NCBI GenBank assembly: GCA_001189165.1
Contig: LFCO01000003.1
Span: 126,984 to 190,983, forward strand
Direction of reading: 5' to 3'
Source: Parcubacteria bacterium C7867-005
Lineage (GTDB): Bacteria > Patescibacteriota > Minisyncoccia > Phycocordibacterales > Zambryskibacteraceae
DNA: 64,000 nt
Shown here: positions 1 to 64,000 of the stretch, piece after piece
Position numbering within the stretch: position 1 is the stretch's first letter
Layout of the letters: each line of letters starts with the position of its first letter
Program-made: the position numbers and the translations under genes
The notes under the pieces: model-generated
Told to the model about the DNA's origin: nothing
Seen by the model: only the letters and a program-made list of their open reading frames with translations
The model's database searches: none

Positions 1-445
1 GGTTGTACATGAGCCCAGGAGACTTCAATACTGCTTGGGCGGCTGCATGTGCGAGTTCGTTGAAAGGTCCGATCACAAATGTTTCAAACGTGTACCGAGG
101 GTTTAGGTTGTCGTCTTTGTTTATGAGGTTGTCTGGCAAAGGGAGCTCCTTCATGCCGAGCGCTCCCTGCATGTCTCTGTCGTCTCTTCTCTTGGATTCT
201 TCTTTATTCACCACATACTCTACGGCGTGAATTGAGCTGTCGAGGTTTCTGAGAGACTTTAGTATCGTGTGGTGGTATTTTTGTATAAGCCATTCTTTGA
301 CGAAAGCGTTGGGCACAGACAGGACCACCACCCCATCAACCTCCTTCACTATTCGTGTATCTTTAAACCATGTTGTGAAATTTGCTTTAGAAACAGCGAG
401 CTCTATCTCCACCAGGACGCTTTGCCATAATTGTTTGTAGTCCAT
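1..445 (-). CDS. dnaA: Chromosomal replication initiator DnaA, N-terminal part (partial, continues beyond window start)
   Basis: Minus-strand translation from ATG at 445: MDYKQLWQSVLVEIELAVSKANFTTWFKDT...PRYTFETFVIGPFNELAHAAAQAV matches DnaA N-terminal domain and start of the AAA+ region; classical divergent arrangement with rpmH. Not in ORF track because no stop lies within the window. Confidence 0.8.
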   Translation of the reverse strand, partial: MDYKQLWQSVLVEIELAVSKANFTTWFKDTRIVKEVDGVVVLSVPNAFVKEWLIQKYHHTILKSLRNLDSSIHAVEYVVNKEESKRRDDRDMQGALGMKELPLPDNLINKDDNLNPRYTFETFVIGPFNELAHAAAQAVLKSPGLMYN

Positions 446-494
446 AGTGCTTTTAGTTCTTAGTAGTATATCCTCCGAGGTTGATCATCAGAAC

Positions 495-523
495 TTGTGA
501 AAATGCTCGAAAATGTTTATAAT
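495..523 (+). promoter_or_regulatory. Sigma70-like promoter upstream of rpmH (TTGTGA-17 nt-TATAAT)
   Basis: ttgtga at 495-500, 17-nt spacer, perfect tataat at 518-523, about 25 nt before rpmH ATG. Confidence 0.5.
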
Positions 524-548
524 GTGTTCATAACTTGTTAAGAGTAAT

Positions 549-683
549 ATGTCTACAACATACCAACCTAAAAAACGCAAGCGAGCCAGAGCTCACGGTT
601 TTCGTAAAAGAGCAAAGACAACCGGAGGGAAAAGGGTTGTGAAGGCTCGACGCCGTAAGGGCAGAGCCAGACTGACCGTCTAG
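549..683 (+). CDS. rpmH: 50S ribosomal protein L34
   Basis: 44-aa product [44 protein letters not shown], canonical L34; not in ORF track because shorter than the track's size cutoff. Confidence 0.95.
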
Positions 684-700
684 TTTTTAGACCAAAACCA

Positions 701-1060
701 ATGCTTCCCAAGAAAACCAGGATTCCTAGGCGTATTTTTGCGGATTTATTGGAAAAGTCGCGCTATTCTAACTCCCCCAACTTCTCTATGAGGTTTAGGC
801 TGTCCGGGGAGGCGCCTCGTTTTGGGGTGTCTGTATCAAAAAAAGTGTCAAAAAGTGCGGTCAAGAGGAATGCTATAAGAAGACGGGTCTACTCCTCTAT
901 ATCCAAGTTTTTAGAAAAAGTGCCAAGCGGACTGTTCCTATTCGTGGCTAAACCAGGCTCGGTTTCCCTGAAAGGTGAAAAGTTGAACACGGAGATTCAG
1001 CTATTACTCAGAGATGCTTCTGCGATTGTTTCTGGGTCTGAAAAAAGCTACAATCCTTAA
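701..1060 (+). CDS. rnpA: Ribonuclease P protein component
   Basis: 119-aa basic protein directly after rpmH; RnpA-like motifs (RLSGEAPRFGVSVSKKV..AVKRNAIRRR). Confidence 0.9.
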   Translation: MLPKKTRIPRRIFADLLEKSRYSNSPNFSMRFRLSGEAPRFGVSVSKKVSKSAVKRNAIRRRVYSSISKFLEKVPSGLFLFVAKPGSVSLKGEKLNTEIQLLLRDASAIVSGSEKSYNP

Positions 1061-1795
1061 ATGTCCGCTCTCTACCACTCTTTAATATTCTACCCTCTAT
1101 ACAACACACTTGTTGGCCTCTTCACGCTTTTGCCTTGGGCTGATGCAGGAATTGTGGTAATACTACTAACTCTTATTGTACGCCTAGCCCTGTTTCCTCT
1201 TTCAAAGAAAGCAGTTCTCACCCAGGTAAGAATGCAACAGATAAATCCAGAATTAAAGGAAATAAAAGAGAGATATAAAGATAATCAAGAAGAGCAGGCC
1301 AGGAAAACACTTGCTCTGTATAAAGAAAAAGGAGTCAACCCATTTTCTGGGATATTTGTTTTGCTTATTCAGTTACCAATTATCTTTGCTCTTTATGGGA
1401 TCTTTTTACACGCCGGCTTTCCTGGTGTAGATAGCTCGATATTGTATTCATTTGTGCATGCGCCGGATGAAATAAATACGATGTTTCTAGGATTGATAAA
1501 CATAACAGAGAAAAGTGTTGTCCTGGCATTTTTTGCAGCAGTAACGACATTTTTTCAGTTAAAATTGGCCACAGGCGGACTCTCAAACAAATCAAATAAT
1601 CCAAATGAGAAGAAATCATTCGGCGAGGACCTCGCACAGAGCATGCAGACTCAGATGAAGTACATCTTTCCCGTGCTGGTGTTCTTTATTTCTTATAAAA
1701 TCTCAGGAGTGATCGCTCTATACTGGCTAACTTCAAACCTATTTACCATTGGCCAAGAGATTGTGGTTCGTAGAAATATCCCAAAGACAACTTAA
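1061..1795 (+). CDS. yidC: Membrane protein insertase YidC/Oxa1 (short form)
   Basis: Conserved rpmH-rnpA-yidC synteny; multi-TM protein with YidC-like LYKEKGVNPFSG and QLPIIFALY motifs. Confidence 0.9.
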   Translation: MSALYHSLIFYPLYNTLVGLFTLLPWADAGIVVILLTLIVRLALFPLSKKAVLTQVRMQQINPELKEIKERYKDNQEEQARKTLALYKEKGVNPFSGIFVLLIQLPIIFALYGIFLHAGFPGVDSSILYSFVHAPDEINTMFLGLINITEKSVVLAFFAAVTTFFQLKLATGGLSNKSNNPNEKKSFGEDLAQSMQTQMKYIFPVLVFFISYKISGVIALYWLTSNLFTIGQEIVVRRNIPKTT

Positions 1796-1797
1796 GG

Positions 1798-3024
1798 CTA
1801 TTTTAATTTTAACGCCCACAGAGACAAGTCTTTTTTGTTGATAAAGAAAAGATAGTCTTCGTCTGGAGACAAAAAAGGATTTATCACATCTACGTCTACT
1901 TCAAAACTTCTCCTTGGTTCAAGGAGTACATCTGATAATTGATTGGCGGGGTCAATTTTCCAAATACTATCATTGAAACTGACAGCGCCCTGATACCATG
2001 ACTCAGGTTGCTTTGGTCCGACTATTCCCTCAGGGTTTCCACAATAGATTAAATTTTCTTTTTTACTCCACACACATTTTTCTGGGATTGTTACTGGAAA
2101 GATTTTCGTGTTTTTGTTGGTATCAAAATTTTTGTGTTCCAAAACAAACTCATCACCAGAGTAATACGAATAAATTATAGATTTACCAGTTTTGTTCGGC
2201 AGGATGGTGAGCCCGTTTAGGGGCCCCAGTATCTTTGTGGCCTTACCGCTACTCTGGTTCACTGTATAAGCATAACCAGGCGTACTTGAGTCGGGCCGTG
2301 TTTGTATGAATAGGCTTGTTCCTTCTGAGGTGAATGGAGTCCATTCTGAAAATGGATAAGACCCAAGATTTTTTTGTTTGGTCCCGTCGAACTCAGAAGA
2401 GATCAGTGTTTTCGTATCCGCCAATACATAAAAGAGCTTTGTCCCACCAGAGATGTTTTTAATCTCTCCCCTCAAAGGAGTCATGGTGACAGAATGTAAG
2501 GCATCCGTAGTTGTAGATTTAGGTGCTGTTAAAGCAATGGATAGATTAGATATCTGGTCTCCTTCAAGAGATCGTAGAACAAGAGCATTTCCATCTGATC
2601 TGAAAATAGCCTCGTATATCTTGGGCAAGGTGTTGTTGGTAATCTTCATTCTCTCTTGGGTGTCGGGTTTGATGTCGTAGACATGACCAGTTGCTCGGTC
2701 TACATACCTTACAACTGTAGAGCCGTTTTTTATTATGGATATAGCCCCAGCCACTGGTTCAAGGGAGAGTTTAAAAAAATTAGGGAACGTCGCACCGGTC
2801 TGGTTATTCGAAGGATTTGTAGAAGTGGTTTTATCTCCTGGGTTACTTGGATTAAATGGTATGTCACTCCCCCCTTGACCAAACGGGAGTTCTGATTCTG
2901 TTTCTGTGTCAGATTGCTGGGGCAACTGTCGTCCAAAGATAAACCAACCTCCAACAATGAGTATTATGACGGCAAGCAGTGTAAGGAAAATTATTTTTTT
3001 ATTCATATAAGTATCTAAAAACAA
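1798..3024 (-). CDS. Hypothetical exported/membrane-anchored protein, last gene of T4SS-like cluster
   Basis: N-terminal TM/signal (KKIIFLTLLAVIILIVGGWFIF), Thr/Ser/Asn-rich linker; co-directional with the VirB4 cluster and overlaps the upstream gene by 10 nt. Confidence 0.5.
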   Translation of the reverse strand: MFLDTYMNKKIIFLTLLAVIILIVGGWFIFGRQLPQQSDTETESELPFGQGGSDIPFNPSNPGDKTTSTNPSNNQTGATFPNFFKLSLEPVAGAISIIKNGSTVVRYVDRATGHVYDIKPDTQERMKITNNTLPKIYEAIFRSDGNALVLRSLEGDQISNLSIALTAPKSTTTDALHSVTMTPLRGEIKNISGGTKLFYVLADTKTLISSEFDGTKQKNLGSYPFSEWTPFTSEGTSLFIQTRPDSSTPGYAYTVNQSSGKATKILGPLNGLTILPNKTGKSIIYSYYSGDEFVLEHKNFDTNKNTKIFPVTIPEKCVWSKKENLIYCGNPEGIVGPKQPESWYQGAVSFNDSIWKIDPANQLSDVLLEPRRSFEVDVDVINPFLSPDEDYLFFINKKDLSLWALKLK

Positions 3025-3860
3025 ACATGCCAGTGAGGAGAATTACCGGCTATTGTTTCGTTCACATAGGTTCCACCATCATATACGAATCTCTGGCTCC
3101 CAGTTGTACACCCTGTTCCTTCTGATTTGAACCCATTCTTTTCTAAGAAATTAAAAAGCTGAGAATCAAGTCTCAAATCCACGACTCTACCCCCAGGTCT
3201 GTGCTGGGTACCTTCAGAATGAAGCCAATACTCCGTTCCTCCAGTTATAGTCAGGAGGCAAGTTGGACAAGCTTCTTTCAGTCTTATTAAAGCGTTTATA
3301 ATCCTACTACTCATGCCATATACGGAAGTACAGTTTTTGTCCCCGATACTGACACAGTTGCTGTTATTAATACCAATGGTGTTAGCCCTCAGAATAGCCC
3401 TGTTTCCGTCATCCTCTGGCCATGGCTGTCCGATCTGTCCAGCTGTATTTTCTATGACCGGCGGCGCATATCTTGTGAGTCCCAGATCTATTTTCACAAA
3501 ATTTGGGTTTATGGTGTAGAGAATAGTATAAGATCCTATGGCCAAGACGAGCCCATAGATAGCGTTCTGTATCCTCTCCTTGGCATCACTTTTACCACTA
3601 ATGGCATCGGTAGACATATACTGTATACCCCCGAAAATAATCATAAGTACAGAAAGAGCACCCGCCACGCCTATCGTGAGCTTGATGATCCCAGGTATAT
3701 ACGTTGCTGCGTTTACAGCCCCGGTACCAGGCCTAGTCGTCCCAGGGAGCTCGGCCAGAGGAGTGTAGTCGTAGAAGGGTGTTGGTTCTGCAGATGCCAG
3801 ATCAGTAGAAAGACCAAACAGAACAAAGATAAACAGAGCAAGTGTTAAAAGATATCTCAT
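3015..3860 (-). CDS. TrbC/VirB2-like pilin domain fused to peptidase M15 (DD-carboxypeptidase/VanY-like) cell-wall hydrolase domain
   Basis: Signal peptide, two hydrophobic helices typical of TrbC/VirB2 pilins; C-terminal region has the M15 zinc motifs (HSEGTQHRPGGRVVDL resembles SxHxxGxAxD; terminal SPHWH). Confidence 0.55.
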   Translation of the reverse strand: MRYLLTLALFIFVLFGLSTDLASAEPTPFYDYTPLAELPGTTRPGTGAVNAATYIPGIIKLTIGVAGALSVLMIIFGGIQYMSTDAISGKSDAKERIQNAIYGLVLAIGSYTILYTINPNFVKIDLGLTRYAPPVIENTAGQIGQPWPEDDGNRAILRANTIGINNSNCVSIGDKNCTSVYGMSSRIINALIRLKEACPTCLLTITGGTEYWLHSEGTQHRPGGRVVDLRLDSQLFNFLEKNGFKSEGTGCTTGSQRFVYDGGTYVNETIAGNSPHWHVCF

Positions 3861-3894
3861 ACTTTTATTATACAGGAGACGTTTTAAAAAGCGT

Positions 3895-4284
3895 CTACGG
3901 GGTTTTTACCCCCGGAGTAATATTTGCTCCGGGCAGAGTTTTGGATTTTTCCGAAAGATATTTAGTTAGGACGAGAATGGTCCACCCAGGTAGGGCGTTC
4001 AACATGGGCACAGTTTCAATAAACGAGGTGATTGAAACGGAAATAACATTTTTCTTTTCCAACAGCTTAAGTCCTTCTAGCTTGAACCACAACAAAAGGG
4101 TTAGCAAGGCAAACACGCTGATAAAAAGGTTGACCAACCACCCAATGATTGAAAGCGGCACCAAAACAAAGGTTAAGGCGAAGAAATCATTCATGATCTC
4201 AATCCCGGCCTGGATAAGATCAAATGCCAAGGCCAGAGACCCCATCATGATCCAGGTTATGTTTGATATCTTTTCTTTCTCCAT
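3895..4284 (-). CDS. Small polytopic membrane protein (T4SS-associated, function unknown)
   Basis: 129 aa, three to four hydrophobic helices; lies between the VirB4 and TrbC-like genes on the same strand. Confidence 0.45.
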   Translation of the reverse strand: MEKEKISNITWIMMGSLALAFDLIQAGIEIMNDFFALTFVLVPLSIIGWLVNLFISVFALLTLLLWFKLEGLKLLEKKNVISVSITSFIETVPMLNALPGWTILVLTKYLSEKSKTLPGANITPGVKTP

Positions 4285-4285
4285 C

Positions 4286-6145
4286 TTATATAGACAGGTC
4301 TATTTTATTGTTCCCAGTAGGAAGACTGATTTCCTTGTCTGCCTCCAATTCTTGTTTGGCTTTCTTTTGTGCCAAGACTTGAGATGGGTCAGAGGTGATG
4401 ATCTGATCTTCTGTATACGAAGCGATGTTCTTAATAGCCACGTGCTTGAGTCCGGCAAAAAAGATTCCTTCCCCAACCCCAGATTCGAGCAACAAGAATT
4501 TTTCTTCGTCAGTCAGGTTAAATATTTTTTGGAGATTGTCTACGGTGGTTGGAGATTGTTTGAGGAGTATTTGGATAGAAGAGTTGGTGATGATTGGTAG
4601 ACCATAAGGACTCTTCAAGAAGTCCCCTACGTCCTGGGTGACCGTCGCTACACCGAGATAATACTTGCGTCCCCTCTTCACTAGACCCATAAGGAACGAT
4701 GCGGTGTCATCCGACTTCATCATCCACCAAGCTTCATCTATGACGAGTAATCTTTTTTTGAGTTCTTTTCTGATGGCATTCCAAATATAGTGCGTGACTA
4801 TATACATGGCTATAGGTTTGAGCTCGTCTTCCATATCTCGGAGTGAGAAGACTACAAACTTTTTATTTATATCTACATTTGTCGGTTTATTGATAAAGCC
4901 TGCCCACGTACCCTTGGTGTATTTGGTGAGCCTTTGAGCTAGTGATTCACCTCCTTCGAGTCCAGAAAGAACGAGTTCAAAGTCACTCATAAGAGGCGGC
5001 TCGATAGACCTGAAATCAGAGTCAGCCGTGATGTCTTTCAAGGCATACGTTTCGGTGATCGCTCGGTCGATGATGGCATCTTCTTCTGCGGTTAAACCAC
5101 CCATCATGAGTCTGAACAAGCCTACAAGGTTGATGATGTTTGATCTAAGTACATTTGCTGCAGATTCATCAGGTCCAGGTATAGGTAAATCAAAAGGATT
5201 TATATGATGTTCAGAATTTAAGGAAATCTTGAAATACCTACCTCCTGTGACTTCTGCCATGTATTCGTACTCCCTCTCTGGGTCAATGACTATCACTTCT
5301 GTCTCAAACATGAGCGTTCGTAGAATTTCTAGTTTAGTGGCATATGATTTACCCGCACCAGATTTGGCAAACATGATGGAGTTGTAGTTTTCCAAAGAGA
5401 ATCTATCGAATAAAACCAAAGAAGAGTTGTGTCTGTTTATCCCATAAAGGATGCCTTTGTCCGAAGTGAGGTCAAAAGAAGTGAATGGAAAGAGGGACGA
5501 CAGCGGCGAAGAGTTCATCTTGGAGTGGACCATTAATAGATCGTCACCAAGCGGAAGGGTGCTTTTGTACCCTTGTTCTTGTTGGAAGAGAGCTGGTTTG
5601 GCATAGACTAGCTTGGCTTCGAGTATAGATTTGATTTCTGATTCGACCTTGTCGAGTTCTAGGTCACTTTCGGCATATATGGTGATGTAAAGACCAACAT
5701 CAAATAGCTTTTCTTGCGCTTGCTGTAGCTGGTCTCGTAGATTCTCTAGATCTTGGTAGGCAACGTCGAGCATCGGATCACGAACCAACCCCTTTTCTTC
5801 CCTGCTGTGGATTTGGCTTTGCACTTCTGCTACTTTCTTTTGGAATTGCCTTAGAACTTTAGAAGTTTCGATCGGATGGACAAAGATAGAGACGTCAAAA
5901 ACTTTATCCATATTGATGATCGGAGAGAACCAGCTTTCAGAGAGGAAACGAGGGTAAGAGATAACGAAGAAGCTCCTCACAATTTTTTCTCCCAAATTTA
6001 GTTCTTTCGGAGTAACCTTGAGTGCGGAAGGAGCGATGATGTCTTTGAGTTCGAGCACGCCCGCTTGAAATATCTCTTGAGGAAGAACAGAGCTAATGTC
6101 CTTCGATCTTTCTTTGCCACCAAATAATTTATTGAATATTCCCAT
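4286..6145 (-). CDS. VirB4/TrbE-family type IV secretion ATPase (central and C-terminal ATPase part)
   Basis: Walker A (FAKSGAGKSY) and Walker B (LLVIDEAWWM); 619 aa; CagE/TrbE/VirB4-like motifs. Confidence 0.85.
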   Translation of the reverse strand: MGIFNKLFGGKERSKDISSVLPQEIFQAGVLELKDIIAPSALKVTPKELNLGEKIVRSFFVISYPRFLSESWFSPIINMDKVFDVSIFVHPIETSKVLRQFQKKVAEVQSQIHSREEKGLVRDPMLDVAYQDLENLRDQLQQAQEKLFDVGLYITIYAESDLELDKVESEIKSILEAKLVYAKPALFQQEQGYKSTLPLGDDLLMVHSKMNSSPLSSLFPFTSFDLTSDKGILYGINRHNSSLVLFDRFSLENYNSIMFAKSGAGKSYATKLEILRTLMFETEVIVIDPEREYEYMAEVTGGRYFKISLNSEHHINPFDLPIPGPDESAANVLRSNIINLVGLFRLMMGGLTAEEDAIIDRAITETYALKDITADSDFRSIEPPLMSDFELVLSGLEGGESLAQRLTKYTKGTWAGFINKPTNVDINKKFVVFSLRDMEDELKPIAMYIVTHYIWNAIRKELKKRLLVIDEAWWMMKSDDTASFLMGLVKRGRKYYLGVATVTQDVGDFLKSPYGLPIITNSSIQILLKQSPTTVDNLQKIFNLTDEEKFLLLESGVGEGIFFAGLKHVAIKNIASYTEDQIITSDPSQVLAQKKAKQELEADKEISLPTGNNKIDLSI

Positions 6146-6146
6146 A

Positions 6147-6788
6147 TTAGTTAGATTTTATTGGTTTTTCTGTATCTCCTGGATTAAAAGCTTTGTAGAA
6201 AAGTTCAATCAATTCCTCTGTGCCCAACCGCGCCACTCTTATCCCTGTACGAACGAGGCCTTGTTCGACTACCGAGAGTCTTTGTTCGAGTTGTGTCAGA
6301 TTTTCTGCAAAACTGCTTTCTTTGTGCGCGGTCTTTTCCTCAGCCGTCTTTTTGTTAAAGAAAGAACCCAGTCCAGAAGATTTACCAGAAGAAATGGCAG
6401 AAGGAGTGTATGGCACTACGATAAAAAAGTTTTTGGTCATGATATTTGTGCTCTCGGTGAAGCTTTTGATGAACTGGATGTATTCTTGTGTTTGAATTTT
6501 CATCAGATCATTAGTTTGTTTCTTTTCCTGTTCTTCTAGGAGTGCTATATAGGGTCTGATGTCGAGCTTTCTTGATTGGATCACTATCTGGACAGAGAAA
6601 TCTAAAGAGTTTAGAAAGTCTTGGAATTGTAGAAGTATGGCTTGCTTCTCATCTTCAGACTTTAAAGAAAAGTTAACCGAGGAAGCCAGCACAACTGCTC
6701 TTAAACCACCGTCTTTGAGAACAAGGACGGAATCACGAACTTCTTGTATAGGAACGAAGGCCTGGGTCGAGGTTGTACTCGGTGACAT
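6147..6788 (-). CDS. VirB4 N-terminal domain encoded as a separate ORF (split VirB4)
   Basis: 213-aa product (IQEVRDSVLVLKDGGLRAVVLASSVNFSLKSEDEKQAI...) resembles the N-terminal domain of VirB4/TrbE; stop TAA, then 1 nt, then the ATG of the downstream ATPase ORF. Confidence 0.6.
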   Translation of the reverse strand: MSPSTTSTQAFVPIQEVRDSVLVLKDGGLRAVVLASSVNFSLKSEDEKQAILLQFQDFLNSLDFSVQIVIQSRKLDIRPYIALLEEQEKKQTNDLMKIQTQEYIQFIKSFTESTNIMTKNFFIVVPYTPSAISSGKSSGLGSFFNKKTAEEKTAHKESSFAENLTQLEQRLSVVEQGLVRTGIRVARLGTEELIELFYKAFNPGDTEKPIKSN

Positions 6789-6795
6789 GTTTATA

Positions 6796-7218
6796 TTATA
6801 GCGTATCTTCCCTGTTTTGATTGTTGTTCTGCTTCACATCTAGAGCAAAACTTAGTTCTTTTAGTTTTGATCCAGATAATTTAGGCACATAAACTTGAGT
6901 CTGAGTCTGTCCGGGAACCTCCTTTCTGATAATTTGTTTGTCTTCTTTTTTCCAAACATAGAGCTTGCTTCCTAAGGTGTATTGAAAGAATGCCTCTACG
7001 ACTTCTACAAACGGTTTCGAGTTCACTTTGTAGAAGGCAAGGGCTACAGCAAATACCACCACAGGGACGGATATGAGTATGGCTATAAATTTGGGCAAAA
7101 GGGTAAATAAAACAACGGACACGCCTACTCCGCCAGCCAGGTAGATGAACTGTTTGAAAGTTAGGGGGCCAAAGATCTTATCCTCGATTTCTATGAATTG
7201 GGGTACTTGGAATCTCAT
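6796..7218 (-). CDS. PrgI-family (VirB3-like) membrane protein
   Basis: MRFQVPQFIEIEDKIFGPLTFKQFIYLAGG followed by two TM helices is the hallmark N-terminus of PrgI/VirB3-like proteins of Gram-positive-type T4SS; directly upstream of VirB4. Confidence 0.6.
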   Translation of the reverse strand: MRFQVPQFIEIEDKIFGPLTFKQFIYLAGGVGVSVVLFTLLPKFIAILISVPVVVFAVALAFYKVNSKPFVEVVEAFFQYTLGSKLYVWKKEDKQIIRKEVPGQTQTQVYVPKLSGSKLKELSFALDVKQNNNQNREDTL

Positions 7219-7235
7219 GCTTACTCTAGCTTACA

Positions 7236-7754
7236 CTAATTTAATGGTTCTCTGTACGGATCTATCCCCCCAGTGTATCTAGGCACGCCTATCGTGGAGG
7301 CCGGCCTCGGTGCCGGTTCTTGTGGTGTTTGCATTGTAGGTATTGTGGGCGGTATAGGTGTTGGTTCTCCCTCTTTTCCACTCGGCAAGAGTATCTCTTC
7401 AGGCTCTGTCCCCAGGAGTTTTGGTACGGGTTTATTTTTTTCTAAATCAATTGCTTTCTTGATTACCACAGCAAAAACTCTTTGATCAATCTCTTTTATT
7501 ACATTGATTATTGTCTGCTCATCCAAGTTTTCAAATCCCTCACTGAGATTTTCAGGATAGTCTTCCAAATTCTCAAATCCATACAGAGCAAGCATTGTCT
7601 CTGTTTCCAGTGTGCTAACTTGATCCAAGTTTAGATTGTTTTGTACACCAACATCTTCTACAAGTTTTTTCCAATCAATAGTATTAATTGCTTCCTGCAT
7701 AAATATAGGAAGATTTTCAAATTTTTCTTTTATTATTTTGTCAGTATCGTTCAT
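7236..7754 (-). CDS. Hypothetical acidic/Pro-rich protein of the T4SS-like cluster (start moved to internal Met to avoid overlap)
   Basis: ORF 7236-7856 overlaps the upstream gene; Met at 7754 (MNDTDKIIKEK...) gives a 5-nt intergenic gap; C-terminal Pro-rich tail. Confidence 0.45.
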   Translation of the reverse strand: MNDTDKIIKEKFENLPIFMQEAINTIDWKKLVEDVGVQNNLNLDQVSTLETETMLALYGFENLEDYPENLSEGFENLDEQTIINVIKEIDQRVFAVVIKKAIDLEKNKPVPKLLGTEPEEILLPSGKEGEPTPIPPTIPTMQTPQEPAPRPASTIGVPRYTGGIDPYREPLN

Positions 7755-7758
7755 ATAT

Positions 7759-9870
7759 TTATTCTGCGGAATATTTTTTTGGTCCAGGGTCCGTGGCTCC
7801 ACCAGTAGGTTCGTTGGTCTTTGGTTCCCCTGCTTTTGTTTCTGTTCCTGTATCATCTCCTGCTTCTTTTGCTTGTTTGGCGATTTCTTCCGCTATTTTC
7901 TCTGCAGGCTTTTTGTCTTTGATACTCTTTCGTATTGTCTCCGCAGCCAGTGTATATTCTTTCTTGGTTGGACCGAATAAGCCGATTCTCTTTATGTCTG
8001 GTATCAAATACCCCAATGGGCTGTCAGGGTCACCTATTCTGGTAGTGAGGAATTTTGCGTAAGCTTCTTTTCTAATTGCACCAACCCCCTTAATTTCCTT
8101 TGGCTTCCAGCCAAATGTCTCCTCTGCAATCTTTTCAGCCTCTTTCTGGCTTTTGCCAGCCCTGATCAAATCATCGATATTTGTCTTCCTTAGCTTTTCA
8201 AGTTCGGCCTCTGCTTCTTTCTGGTTCTTGCCTGAATCTTTTAGTTTCTTGATTTCTCTCAACTGAACTCCCTCTCTTCTAGAAATTTCTGCTTTCGCCT
8301 GTTTTTCAGTTAGTGTCCATCCAGATTCTTCTCTTATTTCACTAACCTTTCTTTTGCGTATCTCGTCTTCGTTTGCACCGCTTAGCTCATCTACCTTTCT
8401 TTGTGCGTCTGCGATTATCTCAGGATCATCAGTTTTCTTTGCCTCATCTAATTTTCTCTTGGCCTCAATAACTGAAAGCTCTGAAGGTTTGAGACTGTCG
8501 GCATATTTCTTTTCTGTCTCGATTCTATCCTTGAGATCTTTTGCATAACCACCACTTTGACCCTTTCCTGCCCCTAAGTCTTTCCCTATTCCTGTAGCTC
8601 TTATATCAAAGCTACTCTTAGATAGCTTGCTTGCGGCCGCAAGGTTGAGACGTGCCCTGATACTTCCTTCAGCCGCTCTATCTTGTAGCTCCTTGTTTCC
8701 TTCTAAGGAAGCACCGTATCTACCTATGATCCCCCGACCCGCTCTTCCTGCAAGGCCCACCGTCGCTCCGCCTGCAAGGCCCATGGCCCAACTGCCCATT
8801 TTACCAACTACACCACCTGCCTTAGATGAGATTGATTTGGCAGTAGTAAGGGCGGCAACGATGAGGGCGATGGCGATAAAGAAATTGATGATCAAACCCA
8901 TGCCGCCCGGGGAAGGCGCGCCGTTCACAGCTGCACTTTGAGTGAGTCCTTGCCTAAGAGTCTCTGATCCATTTACTCCGATGAAGCTCGGGTCATTGAT
9001 GATGACAATCACCACCCATGCGAGGAACATAAAAACTGGAGCGAAGGTTAACTGACTCATCAAAGCATCTTTCCATTGCTTCGCTTGGTCCTTTAATCCT
9101 GGTATCACTAGAGCGAGGAAAGCTATAGGTGAAAACGCCATCACCAAAATCAAAATGACGTATCGCATCAAAAAGAAGAAAGTAATAGCCAAGAACACCC
9201 AGGTGGTGATTAGTATGAATATAGAGCCCATTATTCCTACTAGAGTTATCTCTCCCGCGTTTATAGAATCAGTACCGTCTGTCTTGTATATAGTTTGTAT
9301 TTTAAGTGGAGCGACAAAGCTGTTGGAGAGCCCCATAGAAAAATTATCACCCTGTGCAGCATCCGGGGAGATGGCTCCGTAGAAAGTAAGGGTGACTATA
9401 TTCGAAGCATCTATCAGTACCTTTGTCCCAAACAAACTGAAATTGATAAACAAAGCGATGATGACCAAGTTTTTTATTGTTTCTTTGGCGAGTGACCTAT
9501 CTCCTAATATAAGTTTTATGGATGCATACAGGAGAATAAATATGAAAAACATATTGGCGATGTCCCTTACTGTCTCCCAGATCATCTTTATAGAAGTAAG
9601 ATCACCTATGTGTTGTTTCATGTCCACGACTGTATAGTCGATAACATAGTTCAGGAGAATACCTGCGAGCCCTAAGAGGAAAGACAATATCTTTAAAACA
9701 GCATTCGATGCATTTGCCATACAATCCTCGAGCTCAATACCTTCTGATATGGAAATGCACGCTGCATCTGTCGTGTTAGTGGGTACGAATAGTAGAATCA
9801 AAAACAAAGCGATTCCTAAAATAGCGAAAGTTTTTTTATCTATTTTCCTAAAGTGCTTAAGCCAAAGCAT
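7759..9870 (-). CDS. VirB6/TrbL-like polytopic membrane protein with long coiled-coil/charged C-terminal extension
   Basis: 703 aa, more than six TM helices in the N-terminal half, Gly/Ala-rich segment, then Lys/Glu-rich coiled coil; position and topology fit a T4SS VirB6-like channel component. Confidence 0.6.
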   Translation of the reverse strand: MLWLKHFRKIDKKTFAILGIALFLILLFVPTNTTDAACISISEGIELEDCMANASNAVLKILSFLLGLAGILLNYVIDYTVVDMKQHIGDLTSIKMIWETVRDIANMFFIFILLYASIKLILGDRSLAKETIKNLVIIALFINFSLFGTKVLIDASNIVTLTFYGAISPDAAQGDNFSMGLSNSFVAPLKIQTIYKTDGTDSINAGEITLVGIMGSIFILITTWVFLAITFFFLMRYVILILVMAFSPIAFLALVIPGLKDQAKQWKDALMSQLTFAPVFMFLAWVVIVIINDPSFIGVNGSETLRQGLTQSAAVNGAPSPGGMGLIINFFIAIALIVAALTTAKSISSKAGGVVGKMGSWAMGLAGGATVGLAGRAGRGIIGRYGASLEGNKELQDRAAEGSIRARLNLAAASKLSKSSFDIRATGIGKDLGAGKGQSGGYAKDLKDRIETEKKYADSLKPSELSVIEAKRKLDEAKKTDDPEIIADAQRKVDELSGANEDEIRKRKVSEIREESGWTLTEKQAKAEISRREGVQLREIKKLKDSGKNQKEAEAELEKLRKTNIDDLIRAGKSQKEAEKIAEETFGWKPKEIKGVGAIRKEAYAKFLTTRIGDPDSPLGYLIPDIKRIGLFGPTKKEYTLAAETIRKSIKDKKPAEKIAEEIAKQAKEAGDDTGTETKAGEPKTNEPTGGATDPGPKKYSAE

Positions 9871-9879
9871 TTGGTTTTA

Positions 9880-10908
9880 TTATATCCCAGCTTCATTCAA
9901 AATTTCTCCAAACTTGAGCCTGAATGATTTGCTCGCAGACTGTAAATACTTACTACTATGATCAATTTTTAAGGTAACTTGTGATACTCCAGAACCACTA
10001 CCCTCTTGTCTAAAAGTAGCACTCGGGCCGACAAAGTTGTTGCCCGAAGAAACGTTGTTTATGAGCCACTTATAGCCTAGGTCCGATGCCAAGGATCTGG
10101 TGCCAAAATAATAAGGGGAAGCAGTAAAGGTAACTTCTTTATCTTTGAGTTCGAACTCACCGCTAACTTCTTTGTTGTAGAGGATCCCATAGAGTGGATG
10201 GTTTTCATACACGAGGACCTTTGGGGCTGTTCCCTTAAGAGTGATCTCTTTCTCTCCAACAATAGAGTTGTCTTCCGTCCTCACATTAACAGAAATCACC
10301 TCATCTCTAAGGTAGATAGAGTTTTCAAGACCAAAAGAACTTTTCCCATATCCAGAAGCCGTGCTTACAACCTGGCCATTTCTACTCCATCTATAGACAA
10401 GTGAAGTTCCTGGTATCTCTCTACCACCTCTGTCTATAAATTTAGTTAGAGCAAAGACAGTAACCTTGTTTTGATAACTGTATAGAGGCTTGCCTCTATA
10501 GAATGGAGGTACGTATGAATCACTTTGCCAGACGAGGTCGATTTCTGTTGGGATAATGTTAATTGTCTTCTTAAATCTATTTTTATTCGACGGTGTGATA
10601 AATACATCAACCTTATCTACATTACCGACGCCCCTAGTAGTAAATTCAAAAAACTTTAGACCAACCCCTTTTGTCATGGCTCTATTATTTAACACCCACT
10701 CAATGAGCGACGAATCTATGTCGAAAGAAGCGTCAGTCATTTCTAGTCTTGTTTCGGTGTTCCCCCCTGGGTACAAGGGCGTCACCTCAACTGTTGTGGT
10801 GTCCGCTTGATCGATGTTTATCCCCGAGAATTGGGCGTGAGAAAGTAACGGGGCCATGAACAGCCCAAGTCCTAGCAACAATATTTTTTTCTGTTTAGTG
10901 TCCAACAT
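9880..10908 (-). CDS. Secreted hypothetical protein (signal peptide), T4SS-like cluster
   Basis: N-terminal signal LLLGLGLFMAPLLSHA; beta-rich composition; co-operonic. Confidence 0.5.
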   Translation of the reverse strand: MLDTKQKKILLLGLGLFMAPLLSHAQFSGINIDQADTTTVEVTPLYPGGNTETRLEMTDASFDIDSSLIEWVLNNRAMTKGVGLKFFEFTTRGVGNVDKVDVFITPSNKNRFKKTINIIPTEIDLVWQSDSYVPPFYRGKPLYSYQNKVTVFALTKFIDRGGREIPGTSLVYRWSRNGQVVSTASGYGKSSFGLENSIYLRDEVISVNVRTEDNSIVGEKEITLKGTAPKVLVYENHPLYGILYNKEVSGEFELKDKEVTFTASPYYFGTRSLASDLGYKWLINNVSSGNNFVGPSATFRQEGSGSGVSQVTLKIDHSSKYLQSASKSFRLKFGEILNEAGI

Positions 10909-12511
10909 ATATAGACTTACAGGCTTTTTTATCTACAGGGTCCACAAACCTATCAAGATCTACCACAGAGATATGAGCTTCTTTTGTGCCGGGGAAATAC
11001 CTCTCATCGTCTTCGACGTACTGCCTGGTTATTGTCACCTGAGTGATGCCAGTGACCGGGTCTCTCTCGAATGTTTGGTTGAACGCATTGTATCTTGGCC
11101 AAACACCTATACTTGTCCTTGGTAACTGGCTTTCCGTACCACCCCATAGTGCATTTACCATAATCTCTGCCCCATCTACTCTTACAGGGAATAATTCGAA
11201 TTCTCCTGAGCCGCCGCTGATATTTGCTATCCATTTAACGTCTTCATTGCGTTTGTATCTTGGGAATTCGGCGTAGCATTCTACGACAAGAGGTGGGAAT
11301 TTTGACACAGTCACCGAAGGGTCACATATAACAGTAGAGGTTTCGGGTACTCCGGGTATGATTGTTTCTAATCCACTCTCGTCTACGGAGATGATGTTTC
11401 TGGTTCTGGTTACTCTCACTCTCGCGTCTTTTACTCCTTCGGTTGTATATATAATCTCTGCAGTATTCTGTGTACCAGAAAGTCCTCCAGCACCAGACCA
11501 TTCGTAGCTTATAGAGTCCTCTGGGTTGAATCCGATCACCTGAGCAGACCACTTGACTGGATTAAGGACGAGAGTGTTACTTACATCAGCACTACAGGTT
11601 ATAGGACTTGCTGTTGCGCCTGCAGATTGATTACCAGACTGATTTCCCGCTGGAGACCTACCAGCCCCAGCAAGGTTTTTCAAAGTTTTTTGAGCAAGTA
11701 GACCGATGCCAGCACTTACTATCTCATCAAACTCATCCGCGAGTTCTAGTTGTCTAAAACCCGTACCGACGACATCAGTAAGCTGCTCATTGATAAACGA
11801 TCCAGGGGTCTTTATATTTCCCTTCGCATCTTTAATAGAAATAAACCCCCTACCCCAATCTGCGAGCATTTTTTCTATACCTAATTTTTTCTGGACTTCT
11901 TTGTCTATACTGTTTGTCAGCTGGATAAGATTACCATCAGGGTTGTTGGCATCATTTTGTGTCATGCTAAGCCATCCTTGCCACCCGCCTTGATTAAAAT
12001 CATCGAGGAATCCTTCAAGGTTGTTTGTTACCCCCATGAAAGTACACTGCGGGTTATAGTTCACACCATCCTTACCGTTATCTGTTAGATACTTTCTCGC
12101 CAAGTTAACTTTCACTTGAACACGAAACGGAGCACAGAGTCCATTGAGCTCAGTGTCGTTTATGATATTCCCAGCGATAACATCTCCAGCATCTTTAAAA
12201 TATTGTTCTAGGTTTGTGATGAATTTTGGCTGTCCGTCCGTGCCACCACTTATCCAAGCTACAATGTCATTTGTTGCCATTCTTAGTAAGATCTTCAAAG
12301 AGAGGGTGCCCAATGCATCCCAGCTTGTGCCGGGTATTGGTATTCCGAAAAATGGGATTTGCGAAACCTCTTTTTTTGTTTGAGGCACGTTGTTAACAGG
12401 TATTTGCAGTAGAGTACCCTGCGCCATGACTAACTTGGGAGTCATCAAAATAGGGCCGAGGAATGAGGCGATGAGTATAGCAGAGATTAATTTTTTGTTT
12501 GTAGATTTCAT
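10895..12511 (-). CDS. Secreted hypothetical protein (signal peptide), T4SS-like cluster
   Basis: Signal peptide ISAILIASFLGPILMTPKLVMAQG; 538 aa; overlaps neighbours by a few nt (operonic). Confidence 0.5.
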   Translation of the reverse strand: MKSTNKKLISAILIASFLGPILMTPKLVMAQGTLLQIPVNNVPQTKKEVSQIPFFGIPIPGTSWDALGTLSLKILLRMATNDIVAWISGGTDGQPKFITNLEQYFKDAGDVIAGNIINDTELNGLCAPFRVQVKVNLARKYLTDNGKDGVNYNPQCTFMGVTNNLEGFLDDFNQGGWQGWLSMTQNDANNPDGNLIQLTNSIDKEVQKKLGIEKMLADWGRGFISIKDAKGNIKTPGSFINEQLTDVVGTGFRQLELADEFDEIVSAGIGLLAQKTLKNLAGAGRSPAGNQSGNQSAGATASPITCSADVSNTLVLNPVKWSAQVIGFNPEDSISYEWSGAGGLSGTQNTAEIIYTTEGVKDARVRVTRTRNIISVDESGLETIIPGVPETSTVICDPSVTVSKFPPLVVECYAEFPRYKRNEDVKWIANISGGSGEFELFPVRVDGAEIMVNALWGGTESQLPRTSIGVWPRYNAFNQTFERDPVTGITQVTITRQYVEDDERYFPGTKEAHISVVDLDRFVDPVDKKACKSIYVGH

Positions 12512-13335
12512 GTACCTTGCCAGAATAATCTAGCCTCTGTGTTTGCGAAAATTATACCATTTGCATTGAAGTAAGTCAGAAAGTTAGAGAGGATTTCTGA
12601 CTCTCTACTACCGATTTCTGATTGGGCTTGAAAGGCGAGCATGGCTTTTAGAGGGTCAGTGCCTATGAAGGACATATCGTTTGTGTTGTTTGCTGAGTCA
12701 ACATAAACATTTATTAGATTAAGATGATTGACCACAGCACCTCTAGGTGCGCTTAGGTTTTTTAACTCCTTGGCGAAATTTAAATACAGACCTGAAATAT
12801 TTTTGAATTTGTTTTGAAGCTCTTCGCTTTCTATGTTGTCTGCATTTATGTACTCGATAGGGTTCTTAAGGTACTCATCGGTGTATCTTTTTTTGATAAG
12901 AGCTACATTGGTTGCATACGCGATAATCAGGTCAGTGTTTGAATCTTCGAAAGTGACTATATCCTTAGTTGAAAAATACGGTATTTTTTTCTGTGCCTCT
13001 ATGTTCTCTACCGTAGCCTCAGCAACAGCATCTATCCCCTCTTGGCTGATTGAACCATTTTCTTTGAGAGTCAGATAGCCCGAAAATAATCTCCTGCCGA
13101 ATTTTTGAGTCTCAGTTTCTCCTAGATTTATAACAGCATCTTCTGCGTTTGCCTCAGCTTCATTCAGAATCTCCTCTTCTGTGGGCATACGATCGATGTT
13201 GTTTAGGTAGTTTTGTCCGTCTACTATAGATAACTTCGCCTCATTTTTTTTGAAATAAGCAGATAAGGAAGACCCCCCAATGAACAAAAGGGCCAACATG
13301 ATCGAGATAATGATTGAAGGAGAAGGTTTTTTCAA
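12508..13335 (-). CDS. N-terminally membrane-anchored hypothetical protein, first gene of T4SS-like cluster
   Basis: TM helix IIISIMLALLFIGG then soluble domain; 4-nt overlap with the next gene. Confidence 0.5.
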   Translation of the reverse strand: MKKPSPSIIISIMLALLFIGGSSLSAYFKKNEAKLSIVDGQNYLNNIDRMPTEEEILNEAEANAEDAVINLGETETQKFGRRLFSGYLTLKENGSISQEGIDAVAEATVENIEAQKKIPYFSTKDIVTFEDSNTDLIIAYATNVALIKKRYTDEYLKNPIEYINADNIESEELQNKFKNISGLYLNFAKELKNLSAPRGAVVNHLNLINVYVDSANNTNDMSFIGTDPLKAMLAFQAQSEIGSRESEILSNFLTYFNANGIIFANTEARLFWQGT

Positions 13336-13408
13336 TGGATTACTCGCTTTATTGTACCAAATAGAGAGCGCCCGAGGAATCTGTTTAAACTAGAGATATA
13401 CTAAGAGC

Positions 13409-14362
13409 ATGAGATTCATCATTTTTCTATTTTTTCTGTCTATACCGATATCTTTTTCTAACGCACAGTCAGGAGACATCTTTATTCAGAGCGATCTTTC
13501 TCTGGGCTCTGTCGGTGAAGATGTTAGACTCTTGCAAATTGCTTTAAACAAAGACGACCGGACCAGGGTTTCATCGACTGGACCAGGTTCGAGGGGAGAA
13601 GAGACCAATTTTTTTGGCCCTAAAACTGAGAGAGCCGTCATCCTTTTTCAAGAACTTCACAAGGAGGCTATTCTCAGCCCACTCAAACTAAGCGCCGGAA
13701 CAGGTTTTGTCGGCGAAAATACCAGAAAAATCCTTAATACAACCACCCCAATACTGACCGAGTTAGAAAAAAGTGAGGAAATGCCAGTCCTATTCATTAA
13801 ACAGGCTCCTTTTCTCTACAACATTAACCCATATCAGCTTAAACCCGGTGATGTAGCCACTATTTCTGGTAGAGGCTTTTTGTCTTCAGGAAATGAGGTT
13901 TTTTTAGGTAGTAAATCTCTGGGTGAGTATTCTAGCAACGGAACGTCCATAAGCGTCCAGATACCAGAAAACACGCCCTATGGGTCTCATAAAATAAGAG
14001 TAAAAAACAGAAATGGTGAGACAGAAGACAGCCAAACAAGCATTGGTGCCTTGGTTGTAGAAAACCCTAGTGCCCCACCAAAAATAGTAAAAACGGAACC
14101 AGAATCTCTCTTGAACGAGCCTGAAATAGTATTATTTGGTGAAAATTTTGCTGAACTTAACGATGTTTATTCGAGTGTGGGTGAAATCCTGGGCCTGACC
14201 ATAAGCCAGGGCAGCACAGTCAGGATTCCCCTATCGATGCTTACTCGGCTCGATGACCTCAAAAAGGATATTAAGCTGGATGGTTTTGAGTTTCCAATTT
14301 ACTTCTTTGTTAAAAACGAAAACGGGATAAGTGAGCCATTCATGGTCTTAATAAAGTTATAA
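13409..14362 (+). CDS. Secreted protein with peptidoglycan-binding (PG_binding_1-like) and IPT/TIG-like domains
   Basis: Signal peptide; VRLLQIALN...FFGPKTERAVILFQ matches the PG-binding domain-1 pattern; later a beta-sandwich-like segment (KPGDVATISGRGF...). Confidence 0.6.
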   Translation: MRFIIFLFFLSIPISFSNAQSGDIFIQSDLSLGSVGEDVRLLQIALNKDDRTRVSSTGPGSRGEETNFFGPKTERAVILFQELHKEAILSPLKLSAGTGFVGENTRKILNTTTPILTELEKSEEMPVLFIKQAPFLYNINPYQLKPGDVATISGRGFLSSGNEVFLGSKSLGEYSSNGTSISVQIPENTPYGSHKIRVKNRNGETEDSQTSIGALVVENPSAPPKIVKTEPESLLNEPEIVLFGENFAELNDVYSSVGEILGLTISQGSTVRIPLSMLTRLDDLKKDIKLDGFEFPIYFFVKNENGISEPFMVLIKL

Positions 14363-14369
14363 TAGTCGT

Positions 14370-14726
14370 ATGAAATTCTTTTCTTTTATACTTATCACTT
14401 CTTTGTTTTTTATCCCTTCCATATCTTTCGCTCTGGGCTTACCGTTTGGGGGTCGAGTAGCGGTGACTGTACCGTGTACGTGTTCTTTGCCTGGGACTTT
14501 GCATATATCTTTTGCTCCTTTGTATTTGTCTGCTGTACCAATCGTTGGTTCCGTTGTTTATTCACCGACAACGATTCTGTATCAATACTTTGCTATAGGT
14601 GTACCTACTACATGGGAGCTTGGTGAATATTTACCTGGAGTTCAAGAATGTTTTATTTATGTTGGCGTGGCTTGTGTACCACTTCCCTCTGTCGGAGTTA
14701 TGACTAGAGTTGGTACTAGTCTTTAG
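14370..14726 (+). CDS. Small secreted Cys-containing hypothetical protein
   Basis: Signal peptide, 118 aa, several Cys; co-directional with the upstream gene. Confidence 0.4.
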   Translation: MKFFSFILITSLFFIPSISFALGLPFGGRVAVTVPCTCSLPGTLHISFAPLYLSAVPIVGSVVYSPTTILYQYFAIGVPTTWELGEYLPGVQECFIYVGVACVPLPSVGVMTRVGTSL

Positions 14727-15508
14727 ATTCCCGCTACAATTTTTTTCCACATACCCATAGGAACATCTTCCGCTCGGGTGTTATCATCTATCTCCAGTTT
14801 TTCAAAGACAGATTTAATTTTTTCTTTATTTACTAAAGTACTCAGGTTCGAAGAGAGTTTTTTACGTTTTGATTTAAAACCAGCGTGAAGGATGTCAAAA
14901 AATTTTTCTTCATTAAATTCGGCAAAGAAATTTTTAGAAATATTTTGAACGGACAACACTGCGGAATCAACACTTGGCACAGGGAAAAATGATCCGGCTT
15001 TGACAGTTTTAATATAAACTGGTTCGCCATAGGCTTTGACTGAAAGAGACAGGACGCTTTCTTTTTGGTTTTTGGCTACGATACGTTCGGCGACTTCTTT
15101 TTGAACCATAAGAACCATCTGTTTTGGTTGGAAAGATGAACTTAAAAATTGGCGGATGATTTGTCCAGTGATGTTATAAGGTATATTCGCTATCAGTTTG
15201 TAATCCAGGACTTCAAATCTGCTGGCATCAAATTCTAAGATGTCACCGTGGATAAGGTCGAGTTTGTTCATCTTAATTTCTTTCTTGAAACTTTCCTTTA
15301 AGAGTTCGAACAGGTCATCGTCTTTCTCCACAGCCACCACTTTTTCTGCGATCCTTAAAAGTTTTTTAGTAAGCATTCCTTTACCTGGTCCGATTTCTAA
15401 TACGGTATCATCGCTAATGACATCTCCTGCATCTATGATTAAATCCACGACGCTCTCCGCTGTTAAGAAATTTTGACCCAGTGATTTTTTTGGATACATG
15501 TTAGTCAA
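14723..15508 (-). CDS. rsmA: 16S rRNA (adenine1518/1519-N6)-dimethyltransferase RsmA/KsgA
   Basis: KKSLGQNFL motif, SAM-binding LEIGPGKGMLT, NIPYNI motif. Confidence 0.9.
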   Translation of the reverse strand: MTNMYPKKSLGQNFLTAESVVDLIIDAGDVISDDTVLEIGPGKGMLTKKLLRIAEKVVAVEKDDDLFELLKESFKKEIKMNKLDLIHGDILEFDASRFEVLDYKLIANIPYNITGQIIRQFLSSSFQPKQMVLMVQKEVAERIVAKNQKESVLSLSVKAYGEPVYIKTVKAGSFFPVPSVDSAVLSVQNISKNFFAEFNEEKFFDILHAGFKSKRKKLSSNLSTLVNKEKIKSVFEKLEIDDNTRAEDVPMGMWKKIVAGI

Positions 15509-17465
15509 ATGGTATTTCTAATAATGGCTTTTTCTTCCAGGCGTTGTCAGTGTCAAATGTAACCTCCTCAGTTAGTTCTTCGGGTATATCAAAAATGAAT
15601 TCAGACGGGATGTTCACCTCTCTTTGCCCAAAGATCATGCGAACCTGAGCATATGAGAGGAAAATCTTATTTCTAGCTCTAGTTATGGCCACGTAGAACA
15701 ATCTGCGTTCCTCCTCGGCTTCTCCTTTGGAGATATTTTCTTTGGTTATCTTTTGGTGTGGGAACAAACCGTCTTCCAGTCCAGAGACAAATACCACATC
15801 GAACTCCAAACCCTTGGAGGCGTGAACTGTCATAAGCTTAACTCCGATTTTTTTGTCACTCAATTCGTCTTGATCACTTTGTAGAGCTGAATCAGATAAA
15901 AGTTGCTCTACTCCATCGAGTGGAGAAAGTTCGTCATATCTTTCTGATACAGCTGCCAGCTCGTATGCATTTTCCAGCCTCTCAAGGTCCTCTCCCTTGT
16001 TTTCTTTCCACAAGGTTTCAAGTCCAGATTCTCTTATGATGAATTGGATAGTTTTAGACGGTGGGTTTTTTTCTGCAAATTTTTTAATTTCCCCAAGTAG
16101 TTCATAAAATTGATCTATTTTTTTCTTTGTCGCGGTTGGTAAATTTTCTTGCAATCCAGTAAAAAGTTTTACAACGGTCGTTTTCCCTATACCTCTCGCG
16201 GGGATGTTTATAACTCTCTTTATATCCGACAGGCATTCTGGATTAAGTGATGCTCGCAAATAAGAAAGTATGTCTTTTATTTCTTTTCTCTCAAAAAATC
16301 GAGTACCTATCATCTGGTAAGGTAATCTGTGCTGCATAAATGCTTCTTCGAGTATTCGAGATTGAAAATTTGCTCTGTATAGGACGGCAATATTCTCCGG
16401 TTTTAGTCCTGACTTGATCAGGGCTTCGGTCTTTGTGGCTATGAACTCTGCCTCACTAGATTCATCGAAACCTTGAAAGATGCCAATCTTATCCCCCAAT
16501 GAGTTTGAGGTGAACAATGTTTTTTTGCGGCGAACTGTATTTTTTTCTATCACTGCATTTGCGGCATCGAGTATAGTTTTTGTCGAGCGATAGTTTTCTT
16601 CGAGCAAAATGATTTTTGCTCCAGGGTAATCATTTTCAAAATCTAAGATATTTTTTATGTCCGCCCCTCTCCAAGAATAAATATTTTGATCTATGTCACC
16701 GACCACGCAGATATTTTTCTCTGACCCTATTAATAATTTGGATATTTCATACTGAACGCCGTTGGTGTCTTGGTATTCATCTATGTGTACGTATTTCCAA
16801 ATATTCTGGTAGTGTTTTCTGACTTCAGTATTTGTTTTAAGTAACTTTGCTGTTTTTAGCAATAAGTCGTCAAAGTCCAACGCACTGTCTCTCCTTAGGA
16901 TTTTCTCGTATTCAGCCCAAACTGACTCGACAATATCAGAAAAGAATCCTTTATCGGATCTATCTTTGTAGTCTAATTCTGTTACCCCCCTACCCTTTTC
17001 TTTGGAGATAATACTCACGATTCTCGCGGGGTCATGAGTCTTGGGGTCCAGATTGTTTTTTTCAAGAGCTTCTTTCACTGCTCTTTTAGAATCATCTTTA
17101 TCAAAAATGGTGAAATGTCTATTTAGCCCCAATCTGGATGCATTTTCTTTTATGATATGAACCCCAAGAGCATGAAAGGTAGAGACAAATGGTCTCTCTG
17201 ACATCGATACTGGTCTATTCAGGCTCATATCTTCGCCCAGCATTCTATCCACCCTTTCCCTCATCTCTTTGGCAGCCTTGTTGGTGAAGGTGATGGCCAA
17301 TATAGAGGAAGGGGTAACACCTTGTCTTACTAGATGCCTAATCCTCTCTGCGATGGTTTTTGTTTTGCCCGCTCCAGCCCCAGCAAGGACCAATAGAGGT
17401 CCTTCTGTGGTGATCACAGCCTCTTTTTGTTTCTCGTTTAGGCCTTCTAATGAGCTTTTCTGCAT
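15501..17465 (-). CDS. UvrD/PcrA-family ATP-dependent DNA helicase
   Basis: LNEKQKEAV...LVLAGAGAGKTKT (Walker A) and UvrD motifs; start set at internal Met (MQKSSLEG) rather than the ORF-track start at 17528. Confidence 0.9.
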   Translation of the reverse strand: MQKSSLEGLNEKQKEAVITTEGPLLVLAGAGAGKTKTIAERIRHLVRQGVTPSSILAITFTNKAAKEMRERVDRMLGEDMSLNRPVSMSERPFVSTFHALGVHIIKENASRLGLNRHFTIFDKDDSKRAVKEALEKNNLDPKTHDPARIVSIISKEKGRGVTELDYKDRSDKGFFSDIVESVWAEYEKILRRDSALDFDDLLLKTAKLLKTNTEVRKHYQNIWKYVHIDEYQDTNGVQYEISKLLIGSEKNICVVGDIDQNIYSWRGADIKNILDFENDYPGAKIILLEENYRSTKTILDAANAVIEKNTVRRKKTLFTSNSLGDKIGIFQGFDESSEAEFIATKTEALIKSGLKPENIAVLYRANFQSRILEEAFMQHRLPYQMIGTRFFERKEIKDILSYLRASLNPECLSDIKRVINIPARGIGKTTVVKLFTGLQENLPTATKKKIDQFYELLGEIKKFAEKNPPSKTIQFIIRESGLETLWKENKGEDLERLENAYELAAVSERYDELSPLDGVEQLLSDSALQSDQDELSDKKIGVKLMTVHASKGLEFDVVFVSGLEDGLFPHQKITKENISKGEAEEERRLFYVAITRARNKIFLSYAQVRMIFGQREVNIPSEFIFDIPEELTEEVTFDTDNAWKKKPLLEIPFD

Positions 17466-17723
17466 AGATCTCGACACTATAACATAGTGGGCTTGTCCAT
17501 TGACCCACCGGTCCCCTTGGGGGTACAATTAAGGCTTCCCAGTACAGATTTGACCTTGGGCGATGCCCCTATACAGAGCGAAAGCAAGACAGATTGAACA
17601 GTTTAACCCAATTGTATTTCTATAAAAAAAGGTCGAAAAAGCTTTGCTAGATATAGCTTTTTTACCAAAAGAGTTTCAAATAGTGTTCAGATTCCCCAAA
17701 AGATTGTCATCCTAGGGGTATTC

Positions 17724-18668
17724 TTGTTTGTATTTTTGCCTGGTTTGGCTTTCGCTAGAACCCAAGGAATAAAGTTTGTCAGAACCCCGATTGTTATCGA
17801 TGAGAAGAATTCTCAAAACATGGCTTTACTTGAAGGGCATTTTAACCCCAGCTCTTTCAATATCGAATCCCCTCACCTCGCTATCGTGGATGGAAGTGCC
17901 CTTTCTTACGAAGGTGATCAAGGTGAAGCTTTTGCTGATGCTGGTAAATCAGGGGGTGGTCAAATTTCTGTGTATATAGTGAGGAAAGGAGACAGTCTGC
18001 CCATTATCGCCAAGATGTTTGGCGTATCTACTAACACCATTGTCTGGGCAAATGATCTAAGAGGTACAAAGATTGTGGAGGGTCAGGAGCTTGTTATTTT
18101 GCCTATTTCTGGGGTAAGGCATACCGTTAAAAAAGGTGATACTCTGAAATCCATCGCCTCCAAGTACAAGGCTGACATGGAAGACATTCTTGCCTTTAAC
18201 GACGTTACTTTAGACAGTAAACTCTCGATTGGTGACATTATCATCGTCCCTGACGGAGAGATAACGTATTCTTCGGGTTCATCTACTTCAGTAAGACCAT
18301 CTTCATCAAGCCTCCCTGCTTACTCTGGGTATTATATGAGACCTATCAGTGGTGGACGAAAATCTCAAGGTATTCACGGGCATAACGGAGTTGATCTTGT
18401 TGCCCCTCTTGGTTCACCAGTCTACGCGGCTGCCGATGGTAAGGTTATAGTCGCTCGAATAGGGGGATATAACGGAGGCTATGGTAGTTATGTGGTCGTC
18501 TCACACGGTAACGGTACACAGACTCTGTATGCTCACTTGAGCTCCGTGTCGGTCGCTGTTGGACAAAGTGTAGATCAAGGTCAGGTTATCGGAGGACTCG
18601 GAAACAGTGGTAAATCTACCGGCGCCCACCTCCACTTCGAAGTTCGCGGCGCGAAGAATCCGTTTTAA
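17724..18668 (+). CDS. LysM-domain peptidoglycan-binding M23-family metallopeptidase
   Basis: Two LysM repeats (YIVRKGDSLPIIAKMFGV; HTVKKGDTLKSIASKY) and the M23 catalytic region (HNGVDL...YAHLSS...GNSGKSTGAHLHFEV). Confidence 0.85.
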   Translation: MFVFLPGLAFARTQGIKFVRTPIVIDEKNSQNMALLEGHFNPSSFNIESPHLAIVDGSALSYEGDQGEAFADAGKSGGGQISVYIVRKGDSLPIIAKMFGVSTNTIVWANDLRGTKIVEGQELVILPISGVRHTVKKGDTLKSIASKYKADMEDILAFNDVTLDSKLSIGDIIIVPDGEITYSSGSSTSVRPSSSSLPAYSGYYMRPISGGRKSQGIHGHNGVDLVAPLGSPVYAAADGKVIVARIGGYNGGYGSYVVVSHGNGTQTLYAHLSSVSVAVGQSVDQGQVIGGLGNSGKSTGAHLHFEVRGAKNPF

Positions 18669-20203
18669 ACGTCGAATTTTTTGGGGCGGTACTCTACTGC
18701 TTCCAGAATATGATCTCGAGTAATTTCTTTGGAATTATCTAGGTCTGCTATGGTTCGAGCGACTTTTAACATACGGTGATAAACACGCGGAGAAAAACCG
18801 AGACGTTCGGCAGCGAGGTTTAATGCGGATCTGGGTTCATCCTCGAGTACAACAAAATTTACCAGATCCCTGGCACTCATTTCAGAATTTCTTGTAAGTC
18901 TTGTTTTACTTTCGATATTTTTTTGGTTAAAACGTGCCCGTTGAATATTGCGCGCATCTTCTACCTTATTTCTAAAAAACATACTCTTTGCTCCCTCTTC
19001 TATCCCGGAGAGTTGTCCAGGAGAAACGCGATCAACTTCAAGCCAAATATCTATACGATCGATTATTGGTCCACTCATCTTTCTTCTGTATCTAGATAAA
19101 GAAGTCGGAGTGCAAATACACGGCTTGCCTTTAAATCCATAATTACCGCATGGGCATGGATTCATCGCAGCGACGAGCATCACATCTGCGGGGAAATGTG
19201 CAGTGCCTTTGGCACGTGCGACAGAAATAACCTTGTCTTCAAGTGGTTGGCGCAAGCTTTCTATAACCCTTCTCTCAAACTCCGGGAACTCATCCATAAA
19301 AAGGACTCCTCGATGTGCGAGAGTTATCTCTCCTGGTTTGGGGGTAGTACCGCCACCGACAAGTGATACATAAGAAGATGTATGGTGGGGAGAACGAAAT
19401 GGTGGTTCGGTTATAAATCCAGAGAGTACTCCAGCCACAGAGTGAATACTCGTAGCCTCTAGCGCTTCCTCAAAAGATAATGGAGGCAGAATGCCGGTGA
19501 AAGCTTTGGCGAGCATGGTTTTCCCTGTGCCCGGTGGTCCATACATGGCTACGTTGTGCCCACCAGCTGCGGCTATAAGTAAACCGCGCTTGGCTCTTTC
19601 CTGTCCTCGGATATCAGAGAAATCAGTTTTGTTTTCTTTGGACTCCCGGGTAAGTTTTGTTTTCTCTGCTTTCGGAATTCTGTCTTCACCAGAAAGATGT
19701 TTTAAAATTTGTTTCAATGAATCGGCCCCGAAGACTTCTATCTCATCAATAATTGCTGCTTCCTCCACATTTTCTTTCGGTACATAAAATTCTTTATACC
19801 CGCGCTCTTTGGCAAATCGGGCGATTGGTAGAATACCCTTGATGGGTCTAATCTGTCCATCAAGTGATAGTTCTCCTAAGAATATTTTTCCCTCCGGATC
19901 AAAATCAATTTCTTCTGATGCAAGAAGATATGAGAGAGCTATAGCCACATCAAAAGAGGGACCTTCCTTTTTCTCTGATGCAGGCGCAAGAGAAATGACA
20001 ACTTTTTGGTTCTTTGTTTTTGGAGAACCCAGTCCTGAATTTTTTATTGCAGCGCTGACCCTGTCTCGAGCTTCTTCTACCGCCTTATCAGGAAGACCGA
20101 CAATAGCAAAAGCATATAAACCACGAGAGATGTCTGTCTCGACTGAAATTGTGCTAACAGTAAGAGCTTGAGTCTGGGCACTATAGACTTTGGAGAAGCT
20201 CAT
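18665..20203 (-). CDS. comM: YifB/ComM-family Mg-chelatase-like AAA+ ATPase
   Basis: N-terminal Lon-like domain, AAA+ Walker A (GPPGTGKTMLA), C-terminal Mg-chelatase domain; 512 aa. Confidence 0.9.
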   Translation of the reverse strand: MSFSKVYSAQTQALTVSTISVETDISRGLYAFAIVGLPDKAVEEARDRVSAAIKNSGLGSPKTKNQKVVISLAPASEKKEGPSFDVAIALSYLLASEEIDFDPEGKIFLGELSLDGQIRPIKGILPIARFAKERGYKEFYVPKENVEEAAIIDEIEVFGADSLKQILKHLSGEDRIPKAEKTKLTRESKENKTDFSDIRGQERAKRGLLIAAAGGHNVAMYGPPGTGKTMLAKAFTGILPPLSFEEALEATSIHSVAGVLSGFITEPPFRSPHHTSSYVSLVGGGTTPKPGEITLAHRGVLFMDEFPEFERRVIESLRQPLEDKVISVARAKGTAHFPADVMLVAAMNPCPCGNYGFKGKPCICTPTSLSRYRRKMSGPIIDRIDIWLEVDRVSPGQLSGIEEGAKSMFFRNKVEDARNIQRARFNQKNIESKTRLTRNSEMSARDLVNFVVLEDEPRSALNLAAERLGFSPRVYHRMLKVARTIADLDNSKEITRDHILEAVEYRPKKFDV

Positions 20204-20211
20204 AGCAACCC

Positions 20212-20571
20212 TTAATTCATGTGGTCTCTACACATCCTGGCCGCAGGATTCGCAGTTAGTCTTTCTTCATCTATTTCCACTCCACATTGCTCACATTTAC
20301 CAAATGTTCCGGCATCTATTTTTTCTAAAGCAGATTTTATATCTTTATATCTTGGTTCGAGTTTGTTCACTATGGCATTGTTGTCTACATAGTCTGAGAT
20401 GCTATCTGCGACTATGTTGTCGTCCGCTTGAGATACATCTCTTTCAGCGGGTGTCGCTTCCCAGTCAGAAAGATTATCTGGGTTGATTCTTGCTACCTGA
20501 GAGAGTTCAGACTCCAGACTCGCCATTTCTGCCTCAAGCTTCTTTTTTAAATCATCAATATTATTTGTCAT
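20212..20571 (-). CDS. DksA/TraR-family C4 zinc-finger protein
   Basis: C-terminal CxxC-(17)-CxxH-like motif (CEQCGVEIDEERLTANPAARMCRDH) preceded by coiled coil. Confidence 0.7.
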   Translation of the reverse strand: MTNNIDDLKKKLEAEMASLESELSQVARINPDNLSDWEATPAERDVSQADDNIVADSISDYVDNNAIVNKLEPRYKDIKSALEKIDAGTFGKCEQCGVEIDEERLTANPAARMCRDHMN

Positions 20572-20603
20572 TGGCTCTAGTGTATCAAGTTATGGTTTTT
20601 ATG

Positions 20604-21632
20604 CTAGCGAGAGAGCTTTTCGGCATTGAGGCGGTTTATAAGAGTCCTCAGTGATGCCTCATCGTCAGTAATGATGAGCAGATTATTATCAAAAAAAGCA
20701 TACAGAAGTACCGTTCTGCCCAAGAGATTCCTCAAAACCCGGGCATCCTTGTTTTGTATTGTTATGTCTTGAAACTTTGACTCAGATGGAAGGCTCGAGA
20801 CCGTTTCTATGGAAGCAAATAGAGGCAGAACATCGTCTAGGAGATTTTCTTCCCAAGAAAGCATACCTGGAAAGGCGTTTTCGAATGAATCCAGCTTGAC
20901 GAGCATGAATGTGCTAGGTCTCTCCCCTCCTAGTACGCCGAACATAAATGAATGGTTAAAGGCCCTGACCAAATTTTTTGGTGCCCTGCTGCGGAGCAAT
21001 ATCAGAAATCCTTCCGTTTCAAGTAATGGTGAATTTATCTCTCCCCCTTTGCGTAATTCGATTTGTTTTATGCCGGAGCTCCCCGTGTAACTTTTTTCCT
21101 CGACGATTCGATCTATGAATGATTCCCTGTTAAATTTTAGAACATCAATATCAATCAAACTGTTTGTTGCTAAAAATTTATTAGGCACGACTACTACTGC
21201 CGGTGTGGCCAGCTTGTCTTTATATTCTCTATATGCGAACCAAGAACCAGCTCCACCGAGCAGAAGCAAAAGTACTGTTCCTATGAACAACATTATTCCT
21301 GAATGATCTTTTTTCTCTCTGTCTATTCTTGGTGCAGAAGAATATTTGGCCAAGGGCACAGACGGTGCTGCGTACGTGTTCTCCAATGGGACGGGGGTAG
21401 TGAAAATTTCCTTAGGTGCTGGAGGCACGCTGACCATCTCCGCTTCTTTTTGTTTTTGTTCTAAGTTGCTTCTTTCTTCTCTTAAAACCTCTTTCCTCTG
21501 AATCGAAGATACGGATTCATTTTGTTTGCCAAGTGCCTCTGCTACGTCACCTTGATAAGTGCGTATTTGTTTTAGCGGAGAGCCTGGGCTCGTCTCCTCT
21601 GGGGACAGAGAGTATTCTTTCAAAGGATCCAT
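20604..21632 (-). CDS. Hypothetical single-pass membrane protein
   Basis: Pro-rich N-terminus and one TM helix (IMLFIGTVLLLLLGGAGSWFAY); no recognisable catalytic motif. Confidence 0.45.
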   Translation of the reverse strand: MDPLKEYSLSPEETSPGSPLKQIRTYQGDVAEALGKQNESVSSIQRKEVLREERSNLEQKQKEAEMVSVPPAPKEIFTTPVPLENTYAAPSVPLAKYSSAPRIDREKKDHSGIMLFIGTVLLLLLGGAGSWFAYREYKDKLATPAVVVVPNKFLATNSLIDIDVLKFNRESFIDRIVEEKSYTGSSGIKQIELRKGGEINSPLLETEGFLILLRSRAPKNLVRAFNHSFMFGVLGGERPSTFMLVKLDSFENAFPGMLSWEENLLDDVLPLFASIETVSSLPSESKFQDITIQNKDARVLRNLLGRTVLLYAFFDNNLLIITDDEASLRTLINRLNAEKLSR

Positions 21633-21646
21633 CTCTTTATTCTAAC

Positions 21647-22189
21647 TTATCTTTGACTTCTTTCGCGCGGTTTCATCTCATTTGAACCGAGAAGGTATTT
21701 TTTTGGATTATGGTCTAAGTCTATGAAGTCATCTGCTGCTTCAATCAGTCGTGCAGATGATGATTTGCCGAAAGATACAACCTCTACCTGGCATCCATGA
21801 GTGTTTTGTAAATACTCTATGAGTGAGACAAAGTCACCATCACCTGAACAGATTATTATTGTGTCGAGTTTTGGAGCCATTTTCACAGCATCCATCGCCA
21901 AATCAACATCCGCATCCGCTTTCTTGGCGCCGCCGACGAATATTTGTAATGGTTTTGTTCTGGTCTCTATGCCCGCCTTCGATAGAGCTTCAAAAAAGGC
22001 CTTCTCTTCTCCACCTTCTGTGGTGGCTACATAAGCCATGGCTCGGATTAAGATTCGACCACCGACTACTTCTTTTAGAATATTACCGAAGTTTGCCTTC
22101 GCGTGGTAAAGATTCTTCGCACTATGATAAAGATTTTGCGTGTCTATGAATACGCCGACACGTTGGGCTTTGTGTTTTATTACTGACAT
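21647..22189 (-). CDS. NYN-domain (LabA-like, PIN-fold) protein
   Basis: VGVFIDTQNLYHSAK...IIICSGDGDFVSLIEYLQ pattern typical of NYN/LabA nucleases. Confidence 0.7.
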   Translation of the reverse strand: MSVIKHKAQRVGVFIDTQNLYHSAKNLYHAKANFGNILKEVVGGRILIRAMAYVATTEGGEEKAFFEALSKAGIETRTKPLQIFVGGAKKADADVDLAMDAVKMAPKLDTIIICSGDGDFVSLIEYLQNTHGCQVEVVSFGKSSSARLIEAADDFIDLDHNPKKYLLGSNEMKPRERSQR

Positions 22190-22255
22190 GAAAAAATGAC
22201 TAACAATTATTAAAAACCTTAAACTAAAGGAACGACCCTCTCCTTATATACTATC

Positions 22256-22522
22256 TTACTTTTTCAAACCGAGTTTTTTCTGGAGAGCCAAAGCCTGCTT
22301 TGGAGATTTCTTTTCTAGGTACTTCATATGAGCTTGGCGGTCTGCAACCATGGCCAATAGTCCTCTGCGTGAGTGGTTGTCCTTGGCATGTTTCTTGAGA
22401 TGGAGTGCAAGTTCCTCTATACGCTTAGTCAAAACAGAGATTTGTACTGGCGCAGAACCAGTATCCTCGGCATGGATCTGGGCTTCTTTGATAGTCTTCT
22501 GTTTTTTGGTCTTTGAAATCAT
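22256..22522 (-). CDS. rpsO: 30S ribosomal protein S15
   Basis: 88 aa; GSAPVQISVLTKRIEELALHLKKHAKDNHSRRGLL is canonical S15. Confidence 0.95.
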   Translation of the reverse strand: MISKTKKQKTIKEAQIHAEDTGSAPVQISVLTKRIEELALHLKKHAKDNHSRRGLLAMVADRQAHMKYLEKKSPKQALALQKKLGLKK

Positions 22523-22599
22523 CCTTGTATAATAGCATATAACGCTCTTTTAAGCAAGCTCCCTCTCTAACACTCCCCGCCTCATGAAATGGTACAATA

Positions 22600-23541
22600 T
22601 TGTGCGACATGACAAGTGCAAACGAGCTACAAAGGCTAAAAAGAGAGTTTCTGGAACATACAGAGATAGCCAAAGGTAGAGCAGTGAAAACCATAGAGAA
22701 TTATGATCATTACCTCACTCGCTTTTTGGATTTTGCCAAGGTAAGCAAGGCATCCGAGATTAATGATAGTAAAGTAAGAGATTTTAGGCTTTGGCTAAAC
22801 CGTCAATCAACCGGGAATAATCGGGCCACAGGCAGCACTCTTTCGAAAAAAACTCAGAACTACTACATGATTGCCCTGAGGGCCTTCCTCAAGTTTCTAG
22901 CCAAAAAAGAGATAAAATCGATGGCTCCAGAGCAAATAGAGCTTGCTAAGGTGCCAGAACACTCATTAGATCTCATTTCTACCCAGGAACTCTCCCGCCT
23001 TCTAAAGACCCCAGATGGAGAGGACTTGAAGGATTTGAGGGACAAAGCCATATTGGAACTCTTATTTTCAACCGGACTACGTGTCTCAGAGCTCTGTTCT
23101 TTGACCACAGATATCGATTTTGCCTCTGGCGAGTTTTCTATAAGGGGCAAGGGGGGTAAGGTGAGGGTTGTTTTCGTATCTGATGAGGCCAAAATAGCTA
23201 TCAAAAAGTATCTTTCTAAGCGTAAAGACATGACTGATGCCCTATTCATCCAGATCGGTAAAAAGGGCGATAAGGGCAATAAAGATGTAAGGGCCCTCAC
23301 CCGTCGCTCTATAGAGAGGATAGTCAAAGAACTCGCGGTCAAGGCGGGTATTTCCAAGAAAGTGACCCCACACGTCATACGTCACTCGTTTGCCACAGAC
23401 TTACTCTCAAACGGTGCTGACCTACGCTCGGTTCAGATGCTCCTTGGTCATGCGAACATCTCTACCACCCAGATCTATACTCATGTGACGGACAAGGCTC
23501 TACGAGACACACACCTAAAGTTCCATTCAAAAAGGCAATAG
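22600..23541 (+). CDS. Tyrosine site-specific recombinase XerC/XerD family
   Basis: C-terminal catalytic region with HVIRHSFATDLLSNGADLRSVQMLLGHANISTTQIYTHV (R-H-R-Y box). Confidence 0.85.
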   Translation: MCDMTSANELQRLKREFLEHTEIAKGRAVKTIENYDHYLTRFLDFAKVSKASEINDSKVRDFRLWLNRQSTGNNRATGSTLSKKTQNYYMIALRAFLKFLAKKEIKSMAPEQIELAKVPEHSLDLISTQELSRLLKTPDGEDLKDLRDKAILELLFSTGLRVSELCSLTTDIDFASGEFSIRGKGGKVRVVFVSDEAKIAIKKYLSKRKDMTDALFIQIGKKGDKGNKDVRALTRRSIERIVKELAVKAGISKKVTPHVIRHSFATDLLSNGADLRSVQMLLGHANISTTQIYTHVTDKALRDTHLKFHSKRQ

Positions 23542-23664
23542 ACCAGAGATAAGGGTATTTGACAAATTGAGCTAGATATGTATATAATAGACAGGTAATA
23601 GTTTCAGTTTATGGAAGTTCGCCTCACGGCGGACTTCTTTCGTAAAAATTTAATCAATATCAAT

Positions 23665-24837
23665 ATGTTTGATCTAAAAGTTATAAATTCAGTACTCAGT
23701 GAACTCGAAGAAGTTCGTGGTATTCCAAAAGAAAAAATAGTGGAAGCAATAGAAGCTGCCTTGGCTACTGCATACAAGAAAGAGTACGGGAAGAAAGGCC
23801 AGATCATCCGAACTACCTTCGATCTAAAATCAGGAGAGACTAGTTTCTTCCAGGTGAAGATTGTTGTCGATGGTTCGAGAGTTATTTTCCCTGAAGAAGC
23901 AGAACGACTCGAAGATCTCGCTAACGAAAATCCAGAACAAGCCGAAGGTGTCGCAGATGAGAGAGTTATCTATAACCCAGAACATCATATCCTCCTCGAC
24001 GATGCGAAGAAAATAAAAAGAGACGCAGTACTCGACGAAGAGATTGTCTTCCCTATCGAATCCAAAGGTGATTACGGACGCATCGCTGCACAAACAGCCA
24101 AGCAGGTTATCATGCAGAAAATTCGTGAAGCAGAAAAAATTTCTGTAGTTTCTGAATTCGGCAAACGTGAAGGAGATATCGTGAGTGGTACAGTACAACG
24201 TATTGAACGCGGAAATATTTTCGTAGACATGGGCCGTGCCACAGGATTACTACCATACGAAGAACAAATTCCTGGTGAGAGATTCAACCAAGGCGAAAGA
24301 GTTCGTGCATATCTATACAGAGTAGAAGAAAGCCCTCGGGGCGTGTTCTTGAGGCTTTCACGATCTCACCCAAAATTCCTAGAAAAACTTTTTGAGGCAG
24401 AAGCACCAGAGTTGCAGAATGGTACAGTGGTGATCAAAGCTATTGCTCGCGAAGCAGGATATAGATCAAAGATAGCTGGTCAAGCGATTGATTCACACAT
24501 AGATCCAGTTGGTGCGCTCGTTGGTCAACGTGGTGTCCGTGTGTCTACTGTTATGTCTGAACTCCGCGGTGAAAAAATAGATGTGATTGAATGGCACGAA
24601 GATCCAAAGAAGTTTATTGAAGAAGCTTTGTCACCTGCAAAAATCTTGAAGATCGAAATAAACGAAACAGATAAAACTGCAGCCGTCCATGTTTCTGAAG
24701 ACCAGCAGTCGTTGGCTATTGGTAAGGGTGGACAAAATGTACGTCTCGCAGCAAAACTTACTGGTTGGAAAATAGACATCCAGTCAGCAAAGGGTGAAGA
24801 ACTTGCTTCAGCAGAAGCACCAAAAGAAATAGCTTAA
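23665..24837 (+). CDS. nusA: Transcription termination/antitermination factor NusA
   Basis: NusA N-domain, S1 and KH-like regions (VSGTVQRIERGNIFVDMG; GQRGVRV...); start chosen at internal Met MFDLKVINSVL. Confidence 0.9.
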   Translation: MFDLKVINSVLSELEEVRGIPKEKIVEAIEAALATAYKKEYGKKGQIIRTTFDLKSGETSFFQVKIVVDGSRVIFPEEAERLEDLANENPEQAEGVADERVIYNPEHHILLDDAKKIKRDAVLDEEIVFPIESKGDYGRIAAQTAKQVIMQKIREAEKISVVSEFGKREGDIVSGTVQRIERGNIFVDMGRATGLLPYEEQIPGERFNQGERVRAYLYRVEESPRGVFLRLSRSHPKFLEKLFEAEAPELQNGTVVIKAIAREAGYRSKIAGQAIDSHIDPVGALVGQRGVRVSTVMSELRGEKIDVIEWHEDPKKFIEEALSPAKILKIEINETDKTAAVHVSEDQQSLAIGKGGQNVRLAAKLTGWKIDIQSAKGEELASAEAPKEIA

Positions 24838-24859
24838 TAAAATAAGTTAAAATAAAATC

Positions 24860-25393
24860 ATGAATCTTTGGCACGATATTGACCCAGGAAATAAGGATGC
24901 GATGAACGTTATCATAGAGATAAATAAAGGTTCGAAGAATAAATATGAGATAGATAAAAAAACCGGATTAATCGCACTTGACCGAGTGATGCATACCGGC
25001 CAGGATTATCCGTTTGATTATGGTTTCGTTCCCCAATCTCTATGGCACGATGGAGACCCTTTGGATGTTGTGGTGCTCACCACTTACCCACTCGTTCCCG
25101 GGGTGTTGGTTTCTGTTCGCCCTGTGGCAGTGATCCACATGGTAGACAACGGAGAAGCGGATGAAAAAATAATAGCTGCACCGATAGAAGACCCAAGATT
25201 TGATCACGTCAAAGATTTAGAAGATGTAAACAAGCATACGATCAAAGAGATAGAACATTTTTTTCTGACCTATAAGAACTTACAGAAAAAGGAAGTAAAG
25301 ATAAACGGCATAGAGGGTCAGGGTGTTGCTTCAGATGCCTTTGAAGAATCTCTCAAGATCTATAAGGACAAATATAAAGTGAAACGGGCCTAA
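24860..25393 (+). CDS. ppa: Inorganic pyrophosphatase
   Basis: Family I PPase motifs (KYEIDKKTG, DYPFDYGFVPQS, DGDPLDVVVL). Confidence 0.95.
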   Translation: MNLWHDIDPGNKDAMNVIIEINKGSKNKYEIDKKTGLIALDRVMHTGQDYPFDYGFVPQSLWHDGDPLDVVVLTTYPLVPGVLVSVRPVAVIHMVDNGEADEKIIAAPIEDPRFDHVKDLEDVNKHTIKEIEHFFLTYKNLQKKEVKINGIEGQGVASDAFEESLKIYKDKYKVKRA

Positions 25394-25404
25394 AATAAGA
25401 CAAA

Positions 25405-25434
25405 AACCAGAGGGGGTAACCCCTCTGGTTTTTT
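25405..25434 (+). terminator. Rho-independent terminator after ppa
   Basis: ccagaggggg-taa-cccctctgg stem-loop followed by a T-run. Confidence 0.6.
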
Positions 25435-25510
25435 GATATAATGATTACCTGGTCAATGCACAGACCAGAATGAAATTCAGATTAATCGATAAAATATTAA
25501 GTAAATTCTT

Positions 25511-26230
25511 ATGAAACGAAAACTTACAATCCTCACCCTTCTTCTGGCCGTAGCTCTATCCCCCGTCTTTGTTTATGGAGTGAAAGCAGAATCAGGTAGT
25601 AATGGATATGTTTCTAGCTCAACAAAATACAAAGTTGAGATGAAACAAAAACTAGATGACAAGAAAAATGAGCTCAAGGATGCCAGAGAGACATACAAGG
25701 ATGACATGAAACAAAAGAAAGAAGAATTTAAATCCGAGGTAAAAGAAAAGAAAGAAGAGTTTCGCTCAGAGAAACAAGAGAAACGAGGTGAGATCAAATC
25801 AGAGATAGCCAAGAAGAGAATAGATATCTTGACTAGGGTTCTCACCGCCACAGTTGAAAGACTTGAAAAGATTGTTCTAAGAATAGAATCAAGAATAGAA
25901 AAAATAAAATCAGCCGGCGATTCTACAACAGAAGCAGAGGCTTCGATAAAATTGGCTAAAGGAAACTTGGCGGATGCCAAGGTACACATAAGCACTCTTA
26001 GCTCCATCGATTCTTCTTGGTCAAGCACCACAGCAAGTACAACAGCCCGCACTACGATCGAGAAGATAAAGACAGAAGCCAAGGCAGCCAAGGATGATCT
26101 ACACAGTGCCCGTACTAACCTTTCAAAAGCTATAGGCTTTATCAAAGGATTAGGAGAAGGTCGTAAGGGAGACGATGATAGAGGAGGAAGACCAGGTACT
26201 ACTACCGCGACGACAACCTCTTCAAACTAA
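25511..26230 (+). CDS. Secreted coiled-coil repeat protein (Lys/Glu-rich), function unknown
   Basis: Signal peptide; imperfect repeats KQKKEEFKSEVKEKKEEFRSEKQEKRGEIKSE; Thr-rich C-terminus. Confidence 0.5.
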   Translation: MKRKLTILTLLLAVALSPVFVYGVKAESGSNGYVSSSTKYKVEMKQKLDDKKNELKDARETYKDDMKQKKEEFKSEVKEKKEEFRSEKQEKRGEIKSEIAKKRIDILTRVLTATVERLEKIVLRIESRIEKIKSAGDSTTEAEASIKLAKGNLADAKVHISTLSSIDSSWSSTTASTTARTTIEKIKTEAKAAKDDLHSARTNLSKAIGFIKGLGEGRKGDDDRGGRPGTTTATTTSSN

Positions 26231-26266
26231 GTTAGAATTAATTAATAATCATTAATCAAACATTGT

Positions 26267-26545
26267 ATGGAAGGAGACCAAAACACAAATACGGGTTCAA
26301 GGGAGGAGGGTTCTGTCGGTGGTGTCATTGCAACCATCATAATCCTCGCGATCATAGTCTTGGGAGGATTATACTTCTGGAGCAAAAGAGCCGTCGATAA
26401 TGATGGTGCACAAAACGTTCCAGCATTAAATGAAAACTCTATTGAATCAATAGAGACACAATCAACCTCTGACGATACTTCTTCTATAGAGGCAGATCTA
26501 AATCAAACAGATACAAACATAGACACAGAGATCAACGCATCATAA
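26267..26545 (+). CDS. Small single-TM protein with acidic Ser/Thr/Asp-rich tail
   Basis: 92 aa; TM VIATIIILAIIVLGGLYFW; followed by a strong terminator. Confidence 0.4.
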   Translation: MEGDQNTNTGSREEGSVGGVIATIIILAIIVLGGLYFWSKRAVDNDGAQNVPALNENSIESIETQSTSDDTSSIEADLNQTDTNIDTEINAS

Positions 26546-26569
26546 ATAGGATAAAATTGTTTGTTTCAA

Positions 26570-26607
26570 ATCCCCGACACCAAAAGTGTCGGGGATTTGC
26601 TTTTATG
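26570..26607 (+). terminator. Rho-independent terminator
   Basis: ccccgacac-caaaa-gtgtcgggg hairpin followed by atttgcttttatg. Confidence 0.6.
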
Positions 26608-26631
26608 TTCTCTTTTCTTTAAACTCTCCCC

Positions 26632-27591
26632 ATGTCTAAACATTTTGATGATATAAAATCCAAATCGCTACCAAACTCGATGGTAGAGATTAATGGCAGA
26701 ATCTCCAAAGAATTTATAGCCGAATGTCGTAAAGAGGCCATAAAAGAGCTTAACAGTAGAGTTGATTTTCCTGGTTTTAGAAAGGGTCATATACCAGAAG
26801 ATATCTTGGTTAAGAGATTGGGTGAGATGGCGATCCTCGAAGAGGCAGCAGAGATCGCTTTGGGTAGAGAGTATAGATCGATCATCACTGAGGCCAAAAT
26901 TGTCTCTATAGGTGAGCCAGTTATCGCTGTCACCAAACTTGCTCTGGGGATAGGTCTTGAGTTCAAAATTACTACTGCGGTTGAACCAGAATTCAAACTT
27001 CCTAATTATAAAAAGATAGCCAAAGAGTTTTTGGGTAAAGAAGAAAAGATCTCTATTACTGACAAAGAAGTTGAAGAGGTGTTGGCAGAGATAACCAAAA
27101 GAGAGATAAAACCAGATTTGAAAGAAGGGGAAAATATAAACGATAAGATAAAAACAAATTTAATAAAAGAAAAAGAACTTAGGGCTAAAGAAAAAACTAG
27201 ACTCTCAATCATCGACTCCTTGATCAAAGAGACAGAGATCGCTGTGCCAGAGATATTTATCCGAAATGAACTAGAGAAGATGATCGGTCAATTCAAGGAC
27301 GACGTATCTAGGGCTGGTCTCAAGTGGGAGGACTATCTTATTTCTATCAAAAAATTGGAAGACGAGGTGCGCAAGGAATGGCAACCAAAGGCGATTGATC
27401 GAGCCAAAGCAGAATTGATTGTGGCTAAAATAGCCGTGGAAGAAAAGATTGAACCAACAAATGAAGAGTTAGAGCATGAAACTACTCACCTACTCGCCCA
27501 CTACCCTGAGGCGGATCCACTACGAGCTCGTATGTATATCTATTCACAGATGAGAAATGAAAAAGTTTTCGAGTTTCTTGAAACTATTTAG
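26632..27591 (+). CDS. tig: Trigger factor (short form, apparently lacking a typical PPIase domain)
   Basis: N-terminal ribosome-binding signature FPGFRKGHIP; tig-clpP synteny; only 319 aa. Confidence 0.8.
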   Translation: MSKHFDDIKSKSLPNSMVEINGRISKEFIAECRKEAIKELNSRVDFPGFRKGHIPEDILVKRLGEMAILEEAAEIALGREYRSIITEAKIVSIGEPVIAVTKLALGIGLEFKITTAVEPEFKLPNYKKIAKEFLGKEEKISITDKEVEEVLAEITKREIKPDLKEGENINDKIKTNLIKEKELRAKEKTRLSIIDSLIKETEIAVPEIFIRNELEKMIGQFKDDVSRAGLKWEDYLISIKKLEDEVRKEWQPKAIDRAKAELIVAKIAVEEKIEPTNEELEHETTHLLAHYPEADPLRARMYIYSQMRNEKVFEFLETI

Positions 27592-27614
27592 GTTCTAGTA
27601 TAGTGTAGGAGTCT

Positions 27615-28190
27615 ATGAGTTATCTTATACCAACAGTTATAGAGAAGAGCCAGTTTGGTGAGAGGGCGTATGACATCTACTCTCGCCTATTAAAGGAACG
27701 AATTATTTTCCTTAGCGGTCCTATTCATGATGACGTGGCCAATATTGTCATTGCTCAGCTCCTATTCCTTGCTTCAGAAGACCCAAAGAAAGATATTTCC
27801 CTCTATATCAATTCTCCGGGTGGATCTGTCACAGATGGCTTGGCGATTGTGGATGCGATGAACCATATAAGCCCCTCTGTCTCAACAGTTTGTATAGGGA
27901 TGGCTGCTTCGATGGGCGCTGTCATACTTTCTGCTGGTGAAAAAGGAAAGCGATTTGCCCTTCCAAATGCAGAGGTGATGATCCATCAGCCTCACGGGGG
28001 CGCAGAAGGTCAAGCTTCTGATATAGAGATTAGCGCAAAAAGAATTATCAAAAATAGAGAAGTTTTGAATAAAATGCTTGCCAAGAACACTGGCCAGCCA
28101 CTTTCCAGGATTGAAAAGGATGCGGACAGGGATTTTTTCATGGATTCTGAAGAGGCTAAAAAATACGGAATAATAGACAAAATTATCTAA
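27615..28190 (+). CDS. clpP: ATP-dependent Clp protease proteolytic subunit
   Basis: Catalytic triad context ([11 protein letters not shown]; MIHQPHGG) and the RDFFM motif. Confidence 0.95.
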
Positions 28191-28367
28191 AGGTAGTATC
28201 TTTTGGTTGTTCCACTTTAAAGATTAATTTGAAACGTTCGCTTTCGGTAACGACGCCTTACAGAAATACGGTCCACTCCACCCTCAGATAATAGGATTCG
28301 CCTCAAATACGGCTTAAATAAACGTTTTATTGCATTGAGGACCTCGAAAGCGGCTTAAAAACCGCAT

Positions 28368-29897
28368 ATGTCAATTAAATTAGCCCTACTGCTCTCACTC
28401 CTCTCTGCTTCGGCAGGTATAGGTTTTGGTTATTTACTGCGCCTCATTATATCTCTCGGCAAGAAGGGCTCCATGGAGCTTGATATCAAGCAAATGGAAC
28501 TCAAGGCTAGAGAGGACGCCCAACTCATAATTTCTGAAGCGGAATCCAAGGCTTCAGAACTGTTAGAAAAGGCTGAAGGTAACCTGAATGAACGAGAGGA
28601 TCGTGCCAAGAAAACTGAAGACAGGTTAGTCAAAAAAGAAGAATTTTTAGATAAGAGACAGGTAGATATAGATAAGGAAGCCGAATATATCAAAGAAAAA
28701 GCGACAGAAATAAGAAACATCAAAGAAAAAGCAGATGAGCTTATTGGAGCCAGGAATCAGGAGTTGGCGAAGGTTGCCGGTCTTTCTACGGCGGAGGCCA
28801 AAGAGGAACTTTTGAGGGTTGTTGAAAAACAGTCAGAAGAAGATCTCCTTATCAGGATGCAAAAGATGGATAATCAGGTTGATGAGAAGCTTGCAGACAA
28901 AGCTCGTGAGATTTTGGCTACGGTCATACAGCGACTGGCTTCTTCGGTTTCTGGTGAGGTTATGGCCACCTCCGTTCCCCTCCCCTCTGATGATTTGAAG
29001 GGCAAGATTATAGGCAAGGAAGGTAGAAACATCAAAGCTTTTGAACGAGCCACTGGAGTTGAGGTGATTGTTGATGATACCCCAGGCTCCATTACCCTTT
29101 CTTCTTTTGATCCGATTAGGAGGGCTGTGGCGAGACTCGCCTTAGAGAACCTAATCACTGATGGGAGGATACAGCCAGCTAAAATCGAAGAATTTGTAGA
29201 GAAGGCTAGGCTAGAAACCAACAAAATAATTAAAGAAAAGGGCGAAGCCGCGGCATTTGAGTGCGGTGTCTACAATCTTGACCCCAAACTACTATCTATT
29301 CTAGGCAGACTTCATTTCAGGACTTCTTACGGACAAAACGTGCTTGCCCACTCTATCGAGATGACCCACCTCGCAGGGATGATTGCAGAAGAACTCGGAG
29401 CAAATGTCCCCATAGCAAAGGCTGGTGCTCTTCTGCACGACATAGGTAAAGCACTCGACCATGAAGTATCTGGTACGCACGTAGAGATCGGTAGGAGAAT
29501 TCTTCAAAAGTTTAATGTTTCAGAAGAGATTATTAAAGCAATGCAGGCCCACCATGGTGAATATCCTTATGAAACCATCGAATCTATTATCGTTCAGACT
29601 GCAGACGCCATATCTGGAGGAAGGCCCGGTGCAAGGAGAGACACGGTTGAGAACTACTTAAAGCGCTTAGAGGATCTAGAGAAAATTGCCCTCTCGTTTG
29701 ACGGTGTAGAAAAGGCTTACGCTCTTCAAGCAGGAAGAGAAATACGTATTTTTGTTACCCCAGACAAGGTTAGTGACCTTGAAGCCCAAAAAATGGCTAG
29801 AGATATAGCTATTCGGATAGAAAGTGAGCTAAAGTACCCTGGGGAAATAAAAGTAAATGTTATACGAGAAGCAAGGACAGTAGAGTTTGCTAGGTAA
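28368..29897 (+). CDS. rny: Ribonuclease Y
   Basis: N-terminal TM, coiled coil, KH domain (KGKIIGKEGRNIKAFE), HD domain (LLHDIGKA...HH). Confidence 0.9.
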   Translation: MSIKLALLLSLLSASAGIGFGYLLRLIISLGKKGSMELDIKQMELKAREDAQLIISEAESKASELLEKAEGNLNEREDRAKKTEDRLVKKEEFLDKRQVDIDKEAEYIKEKATEIRNIKEKADELIGARNQELAKVAGLSTAEAKEELLRVVEKQSEEDLLIRMQKMDNQVDEKLADKAREILATVIQRLASSVSGEVMATSVPLPSDDLKGKIIGKEGRNIKAFERATGVEVIVDDTPGSITLSSFDPIRRAVARLALENLITDGRIQPAKIEEFVEKARLETNKIIKEKGEAAAFECGVYNLDPKLLSILGRLHFRTSYGQNVLAHSIEMTHLAGMIAEELGANVPIAKAGALLHDIGKALDHEVSGTHVEIGRRILQKFNVSEEIIKAMQAHHGEYPYETIESIIVQTADAISGGRPGARRDTVENYLKRLEDLEKIALSFDGVEKAYALQAGREIRIFVTPDKVSDLEAQKMARDIAIRIESELKYPGEIKVNVIREARTVEFAR

Positions 29898-30015
29898 GCC
29901 TTTTTTGAGGGTCCAAATATCTAGGTTGCTTAAAAAATGGCTTCGTATATAATTTTTATGGGCTAAGAACCTAAAAGAATTTGTTTATTAGATGAGTTTA
30001 AATGCAAGTAATTAC

Positions 30016-30288
30016 ATGAATAAAGTAGCAATAGTAGAAGCAGTACATGCAAAACTTGGTGGAACCAAAGTACAGGCAGAAGAAGTTGTAGATACAGTGA
30101 TTGATTCAATCGTCAATTCTCTAAAGAAAGGAGGCGAAGTTTCTATCGCAGGACTAGGAATCTTCTCAACCAAAGTACGCGCCGCTCGCCAAGCCAGAAA
30201 TCCTCGCACTGGTGAATCTATCTCCGTACCTTCTATGCGTGTTCCAAAGTTTAGACCTGCCAAGGCTCTAAAGGATGCAGTAAAATAA
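30016..30288 (+). CDS. hup: DNA-binding protein HU
   Basis: MNKVAIVEAV...GLGIFSTKVRAARQARNPRTGESISVPSMRVPKFRPAKALKDAV is canonical HU; start moved to internal Met. Confidence 0.9.
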   Translation: MNKVAIVEAVHAKLGGTKVQAEEVVDTVIDSIVNSLKKGGEVSIAGLGIFSTKVRAARQARNPRTGESISVPSMRVPKFRPAKALKDAVK

Positions 30289-30310
30289 TATTTATTTTAT
30301 CTACTCACAA

Positions 30311-30346
30311 AAATCCCGTTCCGAGCTTCGGAACGGGATTTTTGTT
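30311..30346. terminator. Bidirectional Rho-independent terminator between hup(+) and cca(-)
   Basis: atcccgttccg-agctt-cggaacgggat hairpin flanked by A-run and T-run. Confidence 0.6.
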
Positions 30347-31821
30347 TATCTAACAGCATGCTTACTTTTTATTTTCTCTATCTCTCTTTCATCTTCGGAT
30401 TCATTCTTTGTTCTAGCTTCTTTGCCCAACCGCTTTAGTTCATCTGTTTTCATTTTATATAGTTCCAAAACTTTTTTCCCCAATATTTCTTTGTTGTTCA
30501 ATGATGGATTTTCTAAAACTTCAGACAAGAGTATTTCTAAAATATCACCAACATGAGAGCCGCCTTTAGAATTTGTTAAATTCATGATGTCATTTCCGTT
30601 AACTGCCAATTGCTTCACAGAGATCGGATCCCTCATAACCTCCTCTATCATCGATTTATATTTTCGAAGTCGGTATGGGGCTTCTTTTGGCCTTCCTGTG
30701 CCAATTCTATCTGCTGTTCTGACATCGATTAGGTCCCATATGAGTTCCGGACTGACATTCCTAACCATCCTTCTAACGGCAGATAAAGATATCTCTTCTG
30801 TGTCAGAAAAGAACATATGCCACCTAACTAATTTTGTAACTTTCTCTATTGTCTCTTTAGGAAACTTTAAATCCGTGAGTGCAGACTTGGTTATTCTGGC
30901 CCCCACGACTTCATGCCCGTAGAATGTCCATTGGTTATTCTGCCATTTTTTTGTGTGGGGTTTGGCGATATCATGAAAAAGTGCAGACAGTCTGACATAC
31001 AGAGGAAAATTTTTCTTACTCGCATGTTCCAGAGATCTCAATAGGTGTTCCCAGACGGTATATGCATGAGCCTGGTTTTGTTCCACCCCCACCCCCTTTT
31101 CTAGATCAAGAGAGATATATTTGATTATCCCCAAACGCATCGCCAGATCGAGAGTCGCCGCTGGTGAGTCAGACATTATTATTTTGATGAACTCGTCTCT
31201 GATGCGTTCCTTAGAAATATGTTTGAGGAGATTCACATTATCGCTTATAGCCACAAGCGTTTCGTGTTCTATGACGAATCCCAATGTGCACGACAGCCGT
31301 ACCGCGCGGAGCATCCTCAGCGCGTCTTCATTGAACCTATCGCTCGCCTTCCCCACTGTCTTGATGACTTCTTTGTCTAGATCCGCCTGTCCATCAAAGG
31401 GATCAACTATCTTTTTGTTTTGAATGTCGTATGCAATCGAGTTTATAGTGAAATCTCTACGAGCCAAGTCCTCTTCTATTGTCTTGCCCCACAAGACCCT
31501 GTCTGGTCTACGGTAGTCAGAATAATCAGACTCAATTCTATAAGGAGTAACCTCAACTATCTCCAGGGTTTTATCTTCTTCTCCTTCACTTACTACTCCA
31601 ACTGTCCCGTATTCATTCTCATAAAATGTTTTGGGAAACAAACCGATGATTTGTTCCGGACTAGCTATTGAGGCAATGTCCCAGTCCTTGGGCTTATTCC
31701 CCATCAAGACATCTCGGACACATCCACCGACAAGATAATTTTCGAATCCTGCATCAGAAAGAACCTGAGATATTTCTCTGATTTTTTTGGGGATTCCTAA
31801 TTCTATCTTTGCATTTTTCAT
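30346..31821 (-). CDS. cca: CCA-adding tRNA nucleotidyltransferase (polyA-polymerase head domain plus HD domain)
   Basis: LVGGCVRDVLMG...DWDI nucleotidyltransferase motif; C-terminal HD motif (LFHDIAKP). Confidence 0.85.
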   Translation of the reverse strand: MKNAKIELGIPKKIREISQVLSDAGFENYLVGGCVRDVLMGNKPKDWDIASIASPEQIIGLFPKTFYENEYGTVGVVSEGEEDKTLEIVEVTPYRIESDYSDYRRPDRVLWGKTIEEDLARRDFTINSIAYDIQNKKIVDPFDGQADLDKEVIKTVGKASDRFNEDALRMLRAVRLSCTLGFVIEHETLVAISDNVNLLKHISKERIRDEFIKIIMSDSPAATLDLAMRLGIIKYISLDLEKGVGVEQNQAHAYTVWEHLLRSLEHASKKNFPLYVRLSALFHDIAKPHTKKWQNNQWTFYGHEVVGARITKSALTDLKFPKETIEKVTKLVRWHMFFSDTEEISLSAVRRMVRNVSPELIWDLIDVRTADRIGTGRPKEAPYRLRKYKSMIEEVMRDPISVKQLAVNGNDIMNLTNSKGGSHVGDILEILLSEVLENPSLNNKEILGKKVLELYKMKTDELKRLGKEARTKNESEDEREIEKIKSKHAVR

Positions 31822-31863
31822 AAGTTCTAAGCTTGAAGCTAAAACCTGTAACCCCTATTCTAG

Positions 31864-31935
31864 TGCCCCCAGCAGGAATCGAACCCACATCCCTTGTTCC
31901 GAAGACAAGTACTCTATCCGTTGAGCTATGGGGGC
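31864..31935 (-). tRNA. tRNA, anticodon loop reads cuUCGga (probable tRNA-Arg TCG)
   Basis: Hand-folded cloverleaf: acceptor gccccca/tgggggc, D-arm, anticodon stem cttgt/acaag, T-loop ttcgatt. Isotype assignment tentative. Confidence 0.7.
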
Positions 31936-31977
31936 AGTATTCACATCCTACAGCATAAACAAGCCACAAAAAAGATG

Positions 31978-32048
31978 TGCGGGATGGGGGAATCGAACTC
32001 CCGACCACAGTTTGGAAAACTGTCGTTTTACCACTAAACTAATCCCGC
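31978..32048 (-). tRNA. tRNA-Trp (CCA)
   Basis: Cloverleaf gcgggat...cagtt-ttCCAaa-aactg...ggttcgattcc...atcccgc; anticodon CCA. Confidence 0.85.
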
Positions 32049-32115
32049 AATATCTATAATCTGAGAAACAGACTCAAATCTAGCAAATATAAGCAATTCT
32101 ATCAATTCTACTTTG

Positions 32116-32187
32116 TCGGGGCGCCGAGAATCGAACTCGGACCACATGCTCCCAAAGCAAGTATACTACCACTATACTACGCCCCGT
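32116..32187 (-). tRNA. tRNA-Pro (TGG) (one T-T mismatch in anticodon stem)
   Basis: Acceptor cggggcg/cgccccg, T-arm ccgag-ttcgatt-ctcgg, anticodon loop ttTGGga. Confidence 0.7.
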
Positions 32188-32311
32188 AAGAACGTATCCT
32201 AGCATGGTGAGCCCCTATTTCAAACCCAGGCTCGATTTTTTCATTCGAATACGCTATGATTTTCTTCACGCTTTGAGTTATTCGCGGGCTTGCCTGCCGA
32301 GCGTAACATAT

Positions 32312-32382
32312 GCGGGTATGGTTTAGTGGTAGAATGCGTCCTTGCCAAGGACGAGACGGGAGTTCGATTCTCCCTACCCGCA
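32312..32382 (+). tRNA. tRNA-Gly (GCC)
   Basis: gcgggta...cgtcc-ttGCCaa-ggacg...gggagttcgattctccc...tacccgc; anticodon GCC. Confidence 0.85.
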
Positions 32383-32404
32383 CATTTCGATATCTAGCTT
32401 TCTT

Positions 32405-32809
32405 TTAGATGATTATGTTTTCTAGTATTTCTACTCTGGCTACCCTGCTCTCCATCTGTATTTTGACTGTGACTATGTCCAATTGCCAATCAGAGTCGAC
32501 TCCCTTTTCCAGTAGATAGGTTTGAATCACTCTAGATAGACGTTTAAGTTTCTGTGGATGTACATTCTCCTCTGGCCTGTAAGCACCCATTGTTTCAGGT
32601 GTAACGTTTTGAAGTGTTGCACATGAAACACTTTTAACCTCAATAAATCTAAATACCCTACCTTTTTGAGCAATAATGTCTATTTCTCCCCATTTTCTAA
32701 GGTAATTTCTCTCAATAATCTTAAACCCCTTCTTTTCCAGGAAACTACAGGCAATATTTTCCCCCAGATCTCCAGTTTTTCTTTTTTCAGTTCGATTGTC
32801 CAGTTTCAT
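32405..32809 (-). CDS. YraN-family (UPF0102) endonuclease-like protein
   Basis: GEDIACSFLEKKGFKII..NYLRKWGEIDIIA...RFIEVK pattern of the YraN/UPF0102 family. Confidence 0.7.
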   Translation of the reverse strand: MKLDNRTEKRKTGDLGENIACSFLEKKGFKIIERNYLRKWGEIDIIAQKGRVFRFIEVKSVSCATLQNVTPETMGAYRPEENVHPQKLKRLSRVIQTYLLEKGVDSDWQLDIVTVKIQMESRVARVEILENIII

Positions 32810-33034
32810 GAATAACATTCTATAATAGTTTCACGTGAAATCAAACTATCAAAATATGGCTTAAAATAATGGACAAACAGTATTTGACTTATAAAACTGT
32901 CTTTTTAGTACCCAGTTTCCCCATAGTTATCCACAGATTGAGTCGTTTATGTTGTAATTCTCTTGATATGAAAGGATATTTCCATATTTCGTATGTTAGA
33001 GTCAGATTTCTAATGGACTTGTGAGGGACAAATT

Positions 33035-33320
33035 GAAAACCGCCTCGGGGGCGATCCCGGGCGGTGTGTCCAACTGGTGGACGGTCCAACGAATGGACAG
33101 AAAGATAGTTTCAGAGGAACGAGGTGGGGTAGGCGTACACTGTCGCAAAAAATAAATGAAGATTGGGGACAAGTAGCTTTCACCGGGTCTCGAACTGACC
33201 GAACACGTCTTTCGTGGAAGCAAGCTTGCTTCCGGTACTGATGCTTGAATTGTGCTTTGTTCAAACTCTCTTCAAGCGTCTGCAAACAGTATACTCCCAT
33301 AAGAGACAAAATTTATATTT
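33035..33320 (-). ncRNA. Candidate structured non-coding RNA of unassigned class, ending in an intrinsic terminator
   Basis: About 280-nt intergenic stretch, GC-richer than surrounding DNA, with multiple perfect hairpins (ggaagcaag/cttgcttcc; gtcca-ccagt-tggac; gcttgaa...ttcaagc). On the minus strand it ends in hairpin ccgcccgggatcgcccccgaggcgg followed by ttttcaattt. Overlapping six-frame ORFs lack protein-like composition. Confidence 0.35.
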
Positions 33321-33376
33321 AAAACTGTGGATAACTCTGGCCAATCAAATTATATTTGTCCTTTTGTTATATGGCT

Positions 33377-34147
33377 CTAATTAAAGGTTATTTGGATAGG
33401 GCAGTGATCTGATCCTAGTATTGTGTCGAGAATATGAACAGACTTTATATTTTTTAATATATTTTCACTGCAGAAAAAGTAATCAATTCTCCAACCAACA
33501 TTTCTTTCTCTGGCATAAGTCTTCATGTCCCAATAGGTATACATATCTTTTTTATCTGGATTGAAGTGTCTATAGACATCGGTCCAACCGTGCTCTATGA
33601 GTTTGTCTACCCACGCCCTTTCTATGGGCAGGAATCCTACATGGTTGATATTTTCTTTGGGTCTGGCGATATCTATTTCTCTGTGAGCCACGTTTACATC
33701 ACCACAAAAGATGATATTTGGCTCCGTTTCCCTTAATTTGTCCACAAATTCTAAGAAATGCTCATAAAACTTTAGTTTATACTCTAGGCGCTCAGGGGCA
33801 CCCCCGCCGTTAGGGAAGTAGATGTTCAAAAGCGTGAAATCTTTATATTTAGCCATTATTAGTCGACCTTCTTGGTCCATATCTTCTATGCCCAGATCAT
33901 TTTTCACTTCTAATGGTTTTATCTTGGAGTAGATAGCCACACCACTGTAGCCCTTTTTAATGGTAGGGAAATGAAAATACGAGCAGTAGTCGTCTGGCCT
34001 CCTTAGTTCATCCGAAAGTTGTTCGGGGAGAGACTTTGTTTCCTGTAAGCACAGAATATCTGGCTTTTCTTCCAAAATTCTTTTGAATTGTCCCTTGCGG
34101 TCAACCGCTCTTAATCCATTCACATTCCAAGAGATGATAGTTGTCAT
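33377..34147 (-). CDS. xth: Exodeoxyribonuclease III (AP endonuclease)
   Basis: ISWNVNGLRA...ILCLQETK...SDHCP motifs of the Xth/APE1 family. Confidence 0.9.
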   Translation of the reverse strand: MTTIISWNVNGLRAVDRKGQFKRILEEKPDILCLQETKSLPEQLSDELRRPDDYCSYFHFPTIKKGYSGVAIYSKIKPLEVKNDLGIEDMDQEGRLIMAKYKDFTLLNIYFPNGGGAPERLEYKLKFYEHFLEFVDKLRETEPNIIFCGDVNVAHREIDIARPKENINHVGFLPIERAWVDKLIEHGWTDVYRHFNPDKKDMYTYWDMKTYARERNVGWRIDYFFCSENILKNIKSVHILDTILGSDHCPIQITFN

Positions 34148-34202
34148 AAATAAATTATCTCATGATATAATTTTTAAAGCTCATAAAAATTTATAGATCA
34201 TT

Positions 34203-34712
34203 ATGGAACCAAACATTGAACAAACAAGTCATCCAGTGAGAACGGTACTTCTTATTTTGGGTCTGGTAGTTCTGGCATTGATCGTCGTCTTTTGTTTTAG
34301 ATATGGGTTTCGATATCCAAAACAAGATTTCTCCAGTGAAAAGGTTCTCGTACAAAACACAGATCTTGCTACAGCAGAAGGGGAGAATAAACTTCCAGCA
34401 GGTTTCCCTAAAGAGATTCCTGTAGAGATAAATAACATAACAGAGAGTGTCACTTTGTCATACCCTGAGAGGGGGGCCACTCTATACTCTGTGGCCTACC
34501 AGTCAGCAAGGGGAACGTCTGATCTTTCGAATTTATACTCCAAATTTATCAAAGATAACAACTTTATCCTCTCAAACGCGAACGACAAGTTAGAGAAGGG
34601 TGAGACAAAGATGACTTTCCTCTCTACTAAGAACAATGATGATCTGTCTATTACCATCACCAAACTAGCTACCGGTAATACAATTCAGATTAGTTTTTTA
34701 GATAGACAATAA
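34203..34712 (+). CDS. Hypothetical N-terminally anchored protein
   Basis: TM helix VLLILGLVVLALIVVF; 169 aa; precedes the pilus operon. Confidence 0.45.
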   Translation: MEPNIEQTSHPVRTVLLILGLVVLALIVVFCFRYGFRYPKQDFSSEKVLVQNTDLATAEGENKLPAGFPKEIPVEINNITESVTLSYPERGATLYSVAYQSARGTSDLSNLYSKFIKDNNFILSNANDKLEKGETKMTFLSTKNNDDLSITITKLATGNTIQISFLDRQ

Positions 34713-34716
34713 AATC

Positions 34717-36582
34717 ATGAAAAAACAACTAACACTCATACTTTCAGTTTTTATTCTCAGCTTATTTGTATTACCCAGCAGTGCGAGTGCTCAAACTTAT
34801 CCATATAACCCTAGTCCAAACTGCTCGATCACATCATTTGGGGTTAGTCCCACATCGATGACCGCAGAAAACACAGCTACTGTTTCTTGGACAGGAGCAT
34901 ATTGCGGTGAGATATATGTGAGTTCGGATGCCGGAGAACAATATGGACCTTACACTGATGTGAATCGCTCTATCTCTGTTTCCGGATATCCAAATACTGT
35001 TACTTATGAAATATCAGGAGTAATAGAAGAATGTAGCTATGAAGAGTTCGGTACTTGTATGAGTTACTCGACAAATACATACAACTTGGGGAGTAGATCA
35101 ATAAATATAAACGGCGAAGCTCCAACTGCGGATGTAGCAGATGTAACGGGATGCCTCGTCTCTTTCTCGGCTAGCCCTTCTGTGACATCTTCAAACAGCA
35201 CTACTCTAAACTGGACCAGTAGTTGTGGAACTCTGTACCTTAATGACGGTGTCTCCAGTGTTGCTGTTCCGTCAAGCGGTTCCGCTTCTAGAACTTTACA
35301 TAAAGGTGTCAACGCTTTCTCTCTTTCTGCTACAACCTGGTTTGGGGCAATTTGCGGAGGTTGGCCTGGCGATACAGGAGGATGTCAGTCTATCGGTATG
35401 AGCAACGCAGTGGGGACACTCAGTGTCTTCAATGTTAATCCAGTACCAGCGACTGTAACTGTTAACTCTTGTGCAGCCGGTGGATCGTTCTCTATAACTG
35501 GTCCGGGTGGTTATGTAAACTATGGACCATATTATTTTTATGGCACAGACACTAACACCGCATCACCGGCATCAGTTTATCCATCTGCTGGGGGAAGTAC
35601 TTACACCATCTCTTATACACCACCATCAGGTTACACCGCCTCTATTTCTCCTGCGTCAGGTCAAGTCATGTATCCGAACGGTACCTATAGCTTCACAGCA
35701 ACTTGTACACCAACCGGCCCCGTCCCAGAAGTTACTATCTCCGCGAGTCCAACCAGTGGGTCAGTTAATTCTGTTAACCCACAGATATCTTGGAGCGTGA
35801 CGAATACTCCGACATCCTGTACCGCTTCTGGTGACTGGTCTGGGACCAAGGCTGCTTCTGGTACAAATGAGTCACAGGGAGTTCTTACTAGTGTCAGACA
35901 ATATACCTATACCCTCACCTGTATCAATGCCAATGGTCAAGATTCTGAAAGTGCCTATGTTGATGTCACGGTCACGCCACCAGCATTTAACTATTCTTTA
36001 GGGAATTCCGGAACAAGTTCGGTTACCAAAGGTGGTGTTGATGTTTATACGCAGAACACTATCACCAAGACATTAACCGCAGGAGCCTCACAGTCAGTGG
36101 ATTTGAGTCTCTCAAACGTACCTTCTGGTGTCTCGTACTCATTCGCTAATCAGACCTGTTCACCAACCTGCTCTACGGCTATAAACTTTACAATTTCTCC
36201 GAGTGCCACCGCCGGTGATCATACGATTAATGTCACAGGCTCTCCTTTGAGTAAAACAACATCCTTCACCCTGAGAATAATCGCATCCCCAGCAATTATA
36301 GTTTCCTGCACGGCCACTCCAAGTGGTGCGAGAATCGGAGACACCGTGACATGGAACGCCACTGTGTCTGGTGGAGTGCCACCATATACCTATAGATGGA
36401 CCGGTACAAATGTTCCAACAACTCCTGCTCCACTTACTCAATCATTTAACATCGTCTACTCTACTGTTGGACAAAAGAACGCGATGCTCACTGTCACTGA
36501 CTCATTATCAAATTCTGGTTCGTGTTCTTCTCCGCAAGGACAAATACAAATAAACTTCAATCCAATATTTGAAGAGTTTTAG
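34717..36582 (+). CDS. Large secreted Ser/Thr/Gly-rich, Cys-containing repetitive protein (candidate pilus-associated adhesin)
   Basis: Signal peptide then 600 aa of beta-rich S/T/G-rich sequence with paired Cys; first gene of the pilB-pilC-pilin operon. Confidence 0.5.
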   Translation: MKKQLTLILSVFILSLFVLPSSASAQTYPYNPSPNCSITSFGVSPTSMTAENTATVSWTGAYCGEIYVSSDAGEQYGPYTDVNRSISVSGYPNTVTYEISGVIEECSYEEFGTCMSYSTNTYNLGSRSININGEAPTADVADVTGCLVSFSASPSVTSSNSTTLNWTSSCGTLYLNDGVSSVAVPSSGSASRTLHKGVNAFSLSATTWFGAICGGWPGDTGGCQSIGMSNAVGTLSVFNVNPVPATVTVNSCAAGGSFSITGPGGYVNYGPYYFYGTDTNTASPASVYPSAGGSTYTISYTPPSGYTASISPASGQVMYPNGTYSFTATCTPTGPVPEVTISASPTSGSVNSVNPQISWSVTNTPTSCTASGDWSGTKAASGTNESQGVLTSVRQYTYTLTCINANGQDSESAYVDVTVTPPAFNYSLGNSGTSSVTKGGVDVYTQNTITKTLTAGASQSVDLSLSNVPSGVSYSFANQTCSPTCSTAINFTISPSATAGDHTINVTGSPLSKTTSFTLRIIASPAIIVSCTATPSGARIGDTVTWNATVSGGVPPYTYRWTGTNVPTTPAPLTQSFNIVYSTVGQKNAMLTVTDSLSNSGSCSSPQGQIQINFNPIFEEF

Positions 36583-36609
36583 AAATTGAAAGCATGATAA
36601 GATAAATTC

Positions 36610-38364
36610 ATGCACATTGACGAAACTCAGCTAAAGAGTTTTATGCTTGACTCGGGTCTTGTCTCGAAAAAGGAAGTAGAAGACGCGAGTAAAGAAGCCA
36701 AGGAAAAAAATACAACGATCAGTAAGATCCTGGTCACTAAGGGCGCGCTGACTACAGACGATATCCGTCGAATGCAAGCTTATATACTCGGCATTCCCTT
36801 TGTCGACCTAAAGAATCAAAGATTGGACTTCACCGTCCTGTCTCTTATCCCAGAACCGATTGCCAGAAACCACAATATCGTTGCCTTTAGAAAAAGCGAC
36901 GAGTCTTTGGAAGTTGCCATGCTCGATACAGAAGACTTGACCGCTATCGACTTCGTCAAGAAAAAAGTCAGATTGAAAATATTGCCTCGCCTCACAGATG
37001 ATGAGTCGATGAAATGGGCACTTCTTTCTTATCAAAAGAGTTTGAAGGCAGAGTTTGGCGACATAATCCAAAAGGAAGCGGGTGCAATGAGGGCGATAAG
37101 TGATAAACCAGATGGAGAGGATGTAGCACCAGGAGACCTAAAGAAGCTGGCTGAAGATATACCAGTGGTCAGAATTGTGGATACGCTCCTCAAGCACGCG
37201 ATCATACAAGATGCTTCAGATATACATATAGAACCAGAAGAAGCACAGGTTTTGGTCAGATATAGAATAGACGGCATCCTCCACGATGCGATGGTTTTAC
37301 CCAAAAACACTGCTTCAGGCATAACTGCTCGTATAAAAGTGCTTTCTAATCTAAAACTGGATGAAAAAAGGGTACCGCAGGACGGTAGATTCAAGATAGA
37401 TATGAACGGAGAGAAGGTTTCTTTCCGTGTCTCCACTCTCCCTATTTATTATGGTGAAAAGACCGTGATGCGTCTTTTGAGGGAAAATGCTTCAGGCTTC
37501 ACCCTAGAAGGTCTTGGTTTTCATGGATCCGGGCTCGCAGATATCCATAAGGCTTTGAAATATACAACAGGAATGATCCTCACCACCGGTCCAACCGGTT
37601 CTGGTAAGACTACTACCCTCTACACCATGATAGATATTCTTAATACTCCAGATGTGAACATCTCCACTATAGAGGATCCTATCGAATATCAAATGAAGAG
37701 GATAAATCAGACACAGGTTCGCCCTGAAATCGGCTTCACTTTTGCCAACGGCCTCAGGACACTTGTGCGTCAAGATCCGGACATCATCATGGTTGGGGAA
37801 ATTAGAGATAACGAGACCGCCGCTCTATCTATAAACGCGTCTCTTACTGGGCACCTTGTCTTGTCTACCCTTCACACAAATTCTGCCGCAGGGGCCATCC
37901 CTAGATTGCTTGATATGAAAGTTGAACCGTTTCTGTTGGTGTCGACACTCGATATAGTGATTGCTCAAAGATTGATCAGAAAGCTTGGTGAAAAAAAGGA
38001 AAAATACTTCTTAAATAAAGAAGAGATAGACTCTCTGGGTAGTGTCGTTTCTCTTGATCGCATGCTTGATCTATTGAAAAAAGAAGGTTTGATTGAAAAA
38101 AATGCAAAATGGGACAAGATTCCTTTCTATAAACCAAAACCAGGACCAGACGGGGGAGACGGGTATCAGAGCCGTATAGGTATACACGAAGTATTAAAGG
38201 TTACAGAACCTATTCGTGAACTTATCATGAAGGGCGCTACAGCCAAGGCCATAGAAGAACAGGCCAAGTCTGAGGGGATGATGACTATGATAGAAGATGG
38301 TATTTTCAAATCAGTGCAGGGAGTTACTACTATAGAAGAAGTTTTGCGTGTGATATCTGAATAA
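36610..38364 (+). CDS. pilB: Type IV pilus assembly ATPase PilB (GspE family)
   Basis: N-terminal GSPII_E_N-like domain; Walker A (GPTGSGKTTTLY); Asp and His boxes. Confidence 0.9.
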   Translation: MHIDETQLKSFMLDSGLVSKKEVEDASKEAKEKNTTISKILVTKGALTTDDIRRMQAYILGIPFVDLKNQRLDFTVLSLIPEPIARNHNIVAFRKSDESLEVAMLDTEDLTAIDFVKKKVRLKILPRLTDDESMKWALLSYQKSLKAEFGDIIQKEAGAMRAISDKPDGEDVAPGDLKKLAEDIPVVRIVDTLLKHAIIQDASDIHIEPEEAQVLVRYRIDGILHDAMVLPKNTASGITARIKVLSNLKLDEKRVPQDGRFKIDMNGEKVSFRVSTLPIYYGEKTVMRLLRENASGFTLEGLGFHGSGLADIHKALKYTTGMILTTGPTGSGKTTTLYTMIDILNTPDVNISTIEDPIEYQMKRINQTQVRPEIGFTFANGLRTLVRQDPDIIMVGEIRDNETAALSINASLTGHLVLSTLHTNSAAGAIPRLLDMKVEPFLLVSTLDIVIAQRLIRKLGEKKEKYFLNKEEIDSLGSVVSLDRMLDLLKKEGLIEKNAKWDKIPFYKPKPGPDGGDGYQSRIGIHEVLKVTEPIRELIMKGATAKAIEEQAKSEGMMTMIEDGIFKSVQGVTTIEEVLRVISE

Positions 38365-38365
38365 A

Positions 38366-39580
38366 ATGACAAAGTATCTTTATAGCGCAAAAGATAAAGA
38401 AGGGAATATCTATGAAAGTACACATGAGGCACCAACTCGTGTTGAGTTATATACATTTATCAGAGATGAAGGAGGAACTGTCATTTCAGTAAAAGAATCC
38501 AAATCTGGTATATCAGTTGATTCATTTTTTGCTGGAATCTTTGGAAATATAAAAACTCACGACAAAATCCTACTTGCCAGAAACCTGGCTTCGATGGTTA
38601 AGGCTGGACTCTCTGTCACCAGAGCGCTGGGTGTCATGGAGAAGCAGACCAAAAAGAAAAAATTAAAAATCCTTTTGAGAGATCTGACTGCCGATGTTAG
38701 CCATGGTGAACCACTCTCTGAAGCAATGAAAAAACGCCCACAGGTTTTTTCTCAACTTTTTATTTCTATGGTCAGAGCAGGGGAGGAGTCTGGTAATATC
38801 GCTAACTCGCTCGAGATAGTCGCTGGTCAGATGGACAAGTCATTTGCTTTAGTCAAAAAGGTGAGAGGTGCCCTTATTTACCCCGCAGTCGTTATTTCTG
38901 CGATGGTCCTCATAGCGATTCTGATGCTTATTTATATGGTACCGACGCTGACAGCAACATTTGAGGGATTAGGAGTGAAGCTACCCGTCTCTACTAGGGT
39001 TATCATCGCATCGAGTGATTTTTTGGTTAACCATACACTCATTGTTTTTCTTGGAATTATCGCCCTCGTTATTTCTGCGATCACTTTGTTTAAAAGTGCT
39101 TTTGGTCAGAAAGTCATGGACCATGTAACTATCAGGATTCCGGTCATAGGAGCGATTGCCAAGGAGGTCCAGAGTGCGCGAACTGCTCGAACTTTATCAT
39201 CTCTGCTTTCCTCGGGAGTTGATATAGTCGTTGCCCTTGGGGTAACCATAGATGTTGTCCAAAATAGTTTATATAAAAAAATACTAAAGAAAGCTCGGAC
39301 AGCCATAGAAAAAGGGGAACCCATGTCTCTAGTTTTTATTCAAAGTGAAAATCTTTACCCAACATTTGTCGGTGAAATGATCGCGGTGGGCGAGGAAACT
39401 GGCAAGATTTCAGAAATGTTGCTTGGTGTGGCTACTTACTATGAAAATGAGGTTGAAGAAAAGACCAAAGATCTCTCAACCATCATCGAACCTGTTCTCA
39501 TGATCGTGATTGGTATCGGGGTGGGTATTTTTGCCATATCCATGCTTGCACCAACATATTCATTGGTCGACAACATCTAA
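38366..39580 (+). CDS. pilC: Type IV pilus platform protein PilC (GspF family)
   Basis: Two GspF repeats with polytopic membrane segments. Confidence 0.9.
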   Translation: MTKYLYSAKDKEGNIYESTHEAPTRVELYTFIRDEGGTVISVKESKSGISVDSFFAGIFGNIKTHDKILLARNLASMVKAGLSVTRALGVMEKQTKKKKLKILLRDLTADVSHGEPLSEAMKKRPQVFSQLFISMVRAGEESGNIANSLEIVAGQMDKSFALVKKVRGALIYPAVVISAMVLIAILMLIYMVPTLTATFEGLGVKLPVSTRVIIASSDFLVNHTLIVFLGIIALVISAITLFKSAFGQKVMDHVTIRIPVIGAIAKEVQSARTARTLSSLLSSGVDIVVALGVTIDVVQNSLYKKILKKARTAIEKGEPMSLVFIQSENLYPTFVGEMIAVGEETGKISEMLLGVATYYENEVEEKTKDLSTIIEPVLMIVIGIGVGIFAISMLAPTYSLVDNI

Positions 39581-39585
39581 ACACG

Positions 39586-40026
39586 ATGAAAAAACAAAAA
39601 GGTTTTACATTTATAGAGATTGTAGTCGGGGTCGCGGTGTTTTTGGTTTTTGCGGTGGGTGTGTATCAGGGTTATACAGCGGCATATAAAAGTATTGGCT
39701 CCTCACATACCAAGTCTTTGGCTGCTGATTTGGCCAATGAGCATTTTGAGATGATTAAAAATATGCCCTACAGTACTGTCGGTTTGATCGGAGGTAATCC
39801 GTCGGGCTTGGTTACTGCAGTACAAACAGCCGTCAGGGACGGCGCAACCTTTACCCTAACGACTGATATCCGAAATGTGGATGATCCGTTTGATTCTGTT
39901 TCACCCACCGATCCATTCCCAGCTGATTATAAGTTGGTGGAGGTTGTTATCACTTGCACAGGATGCAAAAATTTCACACCGGTTTCTGTTAACACACTAG
40001 TAGCTCCGAAGAATTTGGAAAGCTAA
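39586..40026 (+). CDS. Prepilin-type N-terminal cleavage/methylation domain pilin
   Basis: N-terminus KGFTFIEIVVGVAVF (G-F-T-x-x-E class III signal). Confidence 0.75.
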   Translation: MKKQKGFTFIEIVVGVAVFLVFAVGVYQGYTAAYKSIGSSHTKSLAADLANEHFEMIKNMPYSTVGLIGGNPSGLVTAVQTAVRDGATFTLTTDIRNVDDPFDSVSPTDPFPADYKLVEVVITCTGCKNFTPVSVNTLVAPKNLES

Positions 40027-40031
40027 TTATT

Positions 40032-40637
40032 ATGAAAAAAGGATTTAGTATAATTGAATTTTTAATCGCTGTAGCCATGTCTATTGTGGTTGTCTTCGGC
40101 ATCTCTATCGTGGCCAAGGATATAATCAGCTTAAATTCATCTGGACAAGCGAATCTCACTGCACAAATTGAAGGTAAAAAAGTTGTTAAAGTCATGGTTT
40201 CAGAATTGAGGAGAACATCCCCATCAGCTCAAGGTGGTTATCCTATTGAAACCGCGGCCACAAATACACTAACTTTCTTCGCAGATATAAATGATGACGA
40301 AAATGCCGATCGTATTAGATACTTTATAGATATTCCGACACGCACAATAAAGAGAGGGGTGGTTTTGGCGGCCGGACTGCCACCGTCTTATAACCTGGGT
40401 AATGAAAGTATCACTACCTTGATATCTAGTATTTCAAATGGTACTTCGACAGCTTTGTTCAGCTACTACAATGGTAACTATGCGGGGACTTCGAGTCCGC
40501 TTTCTGTGCCAGTCGACATACCGTCTGTTCGTTTGATAAAAATTACGGCCAAAATCGAACAAGATCCAAACCGTAGTCCAGCCATGATGACCGTCACTTC
40601 CCAAGCCTCACTAAGGAATTTGAAAGATAATTTATGA
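40032..40637 (+). CDS. Prepilin-type pilin/pseudopilin
   Basis: N-terminus KKGFSIIEFLIAVAMSIVVVF. Confidence 0.7.
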   Translation: MKKGFSIIEFLIAVAMSIVVVFGISIVAKDIISLNSSGQANLTAQIEGKKVVKVMVSELRRTSPSAQGGYPIETAATNTLTFFADINDDENADRIRYFIDIPTRTIKRGVVLAAGLPPSYNLGNESITTLISSISNGTSTALFSYYNGNYAGTSSPLSVPVDIPSVRLIKITAKIEQDPNRSPAMMTVTSQASLRNLKDNL

Positions 40638-42085
40638 TTTATAAAAAACAAAAACAATCAGGATATTTCTTGATTCAAACACTTGTGTTTGGTGCGATCG
40701 CCGTAGTTATAATCGGGGGTCTCATATCTTTTGCTATTGCTAATTCTAGACTAGCGAGGAGAAGTATTTTATCTGAACAAGCGTTTCAAACAGCAGAGGC
40801 GGGGATCGAATATTATCGTTGGCATTTAGCCCATGCGCCCACGGATTACACAAATGGTACGGGAGGCGCTGGTCCCTATGTAAAAAACTTTTACGACAAA
40901 AATAATGTACTCATCGGAACCTTTAGTTTAGCCATAACCCCTCCTGACCTAGGATCTACTTTGGTCAACATAGTATCAACTGGAGTATCCGCTGTTGATT
41001 CAAATATTTCTAGGAAGATCACAGTGCGTTTGGCTATCCCATCATTTGCGAATTTTGCCACAGTTTCTACTTCAGCCCTAAGATTCGGTGAAGGTACAGA
41101 AGTTTATGGACCAATACACTCGAACGCAGGTATTCGTTTTGATGGACTAGCTCATAATTTGGTGACTAGTTCTGTAGCAAATTATAATGATGCAGACCAC
41201 ACCGGTAACAATGAATTTGGTGTCCATACACACGTTAATCCACCACCAGGAAGTGGTATTAATGACACATTTAGAGCCCTGGAAGCTCCTCCTAGTGCTG
41301 TTCCTGTTCGAACCGATGTCTTTATAGCTGGAAGATCCTTTCCAGCTCCAGTCGTAGATTTTAGTGTGATAAACAGCGATCTAACCCAAATGAAAGTAGA
41401 TGCACAGGCAAGTGGCTTGTACTTTGCCACCTCTACAGTCTCTGGCTACAGAGTTGTTCTTAAAACAGACAATACTTTCGATGTCTATAGAGTAAACAGC
41501 CTCGTAGCTCCAGGAGCTTGTACTGGGTCAGGTACGGGTTGGGGTACTTGGAGCGTGAATGTCTCTACTCTTATGGGGAATTATGCGATACCAGCAAATG
41601 GCCTCGTTTATTTTGAAGATCATGTTTGGGTTGAAGGGATCGTCGACGGCTCCAGAATAACAATAATCGCTGCAAATCTGCCAGACACGAACAGTGCTTT
41701 GAGGAGGTCTATTACCATAAACAACGATTTACTGTATACAAACTATGATGGCCAGGATGTCGTAGCTCTTATTGCTCAAAATAACGTCAATGTTGGTCTA
41801 ATCAGTGAAGATGATATACGCATAGATGCTGCTTTGGTGGCCCAGGTAGGTAGAGTTGGTAGATTTTCCTATAATTCGAACTGTAGTCCTTACCACATAA
41901 GGTCTACACTCACTCTATATGGCACCATAGTTACTGCCCAAAGGTACGGGTTTGCTTATGTTGGTGGTCTGGGATACCAAATACGAAATCTTATATACGA
42001 CGCCTATCTTCTATACACCCCCCCTCCATCTTTCCCCGAAACATCTGATTTTTATGAGGTTATTTATTGGAAGGAATCTGAATAA
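40634..42085 (+). CDS. Large prepilin-like protein (PilX/minor pilin or tip-associated)
   Basis: N-terminus GYFLIQTLVFGAIAVVIIGG with conserved Glu+5-like Q; 483 aa. Confidence 0.6.
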   Translation: MIYKKQKQSGYFLIQTLVFGAIAVVIIGGLISFAIANSRLARRSILSEQAFQTAEAGIEYYRWHLAHAPTDYTNGTGGAGPYVKNFYDKNNVLIGTFSLAITPPDLGSTLVNIVSTGVSAVDSNISRKITVRLAIPSFANFATVSTSALRFGEGTEVYGPIHSNAGIRFDGLAHNLVTSSVANYNDADHTGNNEFGVHTHVNPPPGSGINDTFRALEAPPSAVPVRTDVFIAGRSFPAPVVDFSVINSDLTQMKVDAQASGLYFATSTVSGYRVVLKTDNTFDVYRVNSLVAPGACTGSGTGWGTWSVNVSTLMGNYAIPANGLVYFEDHVWVEGIVDGSRITIIAANLPDTNSALRRSITINNDLLYTNYDGQDVVALIAQNNVNVGLISEDDIRIDAALVAQVGRVGRFSYNSNCSPYHIRSTLTLYGTIVTAQRYGFAYVGGLGYQIRNLIYDAYLLYTPPPSFPETSDFYEVIYWKESE

Positions 42086-42111
42086 TCTCTCTCTAGTGTT
42101 ATAATATTCGG

Positions 42112-42870
42112 ATGAGTAAGAAGATACTTGTGGCAAACTGGAAAAACCACCCAGAGTCACTCGATGAAGTCAAGGTAATTCTAAAAGGACTATCCAGAAA
42201 GTCTGCAGTCTATAAAAAACTAAATTTCTTTATCGCACCTCCGCTTTCTTACCTTGAATCAGTATCGAAGGGTATAAAGAGTTTTGGCTCACTTGCATCT
42301 CAAGACATCCCTACCGTTATAGAAGGAACGCATACTGGTATTGTCTCGGTAAATATACTTAAAAATTTTGGCACCAGGCTATCTATCATTGGCCACAGCG
42401 AGAGGCGAGCAATGGGCGAGACGAACAAAGAAATTTCTTTGAAGATCAAAATAGCCCTCAAGTCAGGTATCATTCCACTCCTCTGCGTTGGTGAGTTGGT
42501 GCGAGGCAAAGAGGGGGAGCATTTTGAATTTATCAGAGAACAAATCAGGCTTTCCCTGGAGGGAATAAAGAAGGCGGATTTATATAAAAAGGTCGTTATT
42601 GCCTATGAACCAATATGGGCTATAGGTAAGAGTGCCAAAGAGGCTATCGAGCCAAAGGATTTAGAGCAGATGATAATTTTTATAAAAAAAGTTTTAACCG
42701 ATTTATTTGGAAGAGATTTGGCAGAAAATACAATGATTCTTTATGGTGGGTCAGTAGAAGCAACAAACATAGGATCAATCATGGATGTTGGAGTAGATGG
42801 ATTTTTGGTTGGACATGCGTCGCTTGAGGCGGGATCATTAAATAGTATCGCTTCGAGTTTAATTTCTTAA
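42112..42870 (+). CDS. tpiA: Triosephosphate isomerase
   Basis: ANWKNH, IGHSERR, YEPIWAIG, ILYGGSV motifs. Confidence 0.9.
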   Translation: MSKKILVANWKNHPESLDEVKVILKGLSRKSAVYKKLNFFIAPPLSYLESVSKGIKSFGSLASQDIPTVIEGTHTGIVSVNILKNFGTRLSIIGHSERRAMGETNKEISLKIKIALKSGIIPLLCVGELVRGKEGEHFEFIREQIRLSLEGIKKADLYKKVVIAYEPIWAIGKSAKEAIEPKDLEQMIIFIKKVLTDLFGRDLAENTMILYGGSVEATNIGSIMDVGVDGFLVGHASLEAGSLNSIASSLIS

Positions 42871-42871
42871 A

Positions 42872-43954
42872 ATGGATTTCAAAACGATTCTTGAAGCGGG
42901 TGATTTGAGAGGGAAGAGAGTGCTCGTCCGCGTGGATTGGAATGTTCCTATAGAAGATGGTGTGGTTACAGATGATTTTCGCATAACTCAATCTTTACCA
43001 ACAATCGAGTATTTGATAAGAGCCGGAGCAAAAATAGTTTTGATAAGTCATCTGGGTAATAAGGGAGCAAGCCTAAAACCAGTTTTTGAATGTGCTAAAA
43101 CCATGATCCCAAATCTAACATTTGGTGGAGATGGAGATATAACTCTGCTTGAAAACTTGAGGGACAACGAAGGAGAGGAAAAAAACACCAGAGATTTCGC
43201 GCTAGAGCTCTCAAAATATGGTGACTTGTTTGTAAACGAAGCGTTCTCTGTGTCTCATAGAGAGCATGCTTCTATTGTGGGTGTGCCAAAGCTTTTGCCC
43301 AGCTTCGCAGGGCTCTTATTTGGTAAGGAAGTAAAAAGTCTGTCCAGAGCCTTTTACCCCAAACACCCCTTCCTGTTTATTTTAGGCGGAGCCAAATTTG
43401 ATACCAAACTTCCATTGATCGATAAGTTTATGGGGGTGGCTGATTCGTTGTTTGTAGGAGGAGCACTCGCCCATAATTTTTTTAGAGAATTGGGTAAAAA
43501 CTTGGGCAAGTCGCTTGTTTCTCCTGGAGATTTTGATCTGGAATCAAAGTATCAGTCTGGCAAGATTATGCTACCCGATGATGTTGTGGTGGAAAATGAG
43601 GCAGGATCAAGCGTTGAGGATGTCGATTCTATGAAAGACAATGACATGATTATGGACGCCGGGCCAAAATCTATAAACCAACTAAAATCCAAGATAGCCG
43701 AAGCTCAGTTTATTTTATGGAACGGTCCTTTGGGGAATTATGAGCTGGGGTATAAAGAAGCCACTCATTCTTTGGCTAAAATACTTTCACAGAGTAACAA
43801 AGAAGTGATTGTCGGTGGTGCAGATACGATCGCATGCATAAAAGAACTTGGTCTATATGAGAAATTCTCCTTCGTGTCTACCGGAGGAGGGGCTATGCTC
43901 GATTTCTTGGCCAATGGCAGCTTGCCCGGGATAGAGTCTCTTAAGAGACCATAA
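42872..43954 (+). CDS. pgk: Phosphoglycerate kinase (short form)
   Basis: RVDWNVP, ISHLG, hinge and C-terminal GGGA motifs. Confidence 0.9.
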   Translation: MDFKTILEAGDLRGKRVLVRVDWNVPIEDGVVTDDFRITQSLPTIEYLIRAGAKIVLISHLGNKGASLKPVFECAKTMIPNLTFGGDGDITLLENLRDNEGEEKNTRDFALELSKYGDLFVNEAFSVSHREHASIVGVPKLLPSFAGLLFGKEVKSLSRAFYPKHPFLFILGGAKFDTKLPLIDKFMGVADSLFVGGALAHNFFRELGKNLGKSLVSPGDFDLESKYQSGKIMLPDDVVVENEAGSSVEDVDSMKDNDMIMDAGPKSINQLKSKIAEAQFILWNGPLGNYELGYKEATHSLAKILSQSNKEVIVGGADTIACIKELGLYEKFSFVSTGGGAMLDFLANGSLPGIESLKRP

Positions 43955-44354
43955 GGTTTTTTATCTTTTCTGCTGCATCGACGATTTCTTCTTTGGTGTG
44001 TTTGTCGCCGTGCCAGTGAGTAAATCCATCTCCTTCAAATCTGGGGATGATATGTATGTGTGAGTGGAAGATTATTTGCCCAGCTTCTTTACCATTATTC
44101 ATATGGATATTAACCCCATCTGCACTCAAGGCAGATTTTAGGGCTACGGATATTTTTTGAGCGACCAGTATCATCTTCGACATATTGTCACTTTCCGTAT
44201 CGAAGATATTTGTAGAGTGTTTTTTGGGCACAACTAAGGTATGACCAAGATTAACTGGTGTGGTATCTGCGAAAGCCAGAGTTTCGCAGTCCTCATATAC
44301 AACACTTGCTAAGATTTCCCTATTTATGATTTTGCAGAATATACAGTCAGACAT
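43941..44354 (-). CDS. HIT-family (histidine triad) protein
   Basis: CIFCKII...HSHIHIIPR; start at internal Met, 1 nt after the upstream stop. Confidence 0.85.
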   Translation of the reverse strand: MSDCIFCKIINREILASVVYEDCETLAFADTTPVNLGHTLVVPKKHSTNIFDTESDNMSKMILVAQKISVALKSALSADGVNIHMNNGKEAGQIIFHSHIHIIPRFEGDGFTHWHGDKHTKEEIVDAAEKIKNLMVS

Positions 44355-44355
44355 T

Positions 44356-45321
44356 TTAGTAAGAGTTCGTGTTGACCAAGCGTCCATCGGCGTCATATAG
44401 AAAGATGGTCTCATCTTCTTCGTCCCACATTTCCCAGTCTCTGTCGAGGAAGATTCGCCAGCCCCTTAGATTAAAATCTTTGTCATTCTGGTGATTATTG
44501 ACACAGCCTAAGTAGCTATAGTGAGACTTAATGAAGGCTACGCACGCATTAGACAAACCGTCCTCTCCATCGACGCAACCACGACATTTTTCACCATCTA
44601 TATCTAACCCATCGTATTCGGGTGTATGACACGAAGAAAAATTCTCTATAAAATCTTTGCACTTACCGTCCAGACTATCAAATCCAGGCTCCCTAGTTGG
44701 AACCGGGCAGTTACTTTGGATTGGAGGATTAAACTCATATTCTGGCAAGTTTTCTAAGTAGCCGGAGCATTTGTTTTCTTTGAAGCTCGTGATCTTATAA
44801 GGTATATTCTGCCCAATTGAACCAGAAGACACTATGGCCTCGTCGCCACTTTTTAGAACAATATCTGAAAATAAGTTGTATCCGGTTCCTGTGAATAAGG
44901 ATACTGCTTTGGGGATATAAGCTATGTCTGCATTAAAGTTTTTTAGGTTGCCGCTAACTTCGTAAGTTTTTGAATCTTTGGAGTTTTTTAGTTTCCATCC
45001 ATTGATGTTTATGTTCTCCTCTCCTCTGTTTTCAATCATGATGTACTCATCTTTTGGTTGGTATTCGTATGAAGCATTACCAGTACTGATACTTATATTT
45101 TTGGAATACGGAGAATTGTACCCATACTCTAACCCATAGTTGTTCCTCTCTGTCCTCCAAGAGAGGTTGTTATCACCAAAAGACAAGAAACTTCTTGATG
45201 GTCCTGGGCTGTTTTTAGGTAGTATGAAGACAAATATGATCAGACAGAGAGCAAGGAGGATCATGATACCTTCATTGAACTCACCTCGTTGATGGTTTTT
45301 CATAGATTCATCATAATACAA
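44356..45321 (-). CDS. Membrane-anchored protein with two lamin-tail-domain-like (LTD) segments and a Cys-rich region
   Basis: TM helix; INGWKLKNSKD...GDEAIVSSG and FNLRGWRIFLDRD...IFLYDADGRLV resemble LTD motifs; 11 Cys in the C-terminal half. Confidence 0.55.
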   Translation of the reverse strand: MYYDESMKNHQRGEFNEGIMILLALCLIIFVFILPKNSPGPSRSFLSFGDNNLSWRTERNNYGLEYGYNSPYSKNISISTGNASYEYQPKDEYIMIENRGEENININGWKLKNSKDSKTYEVSGNLKNFNADIAYIPKAVSLFTGTGYNLFSDIVLKSGDEAIVSSGSIGQNIPYKITSFKENKCSGYLENLPEYEFNPPIQSNCPVPTREPGFDSLDGKCKDFIENFSSCHTPEYDGLDIDGEKCRGCVDGEDGLSNACVAFIKSHYSYLGCVNNHQNDKDFNLRGWRIFLDRDWEMWDEEDETIFLYDADGRLVNTNSY

Positions 45322-45352
45322 GAGAAGAATAACCGCATGCTAGAATGGCCAG

Positions 45353-47023
45353 ATGTCTAAAGCTTACTTTCCAGAGATTTTTGAAGCTTTGAGAAAACAA
45401 AGAGGTCTTTCGCTTGAATCTATGGAAGAGTTTCTGAGCCCAAGCTATGACAAATTGCATGACCCAATGTTATTGCCTGACATGGAGAAGGCACGAGATC
45501 GGGTTATCAAAGCCATAAATGAGAATGAACACATCGTAGTGTTCTCAGACTATGACGCAGATGGTATCCCTGGCGCGGTGGTTATGTCTGATTTTTTCTC
45601 TAGAGCCAAGTATGAGAATGTGTCTTTCTATATACCCCATAGGCATGATGAGGGATTCGGTTTGAATAAAGATGCAGTAGAAGAGATAGTCCTACGCGGA
45701 GCAAAGCTTCTAATCACCGTCGATTGCGGTGTGGCTGATTTGGATGAAGTGGCTCAAGCACAAAAAGCCGGGGTGGACGTCATCATCACTGACCATCACG
45801 AACAAAAAGAAAAACTCCCCAAAGCATTCGCAGTAGTTAATCCAAAAAGAAAAGATTCAAAGTATCCATTCAAGGAAATTTGCGGTTCCGCGGTGGCTTA
45901 TAAACTGGTCCAGGCAGTTTTGGCTAAGGAAGAATCCGCCAGCTGGCGGATCGGGATCAAACCAGGGATGGAGAAGTGGTCCTTAGATATGGTTGGTATA
46001 GCCACTCTCTCAGACATGGTTCCCCTTGTAGATGAGAATAGAATATTCGCCAAATATGGTTTGGATGTGTTGAGGAAGGCTACGAGACCTGGCCTAGTCG
46101 CTTTGTTTAGAAAACTGAATATGAATCAGAAATACCTGACAGAGGATGATGTGGCTTTTATGATCACCCCACGAATCAATGCTGCTTCGAGGATGGGTAA
46201 ACCAGAAGATGCTTTTAATTTATTAAAAACCAATAATATATTAGAAGCAGATAAACTCGCAGATCATCTTGAAAAAATAAATAATGAACGCAAGGGCATC
46301 GTCGCCTCACTTGTCAAAGAGGCCAAATCAGAAATGGCACTAAGAGAATCAGTGTCAGAAGTTATTTTTATCGGTAACCCTGATTGGAGGCCGTCCCTCT
46401 TGGGTTTGGTGGCTAATTCGTTGGTCGAAGAATATTCGCGTCCAGTTTTTGTTTGGGGGAGGGATGGGGACGGGGTGCTCAAGGGGTCCTGCAGGTCGTA
46501 CGATGGAATTAATCTCTACTTGCTGATGGATGGGGTCAAAGAATATTTTGTGGAGTACGGTGGCCATGGTGGAGCGGGAGGATTCTCTATTACTCTTGAA
46601 AATATTTCTAATATAGAACCAGCTCTTTCTAAGTTTGTAAAAACTTTGGACACCAAACGAACCATAGAAGACGATAATACTGCCATATCCATCACTCTCG
46701 ATGAAGTGGGGGAGAGTTTGTGGTCGACGATATCCTCCTTTGCTCCGTTTGGGATGTCGAATCCAAAGCCGCTCTTCAAGATGTCTAATGTAGAAATACA
46801 CTCTGCTAAGAATTTTGGTAAAACCGGTAACCACCTCGAGGTGGTAGTGAGGTCAGAAAAGAATAAGACTATCAAAGCTATCTCATTCTTTAATACTATA
46901 GAGAGTGTTGGTACGCCCCTTGCTCCTGGTTCTAGGGCAAACCTCGGTGCTTACCTCGAAAAATCCTATTTCAGAAACCGTCCAGAGCTAAGACTCCGAA
47001 TTGTTGATATTATGAGTTTATGA
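45353..47023 (+). CDS. recJ: Single-stranded-DNA-specific exonuclease RecJ
   Basis: DHH motifs (VFSDYDADGIPG; ITDHH) and DHHA1-like C-terminus. Confidence 0.9.
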   Translation: MSKAYFPEIFEALRKQRGLSLESMEEFLSPSYDKLHDPMLLPDMEKARDRVIKAINENEHIVVFSDYDADGIPGAVVMSDFFSRAKYENVSFYIPHRHDEGFGLNKDAVEEIVLRGAKLLITVDCGVADLDEVAQAQKAGVDVIITDHHEQKEKLPKAFAVVNPKRKDSKYPFKEICGSAVAYKLVQAVLAKEESASWRIGIKPGMEKWSLDMVGIATLSDMVPLVDENRIFAKYGLDVLRKATRPGLVALFRKLNMNQKYLTEDDVAFMITPRINAASRMGKPEDAFNLLKTNNILEADKLADHLEKINNERKGIVASLVKEAKSEMALRESVSEVIFIGNPDWRPSLLGLVANSLVEEYSRPVFVWGRDGDGVLKGSCRSYDGINLYLLMDGVKEYFVEYGGHGGAGGFSITLENISNIEPALSKFVKTLDTKRTIEDDNTAISITLDEVGESLWSTISSFAPFGMSNPKPLFKMSNVEIHSAKNFGKTGNHLEVVVRSEKNKTIKAISFFNTIESVGTPLAPGSRANLGAYLEKSYFRNRPELRLRIVDIMSL

Positions 47024-47508
47024 GCATAACTATTTTTACTGACGGGTCATCGAAGGGGAATCCTGGACCTGGGGGGTGGGGGGCTATTGTGGCTTACACG
47101 GATAAGGTGGTTGAACTTGGGGGTAGAGAGGAACACACGACGAACAACCGTATGGAACTTTCCGCAGCGATCTATGCAATAGAGTCTTTAAAACAAAGCG
47201 AAGTAGCCACCATCTATTCTGATTCAACCTATGTGGTCAAAGGTATCACCGAGTGGATCCACGGTTGGCACAGAAACAATTGGAAAACAGCAGGCAAGAA
47301 ACCCGTAGAGAACAAAGATTTATGGTTGAGATTATTCGATGCTATCCAGAACAAAGACCTAAAATGGAAAGTGATACCTGGACATGCAGGTATCCATGCG
47401 AACGAACGCTGCGATGAGATCGCCACTTCTTTCGCTGATAATCTCCTTCCAGTTTTATATGATGGATCGAGAGCAGGCTATACCACCAAACTTGAAGTGA
47501 ATGGATAA
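47020..47508 (+). CDS. rnhA: Ribonuclease HI
   Basis: IFTDGSSKGNPGPGGWGA...NNRMEL...IYSDSTYVVKGI; overlaps recJ stop by 4 nt. Confidence 0.9.
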   Translation: MSITIFTDGSSKGNPGPGGWGAIVAYTDKVVELGGREEHTTNNRMELSAAIYAIESLKQSEVATIYSDSTYVVKGITEWIHGWHRNNWKTAGKKPVENKDLWLRLFDAIQNKDLKWKVIPGHAGIHANERCDEIATSFADNLLPVLYDGSRAGYTTKLEVNG

Positions 47509-48982
47509 AATAATAAGTAAGATAGAAAATACCCGGCACTCGGGTATTTTTGTTTTCTTGTGGAGTTTCATTATTGCCGTACTCTGTTCTTCTTTTATAA
47601 ATATCCTACCGATAATAAGTCTATGTCTGATGACCGTCGGGTTTTTAGGTTTTTTGTTTTTTAAATTTATAAAGATAGAAGCAAATATTTTAATCAGCTT
47701 GTTATTCCTAGTTATCTTCTCATTCGGTTTCGGAGCTCTGCGTTTTGAGATAAAAGATTATCATTTGTTGGATAAGAAATTCGAAGCATCATTAGAATCA
47801 AAAATAGAATTAGATGGCTTGGTTATAAGCGAGGTTGAAACCAGAGAGAGTGGCTCGAGATTTGTCTTAGATGTAGATGGACAGAAGATTTTGGTCAGCG
47901 CCAGAGATTTCTCTAATACAGAATACGGAGATCGGGTAGCGGTTACTGGCAAGCTCCAAAAGCCGGGGATTATAGAGAGTGATACGGGTAGAGACTTCGA
48001 CTACGGTGCCTATTTATCCAAGGATGATATTTATTACACCATGAGTTTCGCAGAGGTAGAGACCCTCTCCTCTGGTCACGGTAATTTTTTAAAATCTTTC
48101 CTCATCAAGATAAAAACAAAGTTCACAGACAGGATGAATACAATCTTGCCAGAACCAGAATCATCTTTACTTGCAGGTCTACTTGTCTCTGGTAAGCAGG
48201 CTCTACCCAAAAGCACACTCGAAGAATTTAAGAGAGCGGGGATAGTGCACATAGTCGTGCTCTCTGGTTATAACGTCACCATTATCGCAGAGTTTTTCCG
48301 CAAAATGTTTGGTTTGTTGTCTGTCCGATTTGCTTTGCCAGCATCAGTTGTTGGTATTGTCCTATTCACACTACTTACTGGTGCATCTGCTACCGTAGTC
48401 AGGGCGTCCATTATGGTGCTGATTGTATTGTTCAGTAAATCTCTTGGACGGACTTATTCTGTTGGACGGGCATTGCTTTTGGCCGGAGTGCTCATGGTTT
48501 TCCATAACCCAAAAATTTTGGTTTTTGATCCATCTTTCGAACTTTCTTTTATTGCTGTCCTCGCACTTGCATACATGAGCTCCTTAGCCGAAAAGTATCT
48601 CGGCAGTATTCCTCTGCAGTGGGGCATGAGGAGTATGTTGGCAACTATTATCAGCACTCAGGTTGCAGTTTTGCCATACCTGCTTTACTCGATGGGGAGT
48701 TTTTCTATGGTGTCTGTGTTCTCAAATACCCTGATCCTATTGTTCATACCTGTTACAATGCTCATTGGCTTTGCGGCTGTATCTCTGTCGTTTGTGGGTT
48801 TTTATCTGGCAATGCCATTTTCGTATTGCGCGCATCTCCTCCTAGAGTACATACTCTCGGTTGCTCACTATCTAGGTAATTTATCTTTTGCCAGTATCTC
48901 TGTGCCGATTTTCCCTTGGTGGTTAGCTGTTTTTATTTATTTAGTATTGATAGGTTTTGTTTATAATAGATCCAAGACTTAA
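47501..48982 (+). CDS. comEC: ComEC/Rec2-family DNA internalisation channel (DUF4131 plus Competence domain), lacking the C-terminal MBL domain
   Basis: Polytopic membrane protein with OB-like DUF4131 region and the Competence-domain motif (LLAGLLVSGKQALPKSTLEEFKRAGIVHIVVLSGYNV). Confidence 0.8.
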   Translation: MDKIISKIENTRHSGIFVFLWSFIIAVLCSSFINILPIISLCLMTVGFLGFLFFKFIKIEANILISLLFLVIFSFGFGALRFEIKDYHLLDKKFEASLESKIELDGLVISEVETRESGSRFVLDVDGQKILVSARDFSNTEYGDRVAVTGKLQKPGIIESDTGRDFDYGAYLSKDDIYYTMSFAEVETLSSGHGNFLKSFLIKIKTKFTDRMNTILPEPESSLLAGLLVSGKQALPKSTLEEFKRAGIVHIVVLSGYNVTIIAEFFRKMFGLLSVRFALPASVVGIVLFTLLTGASATVVRASIMVLIVLFSKSLGRTYSVGRALLLAGVLMVFHNPKILVFDPSFELSFIAVLALAYMSSLAEKYLGSIPLQWGMRSMLATIISTQVAVLPYLLYSMGSFSMVSVFSNTLILLFIPVTMLIGFAAVSLSFVGFYLAMPFSYCAHLLLEYILSVAHYLGNLSFASISVPIFPWWLAVFIYLVLIGFVYNRSKT

Positions 48983-49317
48983 GCAGCTAAACTATGTTTT
49001 TTATTTAGATGATCGCTCGCCCTATCTCTGATATCCAAGATAATCCTTTCAAAATCTTCTGGCTTTGTGTCTCCGGGTAATTCTCTAACCTCCCATTCAT
49101 GATGCAGACCAACGCTCCTCTCGTCTATCCGACGATGAAAAGAAAGTTCCATTCTAAAAGTATTATCTATGGCTGTATCGTATGCTTCGGCTTGTTCTGG
49201 CGACCCTGCGTCAAAGGACAAAATCCAGCCAGTCCTATCGAATGGTGGCTTGACCTCTATCTTTAGTTCATCCAACTTCTCAACTTCAGGTACTGGTTCG
49301 TGGAAATCTATAGCCAT
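48979..49317 (-). CDS. Small acidic hypothetical protein
   Basis: 112 aa, acidic, no recognisable motif. Confidence 0.4.
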   Translation of the reverse strand: MAIDFHEPVPEVEKLDELKIEVKPPFDRTGWILSFDAGSPEQAEAYDTAIDNTFRMELSFHRRIDERSVGLHHEWEVRELPGDTKPEDFERIILDIRDRASDHLNKKHSLAA

Positions 49318-49318
49318 T

Positions 49319-49843
49319 TTATTTTGCCTTAGCCAAATTATCTTCTACCGTTTCCCAGTTTAAATTTTTGAAAAATGTTTCGACATACTGTTTCTTGTCT
49401 GCGGGGGTGTAGTCGAGGTAGTAAGAGTGCTCCCACATATCTAGAGCTAATATTGGGGTGAGGCCAGAGAGTTGTCCAAGATGTTGTTCGTCCACCCAAG
49501 ATTGGATTAACCGGTTTGTCGCCTTGTCGTAGTAGACCATCGCCCAGCCAACTCCACGAGTGAGTGCGAGTTCCTTAAATTTTTCTAAGTCGAATCCCAT
49601 TTTTGCGAATTCACCACCCTCATTCATAGGCTTGGGTCCGCCCACGAAATGAGCAAAATAAACTTCATGATTTCTCATACCATTGAATTCAAAAGGGAAC
49701 CTGCGGTCATAACCAGTGCCCTGAAGTAATGTGTTTGTGTTTTTCACATATCCTGCATAGAGCTTCAGGTGCTCTTCAATTGTTTTTTCAGAGATGCCGA
49801 TCAATTTTGGTATCTCGAACTTTTTTTCTTCGAATGTTGTCAT
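49319..49843 (-). CDS. Fe/Mn superoxide dismutase family protein (short form)
   Basis: C-terminal DMWEHSYYLDY and GWAMVYYD signatures; N-terminal His-pair region degenerate. Confidence 0.75.
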   Translation of the reverse strand: MTTFEEKKFEIPKLIGISEKTIEEHLKLYAGYVKNTNTLLQGTGYDRRFPFEFNGMRNHEVYFAHFVGGPKPMNEGGEFAKMGFDLEKFKELALTRGVGWAMVYYDKATNRLIQSWVDEQHLGQLSGLTPILALDMWEHSYYLDYTPADKKQYVETFFKNLNWETVEDNLAKAK

Positions 49844-49894
49844 AGAGTTTTTATATTTCTAATCTTTTTAATTATAACACCCTATACTGTGGGT

Positions 49895-50752
49895 ATGGAG
49901 TCGATCAAAAAGAATTGGAAAACTTGGCTGGTGGTAGCTCTAATTCTGGGGAATATCTGTGTTTGGGCGGAGATCTATGTTCGTAGACCCTCCAATCTCC
50001 TAAATGTTTATTTTTTTGATGTTGGCCAGGGCGACTCTATCTTCGTGGATACCCCAACACACAAACATATTCTCATCGATGGAGGATCAAATAATAGAGT
50101 GCTATCTATGCTCGGAGAGGTTTTACCTTTTGGTGATAGAAAAATAGATGTGCTTTTGGCCACCCATCCGGACCGTGACCACATAGGCGGTTTGTCTGAG
50201 GTGGTCAGTAGGTTTGATGTCAAAATATTTATCTCGCCAGGCATTGAATCACCAACTACAGTAGACGATGAACTTGATTTGAGTATACAAAGAGAGGGTT
50301 CACAGAGAATATTAGCTAAACGTGGTACAACCATAGATTTTGGGGACGGGGTGAAGCTCGTCCTCTTGTTCCCAGACAGAGATGTTTCAGATTGGGAAAC
50401 AAATGATGCTTCTATAGTAGCCAAGCTTGTTTATGGGGAACACTCCTTTCTTTTGACTGGTGATTCGTCCAAGAAAACAGAGTATTTATTGCTTGGCCTG
50501 AATGAAGAAGTGCTAGACAGTACTGTCTTGAAGGCGGGACATCATGGATCACGCACATCTACATCTTTGTCTTATGCCCAGGCGGTTAGTCCGGAATATA
50601 CGATAATCTCTGCTGGCAAGGGCAATTCTTATGGGCACCCACACAAGGAGGTGATAGATGTGTTAAATAAAATAGGTACAAAAATACTCTCTACTTTTGA
50701 ATTGGGAACTATTAGATTCAAGACAAACGGAGAATCTCTAGAGGTTATATAA
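49895..50752 (+). CDS. Membrane-anchored metallo-beta-lactamase-fold protein of the ComEC C-terminal type
   Basis: YFFDVGQGDSIFVDTP...LLATHPDRDHIGG...GDS...AGHHGS motifs of the ComEC/ComA MBL domain; start moved to internal Met to avoid overlap with the sod gene. Confidence 0.8.
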   Translation: MESIKKNWKTWLVVALILGNICVWAEIYVRRPSNLLNVYFFDVGQGDSIFVDTPTHKHILIDGGSNNRVLSMLGEVLPFGDRKIDVLLATHPDRDHIGGLSEVVSRFDVKIFISPGIESPTTVDDELDLSIQREGSQRILAKRGTTIDFGDGVKLVLLFPDRDVSDWETNDASIVAKLVYGEHSFLLTGDSSKKTEYLLLGLNEEVLDSTVLKAGHHGSRTSTSLSYAQAVSPEYTIISAGKGNSYGHPHKEVIDVLNKIGTKILSTFELGTIRFKTNGESLEVI

Positions 50753-50987
50753 GGCCAGCTTTTTTGAGGACAGAATGAGCACCACGTTTGTTTATGGTTT
50801 TGATCGCATCTGTAGAAAGTGTGAGGGTGAGCGTTTTCTTGAGTTCGGGTACATAAATACGCTTTTTCTGGAGATTTGGATACTTCCTGACGTTCCCGGT
50901 TGGATTAAACTGGGTAGCACGAGTCCTGTTGGAGTAGCCTCCACCTATCCTTGAACCCTTTTTAGTGACTGGACAAACCTTAGCCAT
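50745..50987 (-). CDS. rpmB: 50S ribosomal protein L28
   Basis: MAKVCPVTKKGSRIGGGYSNRTRATQFNPTGNVRKYPNLQKKRIYVPEL is canonical L28. Confidence 0.9.
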   Translation of the reverse strand: MAKVCPVTKKGSRIGGGYSNRTRATQFNPTGNVRKYPNLQKKRIYVPELKKTLTLTLSTDAIKTINKRGAHSVLKKAGLI

Positions 50988-51019
50988 AGTGGGAGTTATG
51001 CTAACATAAAACCACGAAC

Positions 51020-51637
51020 ATGCAACTCGAATTCATATTCCAGATAGCCATACTCATCATGTCTGTTGTTATCCATGAAGTTTCTCATGGGTATGCAGCC
51101 AGTCTCTTGGGGGACCAGACTGCCAGGTATCAAGGCAGGTTAACTCTCAATCCATTCAAACACTTGGAGATGGTGGGGTCGTTCTTTGTCCCACTTGTTT
51201 CTTATTTCTTTGGAGGTTTTATCTTTGGCTGGGCTAAGCCAGTACCCTATAACCCACACAATCTACGACCAGGTAGATGGTCTGAGGCAATAGTAGCCGG
51301 GGCTGGTCCAGCATCTAACCTTGTGCTGGCTATCATATTTGGCTTGGTTATTCGGTTTTCTGTGGCCTTGGGTATAGAAAATATGGCCTTTTTGCATGTC
51401 ACTGCCTTGGTGGTGTTTGTGAACCTGCTTCTCATGGTCTTTAACCTGGTCCCCATACCTCCACTAGACGGTTCAAAGCTACTTTTCGCCTGTTTTCCAC
51501 AGAAAATGTATCAAATTCGGGGTTTTTATGAGAGATACAGCCTGATACTGATACTTATCTTTATCTTCGTATTATGGGAATACATCGCCCCACTCGCCAC
51601 TTTAGCTTTCAGGATAATCACCGGCCTGTCCCTTTGA
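51020..51637 (+). CDS. Site-2 protease family (M50-like) intramembrane metalloprotease
   Basis: HExxH within the first TM (VIHEVSHGYAA); polytopic; LDG motif (PIPPLDGSKL). Confidence 0.75.
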   Translation: MQLEFIFQIAILIMSVVIHEVSHGYAASLLGDQTARYQGRLTLNPFKHLEMVGSFFVPLVSYFFGGFIFGWAKPVPYNPHNLRPGRWSEAIVAGAGPASNLVLAIIFGLVIRFSVALGIENMAFLHVTALVVFVNLLLMVFNLVPIPPLDGSKLLFACFPQKMYQIRGFYERYSLILILIFIFVLWEYIAPLATLAFRIITGLSL

Positions 51638-51704
51638 GGAACGTGTTGCTTGCGTTTTTGGGGGCTATTTAGTAGAGTAGTAGTCTCCTTTTGGAGGTTT
51701 TTTC

Positions 51705-52118
51705 ATGTCTACCATAAACCAGTTGGTCAAACGAAAAAGAAGCAAGGTCGCCAGGAAATCTAAGGCGATCGCTTTGACTCGTGGGTTTAATACAATTAAA
51801 AACCGACCAATCTACTTTAACTCTCCTTTCAAACGCGGTGTTTGTACCAAGGTGACTACAAAAACTCCAAAGAAACCTAACTCAGCTATTCGTAAAATCG
51901 CCCGTGTCCGCCTATCGAATGGCCATGAAGTAACCGCCTATATCCCTGGTGAGGGCCATAACCTACAGGAACACTCAGTCGTAGTTATCCGTGGTGGTCG
52001 TGTAAAGGACCTTGGAGTCAGATACACTATCGTTCGTGGACTTCTTGATGCACAGGGTGTAGAAAAGAGACGTCAGTCCAGAAGCCAATACGGTACCAAG
52101 AAACCAAAGGGTAAATAA
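51705..52118 (+). CDS. rpsL: 30S ribosomal protein S12
   Basis: Canonical S12 sequence ([10 protein letters not shown]...). Confidence 0.97.
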
Positions 52119-52126
52119 AATAAACC

Positions 52127-52597
52127 ATGCGACGCAAACTCAAAGCCAAAAAGCCTTTAACTCCTGATTCAGTTTATGAATCTGAAAAGATTACCAAGTT
52201 TGTTAACTATGTGATGCTCGAAGGCAAGAAGACTACTGCACGTGCAGTCGTCTATCGTGCTTTGGATGAGATTAAATCAAAAGCCAAAACAGAGAATCCG
52301 CTTGAGATTTTTGAGATGGCTTTGAAAAACACAGGTCCAACTATGGAAGTCAGATCAAGGAGAGTTGGAGGTGCAAACTACCAGATTCCTCGCGAAGTTA
52401 GACCAGAAAGGAGGCAGTTCCTCTCTATGAAATGGATCATAGAAGCTGCTCGTTTGAAGAAAGGTAAACCAATGCATGAGAAACTCGCAGAAGAAATCGT
52501 AGCCGCTTCAAACAACGAGGGTGATGCGGTGAAGAAGAGAGAGAATACTCACAAGATGGCAGATGCCAACAAGGCCTTCGCCCACTTCGCTTGGTAA
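52127..52597 (+). CDS. rpsG: 30S ribosomal protein S7
   Basis: Canonical S7; str operon order. Confidence 0.97.
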
Positions 52598-52664
52598 TTT
52601 TTTGTTAGAATTGTTTTATCCCCACGAGGGTTTTATTTTTTAGAGAATTATAAATTAATTATTT

Positions 52665-54830
52665 ATGGAACGAGATTATCCCCTAGAACGAGTTAGAAAC
52701 TTCGGTATTATCGCCCACATCGACGCGGGCAAGACCACAACCTCAGAGCGCGTGCTTTTTTATACTGGTGCTCAACACAGCATTGGTGAGGTGCACGAAG
52801 GGGAGACAACTACAGACTGGATGGAACAAGAAAGAGAGAGAGGTATCACCATCACCGCAGCAGCGATCACTTGTTTCTGGGCGCCTACGTATCTTTCAGC
52901 AACAGAGAGGTCCGATGCCAAAAAGAAATTCCGTTTTAACGTGATCGACACCCCAGGACACATCGACTTTACTGTAGAAGTGAAGAGATCCTTGCGCGTA
53001 CTCGACGGTGCAGTGGTGGTATTCGACGGCGTGGCCGGTGTTGAACCACAATCTGAAACTAACTGGCGTTATGCAGAGGACGCGAACGTTCCTCGTGTTT
53101 GTTTTATCAACAAGCTTGATCGAACTGGTGCATCGTTTGAACGTTCATACAAATCAATCCTCGACAGGCTTTCCAAGAAAGCAGTCCGTATGCAGATCCC
53201 TATTGGTGAAGAGGATAAGCACGAAGGTGTAGTGGATCTATTGAAAATGAAAGCGTACTACTTCGAGGGCAATATGGGTAATCAAGTTCTTGAGAAAGAC
53301 ATACCCGCAGACCTCCTTGAACAAGCAACTAAATACAGAGCAGAACTCGTAGAGAGAATAGTAGAGAATGACGAGGGACTCATGAATGCATACCTTGAGG
53401 GCAAGGAAATCTCTCTTGAAGCACTCAAAGAAACTCTCCGCAAAGCAGTGATAGGGAATAAAATTTTCCCTGTGTTCACTGGCTCTGCTTTGAAAAACAA
53501 AGGTGTACAGCTCGTACTCGATGCGGTTGTAGACTTCCTCCCATCTCCACTCGATATTCCTCCTGTAAAAGGTATCAATCCTGAAAATGGTGAAGAGGTC
53601 ATGAGGCATGCGAGTGATGCAGAACCTTTTGCTGCTCTCGCCTTCAAACTCCAAGCAGATCCATTCGTCGGACAACTTACTTTCTTCCGCGTGTATTCAG
53701 GAACAATAGAATCAGGAAGCTATATCTATAACTCCACCACTGGAGAGAAGGAGAGATTGGGTAGAATCGTGCGCCTCCAGGCGAATCAGCGCGAAGAAGT
53801 GAAAAAAGTTTTTGCCGGAGAGATCGCCGCAGCGGTGGGTCTAAAGAATGCTAAAACATCTCACACATTCTCTGATGAGACGAACGCAATCATCCTCGAC
53901 CAGATCACATTCCCTGAACCAGTTATCTCTTTGCGTATCGAACCAAAAACAAAAGCAGACCAAGAGAAAATGGGCTTTGCACTCAAGAGACTTTCGGACG
54001 AAGATCCAACTTTCAAAATCAAATCTGATTCAGAGACAGGAGAAACAGTGATCATGGGTATGGGTGAACTCCACCTTGAGATTATTGTTGATCGTATGAA
54101 GAGAGAGTTCAGCGTCGAAGCAAATGTCGGTAAACCACAAGTAGCTTATAAAGAAACGATCACCGGCGAAGCAGAAGTCGACAACAAATACGTCAAGCAA
54201 ACTGGAGGAAAGGGTCAGTACGGACACGTCAGGATCAAGATCAAACCACTTCCAAAATATGATCCAGAAGAAAAGGTTCCTAAAAATGCTCACCGAGAGG
54301 AAGGATTCGAGTTCATCGATTCTATCAAAGGAGGTGTTATTCCTCAAGAATTTATCCCTGCAGTAGAGAAGGGAGTGAAGGAAGCCATGGAACGCGGAAT
54401 ACTCGCAGGATACAAGATGGTGGACATATCTTGTGAATTGAATTTTGGATCGTACCATGATGTGGACTCTTCTGAAATCGCTTACAAGATCGCAGCTTCC
54501 CAGGCCTTTCAAGAGGCGGCCAAGAAGTCTAAACCAGTTATCCTCGAGCCAATTATGAGAGTCGAAGTAGTGGTCCCAGAAAAGTTCATGGGTGACATCA
54601 CTGGTAACCTTTCTGGTAAGCGTGGACAGATCGAAGCGATGGAAGATAGGGGAGACCTCAAGGTTATCCGTGCACAAGTGCCTCTATCAGAAATGTTCGG
54701 TTATGTGACAAACCTCCGTTCTATGACCGAAGGCCGTGGCTCTTCTACTATGGAATTCGATCACTATGCGATCGTGCCTCCAAACGTGGCTACAACTATC
54801 ATCGAACAGAGAACGGGAGGGAAGGCATAA
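52665..54830 (+). CDS. fusA: Elongation factor G
   Basis: G-domain motifs ([21 protein letters not shown]) and full EF-G length. Confidence 0.97.
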
Positions 54831-54900
54831 TTGATAAACTCAGGTAATTCTAGTAAACGGCCCAGCAGGGCTGTTTTTGCGATATTTAAGCTGAATATCC

Positions 54901-54929
54901 TTGACTTTGGGTATTTAGTATGCTATGAT
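54901..54929 (+). promoter_or_regulatory. Sigma70-like promoter P1 (TTGACT-17-TATGAT) driving the foreign GC-rich ORF
   Basis: ttgact 54901-54906, 17-nt spacer, tatgat 54924-54929; shares tccttgac and agtatgcta-Y-gat with the promoter at 63310. Confidence 0.5.
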
Positions 54930-54986
54930 TAGTGAGGATAGAGAAGTTCCGTTACATACCCCTTCCGGCCTAGAGCCAGAGAGCCC

Positions 54987-55634
54987 ATGAACCCGTTCCA
55001 GGCACTCCTCGAGAAGATCGACAGCAAGGTCGCCGAGGTCAAGCAGCTCTTCGCTGCGATCCTCCTGAACGCCGACATCGTCGTGGCCCGAGCCGAACTC
55101 GGGCGTGTCATCGAAGCCCTCAAGGGCTCGAACACGGCCGCAGACGAACGCAACGCGCGTTTCGTGGCTGCGGAAGCCGAGTGCGCGCTCGAGGAGCTCA
55201 ACCAGATGGAGCAGAAGTTCCTCATCTCCGCCTTCGCCGTCGACATGATGCGCAAGCGGATGGGCGGGCTCGATCCGGTCACTCTCGAACGCTACAAGAC
55301 GTCTCTGAGTGACCGGATCACCCGGTACGATGCCACCCGTTCGGGCAGGATGCCCGACACGTCCGAGCTCCGTCGCCAATTTCGTGCCTTCAAGGCAGAC
55401 ATGCGTCGGGCCGAGGCTGCGTCCATCCACTCGGTCGGGAAGAGAGCCCACAAGGCTCTTCTGACTCCCGAGATCGTGGGTGGTTCGACCGGCTCGAAGC
55501 CGGCCTCGCGCGAGAACAAGCAGCGGGCTCGAGACAAGAGCATCGCCCATCGCGCGATGATGGTCCGGACGAATCGCATCCGCTCCGGTGAGCAGGGCAA
55601 CAAGAAGGGAGTGAAGCAGAAGGCTTCGCGCTAG
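54987..55634 (+). CDS. Compositionally foreign (very high GC3) hypothetical protein, 215 aa, predicted helical with basic C-terminus
   Basis: ATG after a weak agagag SD; nearly every codon ends in G/C, unlike neighbouring host genes; own promoter and own strong terminator. The long antisense ORFs are the usual high-GC artefact. Confidence 0.6.
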   Translation: MNPFQALLEKIDSKVAEVKQLFAAILLNADIVVARAELGRVIEALKGSNTAADERNARFVAAEAECALEELNQMEQKFLISAFAVDMMRKRMGGLDPVTLERYKTSLSDRITRYDATRSGRMPDTSELRRQFRAFKADMRRAEAASIHSVGKRAHKALLTPEIVGGSTGSKPASRENKQRARDKSIAHRAMMVRTNRIRSGEQGNKKGVKQKASR

Positions 55635-55647
55635 ATTGGGGTAACAA

Positions 55648-55688
55648 GCCCCGCGGACGGTCCCACGGACCATTCGTGGGGCTTTTCG
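55648..55688 (+). terminator. Strong Rho-independent terminator ending the GC-rich cassette
   Basis: gccccgcg-gac-ggtcc-cac-ggacc-att-cgtggggc compound hairpin followed by ttttcg. Confidence 0.6.
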
Positions 55689-55710
55689 TATATAAAAGCC
55701 TTAAAAATCC

Positions 55711-55738
55711 TTGACTATTGCTCGCCCTTTGCTAAGAT
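55711..55738 (+). promoter_or_regulatory. tuf promoter (TTGACT-16-TAAGAT) with about 180-nt leader
   Basis: atccttgact...taagat; the same tccttgac -35 context as the two cassette promoters. Confidence 0.5.
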
Positions 55739-55920
55739 AGCCCTTACGCGTTATGTGCTGTTTTTCTTTGGCTCTTTGAGACTCAATCTTAATAGACCGA
55801 ATGAAATATGGCTTTATTGCGTACTTATCCGTTTGTTGATCAGAGAGAGCAAATGTTCTCGCGCGCTCTCTCGGTTCAAAAAACAATTTACTTAAATTAC
55901 TAATAAATCTTACTAATTTT

Positions 55921-57114
55921 ATGGCAGCAGAATTCAACCGTTCCAAGCCTCACCTCAACGTCGGTACCATCGGACACGTTGACCACGGCAAGACGACCCT
56001 CACAGCAGCTATCTTGAACGTGCTTCACCGCGCGGGCAAAGTAGCCACAGTGAAGTCAGTTGGAGATATCGACAAGAGTCCTGAAGAAAAGGCTCGTGGT
56101 ATCACCATCTCCCTTTCCCACAGTGAATATGAGACAGACGCTCGTCACTACGCACACGTCGACGCTCCTGGACACGCAGACTATATCAAGAACATGATCA
56201 CCGGTGCCGCTCAGATGGACGGTGCGATCCTCGTGGTTGCAGCGACTGACGGTGTGATGCCACAGACACGTGAACACATCCTCCTTGCAAAGCAAGTTGG
56301 AGTTCCAAAGATCATCGTTTTCTTGAACAAGTGCGACATGGTTCCTGATAAAGAACTTATCGACCTAGTCGAAGAAGAAGTACGTGATCTCTTGAAGAAA
56401 TATGAATTTGACGGAGAAAACGCTCCTATCATCCGTGGTTCAGGCCTCAAAGCCCTCGAAGCTACAGGTATAGATGACGAATGGTCAAAGAAAGTTCTTG
56501 AATTGACTGATGCTTTGGACACTTACTTCCCAATCCCTGTTCGTGAAGTAGACAAGCCATTCCTCATGCCTATTGAAGACATCTTCTCTATCGAAGGTCG
56601 AGGTACAGTGGTTACTGGTCGTATCGAAAGAGGTACTGTCAAAGTTGGTGAAGAAGTAGAAATCGTCGGTATCGAAGCTACACAGAAAACTACAGTTACC
56701 GGTATCGAGATGTTCAACAAACAACTCCAGGACGGTAGAGCAGGAGACAACGCAGGTATCCTCCTCCGCGGTGTTAAGAAAGAAGATCTACACCGAGGAC
56801 AGGTTATCGCCAAGGTTGGTTCAGTAACTCCTCATACAGAATTCACAGCAGAAGTTTACATCCTCAAAAAGGAAGAAGGTGGTAGACACACTCCATTCTT
56901 CACCGGATACAAACCACAGTTCTACATCCGTACAACTGATGTGACCGGAGAAGTGACTCTAGCCGAAGGTGTAGAGATGGTTATGCCAGGAGACACAGTG
57001 ACATTCAAGGTTAAACTTGTTGCCCCTGTCGCTCTCGAGGATCAGACCAGATTTGCTATCCGTGAAGGAGGCAAGACTGTGGGTGCTGGAGTGGTAACAA
57101 AGGTTATCGCCTAA
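55921..57114 (+). CDS. tuf: Elongation factor Tu
   Basis: [25 protein letters not shown] motifs; 397 aa. Confidence 0.97.
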
Positions 57115-57135
57115 ACAAAAGACTACGTACCTTAC

Positions 57136-57522
57136 ATGACCAAGGAAACACACAAAGAGGTAAAAGAGAAAAAGCCAAAGGCCAAAGCTACTAAAGTAGC
57201 CAAGACCGAGGACGGCGTAGGGATGCTCCGCATCCGAGTCCGGGCTTATGAATCTAAGATCTTGGATGTTTCTGTGAAGCAGATTATCGACACAGCACTC
57301 CGCTACGATGCAGAAGTGCAGGGACCGATACCTCTACCAACAGAGATCAAGAAATATACAGTGAACCGTGCTGCATTCGTATACAAAAACGCGCGAGAAC
57401 AGTTTGAGATGCGAATACACAAACGACTCATTGATATCAAGAATCCAACTCCAAAGATCATAGAATCTCTCACTAATCTCAGTCTTCCTTCGGGAGTGAA
57501 CATAGACGTGAAGCTGGTTTAA
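57136..57522 (+). CDS. rpsJ: 30S ribosomal protein S10 (with possible Lys-rich N-terminal extension; alternative start near 57223)
   Basis: [15 protein letters not shown]...GPIPLPT is the S10 core; the preceding 29 residues are Lys-rich. Confidence 0.9.
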
Positions 57523-57559
57523 TCCGGTTGATACAGCAAGACTGCATTCAGAAAATAAA

Positions 57560-58177
57560 ATGAAATTCCTTCTAGCCAAAAAAGTAAATATGACCCAGGT
57601 GTTCGATGAAAAGGGGATGACCTATCCAGTCACCGTCCTTTTGGCTACCCCGAACACGGTCATCGCACTCAAAGATGTGACCAGAGATGGATACAAAGCA
57701 GTTCAAGTAGGTTTTGGTGAAAAGCGCGAGAAGAATATCACTAAGCCAAGACTTGGACAGATGGGCGGTGCAAAACATTCTCATCTCAGAGAATACAGAA
57801 CGGATGATGCTGACTTGGCTCTAAAGGTCGGAGATGCACTCGACCTCACTCAATTCAAGGAAGGGGACACTGTATCTGTCATGGCAATCTCCAAAGGTAA
57901 GGGTTTCCAGGGCGTTGTTAAGAGACACAAGTTCAAAGGTGGACGCCGTTCACACGGTCAGAAGCACTCTGAGCGTGAGCCGGGTTCTATCGGTGGAGGA
58001 GGTCGTGCAGGAGGTCGTGTAGCCAAAGGTATGCGCATGGCTGGTAGAATGGGAGGCGATCGTGTTACAGTATCAAACCTAAAAGTGATCAAAGTTTTGC
58101 CTGAGACAGGCGAGATCATGATCCATGGCGCAGTCCCCGGACGAAGAGGAACAGTGGTAGAGATCAAATCAAAATAA
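57560..58177 (+). CDS. rplC: 50S ribosomal protein L3
   Basis: Canonical L3 (KGKGFQGVVKRHKFKGG). Confidence 0.95.
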   Translation: MKFLLAKKVNMTQVFDEKGMTYPVTVLLATPNTVIALKDVTRDGYKAVQVGFGEKREKNITKPRLGQMGGAKHSHLREYRTDDADLALKVGDALDLTQFKEGDTVSVMAISKGKGFQGVVKRHKFKGGRRSHGQKHSEREPGSIGGGGRAGGRVAKGMRMAGRMGGDRVTVSNLKVIKVLPETGEIMIHGAVPGRRGTVVEIKSK

Positions 58178-58182
58178 ATTTT

Positions 58183-58914
58183 ATGGAAGCCAAGGTCTAT
58201 ACAATCAAAGCCAAAGAGGCAAATACCATCTCACTCCCAGAGGGCCTCTTCGGTTTGAATTGGAATTCAGACTTGGTTCACCAGGTGGCTACTTCACTTG
58301 AATCTGCAAAGCGTAAGCCAATAGCTCATACTAAAAACCGAAGCGAAGTTCGCGGAGGAGGCAAGAAACCTTGGCAGCAGAAGGGTACTGGACGTGCTAG
58401 ACACGGTTCTATCCGCTCACCACTTTGGGTTGGTGGAGGTATAACTCACGGTCCAAGAAACGAAAAAAACTTTGACCGCAAGGTTTCAAAGAAAATGAAA
58501 GCCAAGGCTTTCTACACCATCCTCTCGAGGAAGTTCAAAGATGGCGAGATACTCTTTGTAGACTCTATCGCTCTATCTATGCCCAAAACCAAAGAAGCTA
58601 TCGGCGCACTCAAAGGACTCTCCGGTGTTAAGGGATTTGAAAATCTTTTCACCAAGAAAAACAATTCTGCTATCATCGCCCTCGCAGACAAAAACCAAAA
58701 TGTAGAACGCTCTATGTCTAACCTCGGTAACATGGAAGTGCTCGAAGCTCGTAACCTCCATCCACTTGCTTTGCTCAAATATAAATATCTCATCATCGAA
58801 AACCCAAGCAAATCACTCGAACTTCTCCCAGGAAATAATATTTTTGCCAAAGAGAAAGTAGCTAAGGTAGCAAAGAAGACAACTACTAAGGCCAAGAAAG
58901 TAGTCAAAGCATAA
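58183..58914 (+). CDS. rplD: 50S ribosomal protein L4
   Basis: KPWQQKGTGRARHGSIRSPLWVGGG motif. Confidence 0.95.
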   Translation: MEAKVYTIKAKEANTISLPEGLFGLNWNSDLVHQVATSLESAKRKPIAHTKNRSEVRGGGKKPWQQKGTGRARHGSIRSPLWVGGGITHGPRNEKNFDRKVSKKMKAKAFYTILSRKFKDGEILFVDSIALSMPKTKEAIGALKGLSGVKGFENLFTKKNNSAIIALADKNQNVERSMSNLGNMEVLEARNLHPLALLKYKYLIIENPSKSLELLPGNNIFAKEKVAKVAKKTTTKAKKVVKA

Positions 58915-58915
58915 T

Positions 58916-59209
58916 ATGAAAACTGCACCGATAAACAACACCACAGTGCTCAAAAGACCTCGTATCACCGAGAAGGCGGCTTTGAAGGCGGACAGTATGA
59001 ACGTTTACACTTTTGAAGTGAACAAAGATGCGACCAAGAAGCAGGTTATAGCCAGTATCAAAGATGCATACAAAGTCACTCCAAAGAGTGTCAGACTACT
59101 CGCGATCCCTCGCAAAGAAGTTTTCCGCAGGGGCAAGAGTGGTGTGACCGGTGGAGGCAAAAAAGCCTATGTGTACCTAAAGAAGGGCGATAAGATCGAA
59201 GTAATGTAA
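58916..59209 (+). CDS. rplW: 50S ribosomal protein L23
   Basis: Canonical L23; S10-operon order. Confidence 0.95.
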   Translation: MKTAPINNTTVLKRPRITEKAALKADSMNVYTFEVNKDATKKQVIASIKDAYKVTPKSVRLLAIPRKEVFRRGKSGVTGGGKKAYVYLKKGDKIEVM

Positions 59210-59213
59210 TTTT

Positions 59214-60053
59214 ATGAAACGATACAGACCAACATCTCCATCCAAAAGACAGGAATCAAAAGTTGAATTCAAAAAATTCATCACTAAATCCGAACCTTTA
59301 AAATCCTTGACCAAAGGTTTTCGTCGAGCGAACGGACGCAACAACACTGGGCGTATTACCACTCGCCACAAAGGAGGCGGACACAAGAGACTCTTTAGAG
59401 ATATAGATTTTACATACAACAAGATAGACGTGCCTTTCACTGTTAAGACAGTCGAATATGATCCAAACAGATCTGGATTCATCGGTCTCGTCGCTTATAA
59501 AGACGGAGAGAGACGATATGCACTTCTACACAAGAGTGCTCGAGTAGGAGATGTATACATCGCCTCAGAAACTGCACCGATCACTCCGGGGAACAGACTC
59601 CCATTGTCCAAGATCACTGTCGGTACTTTTGTTTACAACGTAGAGCTCAAGCCAAGAGGTGGAGCCAAGATCGCTCGTTCGGGTGGTAACTATGTAGAAG
59701 TTGTTGCCAAGGATGGTGGCTATGTAGACCTGAAGATGCCTTCAAGCGAAGTTCGCAAAGTTCTAGAGACTGCTTGGGCCACTGTCGGTGAAGTATCAAA
59801 TGATGAGAACAGACTGACTAACCTCGGCAAGGCGGGGAGGTCTCGTTGGCTCGGTATCCGTCCAACGGTCCGTGGTACAGCGATGAACCCAGTAGACCAC
59901 CCACACGGCGGAGGAGAGGGCAGACAGGGTCGAGGACGCAGAAGGGCTATCTCTATCTACGGCAAGCCAACAGGCAAAGGACAGAAGTCTCGCCGTTCAA
60001 AGAAATATTCAAACAAACATATTGTCCGCAGACGAAAAGTCGGCAAGAAATAA
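59214..60053 (+). CDS. rplB: 50S ribosomal protein L2
   Basis: GRNNTGRITTRHKGGGHKR and PHGGGEGR motifs. Confidence 0.95.
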   Translation: MKRYRPTSPSKRQESKVEFKKFITKSEPLKSLTKGFRRANGRNNTGRITTRHKGGGHKRLFRDIDFTYNKIDVPFTVKTVEYDPNRSGFIGLVAYKDGERRYALLHKSARVGDVYIASETAPITPGNRLPLSKITVGTFVYNVELKPRGGAKIARSGGNYVEVVAKDGGYVDLKMPSSEVRKVLETAWATVGEVSNDENRLTNLGKAGRSRWLGIRPTVRGTAMNPVDHPHGGGEGRQGRGRRRAISIYGKPTGKGQKSRRSKKYSNKHIVRRRKVGKK

Positions 60054-60059
60054 AAAACA

Positions 60060-60085
60060 AAACTCGCCCTCAGGCGGGTTTTTTG
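60060..60085 (+). terminator. Rho-independent terminator immediately after rplB
   Basis: ctcgcc-ctca-ggcggg hairpin followed by tttttt. Confidence 0.55.
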
Positions 60086-60098
60086 GTATATTCAAGGC

Positions 60099-60620
60099 AT
60101 GCAACAACTTGATAAAAAAGCAGTCTGGTTATTTTTTATAGGCTCTATGTTTGGATGGGTCTTCTTTGGAGTTTTTCTCTCTATCTGGGGGGCCAGTATC
60201 TCTGGTGAGATGTTTAGCGGTTCGATGACTTTTAACGGACAGCCAGTGAACCCGTTAGCGTTTATGTGGTTTGCAGTAAAAACTGTTGTCGCTCTGCTCT
60301 TAATCCTCTCTTATATTTGGGCACGTCTCTCGTATCGTTTTTATAGATACGAACTCAGAGATAATGGATTCAGGAAGGAGTCAGGCGTGATCTATAAAAG
60401 TTATGTCACCATACCTTATGACCGTATCCAGAATGTAGATGTGTATCGAGGAATCCTCGCACGCATGCTTGGGCTTTCTGATTTACATATCCAAACAGCG
60501 GGAGCAGGTACAATGCTCGGCGAAGGTAGACTACCAGGCCTTTCACATGAGGTCGCAGAACAACTCCGAGATGAACTCATCAACCGTTCACGTGCCTCTA
60601 GAACGGGCCAGGGTTTATAG
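60099..60620 (+). CDS. Bacterial PH-domain (bPH_2 / YdbS-like) membrane protein
   Basis: Two N-terminal TM helices then PH-like region (YRYELRDNGFRKESGVIYKSYVTIPYDRIQNVDVYRGILARMLGLSDLHIQTAG). Confidence 0.75.
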   Translation: MQQLDKKAVWLFFIGSMFGWVFFGVFLSIWGASISGEMFSGSMTFNGQPVNPLAFMWFAVKTVVALLLILSYIWARLSYRFYRYELRDNGFRKESGVIYKSYVTIPYDRIQNVDVYRGILARMLGLSDLHIQTAGAGTMLGEGRLPGLSHEVAEQLRDELINRSRASRTGQGL

Positions 60621-60624
60621 TTGA

Positions 60625-60778
60625 CTTTCCTCAAATTTGGTATAAAGTAGGGCACGTAAGGTCAAAGACAGAAGGTGGCGCAAGCCTTAATCATGCCTTC
60701 CGAGATCACTCTCAAACGCACTTCGGTGTAGTCGAGACCTTATAGAGGTCGTTTTTTTTGTTCGTTAATTTATAAATT
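60625..60778 (+). promoter_or_regulatory. Ribosomal protein L10 leader region with promoter-like TTGACT...TATAAA and an attenuator hairpin
   Basis: Structured 150-nt leader before rplJ ending in gacct-tatag-aggtc followed by eight T, consistent with the L10(L12)4 autoregulatory leader of Gram-positive-type genomes. Confidence 0.5.
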
Positions 60779-61267
60779 ATGGCAATATCAAGAGCCAAAA
60801 AAGGAGAGATAGTAGACAAGCTTCAAGGAGCCCTCAAGGGTGCCAAGTCGCTCGTCTTCGTCAACTTTCATGGCCTCAAGGTTTCTGATGCCACAGCCAT
60901 GCGCCGTTCCCTCAAAGCAGAGGGCGTCTCATACGCAGTGACAAAGAAATCTTTGACCAAACGAGTATTAGCTGATGAGAAATTCGAAGGCACTTTGCCT
61001 GAACTCACCGGCGAACTCGCGATGGCTTGGTCAGACGACCTGATCGCACCAGCGAGAGGCGTCTATGGTTACCAAAAGAAATTCCCAGAGGGCCTCAAGA
61101 TCCTCGGCGGAGTTTTCGAAGGCCGCTACATGACTAAGGCAGAGATGGAAGGAATCGCCACGATCCCTACCACCAATGTTCTACGAGGAATGTTTGTTAA
61201 CATCATAAATTCTCCAATACAGCGTTTCGCGATCGCGCTCGGTCAGATTGCAGAGAAGAAAGCTTAG
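60779..61267 (+). CDS. rplJ: 50S ribosomal protein L10
   Basis: Canonical L10 N-terminus (KKGEIVDKLQGALKGAKSLVFVNFHGLKV). Confidence 0.95.
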   Translation: MAISRAKKGEIVDKLQGALKGAKSLVFVNFHGLKVSDATAMRRSLKAEGVSYAVTKKSLTKRVLADEKFEGTLPELTGELAMAWSDDLIAPARGVYGYQKKFPEGLKILGGVFEGRYMTKAEMEGIATIPTTNVLRGMFVNIINSPIQRFAIALGQIAEKKA

Positions 61268-61293
61268 TCAGTTATCAGTAACAAATTAATACA

Positions 61294-61698
61294 ATGGATG
61301 AAACAAAAGTTGCTACAGAAGAAGTAGCAGTCCCTGCCAAGTTCGCGAAGATCGTGAAGGAGATCGAAGAGATGTCCGTCCTCGATTTGAACGAATTGGT
61401 CAAAATATTCGAAGCTAAGTTCGGAGTTTCTGCAGCCGCAGTCGCAGCAGGCCCTGCTGCAGGTGCCGCTCCAGCCGAAGAGGCCAAGAGCACAGTAGGC
61501 GTAGAGCTCACTGATGGTGGTGCGAATAAAATCGCGATCATCAAGATAGTCAAAGAAGTCCTCGCCCTTGGATTGAAAGAGGCCAAGGACCTCGTAGATG
61601 CAGCCCCTTCTATGCTCAAAGCAGATATGAAGATGGAAGAAGCTACAGAGCTTAAGAAGAAAATCGAAGAAGCCGGAGGCAAGGTTACTTTCAAGTAA
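61294..61698 (+). CDS. rplL: 50S ribosomal protein L7/L12
   Basis: Ala-rich hinge and C-terminal domain ([27 protein letters not shown]...[13 protein letters not shown]). Confidence 0.95.
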
Positions 61699-61720
61699 TA
61701 AACCCCCTAATTCTAGAATC

Positions 61721-61747
61721 AAAAACCCTGCTATTGCGGGGTTTTTG
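61721..61747 (+). terminator. Rho-independent terminator after rplL
   Basis: ccctgc-tatt-gcgggg hairpin followed by ttttt. Confidence 0.55.
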
Positions 61748-61809
61748 ATTGGACTACGCACCTTTTGGGCGAGGTAGTCAATTAGTGCAGGAGGGGCTTT
61801 CTATGTAGA

Positions 61810-62379
61810 ATGGGCAAAAAGATGAAATCGGTATCCCACATATTTGGAGGAGAGGCCAAGGTCAAGATAATGCGTCTTTTCATATTTAACCCAGAGACTA
61901 TTTATGACACGAATACTGTCTCTGAACGCTCCCAAGAAAATCGAACATTGGTTGCGCGCGAACTCCGCAAACTCGGACAGTCTGGACTCATTAGAAAAAA
62001 GAGTAAAGGTTGGGCTCTAAACCCTTCGTATCCGTACATCAAAGCACTAGAACATTTCTTTATTGATGCTAGTCCGATAACTGAAAAAGAAATCGTAAAG
62101 AAATTATCCAGAGCGGGGACAATCAAACTGGTTTTAATTTCTGGAGTTTTCCTACACGACACCGAGGCGAGGGTAGATTTATTGGTAGTAGGGGATCATC
62201 TAAAGAGGGGTTTGCTCGTCCATGCCATAGGCAGCATAGAGGCAGTTTTAGGAAGGGAGATACGCTACGCTTCCTTTGAGACAGCAGATTTTCAATACAG
62301 ATTAGGGCTATACGACAAGCTAGTTAGGGATATCCTCGACTTTAACCACAAAAAGATCGTCAACAAGCTCGCAGTGTAG
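61810..62379 (+). CDS. Hypothetical protein with possible N-terminal winged-helix region
   Basis: 189 aa; RLFIFNPETIYDTNTVSERSQENRTLVARELRKLGQSGLIRKK looks like a wHTH; no catalytic motif recognised. Confidence 0.45.
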   Translation: MGKKMKSVSHIFGGEAKVKIMRLFIFNPETIYDTNTVSERSQENRTLVARELRKLGQSGLIRKKSKGWALNPSYPYIKALEHFFIDASPITEKEIVKKLSRAGTIKLVLISGVFLHDTEARVDLLVVGDHLKRGLLVHAIGSIEAVLGREIRYASFETADFQYRLGLYDKLVRDILDFNHKKIVNKLAV

Positions 62380-62509
62380 CTTTCCTATCCACAGGCCATC
62401 TCAAAAAACCTTTAAATACTAGTGCGAGGTGTATAATAAGTTATACCCCTATTTGAGTGGTAACAATTATAAGTAAAGTGCATTTGCACGAGCTTTCAGT
62501 CAAGAATAT

Positions 62510-63205
62510 ATGATTATGAATACTTGGGGACAGATTTTGACAGCTTCGTTCCAAGATCTTTGGTACGGAGTTATTAACTTTGTTCCAAACTTGGTAGTCG
62601 CTATTATCATCGTTGTTTTAGGATGGCTCATCGGCGCACTCTTTGGTCGAGCTATCTGGCAGGTGTTCCGTTCACTTCGCGTGGACGAAGCTCTTCGCCG
62701 AGCAGGATTTGAGACATTCCTCCGCAGAGGAGGCTTGAACCTCGATTCTGGTGCTTTCATCGGTGGTTTGGTCAAGTGGTTTGTGATCTTGGTTTTCCTC
62801 ATGGCTTCATTCGAAGTTTTGGGTCTAGATCAAGTTAACCTCTTCCTCAAAGATGTGGTTATCGCTTACCTTCCTCGTGTGATCGTAGCTGCCCTCATAC
62901 TCCTAGTTGGAGGTGTGATCGGTGACATAACAGATCGTGTTGTTGTCACTGCAGCTAAGACAGCCGAAGTTAGATCAGCTCATTTCTCTGGCACAGTAGC
63001 CAAGTGGGCAATCTGGATTGTCGCTCTCCTCGCCGCTCTTTCACAGCTCGGCATTGCAGCAGCATTCAGCCAGACACTCTTTACTGGAGTAGTTATCGCC
63101 ATCTCTCTTGCCCTCGGCCTTTCATTCGGCCTCGGTGGTCAAGAAGCAGCAGGAAAGTTCCTAGAACGTCTTCGTGGAGACATGAGTGACAAGAACCACG
63201 GCTAA
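62510..63205 (+). CDS. Conserved TM-helix-repeat membrane protein (two internal repeats)
   Basis: Two similar TM pairs each followed by an amphipathic basic segment (GALFGRAIWQVFRSLRVDEALRRAG... and GDITDRVVVTAAKTAEVRSAHF...); host-like composition. Confidence 0.55.
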   Translation: MIMNTWGQILTASFQDLWYGVINFVPNLVVAIIIVVLGWLIGALFGRAIWQVFRSLRVDEALRRAGFETFLRRGGLNLDSGAFIGGLVKWFVILVFLMASFEVLGLDQVNLFLKDVVIAYLPRVIVAALILLVGGVIGDITDRVVVTAAKTAEVRSAHFSGTVAKWAIWIVALLAALSQLGIAAAFSQTLFTGVVIAISLALGLSFGLGGQEAAGKFLERLRGDMSDKNHG

Positions 63206-63240
63206 CCAGAGGTATCAGCTAGATAATACCGAGGATAGCT

Positions 63241-63270
63241 CAAAACCCCCGCTCTGGCGGGGGTTTTGTT
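63241..63270 (+). terminator. Rho-independent terminator
   Basis: cccccgc-tctg-gcggggg hairpin followed by tttt. Confidence 0.6.
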
Positions 63271-63309
63271 ATATGGCTCTATGTATGGATATTTGGTTCA
63301 TAAATCTCC

Positions 63310-63338
63310 TTGACAAAGGGGTTAGAGTATGCTACGAT
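63310..63338 (+). promoter_or_regulatory. Sigma70-like promoter P3 (TTGACA-17-TACGAT) driving the second foreign GC-rich ORF
   Basis: ttgaca 63310-63315, 17-nt spacer, tacgat 63333-63338; spacer/-10 nearly identical to P1 at 54901 (gg.t..ag-agtatgcta-Y-gat). Confidence 0.5.
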
Positions 63339-63402
63339 CAATACAGATAGGCGAATGCCTACTGCAGTACCTCTCATCTCTACTCCTTCAAGGAGCTCTT
63401 AC

Positions 63403-63982
63403 CGTGACGAGCATCGCACCGCAGGTTCGCATCGGCATCAATCTCGCCGATGAGGAGCACATCCTGTTCAAGATCACCCTCTCCAACAAGAGCCTGGTTC
63501 CCGCGGGCATCCGCGAGATCGAGCGCGAGTCGGACAAGGTCATCGACCGGCGTAACGCCGACAAGGCGATCGCCGCAGGCAACGCTCGTGTGGCGACGGT
63601 CGGACGAGTTCGTCCGGGACGTGTCGATACCGGCAAGCCGATCTTCCAGAACGTGGAGCGCGTGCGCGTTTCGCTCGTCCGGGGAATCCTGGCTCGCAAG
63701 GGCTTCCGCCTCGCCGACGCGCACTTCTTCGTTCGGAACGACGGCAAGGCCGTGCTCGTCCTCTCCCTCATGAAGGGACGGGACACGCTGGAGCTCCCGC
63801 GTGCGACGGTCGAGGCGATCCGGGCCATGGCCCGTGACAACGTCTGGACCGCGGACATGTGGGAGAACGTCGACAACGCGACCCTGAACTTCCGTGCGCG
63901 TCAGCAGGGTTCGGCGAAACAGTCGATCACGGTCGACGATGACATGCTCATGATGGTCGACGGCGACCTCGCGGTCGAGTAG
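63403..63982 (+). CDS. Compositionally foreign (very high GC3) hypothetical protein, about 193 aa, GTG start
   Basis: aaggag SD 8 nt upstream of GTG at 63403; codons almost uniformly G/C-ending; stop TAG at 63980-63982. Sequence after the stop continues to the window end, so a downstream partner gene cannot be excluded. Confidence 0.55.
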
Positions 63983-64000
63983 AGGAAGACGCCCGTACAT

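What the first reader, a model, noticed from the sequence alone, without database searches (positions are those of the whole stretch)
1798..13335. Eleven-gene type IV secretion-like (conjugation-derived) apparatus typical of CPR/Patescibacteria, with no relaxase or coupling protein
A single minus-strand operon, many genes overlapping by a few nt, encodes: VirB4 ATPase in two ORFs, a PrgI/VirB3-like protein, a VirB6-like polytopic protein with a long coiled-coil tail, a TrbC/VirB2-like pilin fused to an M15 hydrolase, a small membrane protein, and four exported proteins of unknown function. There is no VirD4, relaxase, VirB11 or oriT-like feature in the window. That suggests a non-conjugative role, such as DNA uptake or host-cell interaction in an episymbiont. 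The four exported proteins (1798-3024, 9880-10908, 10895-12511, 12508-13335) are uncharacterised and are the likely lineage-specific structural or adhesin parts.
Basis: partly seen in the sequence, partly recalled or inferred. Interest (0 to 1): 0.6.

Follow-up and report, generated by a model that had tools for sequence, protein, structure and literature searches.

The report
Chromosomal Patescibacteria type IV secretion cluster
This is the chromosomal, non-conjugative type IV secretion gene cluster already described for ultrasmall Patescibacteria (CPR) bacteria; its one less-described feature is that its only pilin gene is fused to a probable cell-wall-cutting enzyme domain that is swapped for other modules in close relatives.

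Summary
Eleven tightly packed minus-strand genes (1798-13335) encode a split VirB4 ATPase (TrsD-like plus VirB4), PrgI/VirB3, an 8-TM VirB6-like protein with a charged tail, one VirB2-type pilin with a C-terminal globular domain, two small proteins, and four exported proteins. The window has no relaxase, coupling protein, adjacent integrase, tRNA or att repeats. The cluster lies between rnpA-yidC and ksgA-uvrD. This order is kept in all 43 related Parcubacteria/Zambryskibacteria loci with full flanks, where VirB4 is 78-91% identical.

This is the Patescibacteria-clade T4SS published in 2023-2025. Those papers already report no relaxase, TrsD beside VirB4, VirB2-like pilins and a position near the origin. 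Its function is unknown, and it is essential in one cultured Saccharibacterium.

New detail found here:
- The "M15 hydrolase" domain matches no M15 HMM. It is a confidently modelled Hedgehog/LAS-like zinc-peptidase-type fold with a conserved H..D..HxH motif.
- In longer relatives it sits between the pilin and an SLT lytic transglycosylase, in the same gene slot.
- Across 65 orthologous pilins the C-terminal module varies (two LAS-like types, SLT, HExxH, coiled coil, Ig).
- The exported proteins look like a beta-propeller, an Ig-like repeat protein and an adhesin-like protein with variable tips.

Interest is modest.

The parts
12508..13335 (-). g11: 275-aa bitopic protein (N-terminal TM anchor at aa 8-26, acidic extracytoplasmic part). 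First gene of the operon; function unknown.
   Evidence: ORF; hydropathy. Homologues found in 24 loci at the same position. No Pfam, NCBIfam or PDB-profile match. No similarity to PrgL, PrgD or TrsH by hhalign.
10895..12511 (-). g10: 538-aa secreted protein. It has a conserved Cys-containing N-domain (about aa 30-285) and a variable C-terminal part; adhesin-like.
   Evidence: Signal peptide ...VMA|QG. tblastn coverage is confined to the N half (median 0.43). Orthologues carry Bact_surface_Ig-like and F5/8 type C (discoidin) domains in the variable part. No PDB profile hit.
9880..10908 (-). g9: 342-aa secreted protein, probably tandem Ig-like beta-sandwich domains. In relatives this gene lies between g3 and the pilin gene, so it has moved in this genome.
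   Evidence: Signal peptide ...SHA|QF. Found in 74 loci. Sits after VirB4/g3 in all 43 full loci. Weak profile hit to the Ig-like phage Hoc protein, E 0.004.
7759..9870 (-). g8: 703-aa 'extended VirB6'-like polytopic membrane protein (8 hydrophobic segments) with a K/E/A-rich tail at aa 431-703.
   Evidence: Hydropathy and composition. hhalign to pSK41 TrsL (TrbL family) E 1.6e-3 and to PrgH E 0.017. NCBIfam CD3337/EF1877 E 0.005. One orthologue hits Pfam TrbL at E 0.0017. The tail matches only coiled-coil proteins.
7236..7754 (-). g7: about 172-aa acidic cytoplasmic protein with a Pro-rich C-terminus; function unknown. The longest ORF extends to 7856 and overlaps g8.
   Evidence: tblastn alignments begin at aa 33-35 of the long ORF. 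No TM segment. No family hit.
6796..7218 (-). g6: PrgI / VirB3-like two-TM protein.
   Evidence: Pfam PrgI 47 bits against a cutoff of 27. hhalign to pCF10 PrgI E 1e-3. Found in 76 loci at 52% median identity.
6147..6788 (-). g5: TrsD-like protein, equivalent to the N-terminal segment of a full-length VirB4.
   Evidence: NCBIfam: CD1110 VirB4 model positions 5-121 (E 4e-5), TrsD (E 7e-6), VirB4_plasma positions 102-233 (E 2e-12). Found in 78 loci at 63% identity with constant length. The syntenic orthologue in L083 carries PF26593 TraC-like.
4286..6145 (-). g4: VirB4 ATPase (central and C-terminal domains, Walker A SGAGKS, Walker B LLVIDEAW).
   Evidence: NF045971 at 372 bits, above the 325 cutoff. 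Pfam P-loop_TraG 91 bits. PDB 4AG5 E 2e-39. 78-91% identical in 80 genomes.
3895..4284 (-). g3: 129-aa small polytopic membrane protein; function unknown.
   Evidence: Hydropathy. Detected by tblastn in 22 loci directly after VirB4. No family hit.
3015..3860 (-). g2: the only VirB2/TrbC-type pilin in the window. Layout: signal peptide, helical hairpin at aa 51-117, a flexible linker, then a Cys-rich Hedgehog/LAS-like zinc-peptidase-type domain at aa 140-281 (H220, D228, E268, H276, H278).
   Evidence: PF18895 in 74/74 homologues. It is the only pilin hit in the window. AF2 models: pLDDT 86.8 for the full protein and 95.8 for the domain. Fold hits are to Hedgehog N-domains, phage lysins and Peptidase M15A. 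Invariant residues. Relatives have the architecture pilin + this domain + SLT.
1798..3006 (-). g1: about 402-aa membrane-anchored protein with a low-complexity linker and a probable TolB/PD40-like beta-propeller. Last gene of the operon, convergent with yidC.
   Evidence: TM anchor at aa 5-23. Found in 61 loci. Profile hit to TolB E 0.005. A few orthologues hit PD40, DPPIV_N or DUF5050.

Best explanation
**What it is.** This is the vertically inherited, origin-proximal chromosomal type IV secretion system of the Patescibacteria VirB4 clade, which derives from monoderm MPF_FATA conjugation machinery. Here it occurs in a Zambryskibacteria-like Parcubacterium.

**Proposed assembly (inferred).**
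- VirB4, with its detached TrsD-like N-module, is docked by PrgI/VirB3 to an extended VirB6 channel in the single membrane.
- The sole VirB2-type protein inserts by its helical hairpin. It presents an extracellular Hedgehog/LAS-type zinc peptidase domain that cuts peptidoglycan peptides. This supplies the VirB1-like wall-opening activity.
- The same protein may also form the pilus-like tube seen in related organisms.
- The secreted Ig-like protein, the adhesin-like protein and the beta-propeller protein form the wall-spanning or host-contacting parts.

**Proposed function (inferred).** The machine is not used for conjugation. It moves macromolecules between the epibiont and its host cell, either effectors going out or host material coming in.

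**Shown versus inferred.** Shown here: gene content, homology, topology, synteny, conservation, and the absence of DNA-processing genes in the window and in the 80 related loci (each VirB4 match plus up to 10 kb on either side). Inferred: how the parts assemble, the hydrolase activity and its target, and the direction and nature of the cargo.
For: **Core identity.** VirB4 scores above the curated cutoff. TrsD-like and PrgI proteins are present.

**Conservation and context.**
- The pilin protein is 100% identical to a Parcubacteria C7867-005 protein.
- 569 genome stretches encode relatives. The best 80 have 78-91% VirB4 identity and are all Patescibacteria MAGs.
- All 11 genes recur, in the order uvrD-ksgA-[cluster]-yidC-rnpA, in all 43 loci with full flanks. 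In L083 dnaA-dnaN follow directly.
- Within the same set of loci, median identity is 81% for VirB4 but 49-55% for YidC, KsgA and UvrD.
- GC content is uniform with the flanks.

**No mobility signature.** No relaxase, T4CP, adjacent integrase, tRNA or att repeats were found.

**Hydrolase reading of the pilin fusion.**
- The domain model has pLDDT 95.8.
- The H-x7-D...E...H-x-H set and six Cys residues are invariant or at least 90% conserved.
- Fold hits are dominated by Hedgehog N-domains and phage lysin / M15A proteins.
- The same domain lies between the pilin and an SLT lytic transglycosylase in longer relatives occupying the same gene slot.
- One orthologue has SLT in place of this domain.

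**Literature.** The T4SS is essential for epibiotic growth of Southlakia independently of comEC, and its function is unknown. Tubular structures reach toward the host in a cultured Minisyncoccota (= Patescibacteria) parasite.
Against: - No experiment exists on this lineage. Function is extrapolated from Saccharibacteria, a different class.
- The VirB6 assignment is weak (E about 1e-3).
- No VirB8-like component was found.
- Foldseek E-values for the hydrolase domain are not significant against PDB (best 0.1). They are marginal against viral models (1.5e-3). No M15 HMM matches.
- A 150-aa head on every pilin subunit is unprecedented for VirB2 filaments. The protein may be only a membrane-anchored hydrolase and not a pilus subunit.
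- T4CP homologues are reported elsewhere in many Patescibacteria genomes. The rest of this genome could not be searched.
Confidence: 0.8

Rival explanations
1. An ordinary integrated conjugative element (ICE) or its recent remnant. Its relaxase and coupling protein would lie outside the window.
For: The VirB4, TrsD and PrgI components are homologous to those of Gram-positive conjugative plasmids such as pSK41 and pCF10. A tyrosine recombinase is present at 22600-23541.
Against: - The cluster lies between rnpA-yidC and ksgA-uvrD in all 43 loci with full flanks, drawn from a species-representative genome set. Its GC content matches the flanks.
- There is no tRNA, no att repeats and no T4CP or relaxase in the window or in the 80 loci.
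- The recombinase is 9 kb away, separated by housekeeping genes, and has the Xer-like domain set.
- Within the same loci VirB4 is more conserved than the housekeeping neighbours.
Confidence: 0.03
2. A dedicated DNA (or RNA) import machine, analogous to Helicobacter ComB or the archaeal Ced system. It would feed nucleotides to an organism that cannot make them.
For: - There is no relaxase or T4CP, so export of processed DNA is unlikely.
- VirB4 has a weak match to the CedB model.
- Reviews raise nucleic-acid uptake as a candidate role.
- A 2026 preprint links host-RNA feeding with T4SS-like tubes.
Against: - The window already encodes a separate competence set: PilB, PilC, a prepilin, ComEC, ComM and RecJ.
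- In Southlakia comEC is dispensable while the T4SS remains essential. A ComEC-coupled uptake route is therefore excluded there.
- No nucleic-acid-binding component was recognised among the 11 proteins.
Confidence: 0.2
3. The pilin-fused domain is not an enzyme. It would be an adhesin or ligand-like head (Hedgehog-type domains also act as binding modules). Alternatively it is an enzyme that acts only on the bacterium's own wall during assembly, like VirB1, with no role at the host.
For: - Fold similarity is to Hedgehog signalling domains, which are not known peptidases.
- Other orthologues carry non-enzymatic coiled-coil or Ig modules in the same position.
- Gram-positive VirB1-like proteins act on the donor's own wall (established knowledge).
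Against: - The full zinc and catalytic residue set is invariant across 74 homologues.
- The domain is fused with an SLT muramidase in relatives.
- It matches phage lysin-type proteins.
- Rapid module swapping among genomes with over 80% identical VirB4 fits a host-facing part better than a housekeeping assembly factor.
Confidence: 0.3

Closest known systems
Patescibacteria-clade T4SS (Wang et al. 2023, Cell, PMC10633639, Southlakia SEML1_0006-0019; Quinonero-Coronel et al. 2025, Microb Genom, PMC12102498)
   Same: - A chromosomal cluster with VirB4, an adjacent TrsD-like protein, PrgI/VirB3, VirB6 and a VirB2-like pilin.
- No relaxase or T4CP nearby.
- In Paceibacteria it lies next to rnpA, ksgA, rpmH and dnaA, as it does here.
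   Different: - Saccharibacteria carry arrays of 2-11 small pilins with separate peptidase and lysozyme genes. This lineage has a single pilin gene, fused to a hydrolase-type domain.
- That C-terminal module is replaced by unrelated modules in close relatives.
- The papers read here do not mention such a fusion: no 'M15' or 'hedgehog', and 'fusion'/'fused' appear only in reference to VirB3-VirB4.
Gram-positive MPF_FATA conjugation systems of the pGO1/pSK41 subclass (TrsB-TrsC-TrsD-TrsE...TrsG, TrsK, TrsL) and pCF10 Prg/Pcf
   Same: - A split TrsD + TrsE(VirB4) arrangement, a VirB3-like PrgI/TrsC, and a TrbL/VirB6-like membrane protein.
- A small CagC/VirB2-like membrane protein (TrsB).
- A membrane-anchored two-domain wall hydrolase (TrsG or PrgK: SLT + CHAP).
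   Different: - No T4CP (TrsK/PcfC), relaxase, topoisomerase, SSB or VirB8-like PrgL/TrsH equivalent was detected.
- The hydrolase is anchored by the pilin hairpin. It uses a LAS-type rather than a CHAP peptidase.
- The cluster is chromosomal and syntenic across all 43 related loci with full flanks.
LAS / Hedgehog-fold zinc peptidases (MEROPS clan MD: M15 VanX/VanY-type DD-peptidases, phage L-Ala-D-Glu endolysins; Hedgehog N-terminal domain)
   Same: - An alpha/beta sandwich with an H-x(6-7)-D ... H-x-H zinc motif.
- The motif segment TEYWLH..H.PGG.VVDL aligns with the ShhN segment [24 protein letters not shown].
- Top fold hits are Hedgehog N-domains and phage lysin / M15A models.
   Different: - No Pfam or NCBIfam M15 or HH_signal model matches any of 74 homologues.
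- There are six conserved cysteines and one extra residue in the H...D spacer.
- Structural E-values are weak (0.0015-0.5) and TM-scores are about 0.4-0.5.

Membership tests
Type IV secretion system (VirB4-defined), MPF_FATA / Patescibacteria clade | A VirB4-family ATPase with intact Walker motifs | tested here: met
   NF045971 at 372 bits against a cutoff of 325. PDB 4AG5 at E 2e-39. SGAGKS and LLVIDEAW are present in the sequence.
Type IV secretion system (VirB4-defined), MPF_FATA / Patescibacteria clade | A VirB3/PrgI-like partner adjacent to VirB4 | tested here: met
   Pfam PrgI at 47 bits against a cutoff of 27. The gene lies two genes upstream of VirB4.
Type IV secretion system (VirB4-defined), MPF_FATA / Patescibacteria clade | A separate TrsD-like protein next to VirB4 (pGO1 subclass; the commonest component in Patescibacteria) | tested here: met
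   It matches the N-terminal 120 positions of VirB4 models and TrsD NF041427 (E 7e-6, below that model's full-length cutoff). The syntenic orthologue carries PF26593 TraC-like. The split is conserved in 76 of 78 loci.
Type IV secretion system (VirB4-defined), MPF_FATA / Patescibacteria clade | A VirB6/TrbL-type polytopic channel protein | tested here: inconclusive
   There are 8 hydrophobic segments. Sequence links are only weak: TrsL E 1.6e-3, CD3337 E 0.005, and one orthologue hitting TrbL at E 0.0017.
Type IV secretion system (VirB4-defined), MPF_FATA / Patescibacteria clade | VirB4 branches inside the monophyletic Patescibacteria clade | not tested
   No tree was built. Indirect evidence: the 80 best genomic relatives (78-91% identity) are all Patescibacteria MAGs.
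Conjugative T4SS / ICE | A relaxase and a type IV coupling protein (VirD4/TcpA) | tested here: not met
   No such Pfam family among the window ORFs scanned with Pfam (all ORFs of at least 250 aa between 15.5 and 54.8 kb, the eleven cluster genes and their flanking genes, and ten smaller ORFs). No tblastn hit to TrsK, PcfC, Nes, PcfG or MobV in the window or in the 80 loci. The rest of the genome could not be searched.
Conjugative T4SS / ICE | An integration module: adjacent integrase, tRNA or other att site, flanking direct repeats | tested here: not met
   The nearest tRNA is at 31.8 kb. Direct repeats are only short chance matches. The Xer-like recombinase is 9 kb away, beyond housekeeping genes.
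VirB2/TrbC pilin (PF18895 / PF04956) | A signal peptide followed by a two-helix hydrophobic hairpin that matches the pilin HMM | tested here: met
   The window protein scores 24.2 bits, just under the 26.6 cutoff. All 74 homologues match PF18895 (best E 1e-10) and 15 also match TrbC. AF2 gives helices at 51-83 and 87-117.
VirB2/TrbC pilin (PF18895 / PF04956) | Polymerises into an extracellular pilus | not testable with these tools
   This needs microscopy or biochemistry. The 142-aa C-terminal head is atypical for VirB2 pilins.
MEROPS M15 / LAS zinc peptidases | A match to a curated M15-family sequence model | tested here: not met
   No Peptidase_M15* or HH_signal hit in the window protein or in 74 homologues at E up to 0.05. 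No PDB sequence-profile hit.
MEROPS M15 / LAS zinc peptidases | Zinc ligands and catalytic residues: H-x(n)-D ... (E) ... H-x-H | tested here: met
   D228, E268, H276 and H278 are invariant, and H220 is conserved in at least 90% of homologues.
MEROPS M15 / LAS zinc peptidases | The Hedgehog / DD-peptidase fold | tested here: inconclusive

The most novel reading that the evidence does not exclude
In Zambryskibacteria-type Parcubacteria the single VirB2 pilin may be a modular 'warhead' carrier. On this reading every subunit, or a processed product of it, presents an exchangeable extracellular head: a LAS peptidase alone or with an SLT muramidase, an HExxH protease, a coiled coil, or an Ig domain. 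That head breaches or grips the host cell wall. Swapping heads between genomes whose VirB4 is over 80% identical would then set host range. That would make this a polymorphic, pilus-borne wall-attacking device rather than a conventional VirB1 assembly factor.
Probability: 0.2. Interest if true: 0.7.

Novelty: new member of a known kind. Interest (0 to 1): 0.35.

Why it matters
Recent reviews say the role of the Patescibacteria T4SS is completely unknown, although it is essential for epibiotic growth in the one species tested. This window adds nothing to the system-level picture, which is already published.

It does point to concrete, testable parts in the large Paceibacteria/Parcubacteria branch:
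- a single pilin that carries a confidently folded zinc-peptidase-like head, found in 774 cluster representatives;
- the same head joined to a lytic transglycosylase in relatives;
- a secreted protein whose tip domains vary like an adhesin's.

These are natural candidates for the host-contact and wall-breaching steps, and for determinants of host range.

Tried and rejected
- **Full-length g2 model.** The fold search was dominated by spurious histidine-kinase hits caused by the helical hairpin. The domain was re-modelled on its own.
- **C-domain sequence searches.** A profile search against PDB gave nothing. hhalign against a recalled ShhN sequence aligned only the zinc motif, at E 0.07.
- **g10 homologue searches.** The word-index searches returned only 8 and 3 proteins.
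- **PDB profile searches for g8, g10 and g11.** These gave only coiled-coil or chance hits.
- **Comparison with pSK41 and pCF10.** hhalign of all families against every pSK41 Trs and pCF10 Prg/Pcf protein recovered only the expected weak pairs (PrgI, TrsL/PrgH, TrsD, TrsB). It found no VirB8-like (PrgL, PrgD, TrsH), PrgF or TrsJ counterpart.
- **Second pilin.** The small proteins g3 and 14370-14726 were tested as extra pilins and rejected.
- **ICE reading.** Rejected.
- **Pseudogene reading of the VirB4 split.** Rejected because the split is conserved in 76 of 78 loci.
- **Promoter and terminator scan.** It found no more sites than expected from shuffles. The single-operon claim therefore rests on gene spacing only.

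Full report
**1. Observation**

The window carries eleven back-to-back minus-strand ORFs from 13335 down to 1798. Gaps or overlaps between them are 1-34 nt. Two starts are probably later than the longest ORF. Homologue alignments to the 206-aa ORF (7236-7856) begin at residues 33-35, which places its start at 7754, just after the stop of the upstream gene. The last gene most likely starts at MNKK (3006). GC content across the cluster (0.41-0.43) matches that of the flanks.

**2. Core components**

- **g4 (4286-6145) is a VirB4.** It passes the curated cutoff of the NCBIfam 'VirB4-like conjugal transfer ATPase, CD1110 family' model (372 bits against 325), matching profile positions 184-736. It hits Pfam P-loop_TraG and AAA_10. 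It matches the solved VirB4 C-domain 4AG5 at E 2e-39.
- **g5 (6147-6788) is the detached N-terminal module.** It matches positions 5-121 of the same VirB4 model, positions 102-233 of the mycoplasma VirB4 model, and the TrsD model. The two ORFs together therefore cover a full-length VirB4, as in TrsD/TrsE of pGO1/pSK41. The junction reads TAA-t-ATG. A 205-222 aa ORF is present in 76 of 78 related loci, so this is a real two-gene arrangement and not a frameshift.
- **g6 (6796-7218) is PrgI/VirB3** (47 bits).
- **g8 (7759-9870) is VirB6-like.** It has eight hydrophobic segments and a K/E/A-rich 270-aa tail. Its similarity to TrbL/VirB6-type proteins is only weak. I accept 'VirB6-like' on topology, position and these weak links. 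It fits the 'extended VirB6' type described in the 2025 review.

**3. Context and relatives**

The pilin protein is 100% identical to a protein of 'Parcubacteria bacterium C7867-005'. A scan of one genome per species found 569 stretches encoding relatives of this VirB4. The best 80, all Patescibacteria/Parcubacteria/Zambryskibacteria MAGs, are 78-91% identical.

All eleven genes recur in these loci. In all 43 loci with full flanks the order is uvrD-ksgA-[g11 g10 g8 g7 g6 g5 g4 g3 g9 g2 g1]-yidC-rnpA. In one further locus dnaA-dnaN follow rnpA directly. The only difference in this window is that g9 sits between g10 and g8 instead of after g3.

Within the same set of loci, median identity is 81% for VirB4 but 49-55% for YidC, KsgA and UvrD. 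One caveat applies: the loci were chosen by VirB4 similarity.

The rest of the window is housekeeping: NusA, trigger factor, ClpP, RNase Y, CCA enzyme, TIM, PGK, RecJ and EF-G. It also holds a separate type IV pilus and competence set: PilB, PilC, a prepilin, ComEC and ComM.

The window shows none of the following:
- a relaxase or coupling protein;
- a tRNA within 18 kb of the cluster;
- att-like flanking repeats.

The one tyrosine recombinase is Xer-like and lies 9 kb away. The ICE reading is therefore rejected.

**4. What is already known**

This is the system described by Wang et al. 2023 and Quinonero-Coronel et al. 2025, and reviewed in late 2025 (PMC12857230). Those papers report the following:
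- a monophyletic Patescibacteria VirB4 clade nested in MPF_FATA;
- TrsD as the commonest accessory protein beside VirB4, along with PrgI, VirB6 and VirB2-like pilins;
- almost no relaxases;
- a location near dnaA, rnpA, ksgA and rpmH in Paceibacteria;
- essentiality for epibiotic growth in Southlakia even when comEC is deleted;
- a function called 'completely unknown'.

A 2026 preprint shows tubular structures toward the host and feeding on host RNA in a cultured relative.

**5. The pilin fusion**

g2 is the only pilin-type gene in the 64-kb window. It has four parts:
- a signal peptide;
- a VirB2-type helical hairpin, which matches PF18895 in all 74 full-length homologues;
- a low-confidence linker;
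- a 142-aa Cys-rich C-terminal domain.

No M15 or other Pfam or NCBIfam model matches this C-terminal domain in any homologue. A profile search of PDB sequences also found nothing.

Modelled alone, the domain folds with pLDDT 95.8 and pTM 0.90. Foldseek against PDB returns Hedgehog N-terminal domains for about 30 of the top 50 hits, but at weak scores (best E 0.1, TM about 0.4). Against viral models the best hits are a GH19-containing lysin (E 1.5e-3), a 'Sonic hedgehog'-annotated phage protein (E 2.8e-3), a 'Peptidase M15A' protein (E 0.03) and a tape-measure protein.

The invariant residues D228, E268, H276 and H278, together with H220, form the LAS-type motif H-x7-D...E...H-x-H. This motif aligns with the zinc site of Sonic hedgehog.

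The domain occurs in 774 50%-identity cluster representatives. Longer members have the architecture pilin - this domain - SLT lytic transglycosylase. One such 905-aa protein occupies exactly the g2 slot of a syntenic cluster.

I therefore read the domain as a peptidoglycan peptidase of the Hedgehog/LAS fold. It would be the peptidase half of a VirB1-like hydrolase anchored by the pilin hairpin. Enzymatic activity is inferred and has not been shown.

**6. Module swapping**

The 65 orthologous pilin genes in the related loci encode proteins of 140-555 aa. Nearly all carry C-terminal extensions of 70-437 aa, which fall into many unrelated groups:
- 14 of this type;
- 12 of a second type that also ends in an H..D..HxH pattern;
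- 5 long helical ones;
- about 25 singletons, including one with SLT, one with an HExxH motif and one with an Ig domain.

These differences occur among genomes whose VirB4 proteins are more than 78% identical. g10 shows a similar pattern. Its N-domain is conserved, and its C-terminal part is variable and carries Ig-like or discoidin domains in some orthologues. This conserved-base, variable-tip pattern suggests host-facing parts.

**7. Other proteins**

- **g1** has a membrane anchor and a probable TolB/PD40-type beta-propeller.
- **g9** is secreted and weakly Ig-like.
- **g11, g7 and g3** gave no informative match.
- No VirB8-like protein was recognised by profile comparison with PrgL, PrgD or TrsH.

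**8. Mechanism and verdict**

The most likely mechanism is as follows. A VirB4/TrsD motor is docked by PrgI to an extended VirB6 channel. The pilin-anchored hydrolase opens the wall, and may itself polymerise. The secreted Ig-like protein, the adhesin-like protein and the propeller protein build the outer part. The machine serves host interaction or macromolecule exchange, not conjugation.

Identity and non-mobility are well supported. Assembly, enzymatic target and cargo are inferred.

On novelty, the system is known. This locus is a further member, with a component-level variant (a single pilin fused to exchangeable heads) that the papers read here do not describe. Interest is modest overall.

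Noticed in passing
window 9880-10908 versus L002 12205-13212 and 42 other loci: The g9 gene (Ig-like secreted protein) lies between g10 and VirB6 in this genome. In all 43 related loci with full flanks it lies downstream of VirB4/g3, just before the pilin gene. This is a local gene transposition within the operon.
   Followed up: partly
window 4286-6145 compared with 1061-1795, 14723-15508 and 15501-17528: Within the same set of related loci, median identity is 81% for VirB4 and 63% for TrsD-like, but only 49-55% for the flanking housekeeping proteins YidC, KsgA and UvrD. This points to unusually strong constraint on the ATPase. One caveat: the loci were selected by VirB4 similarity.
   Followed up: partly
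window 13409-14362 (+) and 14370-14726 (+): Two genes are divergently transcribed next to the cluster. One is a secreted protein with PG_binding_1 and IPT/TIG domains. The other is a 118-aa hydrophobic Cys-containing protein. They are conserved between ksgA and g11 in 16-17 related loci and may be accessory wall-associated parts. The small protein is not pilin-like.
   Followed up: partly
window 34203-42085: This is a type IV pilus cluster. It holds PilB (36610-38364, T2SSE + MshEN), PilC (38366-39580) and a prepilin with an N_methyl motif (39586-40026). It also holds three ORFs with no family match: 621 aa at 34717-36582, 201 aa at 40032-40637 and 483 aa at 40634-42085.
   Followed up: partly
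window 47501-48982, 45353-47023, 18665-20203: ComEC, RecJ and ComM are encoded in the same window. The organism therefore has a separate competence and DNA-uptake toolkit alongside the T4SS.
   Followed up: no
window 17724-18668: A secreted 2xLysM + Peptidase_M23 protein lies 4.4 kb from the cluster. The 2025 paper notes that VirB1-like candidates in Patescibacteria often carry M23 and LysM domains.
   Followed up: no
window about 22200-22600: Gene orientation switches here, from mostly minus-strand genes on the left to plus-strand genes on the right. AT skew changes sign at about 22-24 kb, next to a Xer-like tyrosine recombinase at 22600-23541. This may be a replication landmark. No dnaA was found among the window ORFs scanned with Pfam.
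   Followed up: no
window 44356-45321 (-): A 321-aa protein has a Lamin Tail Domain match just under the cutoff (34.1 bits against 34.3). It may be a surface or DNA-binding protein. It is unrelated to the finding.
   Followed up: no
window 31863-32383: A cluster of four tRNA genes (Arg-TCG, Gly-TCC, Pro-TGG and Gly-GCC) is the only tRNA locus in the window.
   Followed up: no
L081 25115-25432 (pSK41 trsB): RefSeq annotates the Gram-positive plasmid pSK41 TrsB as a 'CagC family type IV secretion system protein', that is, VirB2-like. It lies directly upstream of TrsC-TrsD-TrsE. A pilin-like hairpin protein may therefore predate the Patescibacteria system rather than being co-opted from diderm systems. 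Similarity to g2 is only weak: hhalign E 0.01 with the whole-protein profile and E 0.057 with the pilin-part profile.
   Followed up: partly

Follow-up and report, generated by a model that had tools for sequence, protein, structure and literature searches.

The DNA between xth and yraN raises the question of whether it holds a gene of its own and, if so, what the product of this gene may be. In our study, this intergenic region was analysed in the window (the whole stretch of DNA examined, 64,000 nt in length) and in related genomes. The stretch is very probably the gene for a folded non-coding RNA of about 250 nt, which matches no described family and lies behind a conserved DnaA box. The whole explanation, to which we assign a probability of about 0.72, is that of an independently transcribed and probably DnaA-controlled structured RNA of an unclassified family, acting in trans and likely binding protein.

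Location and homologues of the probable RNA gene

The flanking genes are those named in the original prediction, a UPF0102/YraN gene (yraN, 32405-32818, minus strand) on one side and an Exo_endo_phos/Xth gene (xth, 33377-34147, minus strand) on the other. The neighbourhood contains DNA repair and transformation genes (xth, yraN, a comM-like gene and type IV pilus genes), and a tRNA cluster together with the gene of the CCA-adding enzyme adjoins the RNA locus. The stretch had been noticed for its GC content, and over 33000-33300 the GC fraction is indeed 0.46-0.57, the neighbouring intergenic DNA having 0.27-0.37. The predicted RNA of approximately 248 nt occupies 33034..33281 of the minus strand, beginning with the A of AGACGC at 33281 and ending in the U-run at about 33034; these refined ends were placed by the spacing from the -10 hexamer and by the terminator. 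Upstream of it, the promoter region reaches 33334, or 33364 when the outer inverted motif is counted in. The window contains one copy of the RNA.

About 18 distinct members were found in Paceibacteria (Zambryskibacteria-like) contigs, each of them lying between xth and yraN (UPF0102), i.e. in one clade and in one genomic context. Full-length homology to 17 other sequences was detected by nhmmer with E values of 1e-18 to 1e-45, and of 0.006 for the divergent copy L053, which adjoins the closest yraN relative. Six homologues adjoin xth among 52 genome loci. Ten Xth relatives with an identity of 70% or more had readable DNA, and the RNA is present beside each of them; two further Xth relatives, for which the DNA was not readable, have the same xth-yraN gap of 730-750 nt. 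Its length varies from 230 to 340 nt in the relatives, the smallest member having 231 nt including the terminator. The literature on non-coding RNAs of the candidate phyla radiation (CPR)/Patescibacteria, on oriC and on the xth-yraN gene context gave no account of this RNA.

Secondary structure and covariation

The minus strand of the locus was found to fold at -88.6 kcal/mol in comparison to -71.0 +/- 4.3 kcal/mol for 200 dinucleotide shuffles (z = -4.08, with no shuffle equal to it); the fold of the plus strand has a z of -2.2. The fold begins with the 5' hairpin P1 (GCUUGAA...UUCAAGC with an inner stem, 33240..33280, minus strand), whose 10-nt arms lie at 33240-49 and 33271-80 and whose base stem pairs in every member despite differing sequence. 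The apex of P1 carries a C(C/A)UCU loop in 9 of the 15 relatives, and this loop is absent from the window copy. It is followed by P2 (GGAAGCA-AGCU-UGCUUCC, 33216..33233, minus strand), a perfect 18-nt palindrome at whose place other sequences form a hairpin in the relatives. Together with two near-identical 3' hairpins of the form GUCCA-N5-UGGAC (33068..33098, minus strand, at 33068-82 and 33084-98), these elements account for the several perfect hairpins that had been pointed out earlier. The 3' hairpin region is variable among the relatives and holds between 0 and 3 hairpins.

Two long-range helices enclose the core, on the minus strand, with their 5' strands in 33198..33213 (Ha GAAAGA, 33213-33208; Hb UUCGG, 33203-33199) and their 3' strands in 33100..33114 (Hb CUGAA, 33114-33110; Ha UCUUUC, 33105-33100). 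Hb of the window is short of one U·G pair on both strands when compared with UUCUGG:CUGGAA of most relatives, and it retains the invariant tandem U·G/G·U pairs. In Ha the pairing reaches only about 75%, and its outermost pair is mostly unpaired. Inside the core stands the long arm Hf-He-Hd of about 20 bp (33133..33186, minus strand), which is capped by the conserved loop CCCAAUCUUCAUUUAUUUUUUGC at 33145-33167. This loop has 16-23 nt, is pyrimidine-rich and is conserved in all members as C-N-C-A-(A/C)-Y-Y-U-U-Y-A-U-U-U. The arm pairs are interchanged freely, as GC:7/CG:5/UA:4 and GC:7/AU:6 in Hd (with none or one unpaired cell) and as AU:8/GC:5/GU:3 and GC:8/AU:7 in He, these cell counts not being independent events because the members are related.

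Covariation in the orthologous intergenic regions, which had been proposed as a check, was found to be extensive. When 14 members were aligned by MAFFT on sequence alone, 33 pairs were 83.3% paired against 41-50% with a slid partner (covariation score 0.394 against at most 0.168, with 0 of 500 shuffles as high), and in the covariance-model alignment of 17 distinct members the pairing was 82.5% against 42-53% (score 0.479 against at most 0.181). These differences from the slid controls are inflated, since the structure was derived from these same sequences. In the covariance-model alignment 26 of the 31 pairs had changed on both sides, and across the alignments this number was 23-26. A 9-sequence subset with a consistent alignment served as the seed of the covariance model; when the cores of all 14 members were aligned by MAFFT, the 3' side of the loop was placed wrongly, and this alignment was not taken for this purpose. 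Eight non-seed members were recovered by the model with E values of 7e-15 to 5e-4. RNAalifold gave the same core on three independent alignments, and its default run on the model-fitted alignment returned the arm only, with 9 pairs. As to the strand, 82.5% of the cells were paired on the minus strand and 71.4% on its complement, with 87 G·U cells. The secondary structure is kept through compensatory changes, one of the marks of an independent structured non-coding RNA gene.

Two further elements were considered and rejected. A local hairpin CCGGAA-N4-UUCUGG, which has 9-11 bp in L003, L048, L050 and L143, was 57.6% paired over the family, equal to the shuffles, and showed no excess of covariation. 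A pseudoknot between the 5' leader and the loop (GCAGA with UUUGC) is, by eye, lost in L003, L002 and L050.

That the locus could be a non-functional remnant, a mobile element (e.g. a MITE within a 19-nt inverted repeat) or a small protein gene is extremely improbable, and is already contradicted by covariation and synteny. Inverted repeats do bracket the region, one of 19 nt at 32921-39/33322-40 and a second at 32868-87/33345-64, and ORFs of 64-99 aa overlap it. Against a MITE, the sequence of the inverted repeat is that of DnaA boxes, each conserved as a box at its own fixed place in the promoter or in the array, and the element is single-copy in the window; blastn against phage records gave no match to the RNA, and a 16-nt conserved block searched in viral contigs gave 8 chance matches, none of them homologous. 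The ORFs vary between the homologues in strand, frame and sequence, so that no ORF is conserved, and in the relatives the gene callers disagree on the strand of ORFs in the RNA region; the earlier impression that these frames are non-coding is in agreement with this. A pseudogene remnant, which the original prediction had named as the outcome if conservation were lacking, is excluded by the conservation of synteny and by the covariation.

Comparison with known RNA families

A structured non-coding RNA on the minus strand had been predicted with several candidate identities, among which our results favour the option of a novel RNA and speak against RNase P RNA, SRP RNA and 6S RNA. The proposed Rfam scan gave no match. 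The Rfam 15 models of RNase P, SRP, 6S and tmRNA had no match on the window locus at E<=10, none on L003 or L049 at E<=10 with matches down to 9 bits listed, and none on 15 homologous loci at E<=0.1-1; none of these models appeared even among the 9-15-bit matches of three members. In the RNA of 16 members no Rfam 15 family came near its gathering threshold, and only four tRNAs reach the gathering score in the whole window. A tmRNA is characterised by a tRNA-like domain (T-arm, acceptor stem, CCA end) and a tag reading frame. ARAGORN on 31500-34000 likewise finds only four tRNAs, and the tmRNA T-arm motif is absent from all 15 members tested.

RNase P RNA, which associates with RnpA, cleaves pre-tRNAs at the 5' side; in it the conserved regions CR-I (GAGGAAAGUCC) and CR-V (ACAGAAnnCGGCUUA) form the P4 pseudoknot, and the J3/4 region is single-stranded. 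A fuzzy search for CR-I and CR-V with 2-3 mismatches found none in 15 members, in agreement with the earlier failure to match the RNase P blocks by eye. No consensus fold contains the pairing of 5' and 3' ends expected for P1 of RNase P, and the 5' end goes into a local hairpin. Domain IV (helix 8) of SRP RNA has a GNAR tetraloop and conserved nucleotides in a symmetric loop, and its block is absent from 15 members at up to 4 mismatches. The segment cagtaccggaagcaagc, in which a resemblance to this domain had been seen, turned out to be one side of the 7-bp hairpin GGAAGCA/UGCUUCC (P2), which covaries freely in the relatives. 6S RNA binds the RNA polymerase holoenzyme, takes part in pRNA synthesis and folds into a rod in which a stem of the 5' and 3' ends, a large central bubble and a terminal stem follow each other. 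This rod-like fold is not found either, as the RNA at our locus consists of a 5' hairpin domain, a closed core with an arm, and 3' hairpins; its 5' and 3' ends are unpaired, so that it has neither a P1 nor a 6S closing stem. A crude motif search gave no confirmation of rnpA in the window, which has no bearing on this result.

The RNA might still be a very diverged universal RNA that is missed by the Rfam models, 6S-like RNA being the least excluded form and RNase P RNA the most tempting one, and this appears very unlikely. The locus adjoins a tRNA cluster and the CCA-adding enzyme, and its block (G/A)GAA(A/G)(G/A)C is faintly like CR-I, GGAAAGUC. This GGAAG block pairs with CUUCC and covaries as a helix, whereas the equivalent J3/4 is single-stranded; CR-I and CR-V are absent, and the smallest member has 231 nt with its terminator. 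Standard cut-offs failed to detect CPR RNase P RNAs in 10 of 35 circular genomes (PMC8172020), but all the diverged forms were found by RF00010 once the thresholds were lowered, and many of their conserved features were retained (PMC8172020). Unlike these recoverable forms, the present RNA has no match to RF00010 or RF00011, nor to the 6S, SRP or tmRNA models, even among the matches of about 9-15 bits in three members. It is similar to bacterial RNase P RNA in its size, which is near that of the smallest forms, in its stable-RNA-like GC content and in the adjoining tRNA genes, and to the diverged CPR forms, which escape standard thresholds (Lui et al. 2021, PMC8172020); it differs in lacking the long-range P1/P4 architecture and in the helical GGAAG block. 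In comparison to 6S RNA and the Ms1-type RNA-polymerase-binding RNAs, it is likewise an abundant-looking structured non-coding RNA of a few hundred nt with predicted independent expression and is hard to recognise by sequence. Unlike 6S RNA, it has no end-paired rod and no central bubble, and its conserved single-stranded element is a hairpin loop.

Orphan structured non-coding RNAs of bacteria include the raiA motif RNA, ROOL, GOLLD, OLE and HEARO. The RNA described here shares with such orphans a GC-rich island in AT-rich intergenic DNA, a covarying multi-helix fold, non-coding nature and restriction to one lineage, and also a function that is not deducible from sequence. It has no match in sequence or structure to the five named RNAs and no match in Rfam 15, and it is set apart by its host phylum (Patescibacteria), its fixed xth-yraN context and the DnaA box of its promoter. 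Comparative analysis of GC-rich intergenic regions, the approach of PMC11109978 and PMC8632094, finds orphan RNAs of this kind; xth, yraN, DnaA and CPR are mentioned in neither of these two papers. The lesson of this locus is that the lack of an Rfam match here does not equal a pseudogene remnant.

Predicted promoter and terminator, and DnaA boxes

The upstream region of the RNA has the same order of elements in all 15 members: the DnaA box, 31-33 nt, the -10 hexamer, 6-7 nt, and AGACGC. In the window, the -10 hexamer is TATACT (33288..33293, minus strand), and a TAnnnT hexamer stands 6-7 nt before (C/U)AGACGC in 15/15. Another conserved box, TTGTCT (33304..33309, minus strand; TTGTCC(TTTA) in the relatives), precedes the -10 hexamer by 9-10 nt in all 15 sequences. 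The perfect DnaA box TTATCCACA (33326..33334, minus strand) is placed 31-33 nt upstream of the -10 hexamer, and the 15 homologues carry at this position TTATCCACA in ten cases, TTATCCCCA in four and TTGTCCACA in one. Farther upstream, AAAGGACA (33357..33364, minus strand) is an inverted copy of the TGTCCTTT motif and makes up the outer arm of an inverted repeat that encloses the promoter region. This motif occupies an equal relative position in 11 of 15 upstream regions, namely those of the window, L150, L151, L141, L147, L149, L003, L050, L148 and L053, and of L001 as AGAGACA; within the upstream stretch shown it was not seen in L048, L002, L049 and L143.

At the other end, an intrinsic-terminator-like hairpin with a U-run is located at 33030..33064 of the minus strand, CCGCCCGGGAUCGCCCCCGAGGCGG (33064-33040) being followed by UUUUCAAUUU (33039-33030). 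The GC-rich stem-loop and T-run first noted on this strand thus hold up, and a GC-rich hairpin followed by a U-run also ends all homologues (n=17), with the U-run after the last hairpin on the minus strand only. A scan of the window for consensus promoters and terminators flagged neither the promoter nor the terminator of the RNA, the latter because its stem has a bulge. Read-through from xth into the RNA locus may occur.

Between the terminator of the RNA and yraN lies a second set of elements. Three abutting DnaA-box-like 9-mers, TGTGGATAA-cta-TGGGGAAA-c-TGGGTAC...AAAGACA (32898..32935, minus strand), follow the RNA terminator and precede the first in-frame yraN ATG of the window by about 100 nt, and a palindrome (G/A)TTTCACGTGAAAC (32828..32841) lies just upstream of yraN. 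This module of array and palindrome is present in at least 25 yraN loci that do not have the RNA, so that the array belongs to yraN or to the region and not to the RNA gene. Alternatively, the role of the DnaA boxes may be to mark oriC or to control yraN.

With these elements at hand, a cis-acting RNA has to be weighed, i.e. a structured 3' UTR of xth, a leader or attenuator of yraN, or a transcript which modulates an adjacent origin or DnaA-box array, and we regard it as unlikely. In its favour, every copy of the RNA lies between xth and yraN, the only two perfect DnaA boxes of the 64 kb flank it in inverted orientation, the three-box array and AT-rich DNA come after its terminator, and gene orientation switches nearby in the window. 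But a conserved promoter layout is placed between the xth stop codon and the RNA, while the terminator and 200-300 nt, including the DnaA array and palindrome of yraN, separate the RNA from yraN. The multi-helix covariation would be unexpected if only the act of transcription mattered, and no dnaA signature was found in the window, nor was one of RpmH. The cumulative GC skew of the window has a broad minimum at 22-38 kb; in a regression the skew is explained by gene orientation, with no side effect, and thus it lends no independent support to an origin here. Transcriptional activation, an R-loop or priming are possible mechanisms for a cis-acting transcript.

In E. coli, mioC and gidA are transcribed adjacent to oriC. 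The trans-acting RNA that we prefer resembles such DnaA-regulated units in that a perfect DnaA box precedes its predicted promoter at a constant distance and further DnaA boxes are clustered close by. It differs from the mioC and gidA units in that its product is a structured RNA and not a protein. The gidAB-parAB genes (PMC13438810) were included in this comparison with DnaA-regulated or oriC-adjacent transcription.

Proposed role of the RNA

The RNAIII and the Rsa sRNAs of Staphylococcus aureus have C-rich loops. Our RNA is similar to them in being multi-hairpin, with conserved pyrimidine-rich apical loops and a predicted promoter and terminator of its own; it differs in that its host genome is nearly without Shine-Dalgarno sequences, in that no conserved target was found, and in having no homology to them. 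A base-pairing regulatory sRNA, the C/U-rich loops of which pair with purine-rich mRNA sites, is accordingly a reading that we hold to be of very low likelihood. Two pyrimidine-rich loops, C(C/A)UCU of P1 (9/15) and CNCA(A/C)YYUUYAUUU of the arm (all members), speak for it, as do the predicted promoter and terminator, which are typical of trans-acting sRNAs. On the other side, a Shine-Dalgarno-like motif stands before only 4 of the 56 window genes, many of which look leaderless; with such motifs rare in the genome, targets would be few and an anti-Shine-Dalgarno role is unlikely. The complement of the loop is not above chance in the window, duplexes with the neighbouring yraN region are no better than those of shuffled loops (z -2.1 to +1.4), and the best duplex sites are not conserved. 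The size and the multi-helix covarying fold are also atypical of seed-pairing sRNAs.

For the preferred reading, a trans-acting and likely protein-binding RNA, the following course of events can be proposed. Transcription would proceed on the minus strand from the RNA's own promoter (TATACT, 33293-33288), starting at about A33281 of AGACGC, and would stop at its own intrinsic terminator (33064-33030). The transcript is predicted to fold into the 5' hairpin domain (P1, P2), the core closed by the long-range helices Ha and Hb, and the variable 3' hairpins, and the core would bear the long covarying arm which presents the conserved pyrimidine-rich loop. The DnaA box at a fixed distance (centre at about -48) suggests that transcription may respond to DnaA, i.e. 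to the replication status. The mature RNA may then act in trans as a protein scaffold or ligand, and may be recognised through its invariant loop and its tandem G·U helix; pairing with ribosome-binding sites is probably not its mode of action.

CPR bacteria constitute a large part of bacterial diversity and have tiny genomes with very few known regulators. To our knowledge, hardly anything has been described of their non-coding RNAs apart from the universal ones. The present RNA would be among the first lineage-specific structured RNAs described for Paceibacteria, and would be a rare case in which an RNA gene is tied to the initiator of replication. A more speculative proposal, which we consider unlikely, is an origin-associated or DnaA-regulon RNA of the CPR lineage acting on replication initiation or on the YraN/ComM and Xth machinery, e.g. 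by protein binding; if true, it would represent a new RNA class by which organisms with a minimal set of regulators couple genome maintenance to their replication status. The predicted ends, the invariant loop, the invariant tandem G·U helix and the covariance model can be used as handles for experiments, and the model can also be applied to complete genomes.

Elsewhere in the window, TTGTCC was considered as a general -35-like element and rejected: TTGTC(C/T)-N8-11-TAnnnT occurs 13 times, shuffled sequences giving 6.0 on average and 13 at most, and the majority of its matches are not before genes. The distance from the -10 hexamer to the start of the RNA matches that of many protein genes of the window, including leaderless-looking ones.

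The probable RNA gene and its putative signals

In our reading, to which a probability of about 0.7 is given, the minus-strand stretch from 33281 to about 33034 encodes a new structured RNA restricted to one lineage, read from its own, probably DnaA-responsive, promoter and closed by a terminator of its own. It is flanked by an Exo_endo_phos protein gene (Xth; 33377-34147, minus strand), whose product is 100% identical to exodeoxyribonuclease III of 'Parcubacteria bacterium C7867-005', and on the other side by a UPF0102/YraN protein gene (32405-32818, minus strand). The original prediction of a GC-rich, hairpin-bearing minus-strand stretch closed by a stem-loop and T-run was correct, because GC content is 0.46-0.57 over 33000-33300 against 0.27-0.37 in the adjoining intergenic DNA, the locus holds several perfect or near-perfect hairpins, the minus-strand fold (-88.6 kcal/mol) is 4.1 SD better than dinucleotide shuffles (0/200 as good) and the minus-strand 3' end reads CCGCCCGGGAUCGCCCCCGAGGCGG followed by UUUUCAAUUU. 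The plus-strand fold reaches z = -2.2 only. Neither promoter nor terminator was picked up in the locus by a generic scan for such signals, the terminator being missed because its stem carries a bulge; a GC-rich hairpin and U-run are found at the 3' end of every member of the family.

When 15 upstream regions were aligned on the conserved 5' block (C/U)AGACGC, the order of elements was identical in all of them. The outermost motif, AAAGGACA (11 of 15; none seen in the stretch shown for the relatives' loci L048, L002, L049 and L143), is followed after about 8-15 nt by a DnaA box (TTATCCACA in ten, TTATCCCCA in four and TTGTCCACA in one), then by 31-33 nt containing TTGTCC(TTTA), a TAnnnT hexamer, which most members have as TATAAT or TATACT, and, 6-7 nt further on, AGACGC. 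Many protein genes of the genome also carry a -10-like hexamer 6-7 nt ahead of ATG, and the RNA is predicted to start at about A33281 because its hexamer spacing is the same. The promoter and terminator are putative signals read from the sequence, and the ends are likewise predicted. The upstream DnaA box is enclosed by an inverted motif pair, AAAGGACA ... TGTCCTTT. The intergenic region and its homologues each contain four to five copies of the motif TGTCC(T/A)TT (here at 33357-33364, 33304-33309, 33022-33032 and 32867-32877); it is not a general promoter element within the window and may be bound by some protein.

The overlapping ORFs had been regarded as non-coding, and this is borne out: 15 members share no conserved ORF, their longest ORFs differing in strand, frame and sequence, and in relatives the genes called here automatically lie on either strand or are missing. 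No similarity to phage records was detected, and a conserved 16-mer gave chance matches only against viral contigs.

Secondary structure of the RNA

RNAalifold returned the same core from three independent sequence alignments (E-INS-i of 14 members, two subgroup alignments, and the MAFFT alignment A2). The core consists of helix Ha (GGAAG:CUUCC, covarying to GAAAGA:UCUUUC, GAGGA:UCCUC and GGAGG:CCUCC), helix Hb (UUCUGG:CUGGAA), a short helix Hc and a long, interrupted arm, Hf-He-Hd. Hb contains two wobble pairs which almost never vary (U·G in 15/16 and G·U in 16/16 sequences with letters); in the window copy one of them is missing from both strands. In A2, an alignment made without reference to a structure, 83.3% of the cells of 33 pairs are paired against 41-50% with the 3' partner slid by 1-3 columns, both sides change in 23 pairs against 7-17 in controls, and the covariation score reaches 0.394, with no control above 0.168; 0/500 shuffles reach the observed values. 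A covariance model of the core, seeded with nine sequences, recovered all other members, eight of them non-seed (E = 7e-15 to 5e-4), and found nothing convincing beyond the members over 97 sources (555 kb). In the model alignment of 17 distinct sequences, which is biased towards the model and, as in A2, holds related members from which the fold itself was derived, 82.5% of cells pair against 42-53% when slid, and 26 of 31 pairs vary on both sides (score 0.479 against at most 0.181). The covariation sought in orthologous regions is present, with more both-sided changes in A2 than in its slid controls. The strongest pairs belong to the arm, one Hd pair being GC in seven, CG in five and UA in four sequences with zero unpaired cells, and the next GC in seven and AU in six. 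Ha is only about 75% paired, and default RNAalifold on the model-fitted alignment gave the arm alone (9 pairs, 7 compensated). The structure is strand-specific, with 82.5% paired on the RNA strand against 71.4% on the complement and 87 G·U cells. Weak model matches at window 48106-48173 (minus strand) and in another retrieved locus (L035:5376-5491, minus strand; 14.4-14.6 bits, E about 0.6) were treated as chance.

On the 5' side of the core, all members form a long hairpin P1 (33240-33280 here) and a second hairpin P2 (33216-33233); on the 3' side, 0-3 variable hairpins precede the terminator. An apical C(C/A)UCU loop tops covarying P1 stems in 9/15 members and is absent from the window copy. 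A local hairpin, CCGGAA-N4-UUCUGG, of 7-11 bp from the 5' strands of Ha and Hb was rejected as the family fold, being 57.6% paired, equal to shuffles, and seen in four members (L003:4924-4950, L048:1158-1185, L050:5006-5040 and L143:3038-3060). In L141, L147 and L149 the Hb strand is able to pair with a downstream GACCAG. Both pairings may be lineage-specific alternative conformers or coincidence.

Comparison with known RNA families

At gathering thresholds, the only Rfam 15 matches in the whole window were the four tRNAs (31864-32383). With permissive filters (E<=10) on 32820-33400 only three chance-level miRNA/snoRNA matches appeared; the RNAs of the relatives' loci L003 and L049 (E<=10, matches listed down to 9 bits) likewise gave chance-level matches only, and 15 homologous loci (E<=0.1-1) no known family. 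None of RNase P, SRP, 6S and tmRNA, which the original prediction had proposed for searching, matched the RNA or its homologues. ARAGORN reported no tmRNA, and a fuzzy search of 15 members for consensus motifs found no RNase P CR-I/CR-V, SRP domain IV block or tmRNA T-arm. The segment once likened to SRP domain IV makes up one side of a local hairpin (GGAAGCA/UGCUUCC), and this hairpin just covaries among the relatives. These negatives matter since diverged RNase P RNAs of CPR bacteria are known to slip below standard cut-offs (PMC8172020). Those RNAs are still recovered by RF00010 at lowered thresholds and keep many conserved features (PMC8172020), whereas our RNA shows nothing of the kind. 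Within the reach of sequence tools, known families are ruled out, and a hyper-diverged universal RNA is highly improbable, less likely than a new structured RNA gene. With its conserved, covarying fold and no description found in Rfam 15 or the searchable literature, the option of a novel RNA is favoured among those first listed.

Distribution of the RNA family

With Xth as anchor, 52 loci were retrieved from species-representative genomes, six of which have, on the same strand as xth, a homologous segment of 230-340 nt with yraN and a tRNA cluster behind it (Paceibacterota, Zambryskibacteria, 'Patescibacteria group' and two MAGs auto-labelled Saccharibacteria). Where Xth is at least 70% identical to that of the window, the RNA is present in 10/10 loci with readable contigs, and two further such relatives, known by gene coordinates, have the same 730-750-nt gap from xth to the UPF0102 gene. 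Among 80 YraN-anchored metagenomic loci, 79 are without the RNA and one, L053, which has the closest YraN, carries a divergent copy (71-335). In total, 18 distinct RNA sequences were collected, and a sequence profile detected a single copy (E = 9e-30) across the window. From this Xth- and YraN-anchored distribution, the family appears to be a feature of one Paceibacteria clade where xth and yraN adjoin. As L053 is found by the profile (E = 0.006) and missed by the core model, the family may extend beyond what that model detects. A degenerate remnant, suggested for the case of no conservation, is not what was found, as homologues exist in relatives and covary. The order xth, RNA, yraN and tRNAs (and cca) is repeated in many relatives; in L156 an IS200/IS605-type Y1 transposase gene (43-741) lies about 0.8 kb upstream of xth, with no evident link to the RNA.

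DnaA boxes and the region upstream of yraN

Perfect TTATCCACA occurs only twice in the 64 kb, flanking the RNA gene in inverted orientation. The inverted repeat that encloses the locus is made up of the DnaA boxes. The upstream box belongs to the putative RNA promoter, and the downstream box stands at the head of an array built from three abutting DnaA-box-like 9-mers (32898-32935; TGTGGATAA-n-TGTGGAnA-TGTGTAnTAAAAGACA), after which a 14-bp palindrome, GTTTCACGTGAAAC, lies just before yraN (32828-32841). Relative to yraN, the array is at about -200 in the loci retrieved, nearer (about -100) in the window, and the palindrome at about -50. This module is conserved in Paceibacteria: array and palindrome, 110-190 nt apart, precede yraN in at least 25 RNA-less loci among the 80 (L054:2290-2330/2452, L055:2305/2448, L056:2061/2202, L064:2298/2455 and others), which assigns the module to yraN or to this part of the chromosome rather than to the RNA. 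Candidate functions are oriC, a DnaA-controlled promoter, or an operator of yraN of the DnaA and competence type. That the RNA works in cis or in connection with an origin, as the flanking boxes could suggest, is an unlikely alternative, less likely than a new RNA gene. Cumulative GC skew is lowest over a wide stretch at 22-38 kb. The minus strand carries most genes at 1.8-22 kb and 30.3-34.1 kb, the plus strand most of those from 34.2 kb onwards, so that orientation switches close by; in regression the skew was explained by gene orientation alone, not by the side of the putative origin. Six-frame translations of the window contained no DnaA Walker A/signature motif and no RpmH motif.

Possible partners and genomic neighbourhood

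The apical loop of the arm (16-23 nt, consensus C-N-C-A-(A/C)-Y-Y-U-U-Y-A-U-U-U; in the window 33167-33145, minus strand, CCCAAUCUUCAUUUAUUUUUUGC) is the best-conserved unpaired part of the RNA and an obvious candidate for a recognition surface. Such a loop could serve an sRNA pairing with mRNAs, a reading that we consider very doubtful and less likely than a structured RNA acting otherwise. Shine-Dalgarno-like motifs (GGAG, GAGG or AGGA) precede only 4/56 window genes, sites complementary to the loop are not in excess within the window, and the duplexes predicted between the loop and the adjacent yraN region do not surpass those of shuffled loops and lie at positions that are not conserved; a protein partner therefore seems likelier than mRNA pairing. 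In the favoured mechanism, the RNA would act in trans, binding a protein through the conserved arm loop and the tandem G·U helix. Many window genes (56 starts listed) have a TATAAT-like hexamer 6-7 nt ahead of the start codon, which together with the rare Shine-Dalgarno motifs suggests that leaderless mRNAs are common in Parcubacteria bacterium C7867-005. The stem-loop junction (33168-33172 with loop 33145-33167) reads UC-CNCA(A/C); in L143 (3076-3090) and L157 it is UCCACAA, resembling the TCCACA core of the DnaA box, probably by coincidence since the variable position is conserved in real boxes.

According to a recent report, YraN is the endonuclease that works with the ComM helicase to resolve the D-loop of transformation (bioRxiv 10.1101/2024.02.06.579203). 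Also encoded in the window are a ComM-like Mg-chelatase-family protein (18665-20203, minus strand) and a type II/IV secretion (type IV pilus-type) ATPase with platform proteins (36610-39580, plus strand), and therefore the RNA sits among DNA-uptake, repair and recombination genes, exonuclease III included. yraN is followed by the CCA-adding enzyme gene and four tRNA genes (30346-32383), Arg-TCG, Gly-TCC and Pro-TGG on the minus strand and Gly-GCC on the plus strand.

Follow-up and report, generated by a model that had tools for sequence, protein, structure and literature searches.

A GC-rich gene between fusA and tuf of a Parcubacteria genome probably belongs to a clade-specific, exchangeable cassette

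The GC-rich gene ORF215, located between fusA and tuf of Parcubacteria bacterium C7867-005, is probably the core of a clade-specific cassette that can be exchanged horizontally. Together with its promoter, 5'UTR and terminator (about 54900-55690) it would represent the resident copy of such a unit and no recent import from outside the clade. [quoted passage not shown] To our knowledge, it is largely unknown which of their genes stay variable and how these are exchanged. Here, the most conserved neighbourhood of the genome hosts hypervariable, clade-restricted genes with promoters predicted to be strong. We found no published description of such GC-rich swappable cassettes in the literature, and the genome paper on the source organism (2015) does not mention GC islands.

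Base composition of the window

The window, a 64 kb stretch of a MAG from the Hanford aquifer, has a GC content of 43.0% (300-nt windows: mean 0.430, sd 0.046). At this window size, GC exceeded 0.56 in two stretches only, 54901-55750 (peak 0.65) and 63301-64000 (peak 0.67). The first contains ORF215 (54987-55634, + strand), which encodes 215 aa and has a GC content of 63.3%, with 0.63, 0.45 and 0.82 at codon positions 1, 2 and 3. A first-pass annotation, made from the sequence alone, had already described a GC-rich 215-aa ORF with almost all codons ending in G or C, and the GC3 bears this out. While GC3 of ORF215 is 0.82, it is 0.45 in fusA, 0.46 in tuf and 0.41-0.49 in seven ribosomal-protein genes. 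NCG codons make up 48-70% of the Ser, Thr and Pro codons of ORF215 versus about 5% in the translation genes of the window. Calculated against these translation genes, the CAI of ORF215 is 0.57 (window median 0.60, tuf 0.84). The codon usage of ORF215 is donor-like and very unlike that of the host.

Architecture of the cassette between fusA and tuf

The cassette is flanked by two conserved genes. Upstream lies fusA (EF-G; 52665-54830, + strand), a 721-aa ORF with EF-G Pfam domains, and downstream tuf (EF-Tu; 55921-57114, + strand), the product of which shares 93-94% aa identity with those of two close relatives, loci L056 and L006. Backbone homology breaks off sharply at the fusA stop and at the tuf promoter. 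In blastn comparisons with L056, fusA aligned with 82% nucleotide identity up to 54838 and the alignment restarted at 55728, with nothing alignable in between; with L006, it ended at 54819 and restarted at 55697. The entire cassette is located within this variable segment (54839-55727), which has no DNA homology to the closest relatives and which we call hot spot 1. The point where homology returns coincides with the tuf promoter (TTGACT-16-TAAGAT with TG, 55711-55738, + strand). The tidy placement that the annotation had noted between two undisrupted neighbours is confirmed. Its fusA terminator hairpin held up in part: GGCCC-AGCA-GGGCT and a T-run can be read directly at 54859-54878 (+ strand), but the structure is a weak terminator-like site, absent from the list of our consensus terminator scan. 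Analogous hairpins were found upstream of cassette promoters in L007, L002 and other loci.

The promoter of cassette 1 (54901-54929, + strand) is the predicted one and comprises the -35 box TTGACT, a 17-nt spacer and the extended -10 box TGcTATGAT. Including the TG it scores 10/12, which ties with the promoter of a second cassette as the best sigma-70-like score within 51000-64000. The pattern TTGAC-N14/15-TGNTANNAT occurs only three times in the 64 kb, at cassette 1, tuf and cassette 2, and recurs at the same sites in related loci. Even the spacer of the cassette-1 promoter is near-identical to that of the site-2 promoter in L007. Downstream, the 5'UTR contains a small stem-loop (GGC-CTAGA-GCC) that is directly followed by the Shine-Dalgarno-like AGAGAG (54967-54983, + strand). 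As an element of the form GGC(C)-N3-5-(G)GCC-(A/G)GAGG with covarying stems, it was recovered from L002, L003, L005, L006, L007, L008 and L056.

At the 3' end lies a nested hairpin, GCCCCGCGGA...TTCGTGGGGC, followed by TTTT (55648-55686, + strand). A strong terminator had been proposed here, and this hairpin is indeed the strongest terminator-like site within 51000-64000. It aligns with 11 terminators of other cassettes, among which CCCC/GGGG is invariant, three pairs show compensatory changes and G-U pairs are tolerated. Since the palindrome combines CCCCAC/GTGGGG arms with a T-run and G-U-compatible pairs, we regard it as an intrinsic terminator, here termed type A.

On the opposite strand, an ORF of 252 aa (54915-55673, - strand) was considered as a gene and rejected. 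Codon position 1 of the antisense frame faces sense position 3, which has a GC of 0.82; this precludes stop codons and makes the ORF a shadow of the GC3-rich coding sequence. It has the lowest CAI of the window (0.485) and is not conserved in L004.

Within 10 kb on each side of the cassette, Pfam searches listed RecJ, RNase H, ComEC, Sod, MBL, ribosomal proteins, EF-G, EF-Tu, truD and similar genes, and no recombinase, integrase, transposase or other mobility-gene families. The closest tRNAs are located at 31863-32383.

A second cassette in the same window

An equivalent cassette, overlooked by the annotation, occupies 63310-63982. The upstream edge of this hot spot 2 is marked by the terminator of a mechanosensitive-channel (MS-channel) gene, CCCCCGC-TCTG-GCGGGGG-TTTT, read directly at 63246-63267 (+ strand); backbone homology of the window stops at 63229 with L056 and at 63274 with L006. 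The promoter (TTGACA-17-TACGAT with TG, 63310-63338, + strand) matches that of cassette 1 at 24 of 32 positions. It precedes ORF217 (63404-63982, + strand), a type-B cassette gene of 192 aa and a GC3 of 0.80, which begins with GTG 8 nt after AAGGAG (63390-63395). Homologues of ORF217 were found at the same site in L002, L007, L013, L032 and L056, and the family comprises 9 clusters in 5.8 billion proteins. In L002, the layout terminator-promoter-ORF-terminator-truD(-)-rpsS is the same, and the cassette is GC-rich compared to flanks of 38% GC. The AF2 model of ORF217 reached a pLDDT of 74 and had no PDB neighbour.

One chassis around unrelated genes in related genomes

We searched 52 related loci with a single promoter pattern and analysed about 20 cassette regions quantitatively. 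The pattern matched almost exclusively the two cassette sites and the promoters of tuf and rpsS. In about 20 loci with this promoter type, each unit has an extended -10 promoter of its own. The conserved non-coding chassis surrounds ORFs that are unrelated to each other: the CCCCAC...GTGGGG terminator brackets unrelated GC-rich ORFs, and the 25 cassette ORFs from about 20 loci (GC3 0.59-0.88) fall into at least 8 unrelated families that share one chassis. Clade relatives, in which the annotation had proposed to look for the insert, do carry GC-rich cassettes at the same sites. Many of the 52 loci, L018 and L043 for example, lack a cassette or a GC island, and thus the system is patchy. One member of the ORF215 family, P0010 (L060), is not GC-rich, so GC-richness is not universal among cassettes. 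Across the clade, GC ranges from about 38% (L002) to about 60% (L043).

According to these data, Zambryskibacteria-like Parcubacteria possess two intergenic hot spots within the ribosomal-protein supercluster, one between fusA and tuf and one between the MS-channel gene and truD or rpsS, each with one to three monocistronic units. Every unit begins with a sigma-70 promoter that has an extended -10 and is predicted to be strong. Next come a short 5'UTR, in which a small stem-loop often abuts the Shine-Dalgarno sequence, and a GC-rich ORF, mostly of about 190-230 codons (138 to 281 in a few). An intrinsic terminator closes the unit; in type-A units it is the conserved CCCCAC...GTGGGG hairpin.

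Cassette similarity disagrees with backbone similarity

The similarity of the cassettes does not follow that of the backbone. L056 shares 76-93% aa and 82% nucleotide identity with the backbone of the window, but its cassettes are only 33% and 24% identical. In L003, the backbone is more distant (59-84%), whereas the type-A cassette shows 53% aa identity and 66-74% nucleotide identity from promoter to terminator. Moreover, one and the same unit type occupies different sites in different genomes: the type-A cassette of L003 is located at site 2, its counterpart in the window at site 1. At 4-fold sites, the identity between window and L003 amounts to 0.48 in the cassette but to only 0.38 in the backbone MS-channel gene. 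With L056 the order is inverted, and the cassettes (0.48-0.50) fall below tuf and the MS-channel gene (0.55-0.59), although ORF189 reaches only 0.38. These comparisons are pairwise aa, nucleotide and 4-fold-site identities from few genomes. Since cassettes and backbone disagree and whole units sit at different sites depending on the genome, we conclude that the units are exchanged within the clade.

The strongest competitor is strictly vertical inheritance, according to which the genes would have remained at their sites since the clade ancestor and evolved very fast, with no exchange between lineages. Synteny is kept over deep divergence (ORF217 and its homologue P0003 share 46% identity, the adjoining truD 51%), and the fusA-tuf interval contains genes of the ORF215 family in the window, L004, L005, L008 and L056, as this reading would predict. 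However, it is at odds with the most divergent cassettes being found in the closest genomes and the most similar one in a more distant genome, with the change of site in L003 despite nucleotide homology over the whole unit, with the 4-fold-site values given above and with unrelated ORF families in the same slot across genomes. We thus consider vertical inheritance alone unlikely.

The mechanism behind the preferred reading, exchange within the clade, is something we can only infer, since no mobility gene is located within 10 kb on either side. Units may be replaced by homologous recombination via the very conserved flanking genes, the shared chassis or both. This would be preceded by DNA uptake, and a ComEC gene is present in the window. 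A more far-reaching version, which we offer tentatively and hold to be rather improbable as a whole, dispenses with any recombinase. In this version, the chassis, that is the extended -10 promoter, the stem-loop next to the Shine-Dalgarno sequence and the CCCCAC...GTGGGG terminator, would act as portable homology arms, through which ORFs are swapped by transformation and homologous recombination into the two hot spots. The co-occurring A and B (and possibly C) proteins would be fast-diversifying products with genome-specific C-terminal targeting peptides at the interface with host or phage, and either GC-biased gene conversion or selection on the transcript would have left its mark in the GC3 of about 0.8.

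The ORF215 family is confined to one clade

With HMMER, ORF215 detected 9 proteins at E <= 1e-3 among 1.84 billion cluster representatives, its own cluster included (8 others). A word-indexed search of 5.8 billion proteins returned only ORF215 itself. The family was found only in Zambryskibacteria-like Parcubacteria, and all contigs with sufficient context are Parcubacteria-like. Its members lie either in the fusA-tuf interval or at the second site: P0006 directly 3' of fusA, P0005 3' of fusA and a bPH_2 gene, and both P0004 and P0010 3' of the MS-channel gene. Scans of viral contigs with ORF215, ORF217 and an alignment of the B family gave no match, and the same was true for tblastn against phage and plasmid records and for BFVD folds. 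Scans of metagenome contigs with an ORF215+P0004 alignment and with ORF189 returned no match either, and likewise did not return the source sample itself.

These results bear on the main reading of the annotation, in which a high-GC donor from outside the lineage (Actinobacteria-like, Proteobacteria-like, phage or plasmid) would recently have supplied the gene, which landed between fusA and tuf by chance. Composition would fit such a donor: GC is 63% versus 43%, GC3 is 0.82, host genes hardly ever show such NCG- and CTG-rich codon usage, and the variable segment lacks DNA homology to the closest relatives. However, every homologue belongs to the same Parcubacteria clade and to the same two hot spots, while promoter, 5'UTR and terminator are typical of the clade and common to cassettes with other ORFs. 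In addition, neither viral contigs, phage and plasmid records nor viral folds matched, and homologues at only 25-53% identity are mostly still GC-rich. An outside donor is therefore already largely refuted, and we rate it as very unlikely. GC-rich homologues of the lineage located elsewhere in essence speak against the annotation's reading as well. What stands of its 'foreign' gene is horizontal exchange, yet exchange within the clade to which all detectable homologues belong.

Upkeep of the high GC content

Most of the cassette pool has a GC3 of about 0.8. At conserved residues, the GC content of 4-fold sites is 0.59-0.85 in cassettes (about 0.8 in the two of the window) versus 0.21-0.41 in tuf, the MS-channel gene and ORF189. 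As diverged homologues mostly retain it, the trait must be old or renewed within the clade. Two routes could maintain it. Either conversion at a recombination hot spot is biased towards GC, or GC-richer members of the clade keep supplying new copies, which then ameliorate. Translational optimisation was considered and rejected as the cause of the high GC3, since tuf and the ribosomal-protein genes have a GC3 of about 0.45 and avoid NCG codons. A role of mRNA structure was not upheld either; the negative z-scores stem largely from the terminator and from coding periodicity.

The predicted ORF215 protein

According to an AF2 model (pLDDT 83, built from only 9 sequences), residues 1-160 of ORF215 are predicted to fold into a helical bundle, to which a polybasic tail (residues 160-215) is attached. 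The N-terminus aligns with the MNRFEKLL of homologues. This agrees with the helical product with basic C-terminus and no assignable motif that the annotation had described: Pfam, PHROG and PADLOC had no match for ORF215, ORF217 and six other cassette proteins, and no informative sequence or fold match for ORF215 came from Pfam, PHROGs, PADLOC or PDB. The only match of the Pfam, PHROGs and PADLOC searches was the backbone gene ORF189 (PDC-M05A). Since a pLDDT of 83 was reached with only 9 sequences, we regard ORF215 as a real protein. The product is presumably a cytoplasmic helical-bundle protein, the tail of which may bind nucleic acid or the ribosome, or serve as a signal for targeting or turnover. 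Among these roles we lean weakly towards nucleic-acid binding, although at clearly less than even confidence. The conserved polybasic tail also occurs, attached to an unrelated N-domain, in the site-1 protein of L006. Judged by its promoter, the ORF215 gene is presumably highly expressed.

If the GC-rich segment were a structured RNA or DNA element, the ORF would be incidental. Its transcript does fold better than shuffled controls (z -7.6 for cassette 1, -3.2 for cassette 2), and long ORFs are present on both strands. Yet much of the z-score is contributed by the terminator hairpin and the antisense ORF is a predictable shadow, whereas GC at the three codon positions is typical of coding sequence, the protein is conserved although its synonymous sites are close to saturation, AF2 predicts the fold with confidence and no Rfam family lies within either cassette. 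A non-coding element is thus highly improbable. Despite sharp compositional boundaries and the tidy promoter-ORF-terminator design, a chimeric assembly or bin, or else an insert made in the laboratory or by engineering, both raised in the annotation, has a negligible probability, as the same layout of GC-rich cassette and AT-richer flanks (fusA/tuf or ribosomal-protein genes) appears in independent MAGs and contigs of other studies (NCBI, ENA, JGI and Logan samples), the exact ORF215 protein is present on two long contigs (199 kb and 258 kb), and the source organism is uncultured and was described in 2015 from an environmental metagenome of an aquifer, with diverged natural homologues in many samples.

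Relation to known systems

The cassettes are a variation on the theme of hot-spot or moron-like cassettes. Phage morons (Hendrix/Juhala) are autonomous units of promoter, gene and terminator, atypical in composition, that have been inserted between conserved genes. Like these, cassette 1 is monocistronic, has its own promoter and terminator, deviates in composition, sits cleanly between two undisrupted conserved genes and is patchy among relatives. However, it is located in a bacterial chromosome amid fusA, tuf and ribosomal-protein genes with no phage genes within 10 kb, it has no PHROG match or viral homologues, and its chassis stays conserved around ORFs that are unrelated to each other, a property by which morons are not defined.

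Integron cassettes share with our units variable ORFs at a fixed slot, a conserved imperfect palindrome at the 3' end, possible tandems and many ORFans. In contrast, neither an IntI integrase nor attI was found within 10 kb on each side of cassette 1, and the units described here each have their own promoter, while integron cassettes are mostly promoterless and expressed from Pc. The palindrome also behaves as an RNA terminator, unlike attC, which acts as folded ssDNA with RYYYAAC/GTTRRRY cores; by eye, no GTTRRRY core was found in 55634-55710.

Hypervariable loci between core genes are replaced by homologous recombination, for example pneumococcal cps (dexB-aliA), O-antigen loci and SAR11 HVR2. 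The cassettes resemble them in sharp breakpoints at very conserved flanks, in the unrelated content of close relatives (L056, L006), in content incongruent with the backbone (pairwise, few genomes) and in the presence of the competence gene ComEC. Yet the cassettes are single small genes and no biosynthetic clusters, bring along a conserved promoter and terminator as portable parts, and exceed the genome in GC instead of in AT. A classical HGT island would likewise show the atypical composition and codon usage of cassette 1, but its homologues are restricted to related Parcubacteria and to the same two sites, none of the searches revealed a donor outside the clade, no integrase or transposase Pfam families lie within 10 kb and no tRNA is nearby.

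Some effectors, such as Agrobacterium VirB/D4 substrates, have positively charged C-terminal translocation signals. The combination of a variable, fast-evolving N-domain with a conserved polybasic C-terminal tail may recall such proteins; the cassette promoter, in contrast, looks strong and constitutive, and we take the likeness as a lead only.

The cassette genes are candidate factors at the interface with host or phage, and the locus may represent a natural landing pad. Now that a genetics of Patescibacteria is emerging, its tools could draw on both the conserved promoter and the conserved terminator. Since most homologues have a GC3 of about 0.8 only a few hundred bases away from genes of about 0.3, the system offers a clean natural test case, in which GC-biased gene conversion might be told apart from repeated transfer with amelioration and from selection on synonymous sites. 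In a dN/dS comparison, the only close pair, L028 versus L058, differed by two non-synonymous and zero synonymous changes. The lesson for annotation pipelines is that neither recent HGT nor contamination necessarily lies behind a sharp GC island with a 'foreign' codon signature.

Two GC-rich cassettes in the window

GC content in the window is 43.0% (300-nt windows: mean 0.430, s.d. 0.046) and exceeds 0.56 in only two stretches of such windows, 54901-55750 and 63301-64000. The first is the GC-rich unit that the first-pass annotation had placed between fusA and tuf, and it is real and well delimited. Its gene, ORF215 (54987-55634, 215 aa), has a GC content of 0.63, 0.45 and 0.82 at codon positions 1, 2 and 3, compared to a GC3 of 0.41-0.49 in fusA, tuf and seven ribosomal-protein genes. 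The proposed promoter of its own (TTGACT-17-TATGAT with an upstream TG, 54901-54929) was confirmed and ties with that of the second cassette for the best promoter score in 51000-64000. The terminator, described earlier as strong, is a hairpin with a T-run (55648-55686) and indeed the top terminator-like site in the same interval. The tuf promoter follows at 55711-55738.

The second GC-rich stretch, absent from the first-pass annotation, is another cassette. Downstream of the terminator of a mechanosensitive (MS)-channel gene (63246-63267), a promoter at 63310-63338 shares 24 of 32 positions with the cassette-1 promoter, ...AGTATGCTAyGAT among them. ORF217 follows with AAGGAG upstream (GTG start at 63404, end at 63982, 192 codons, GC3 0.80). 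The annotated ATG at 63329 is probably wrong and overlaps the -10 element. The cassette's own terminator falls past the window end. Within the 64 kb, TTGAC-N14/15-TGNTANNAT occurs at cassette 1, cassette 2 and tuf only.

Codon usage of both GC-rich ORFs differs from that of the host. Among their codons for Ser, Thr and Pro, TCG, ACG and CCG make up 48-70%, versus about 5% in the translation genes of the window, and AAG represents 96% of Lys codons (49% in host genes). The codon adaptation index is 0.57-0.58; the window median is 0.60, and tuf reaches 0.84. A longer antisense ORF (54915-55673) was rejected as a shadow ORF; it lacks stop codons because its codon position 1 faces the GC-rich sense position 3.

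The exact ORF215 protein is encoded on two contigs, one of 199 kb from JGI (sample 3300001199) and one of 258 kb from NCBI, where it is listed as 'hypothetical protein AB200_02595 [Parcubacteria bacterium C7867-005]'. C7867-005 is a 564-kb metagenome-assembled genome with 42% GC from the Hanford aquifer, and its genome paper makes no mention of GC islands (PMC4508563).

Homologues in related genomes

HMMER, run in full against 1.84 billion cluster representatives, revealed nine ORF215-family proteins, own cluster included, the other eight being 25-53% identical to ORF215. The closest homologue, P0004 (53%), and a further one, P0010, are both encoded 3' of the MS-channel gene, where the window has cassette 2. 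P0006 lies directly 3' of fusA and P0005 3' of fusA and a bPH_2 gene, on contigs that stop short of any tuf confirmation. For ORF217, a profile search of 5.8 billion proteins gave a family of nine clusters only. Its homologue P0003 (46%) shares the terminator-promoter-ORF-terminator-truD(-)-rpsS layout of the window; the unit has about 58% GC between flanks of 38% GC, and the adjoining truD is 51% identical. Judging from these searches, homologues of ORF215 and ORF217 are confined to the same clade and the same places. Related genomes, in which the first-pass annotation had suggested looking for the insert, do carry homologues at the two cassette sites of the window. Its hypotheses of origin were unsupported: for a recent import from an outside high-GC donor we found no such donor, but homologues in the same clade at the same two sites, and neither an assembly or bin chimera nor an engineered insert gained support.

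We then gathered 52 loci from GTDB species representatives via ORF189, a clade-specific backbone gene; all were labelled Zambryskibacteria, Parcubacteria or Minisyncoccia. The promoter pattern was found almost solely at the two hot spots and at the tuf and rpsS promoters. Quantitative analysis of 19 exported regions and further loci yielded 25 cassette ORFs with a GC3 of 0.59-0.88 in host genomes of about 38-52% GC. Cassette ORFs comprise at least eight unrelated families. Type A is a variable slot that includes, besides the ORF215 family, three further families or singletons. Type B is the ORF217 family with a distant subfamily, and type C, a protein about 115 aa long, comes after type A at site 1 in certain genomes. 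Between fusA and tuf, GC-rich type-C genes lie downstream of an ORF215-family gene in loci L056 (2937-3293), L008 (2763-3107), L004 and L005; the window has none.

Non-coding parts are shared. Type-A terminators have an invariant CCCC/GGGG clamp and a covarying inner stem (three pairs with compensatory changes, G-U pairs tolerated), and this common terminator brackets unrelated ORFs. A GGC(C)-N3-5-(G)GCC stem-loop directly before the SD (A/G)GAGG is common to many cassette 5'UTRs.

The system is patchy across the clade, with no cassette at site 2, after the MS-channel gene, in L018 or in the ~60% GC relative L043. The type-B protein of L007 (11552-12118) is related to ORF217 by circular permutation: the N-terminal 'LVKF..N..VPAGI..R' segment is found at the C-terminus of the L007 protein, and BLAST gave two separate segments. 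The type-B gene of L009 (11494-12035; positions 135-676 of the exported L009:11360-12420) consists of two adjacent ORFs of 90 and 89 aa, perhaps because it is a frameshifted pseudogene or because of a sequencing error. In the more distant relative L060 (6001-9154; also L061 and L062), four genes in a row at hot spot 2 have no Pfam match; they encode P0010, a 215-aa ORF, an AT-rich ORF of 335 aa and an ORF217-like ORF of 211 aa. The hot spot is bounded by the MS-channel gene and rpsS without truD, and the same contig was recovered from three independent samples.

Probable exchange within the clade

In the closest relative, L056 (backbone proteins 76-93% identical, DNA 82%), nucleotide homology with the window ends at 54838, 8 nt past the fusA stop, and restarts at 55728 inside the tuf promoter. 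Between these breakpoints L056 has 1.77 kb with three ORFs; its ORF215-family gene is 33% and its ORF217-family gene 24% identical to those of the window. L006 has an equally close backbone, yet unrelated ORFs at both sites. In L003, with a more distant backbone (59-84%), the site-2 unit aligns to the site-1 unit of the window at 66-74% nucleotide identity (proteins 53% identical). One block of this alignment begins at the promoter (54914) and reaches into the ORF; the other extends from the ORF 3' end through the terminator to 55686. Among 4-fold sites of conserved residues, third bases are identical at a fraction of 0.48 for the cassette versus 0.38 for the backbone (MS-channel gene) with L003, and 0.48-0.50 versus 0.55-0.59 (tuf, MS-channel gene) with L056; ORF189, the third backbone gene compared with L056, is lower (0.38). 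From these alignments we conclude that the moving entity is probably the promoter-to-terminator unit, and that its movement would be within the clade. Given that no integrase or transposase was found within 10 kb either side of ORF215 and that a ComEC gene lies nearby, homologous recombination via conserved flanks or shared non-coding parts would be the most economical mechanism.

The unit is like a phage moron in anatomy but lacks the phage context of one in the strict sense, and its population behaviour resembles that of core-flanked hypervariable loci. Likeness to integron cassettes is superficial (fixed slot, 3' palindrome): there is no IntI or attC, and each unit has its own promoter. Presence in relatives and the lack of an outside donor also distinguish it from a classical recent HGT island. 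We found no description of this phenomenon in the searchable literature, and the best description for it is a new form of the hot-spot cassette theme, in a lineage that has been little studied.

Cause of the GC-richness

At 4-fold sites of conserved residues, GC is 0.59-0.85 in cassette genes (about 0.8 in the window's two) versus 0.21-0.41 in their neighbours tuf, the MS-channel gene and ORF189; the enrichment is chiefly synonymous. Most homologues share it, even with synonymous sites near saturation. L032 and L060 show less of it, and one gene, P0010 of L060, is not GC-rich. Two explanations remain. One is that a recombination hot spot undergoes GC-biased conversion. The other is that the cassette pool resides chiefly in clade members of higher GC and is transferred repeatedly, with subsequent amelioration; the clade extends to about 60% GC. 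L043 (1-8184) has about 58-60% GC throughout; the clade thus ranges from about 38 to 60% GC, a point relevant to where GC-rich cassettes may originate. RNA folding accounts for the GC-richness partially at best. Translational optimisation is unlikely, because the bias is missing from tuf and ribosomal-protein genes.

Cassette proteins

The first-pass annotation described a helical product with a basic C-terminus. The ORF215 model (pLDDT 83; above 90 over most of residues 1-150) agrees, confidently predicting an all-helical bundle followed by a disordered polybasic tail with one helix. Its structural neighbours were generic, and the sequence libraries searched gave no match. A tail module (...KRL.DA.IR...K/R-rich...S/T-A) is common to ORF215 and the otherwise unrelated site-1 protein of L006. 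Unrelated A and B proteins of the same genome also share end peptides, in L032 (2490-3822; ...KGREILALLSA and ...RGLEILKSLSG) and in L060 (6739-9154; ...RKGLELVSRLSA and ...RKGLELIRKLMAS), and most cassette proteins terminate in S/T/A-A. The shared module and end peptides point to the C-terminus as a nucleic-acid anchor, targeting signal or degron; we lean weakly towards nucleic-acid or ribosome binding.

Genomic neighbourhood

The S10 operon is split (window 60054-64000; L001 15113-20648). Between rplB and rpsS lie, in this order, a bPH_2 membrane protein, an L10-leader-like RNA (60644-60767; RF00557 at 34.6 bits, under the gathering score of 44), rplJ, rplL, ORF189, the MS-channel-like gene, cassette 2 and truD(-). 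ORF189 (61810-62379), beside hot spot 2, has no Pfam match; in PADLOC it hits PDC-M05A, a candidate-defence family (E = 6.8e-15). The tuf 5'UTR (55739-55920, about 180 nt) had no Rfam match; its conservation with L006 and L056 at the DNA level, from the promoter on, suggests a leader element. Four tRNA genes (Arg-TCG, Gly-TCC, Pro-TGG, Gly-GCC) cluster at 31863-32383. The window is most AT-rich (<0.33 GC) in parts that start at about 7451, at 32601-33301, just 3' of this cluster, and at 47501-47551.
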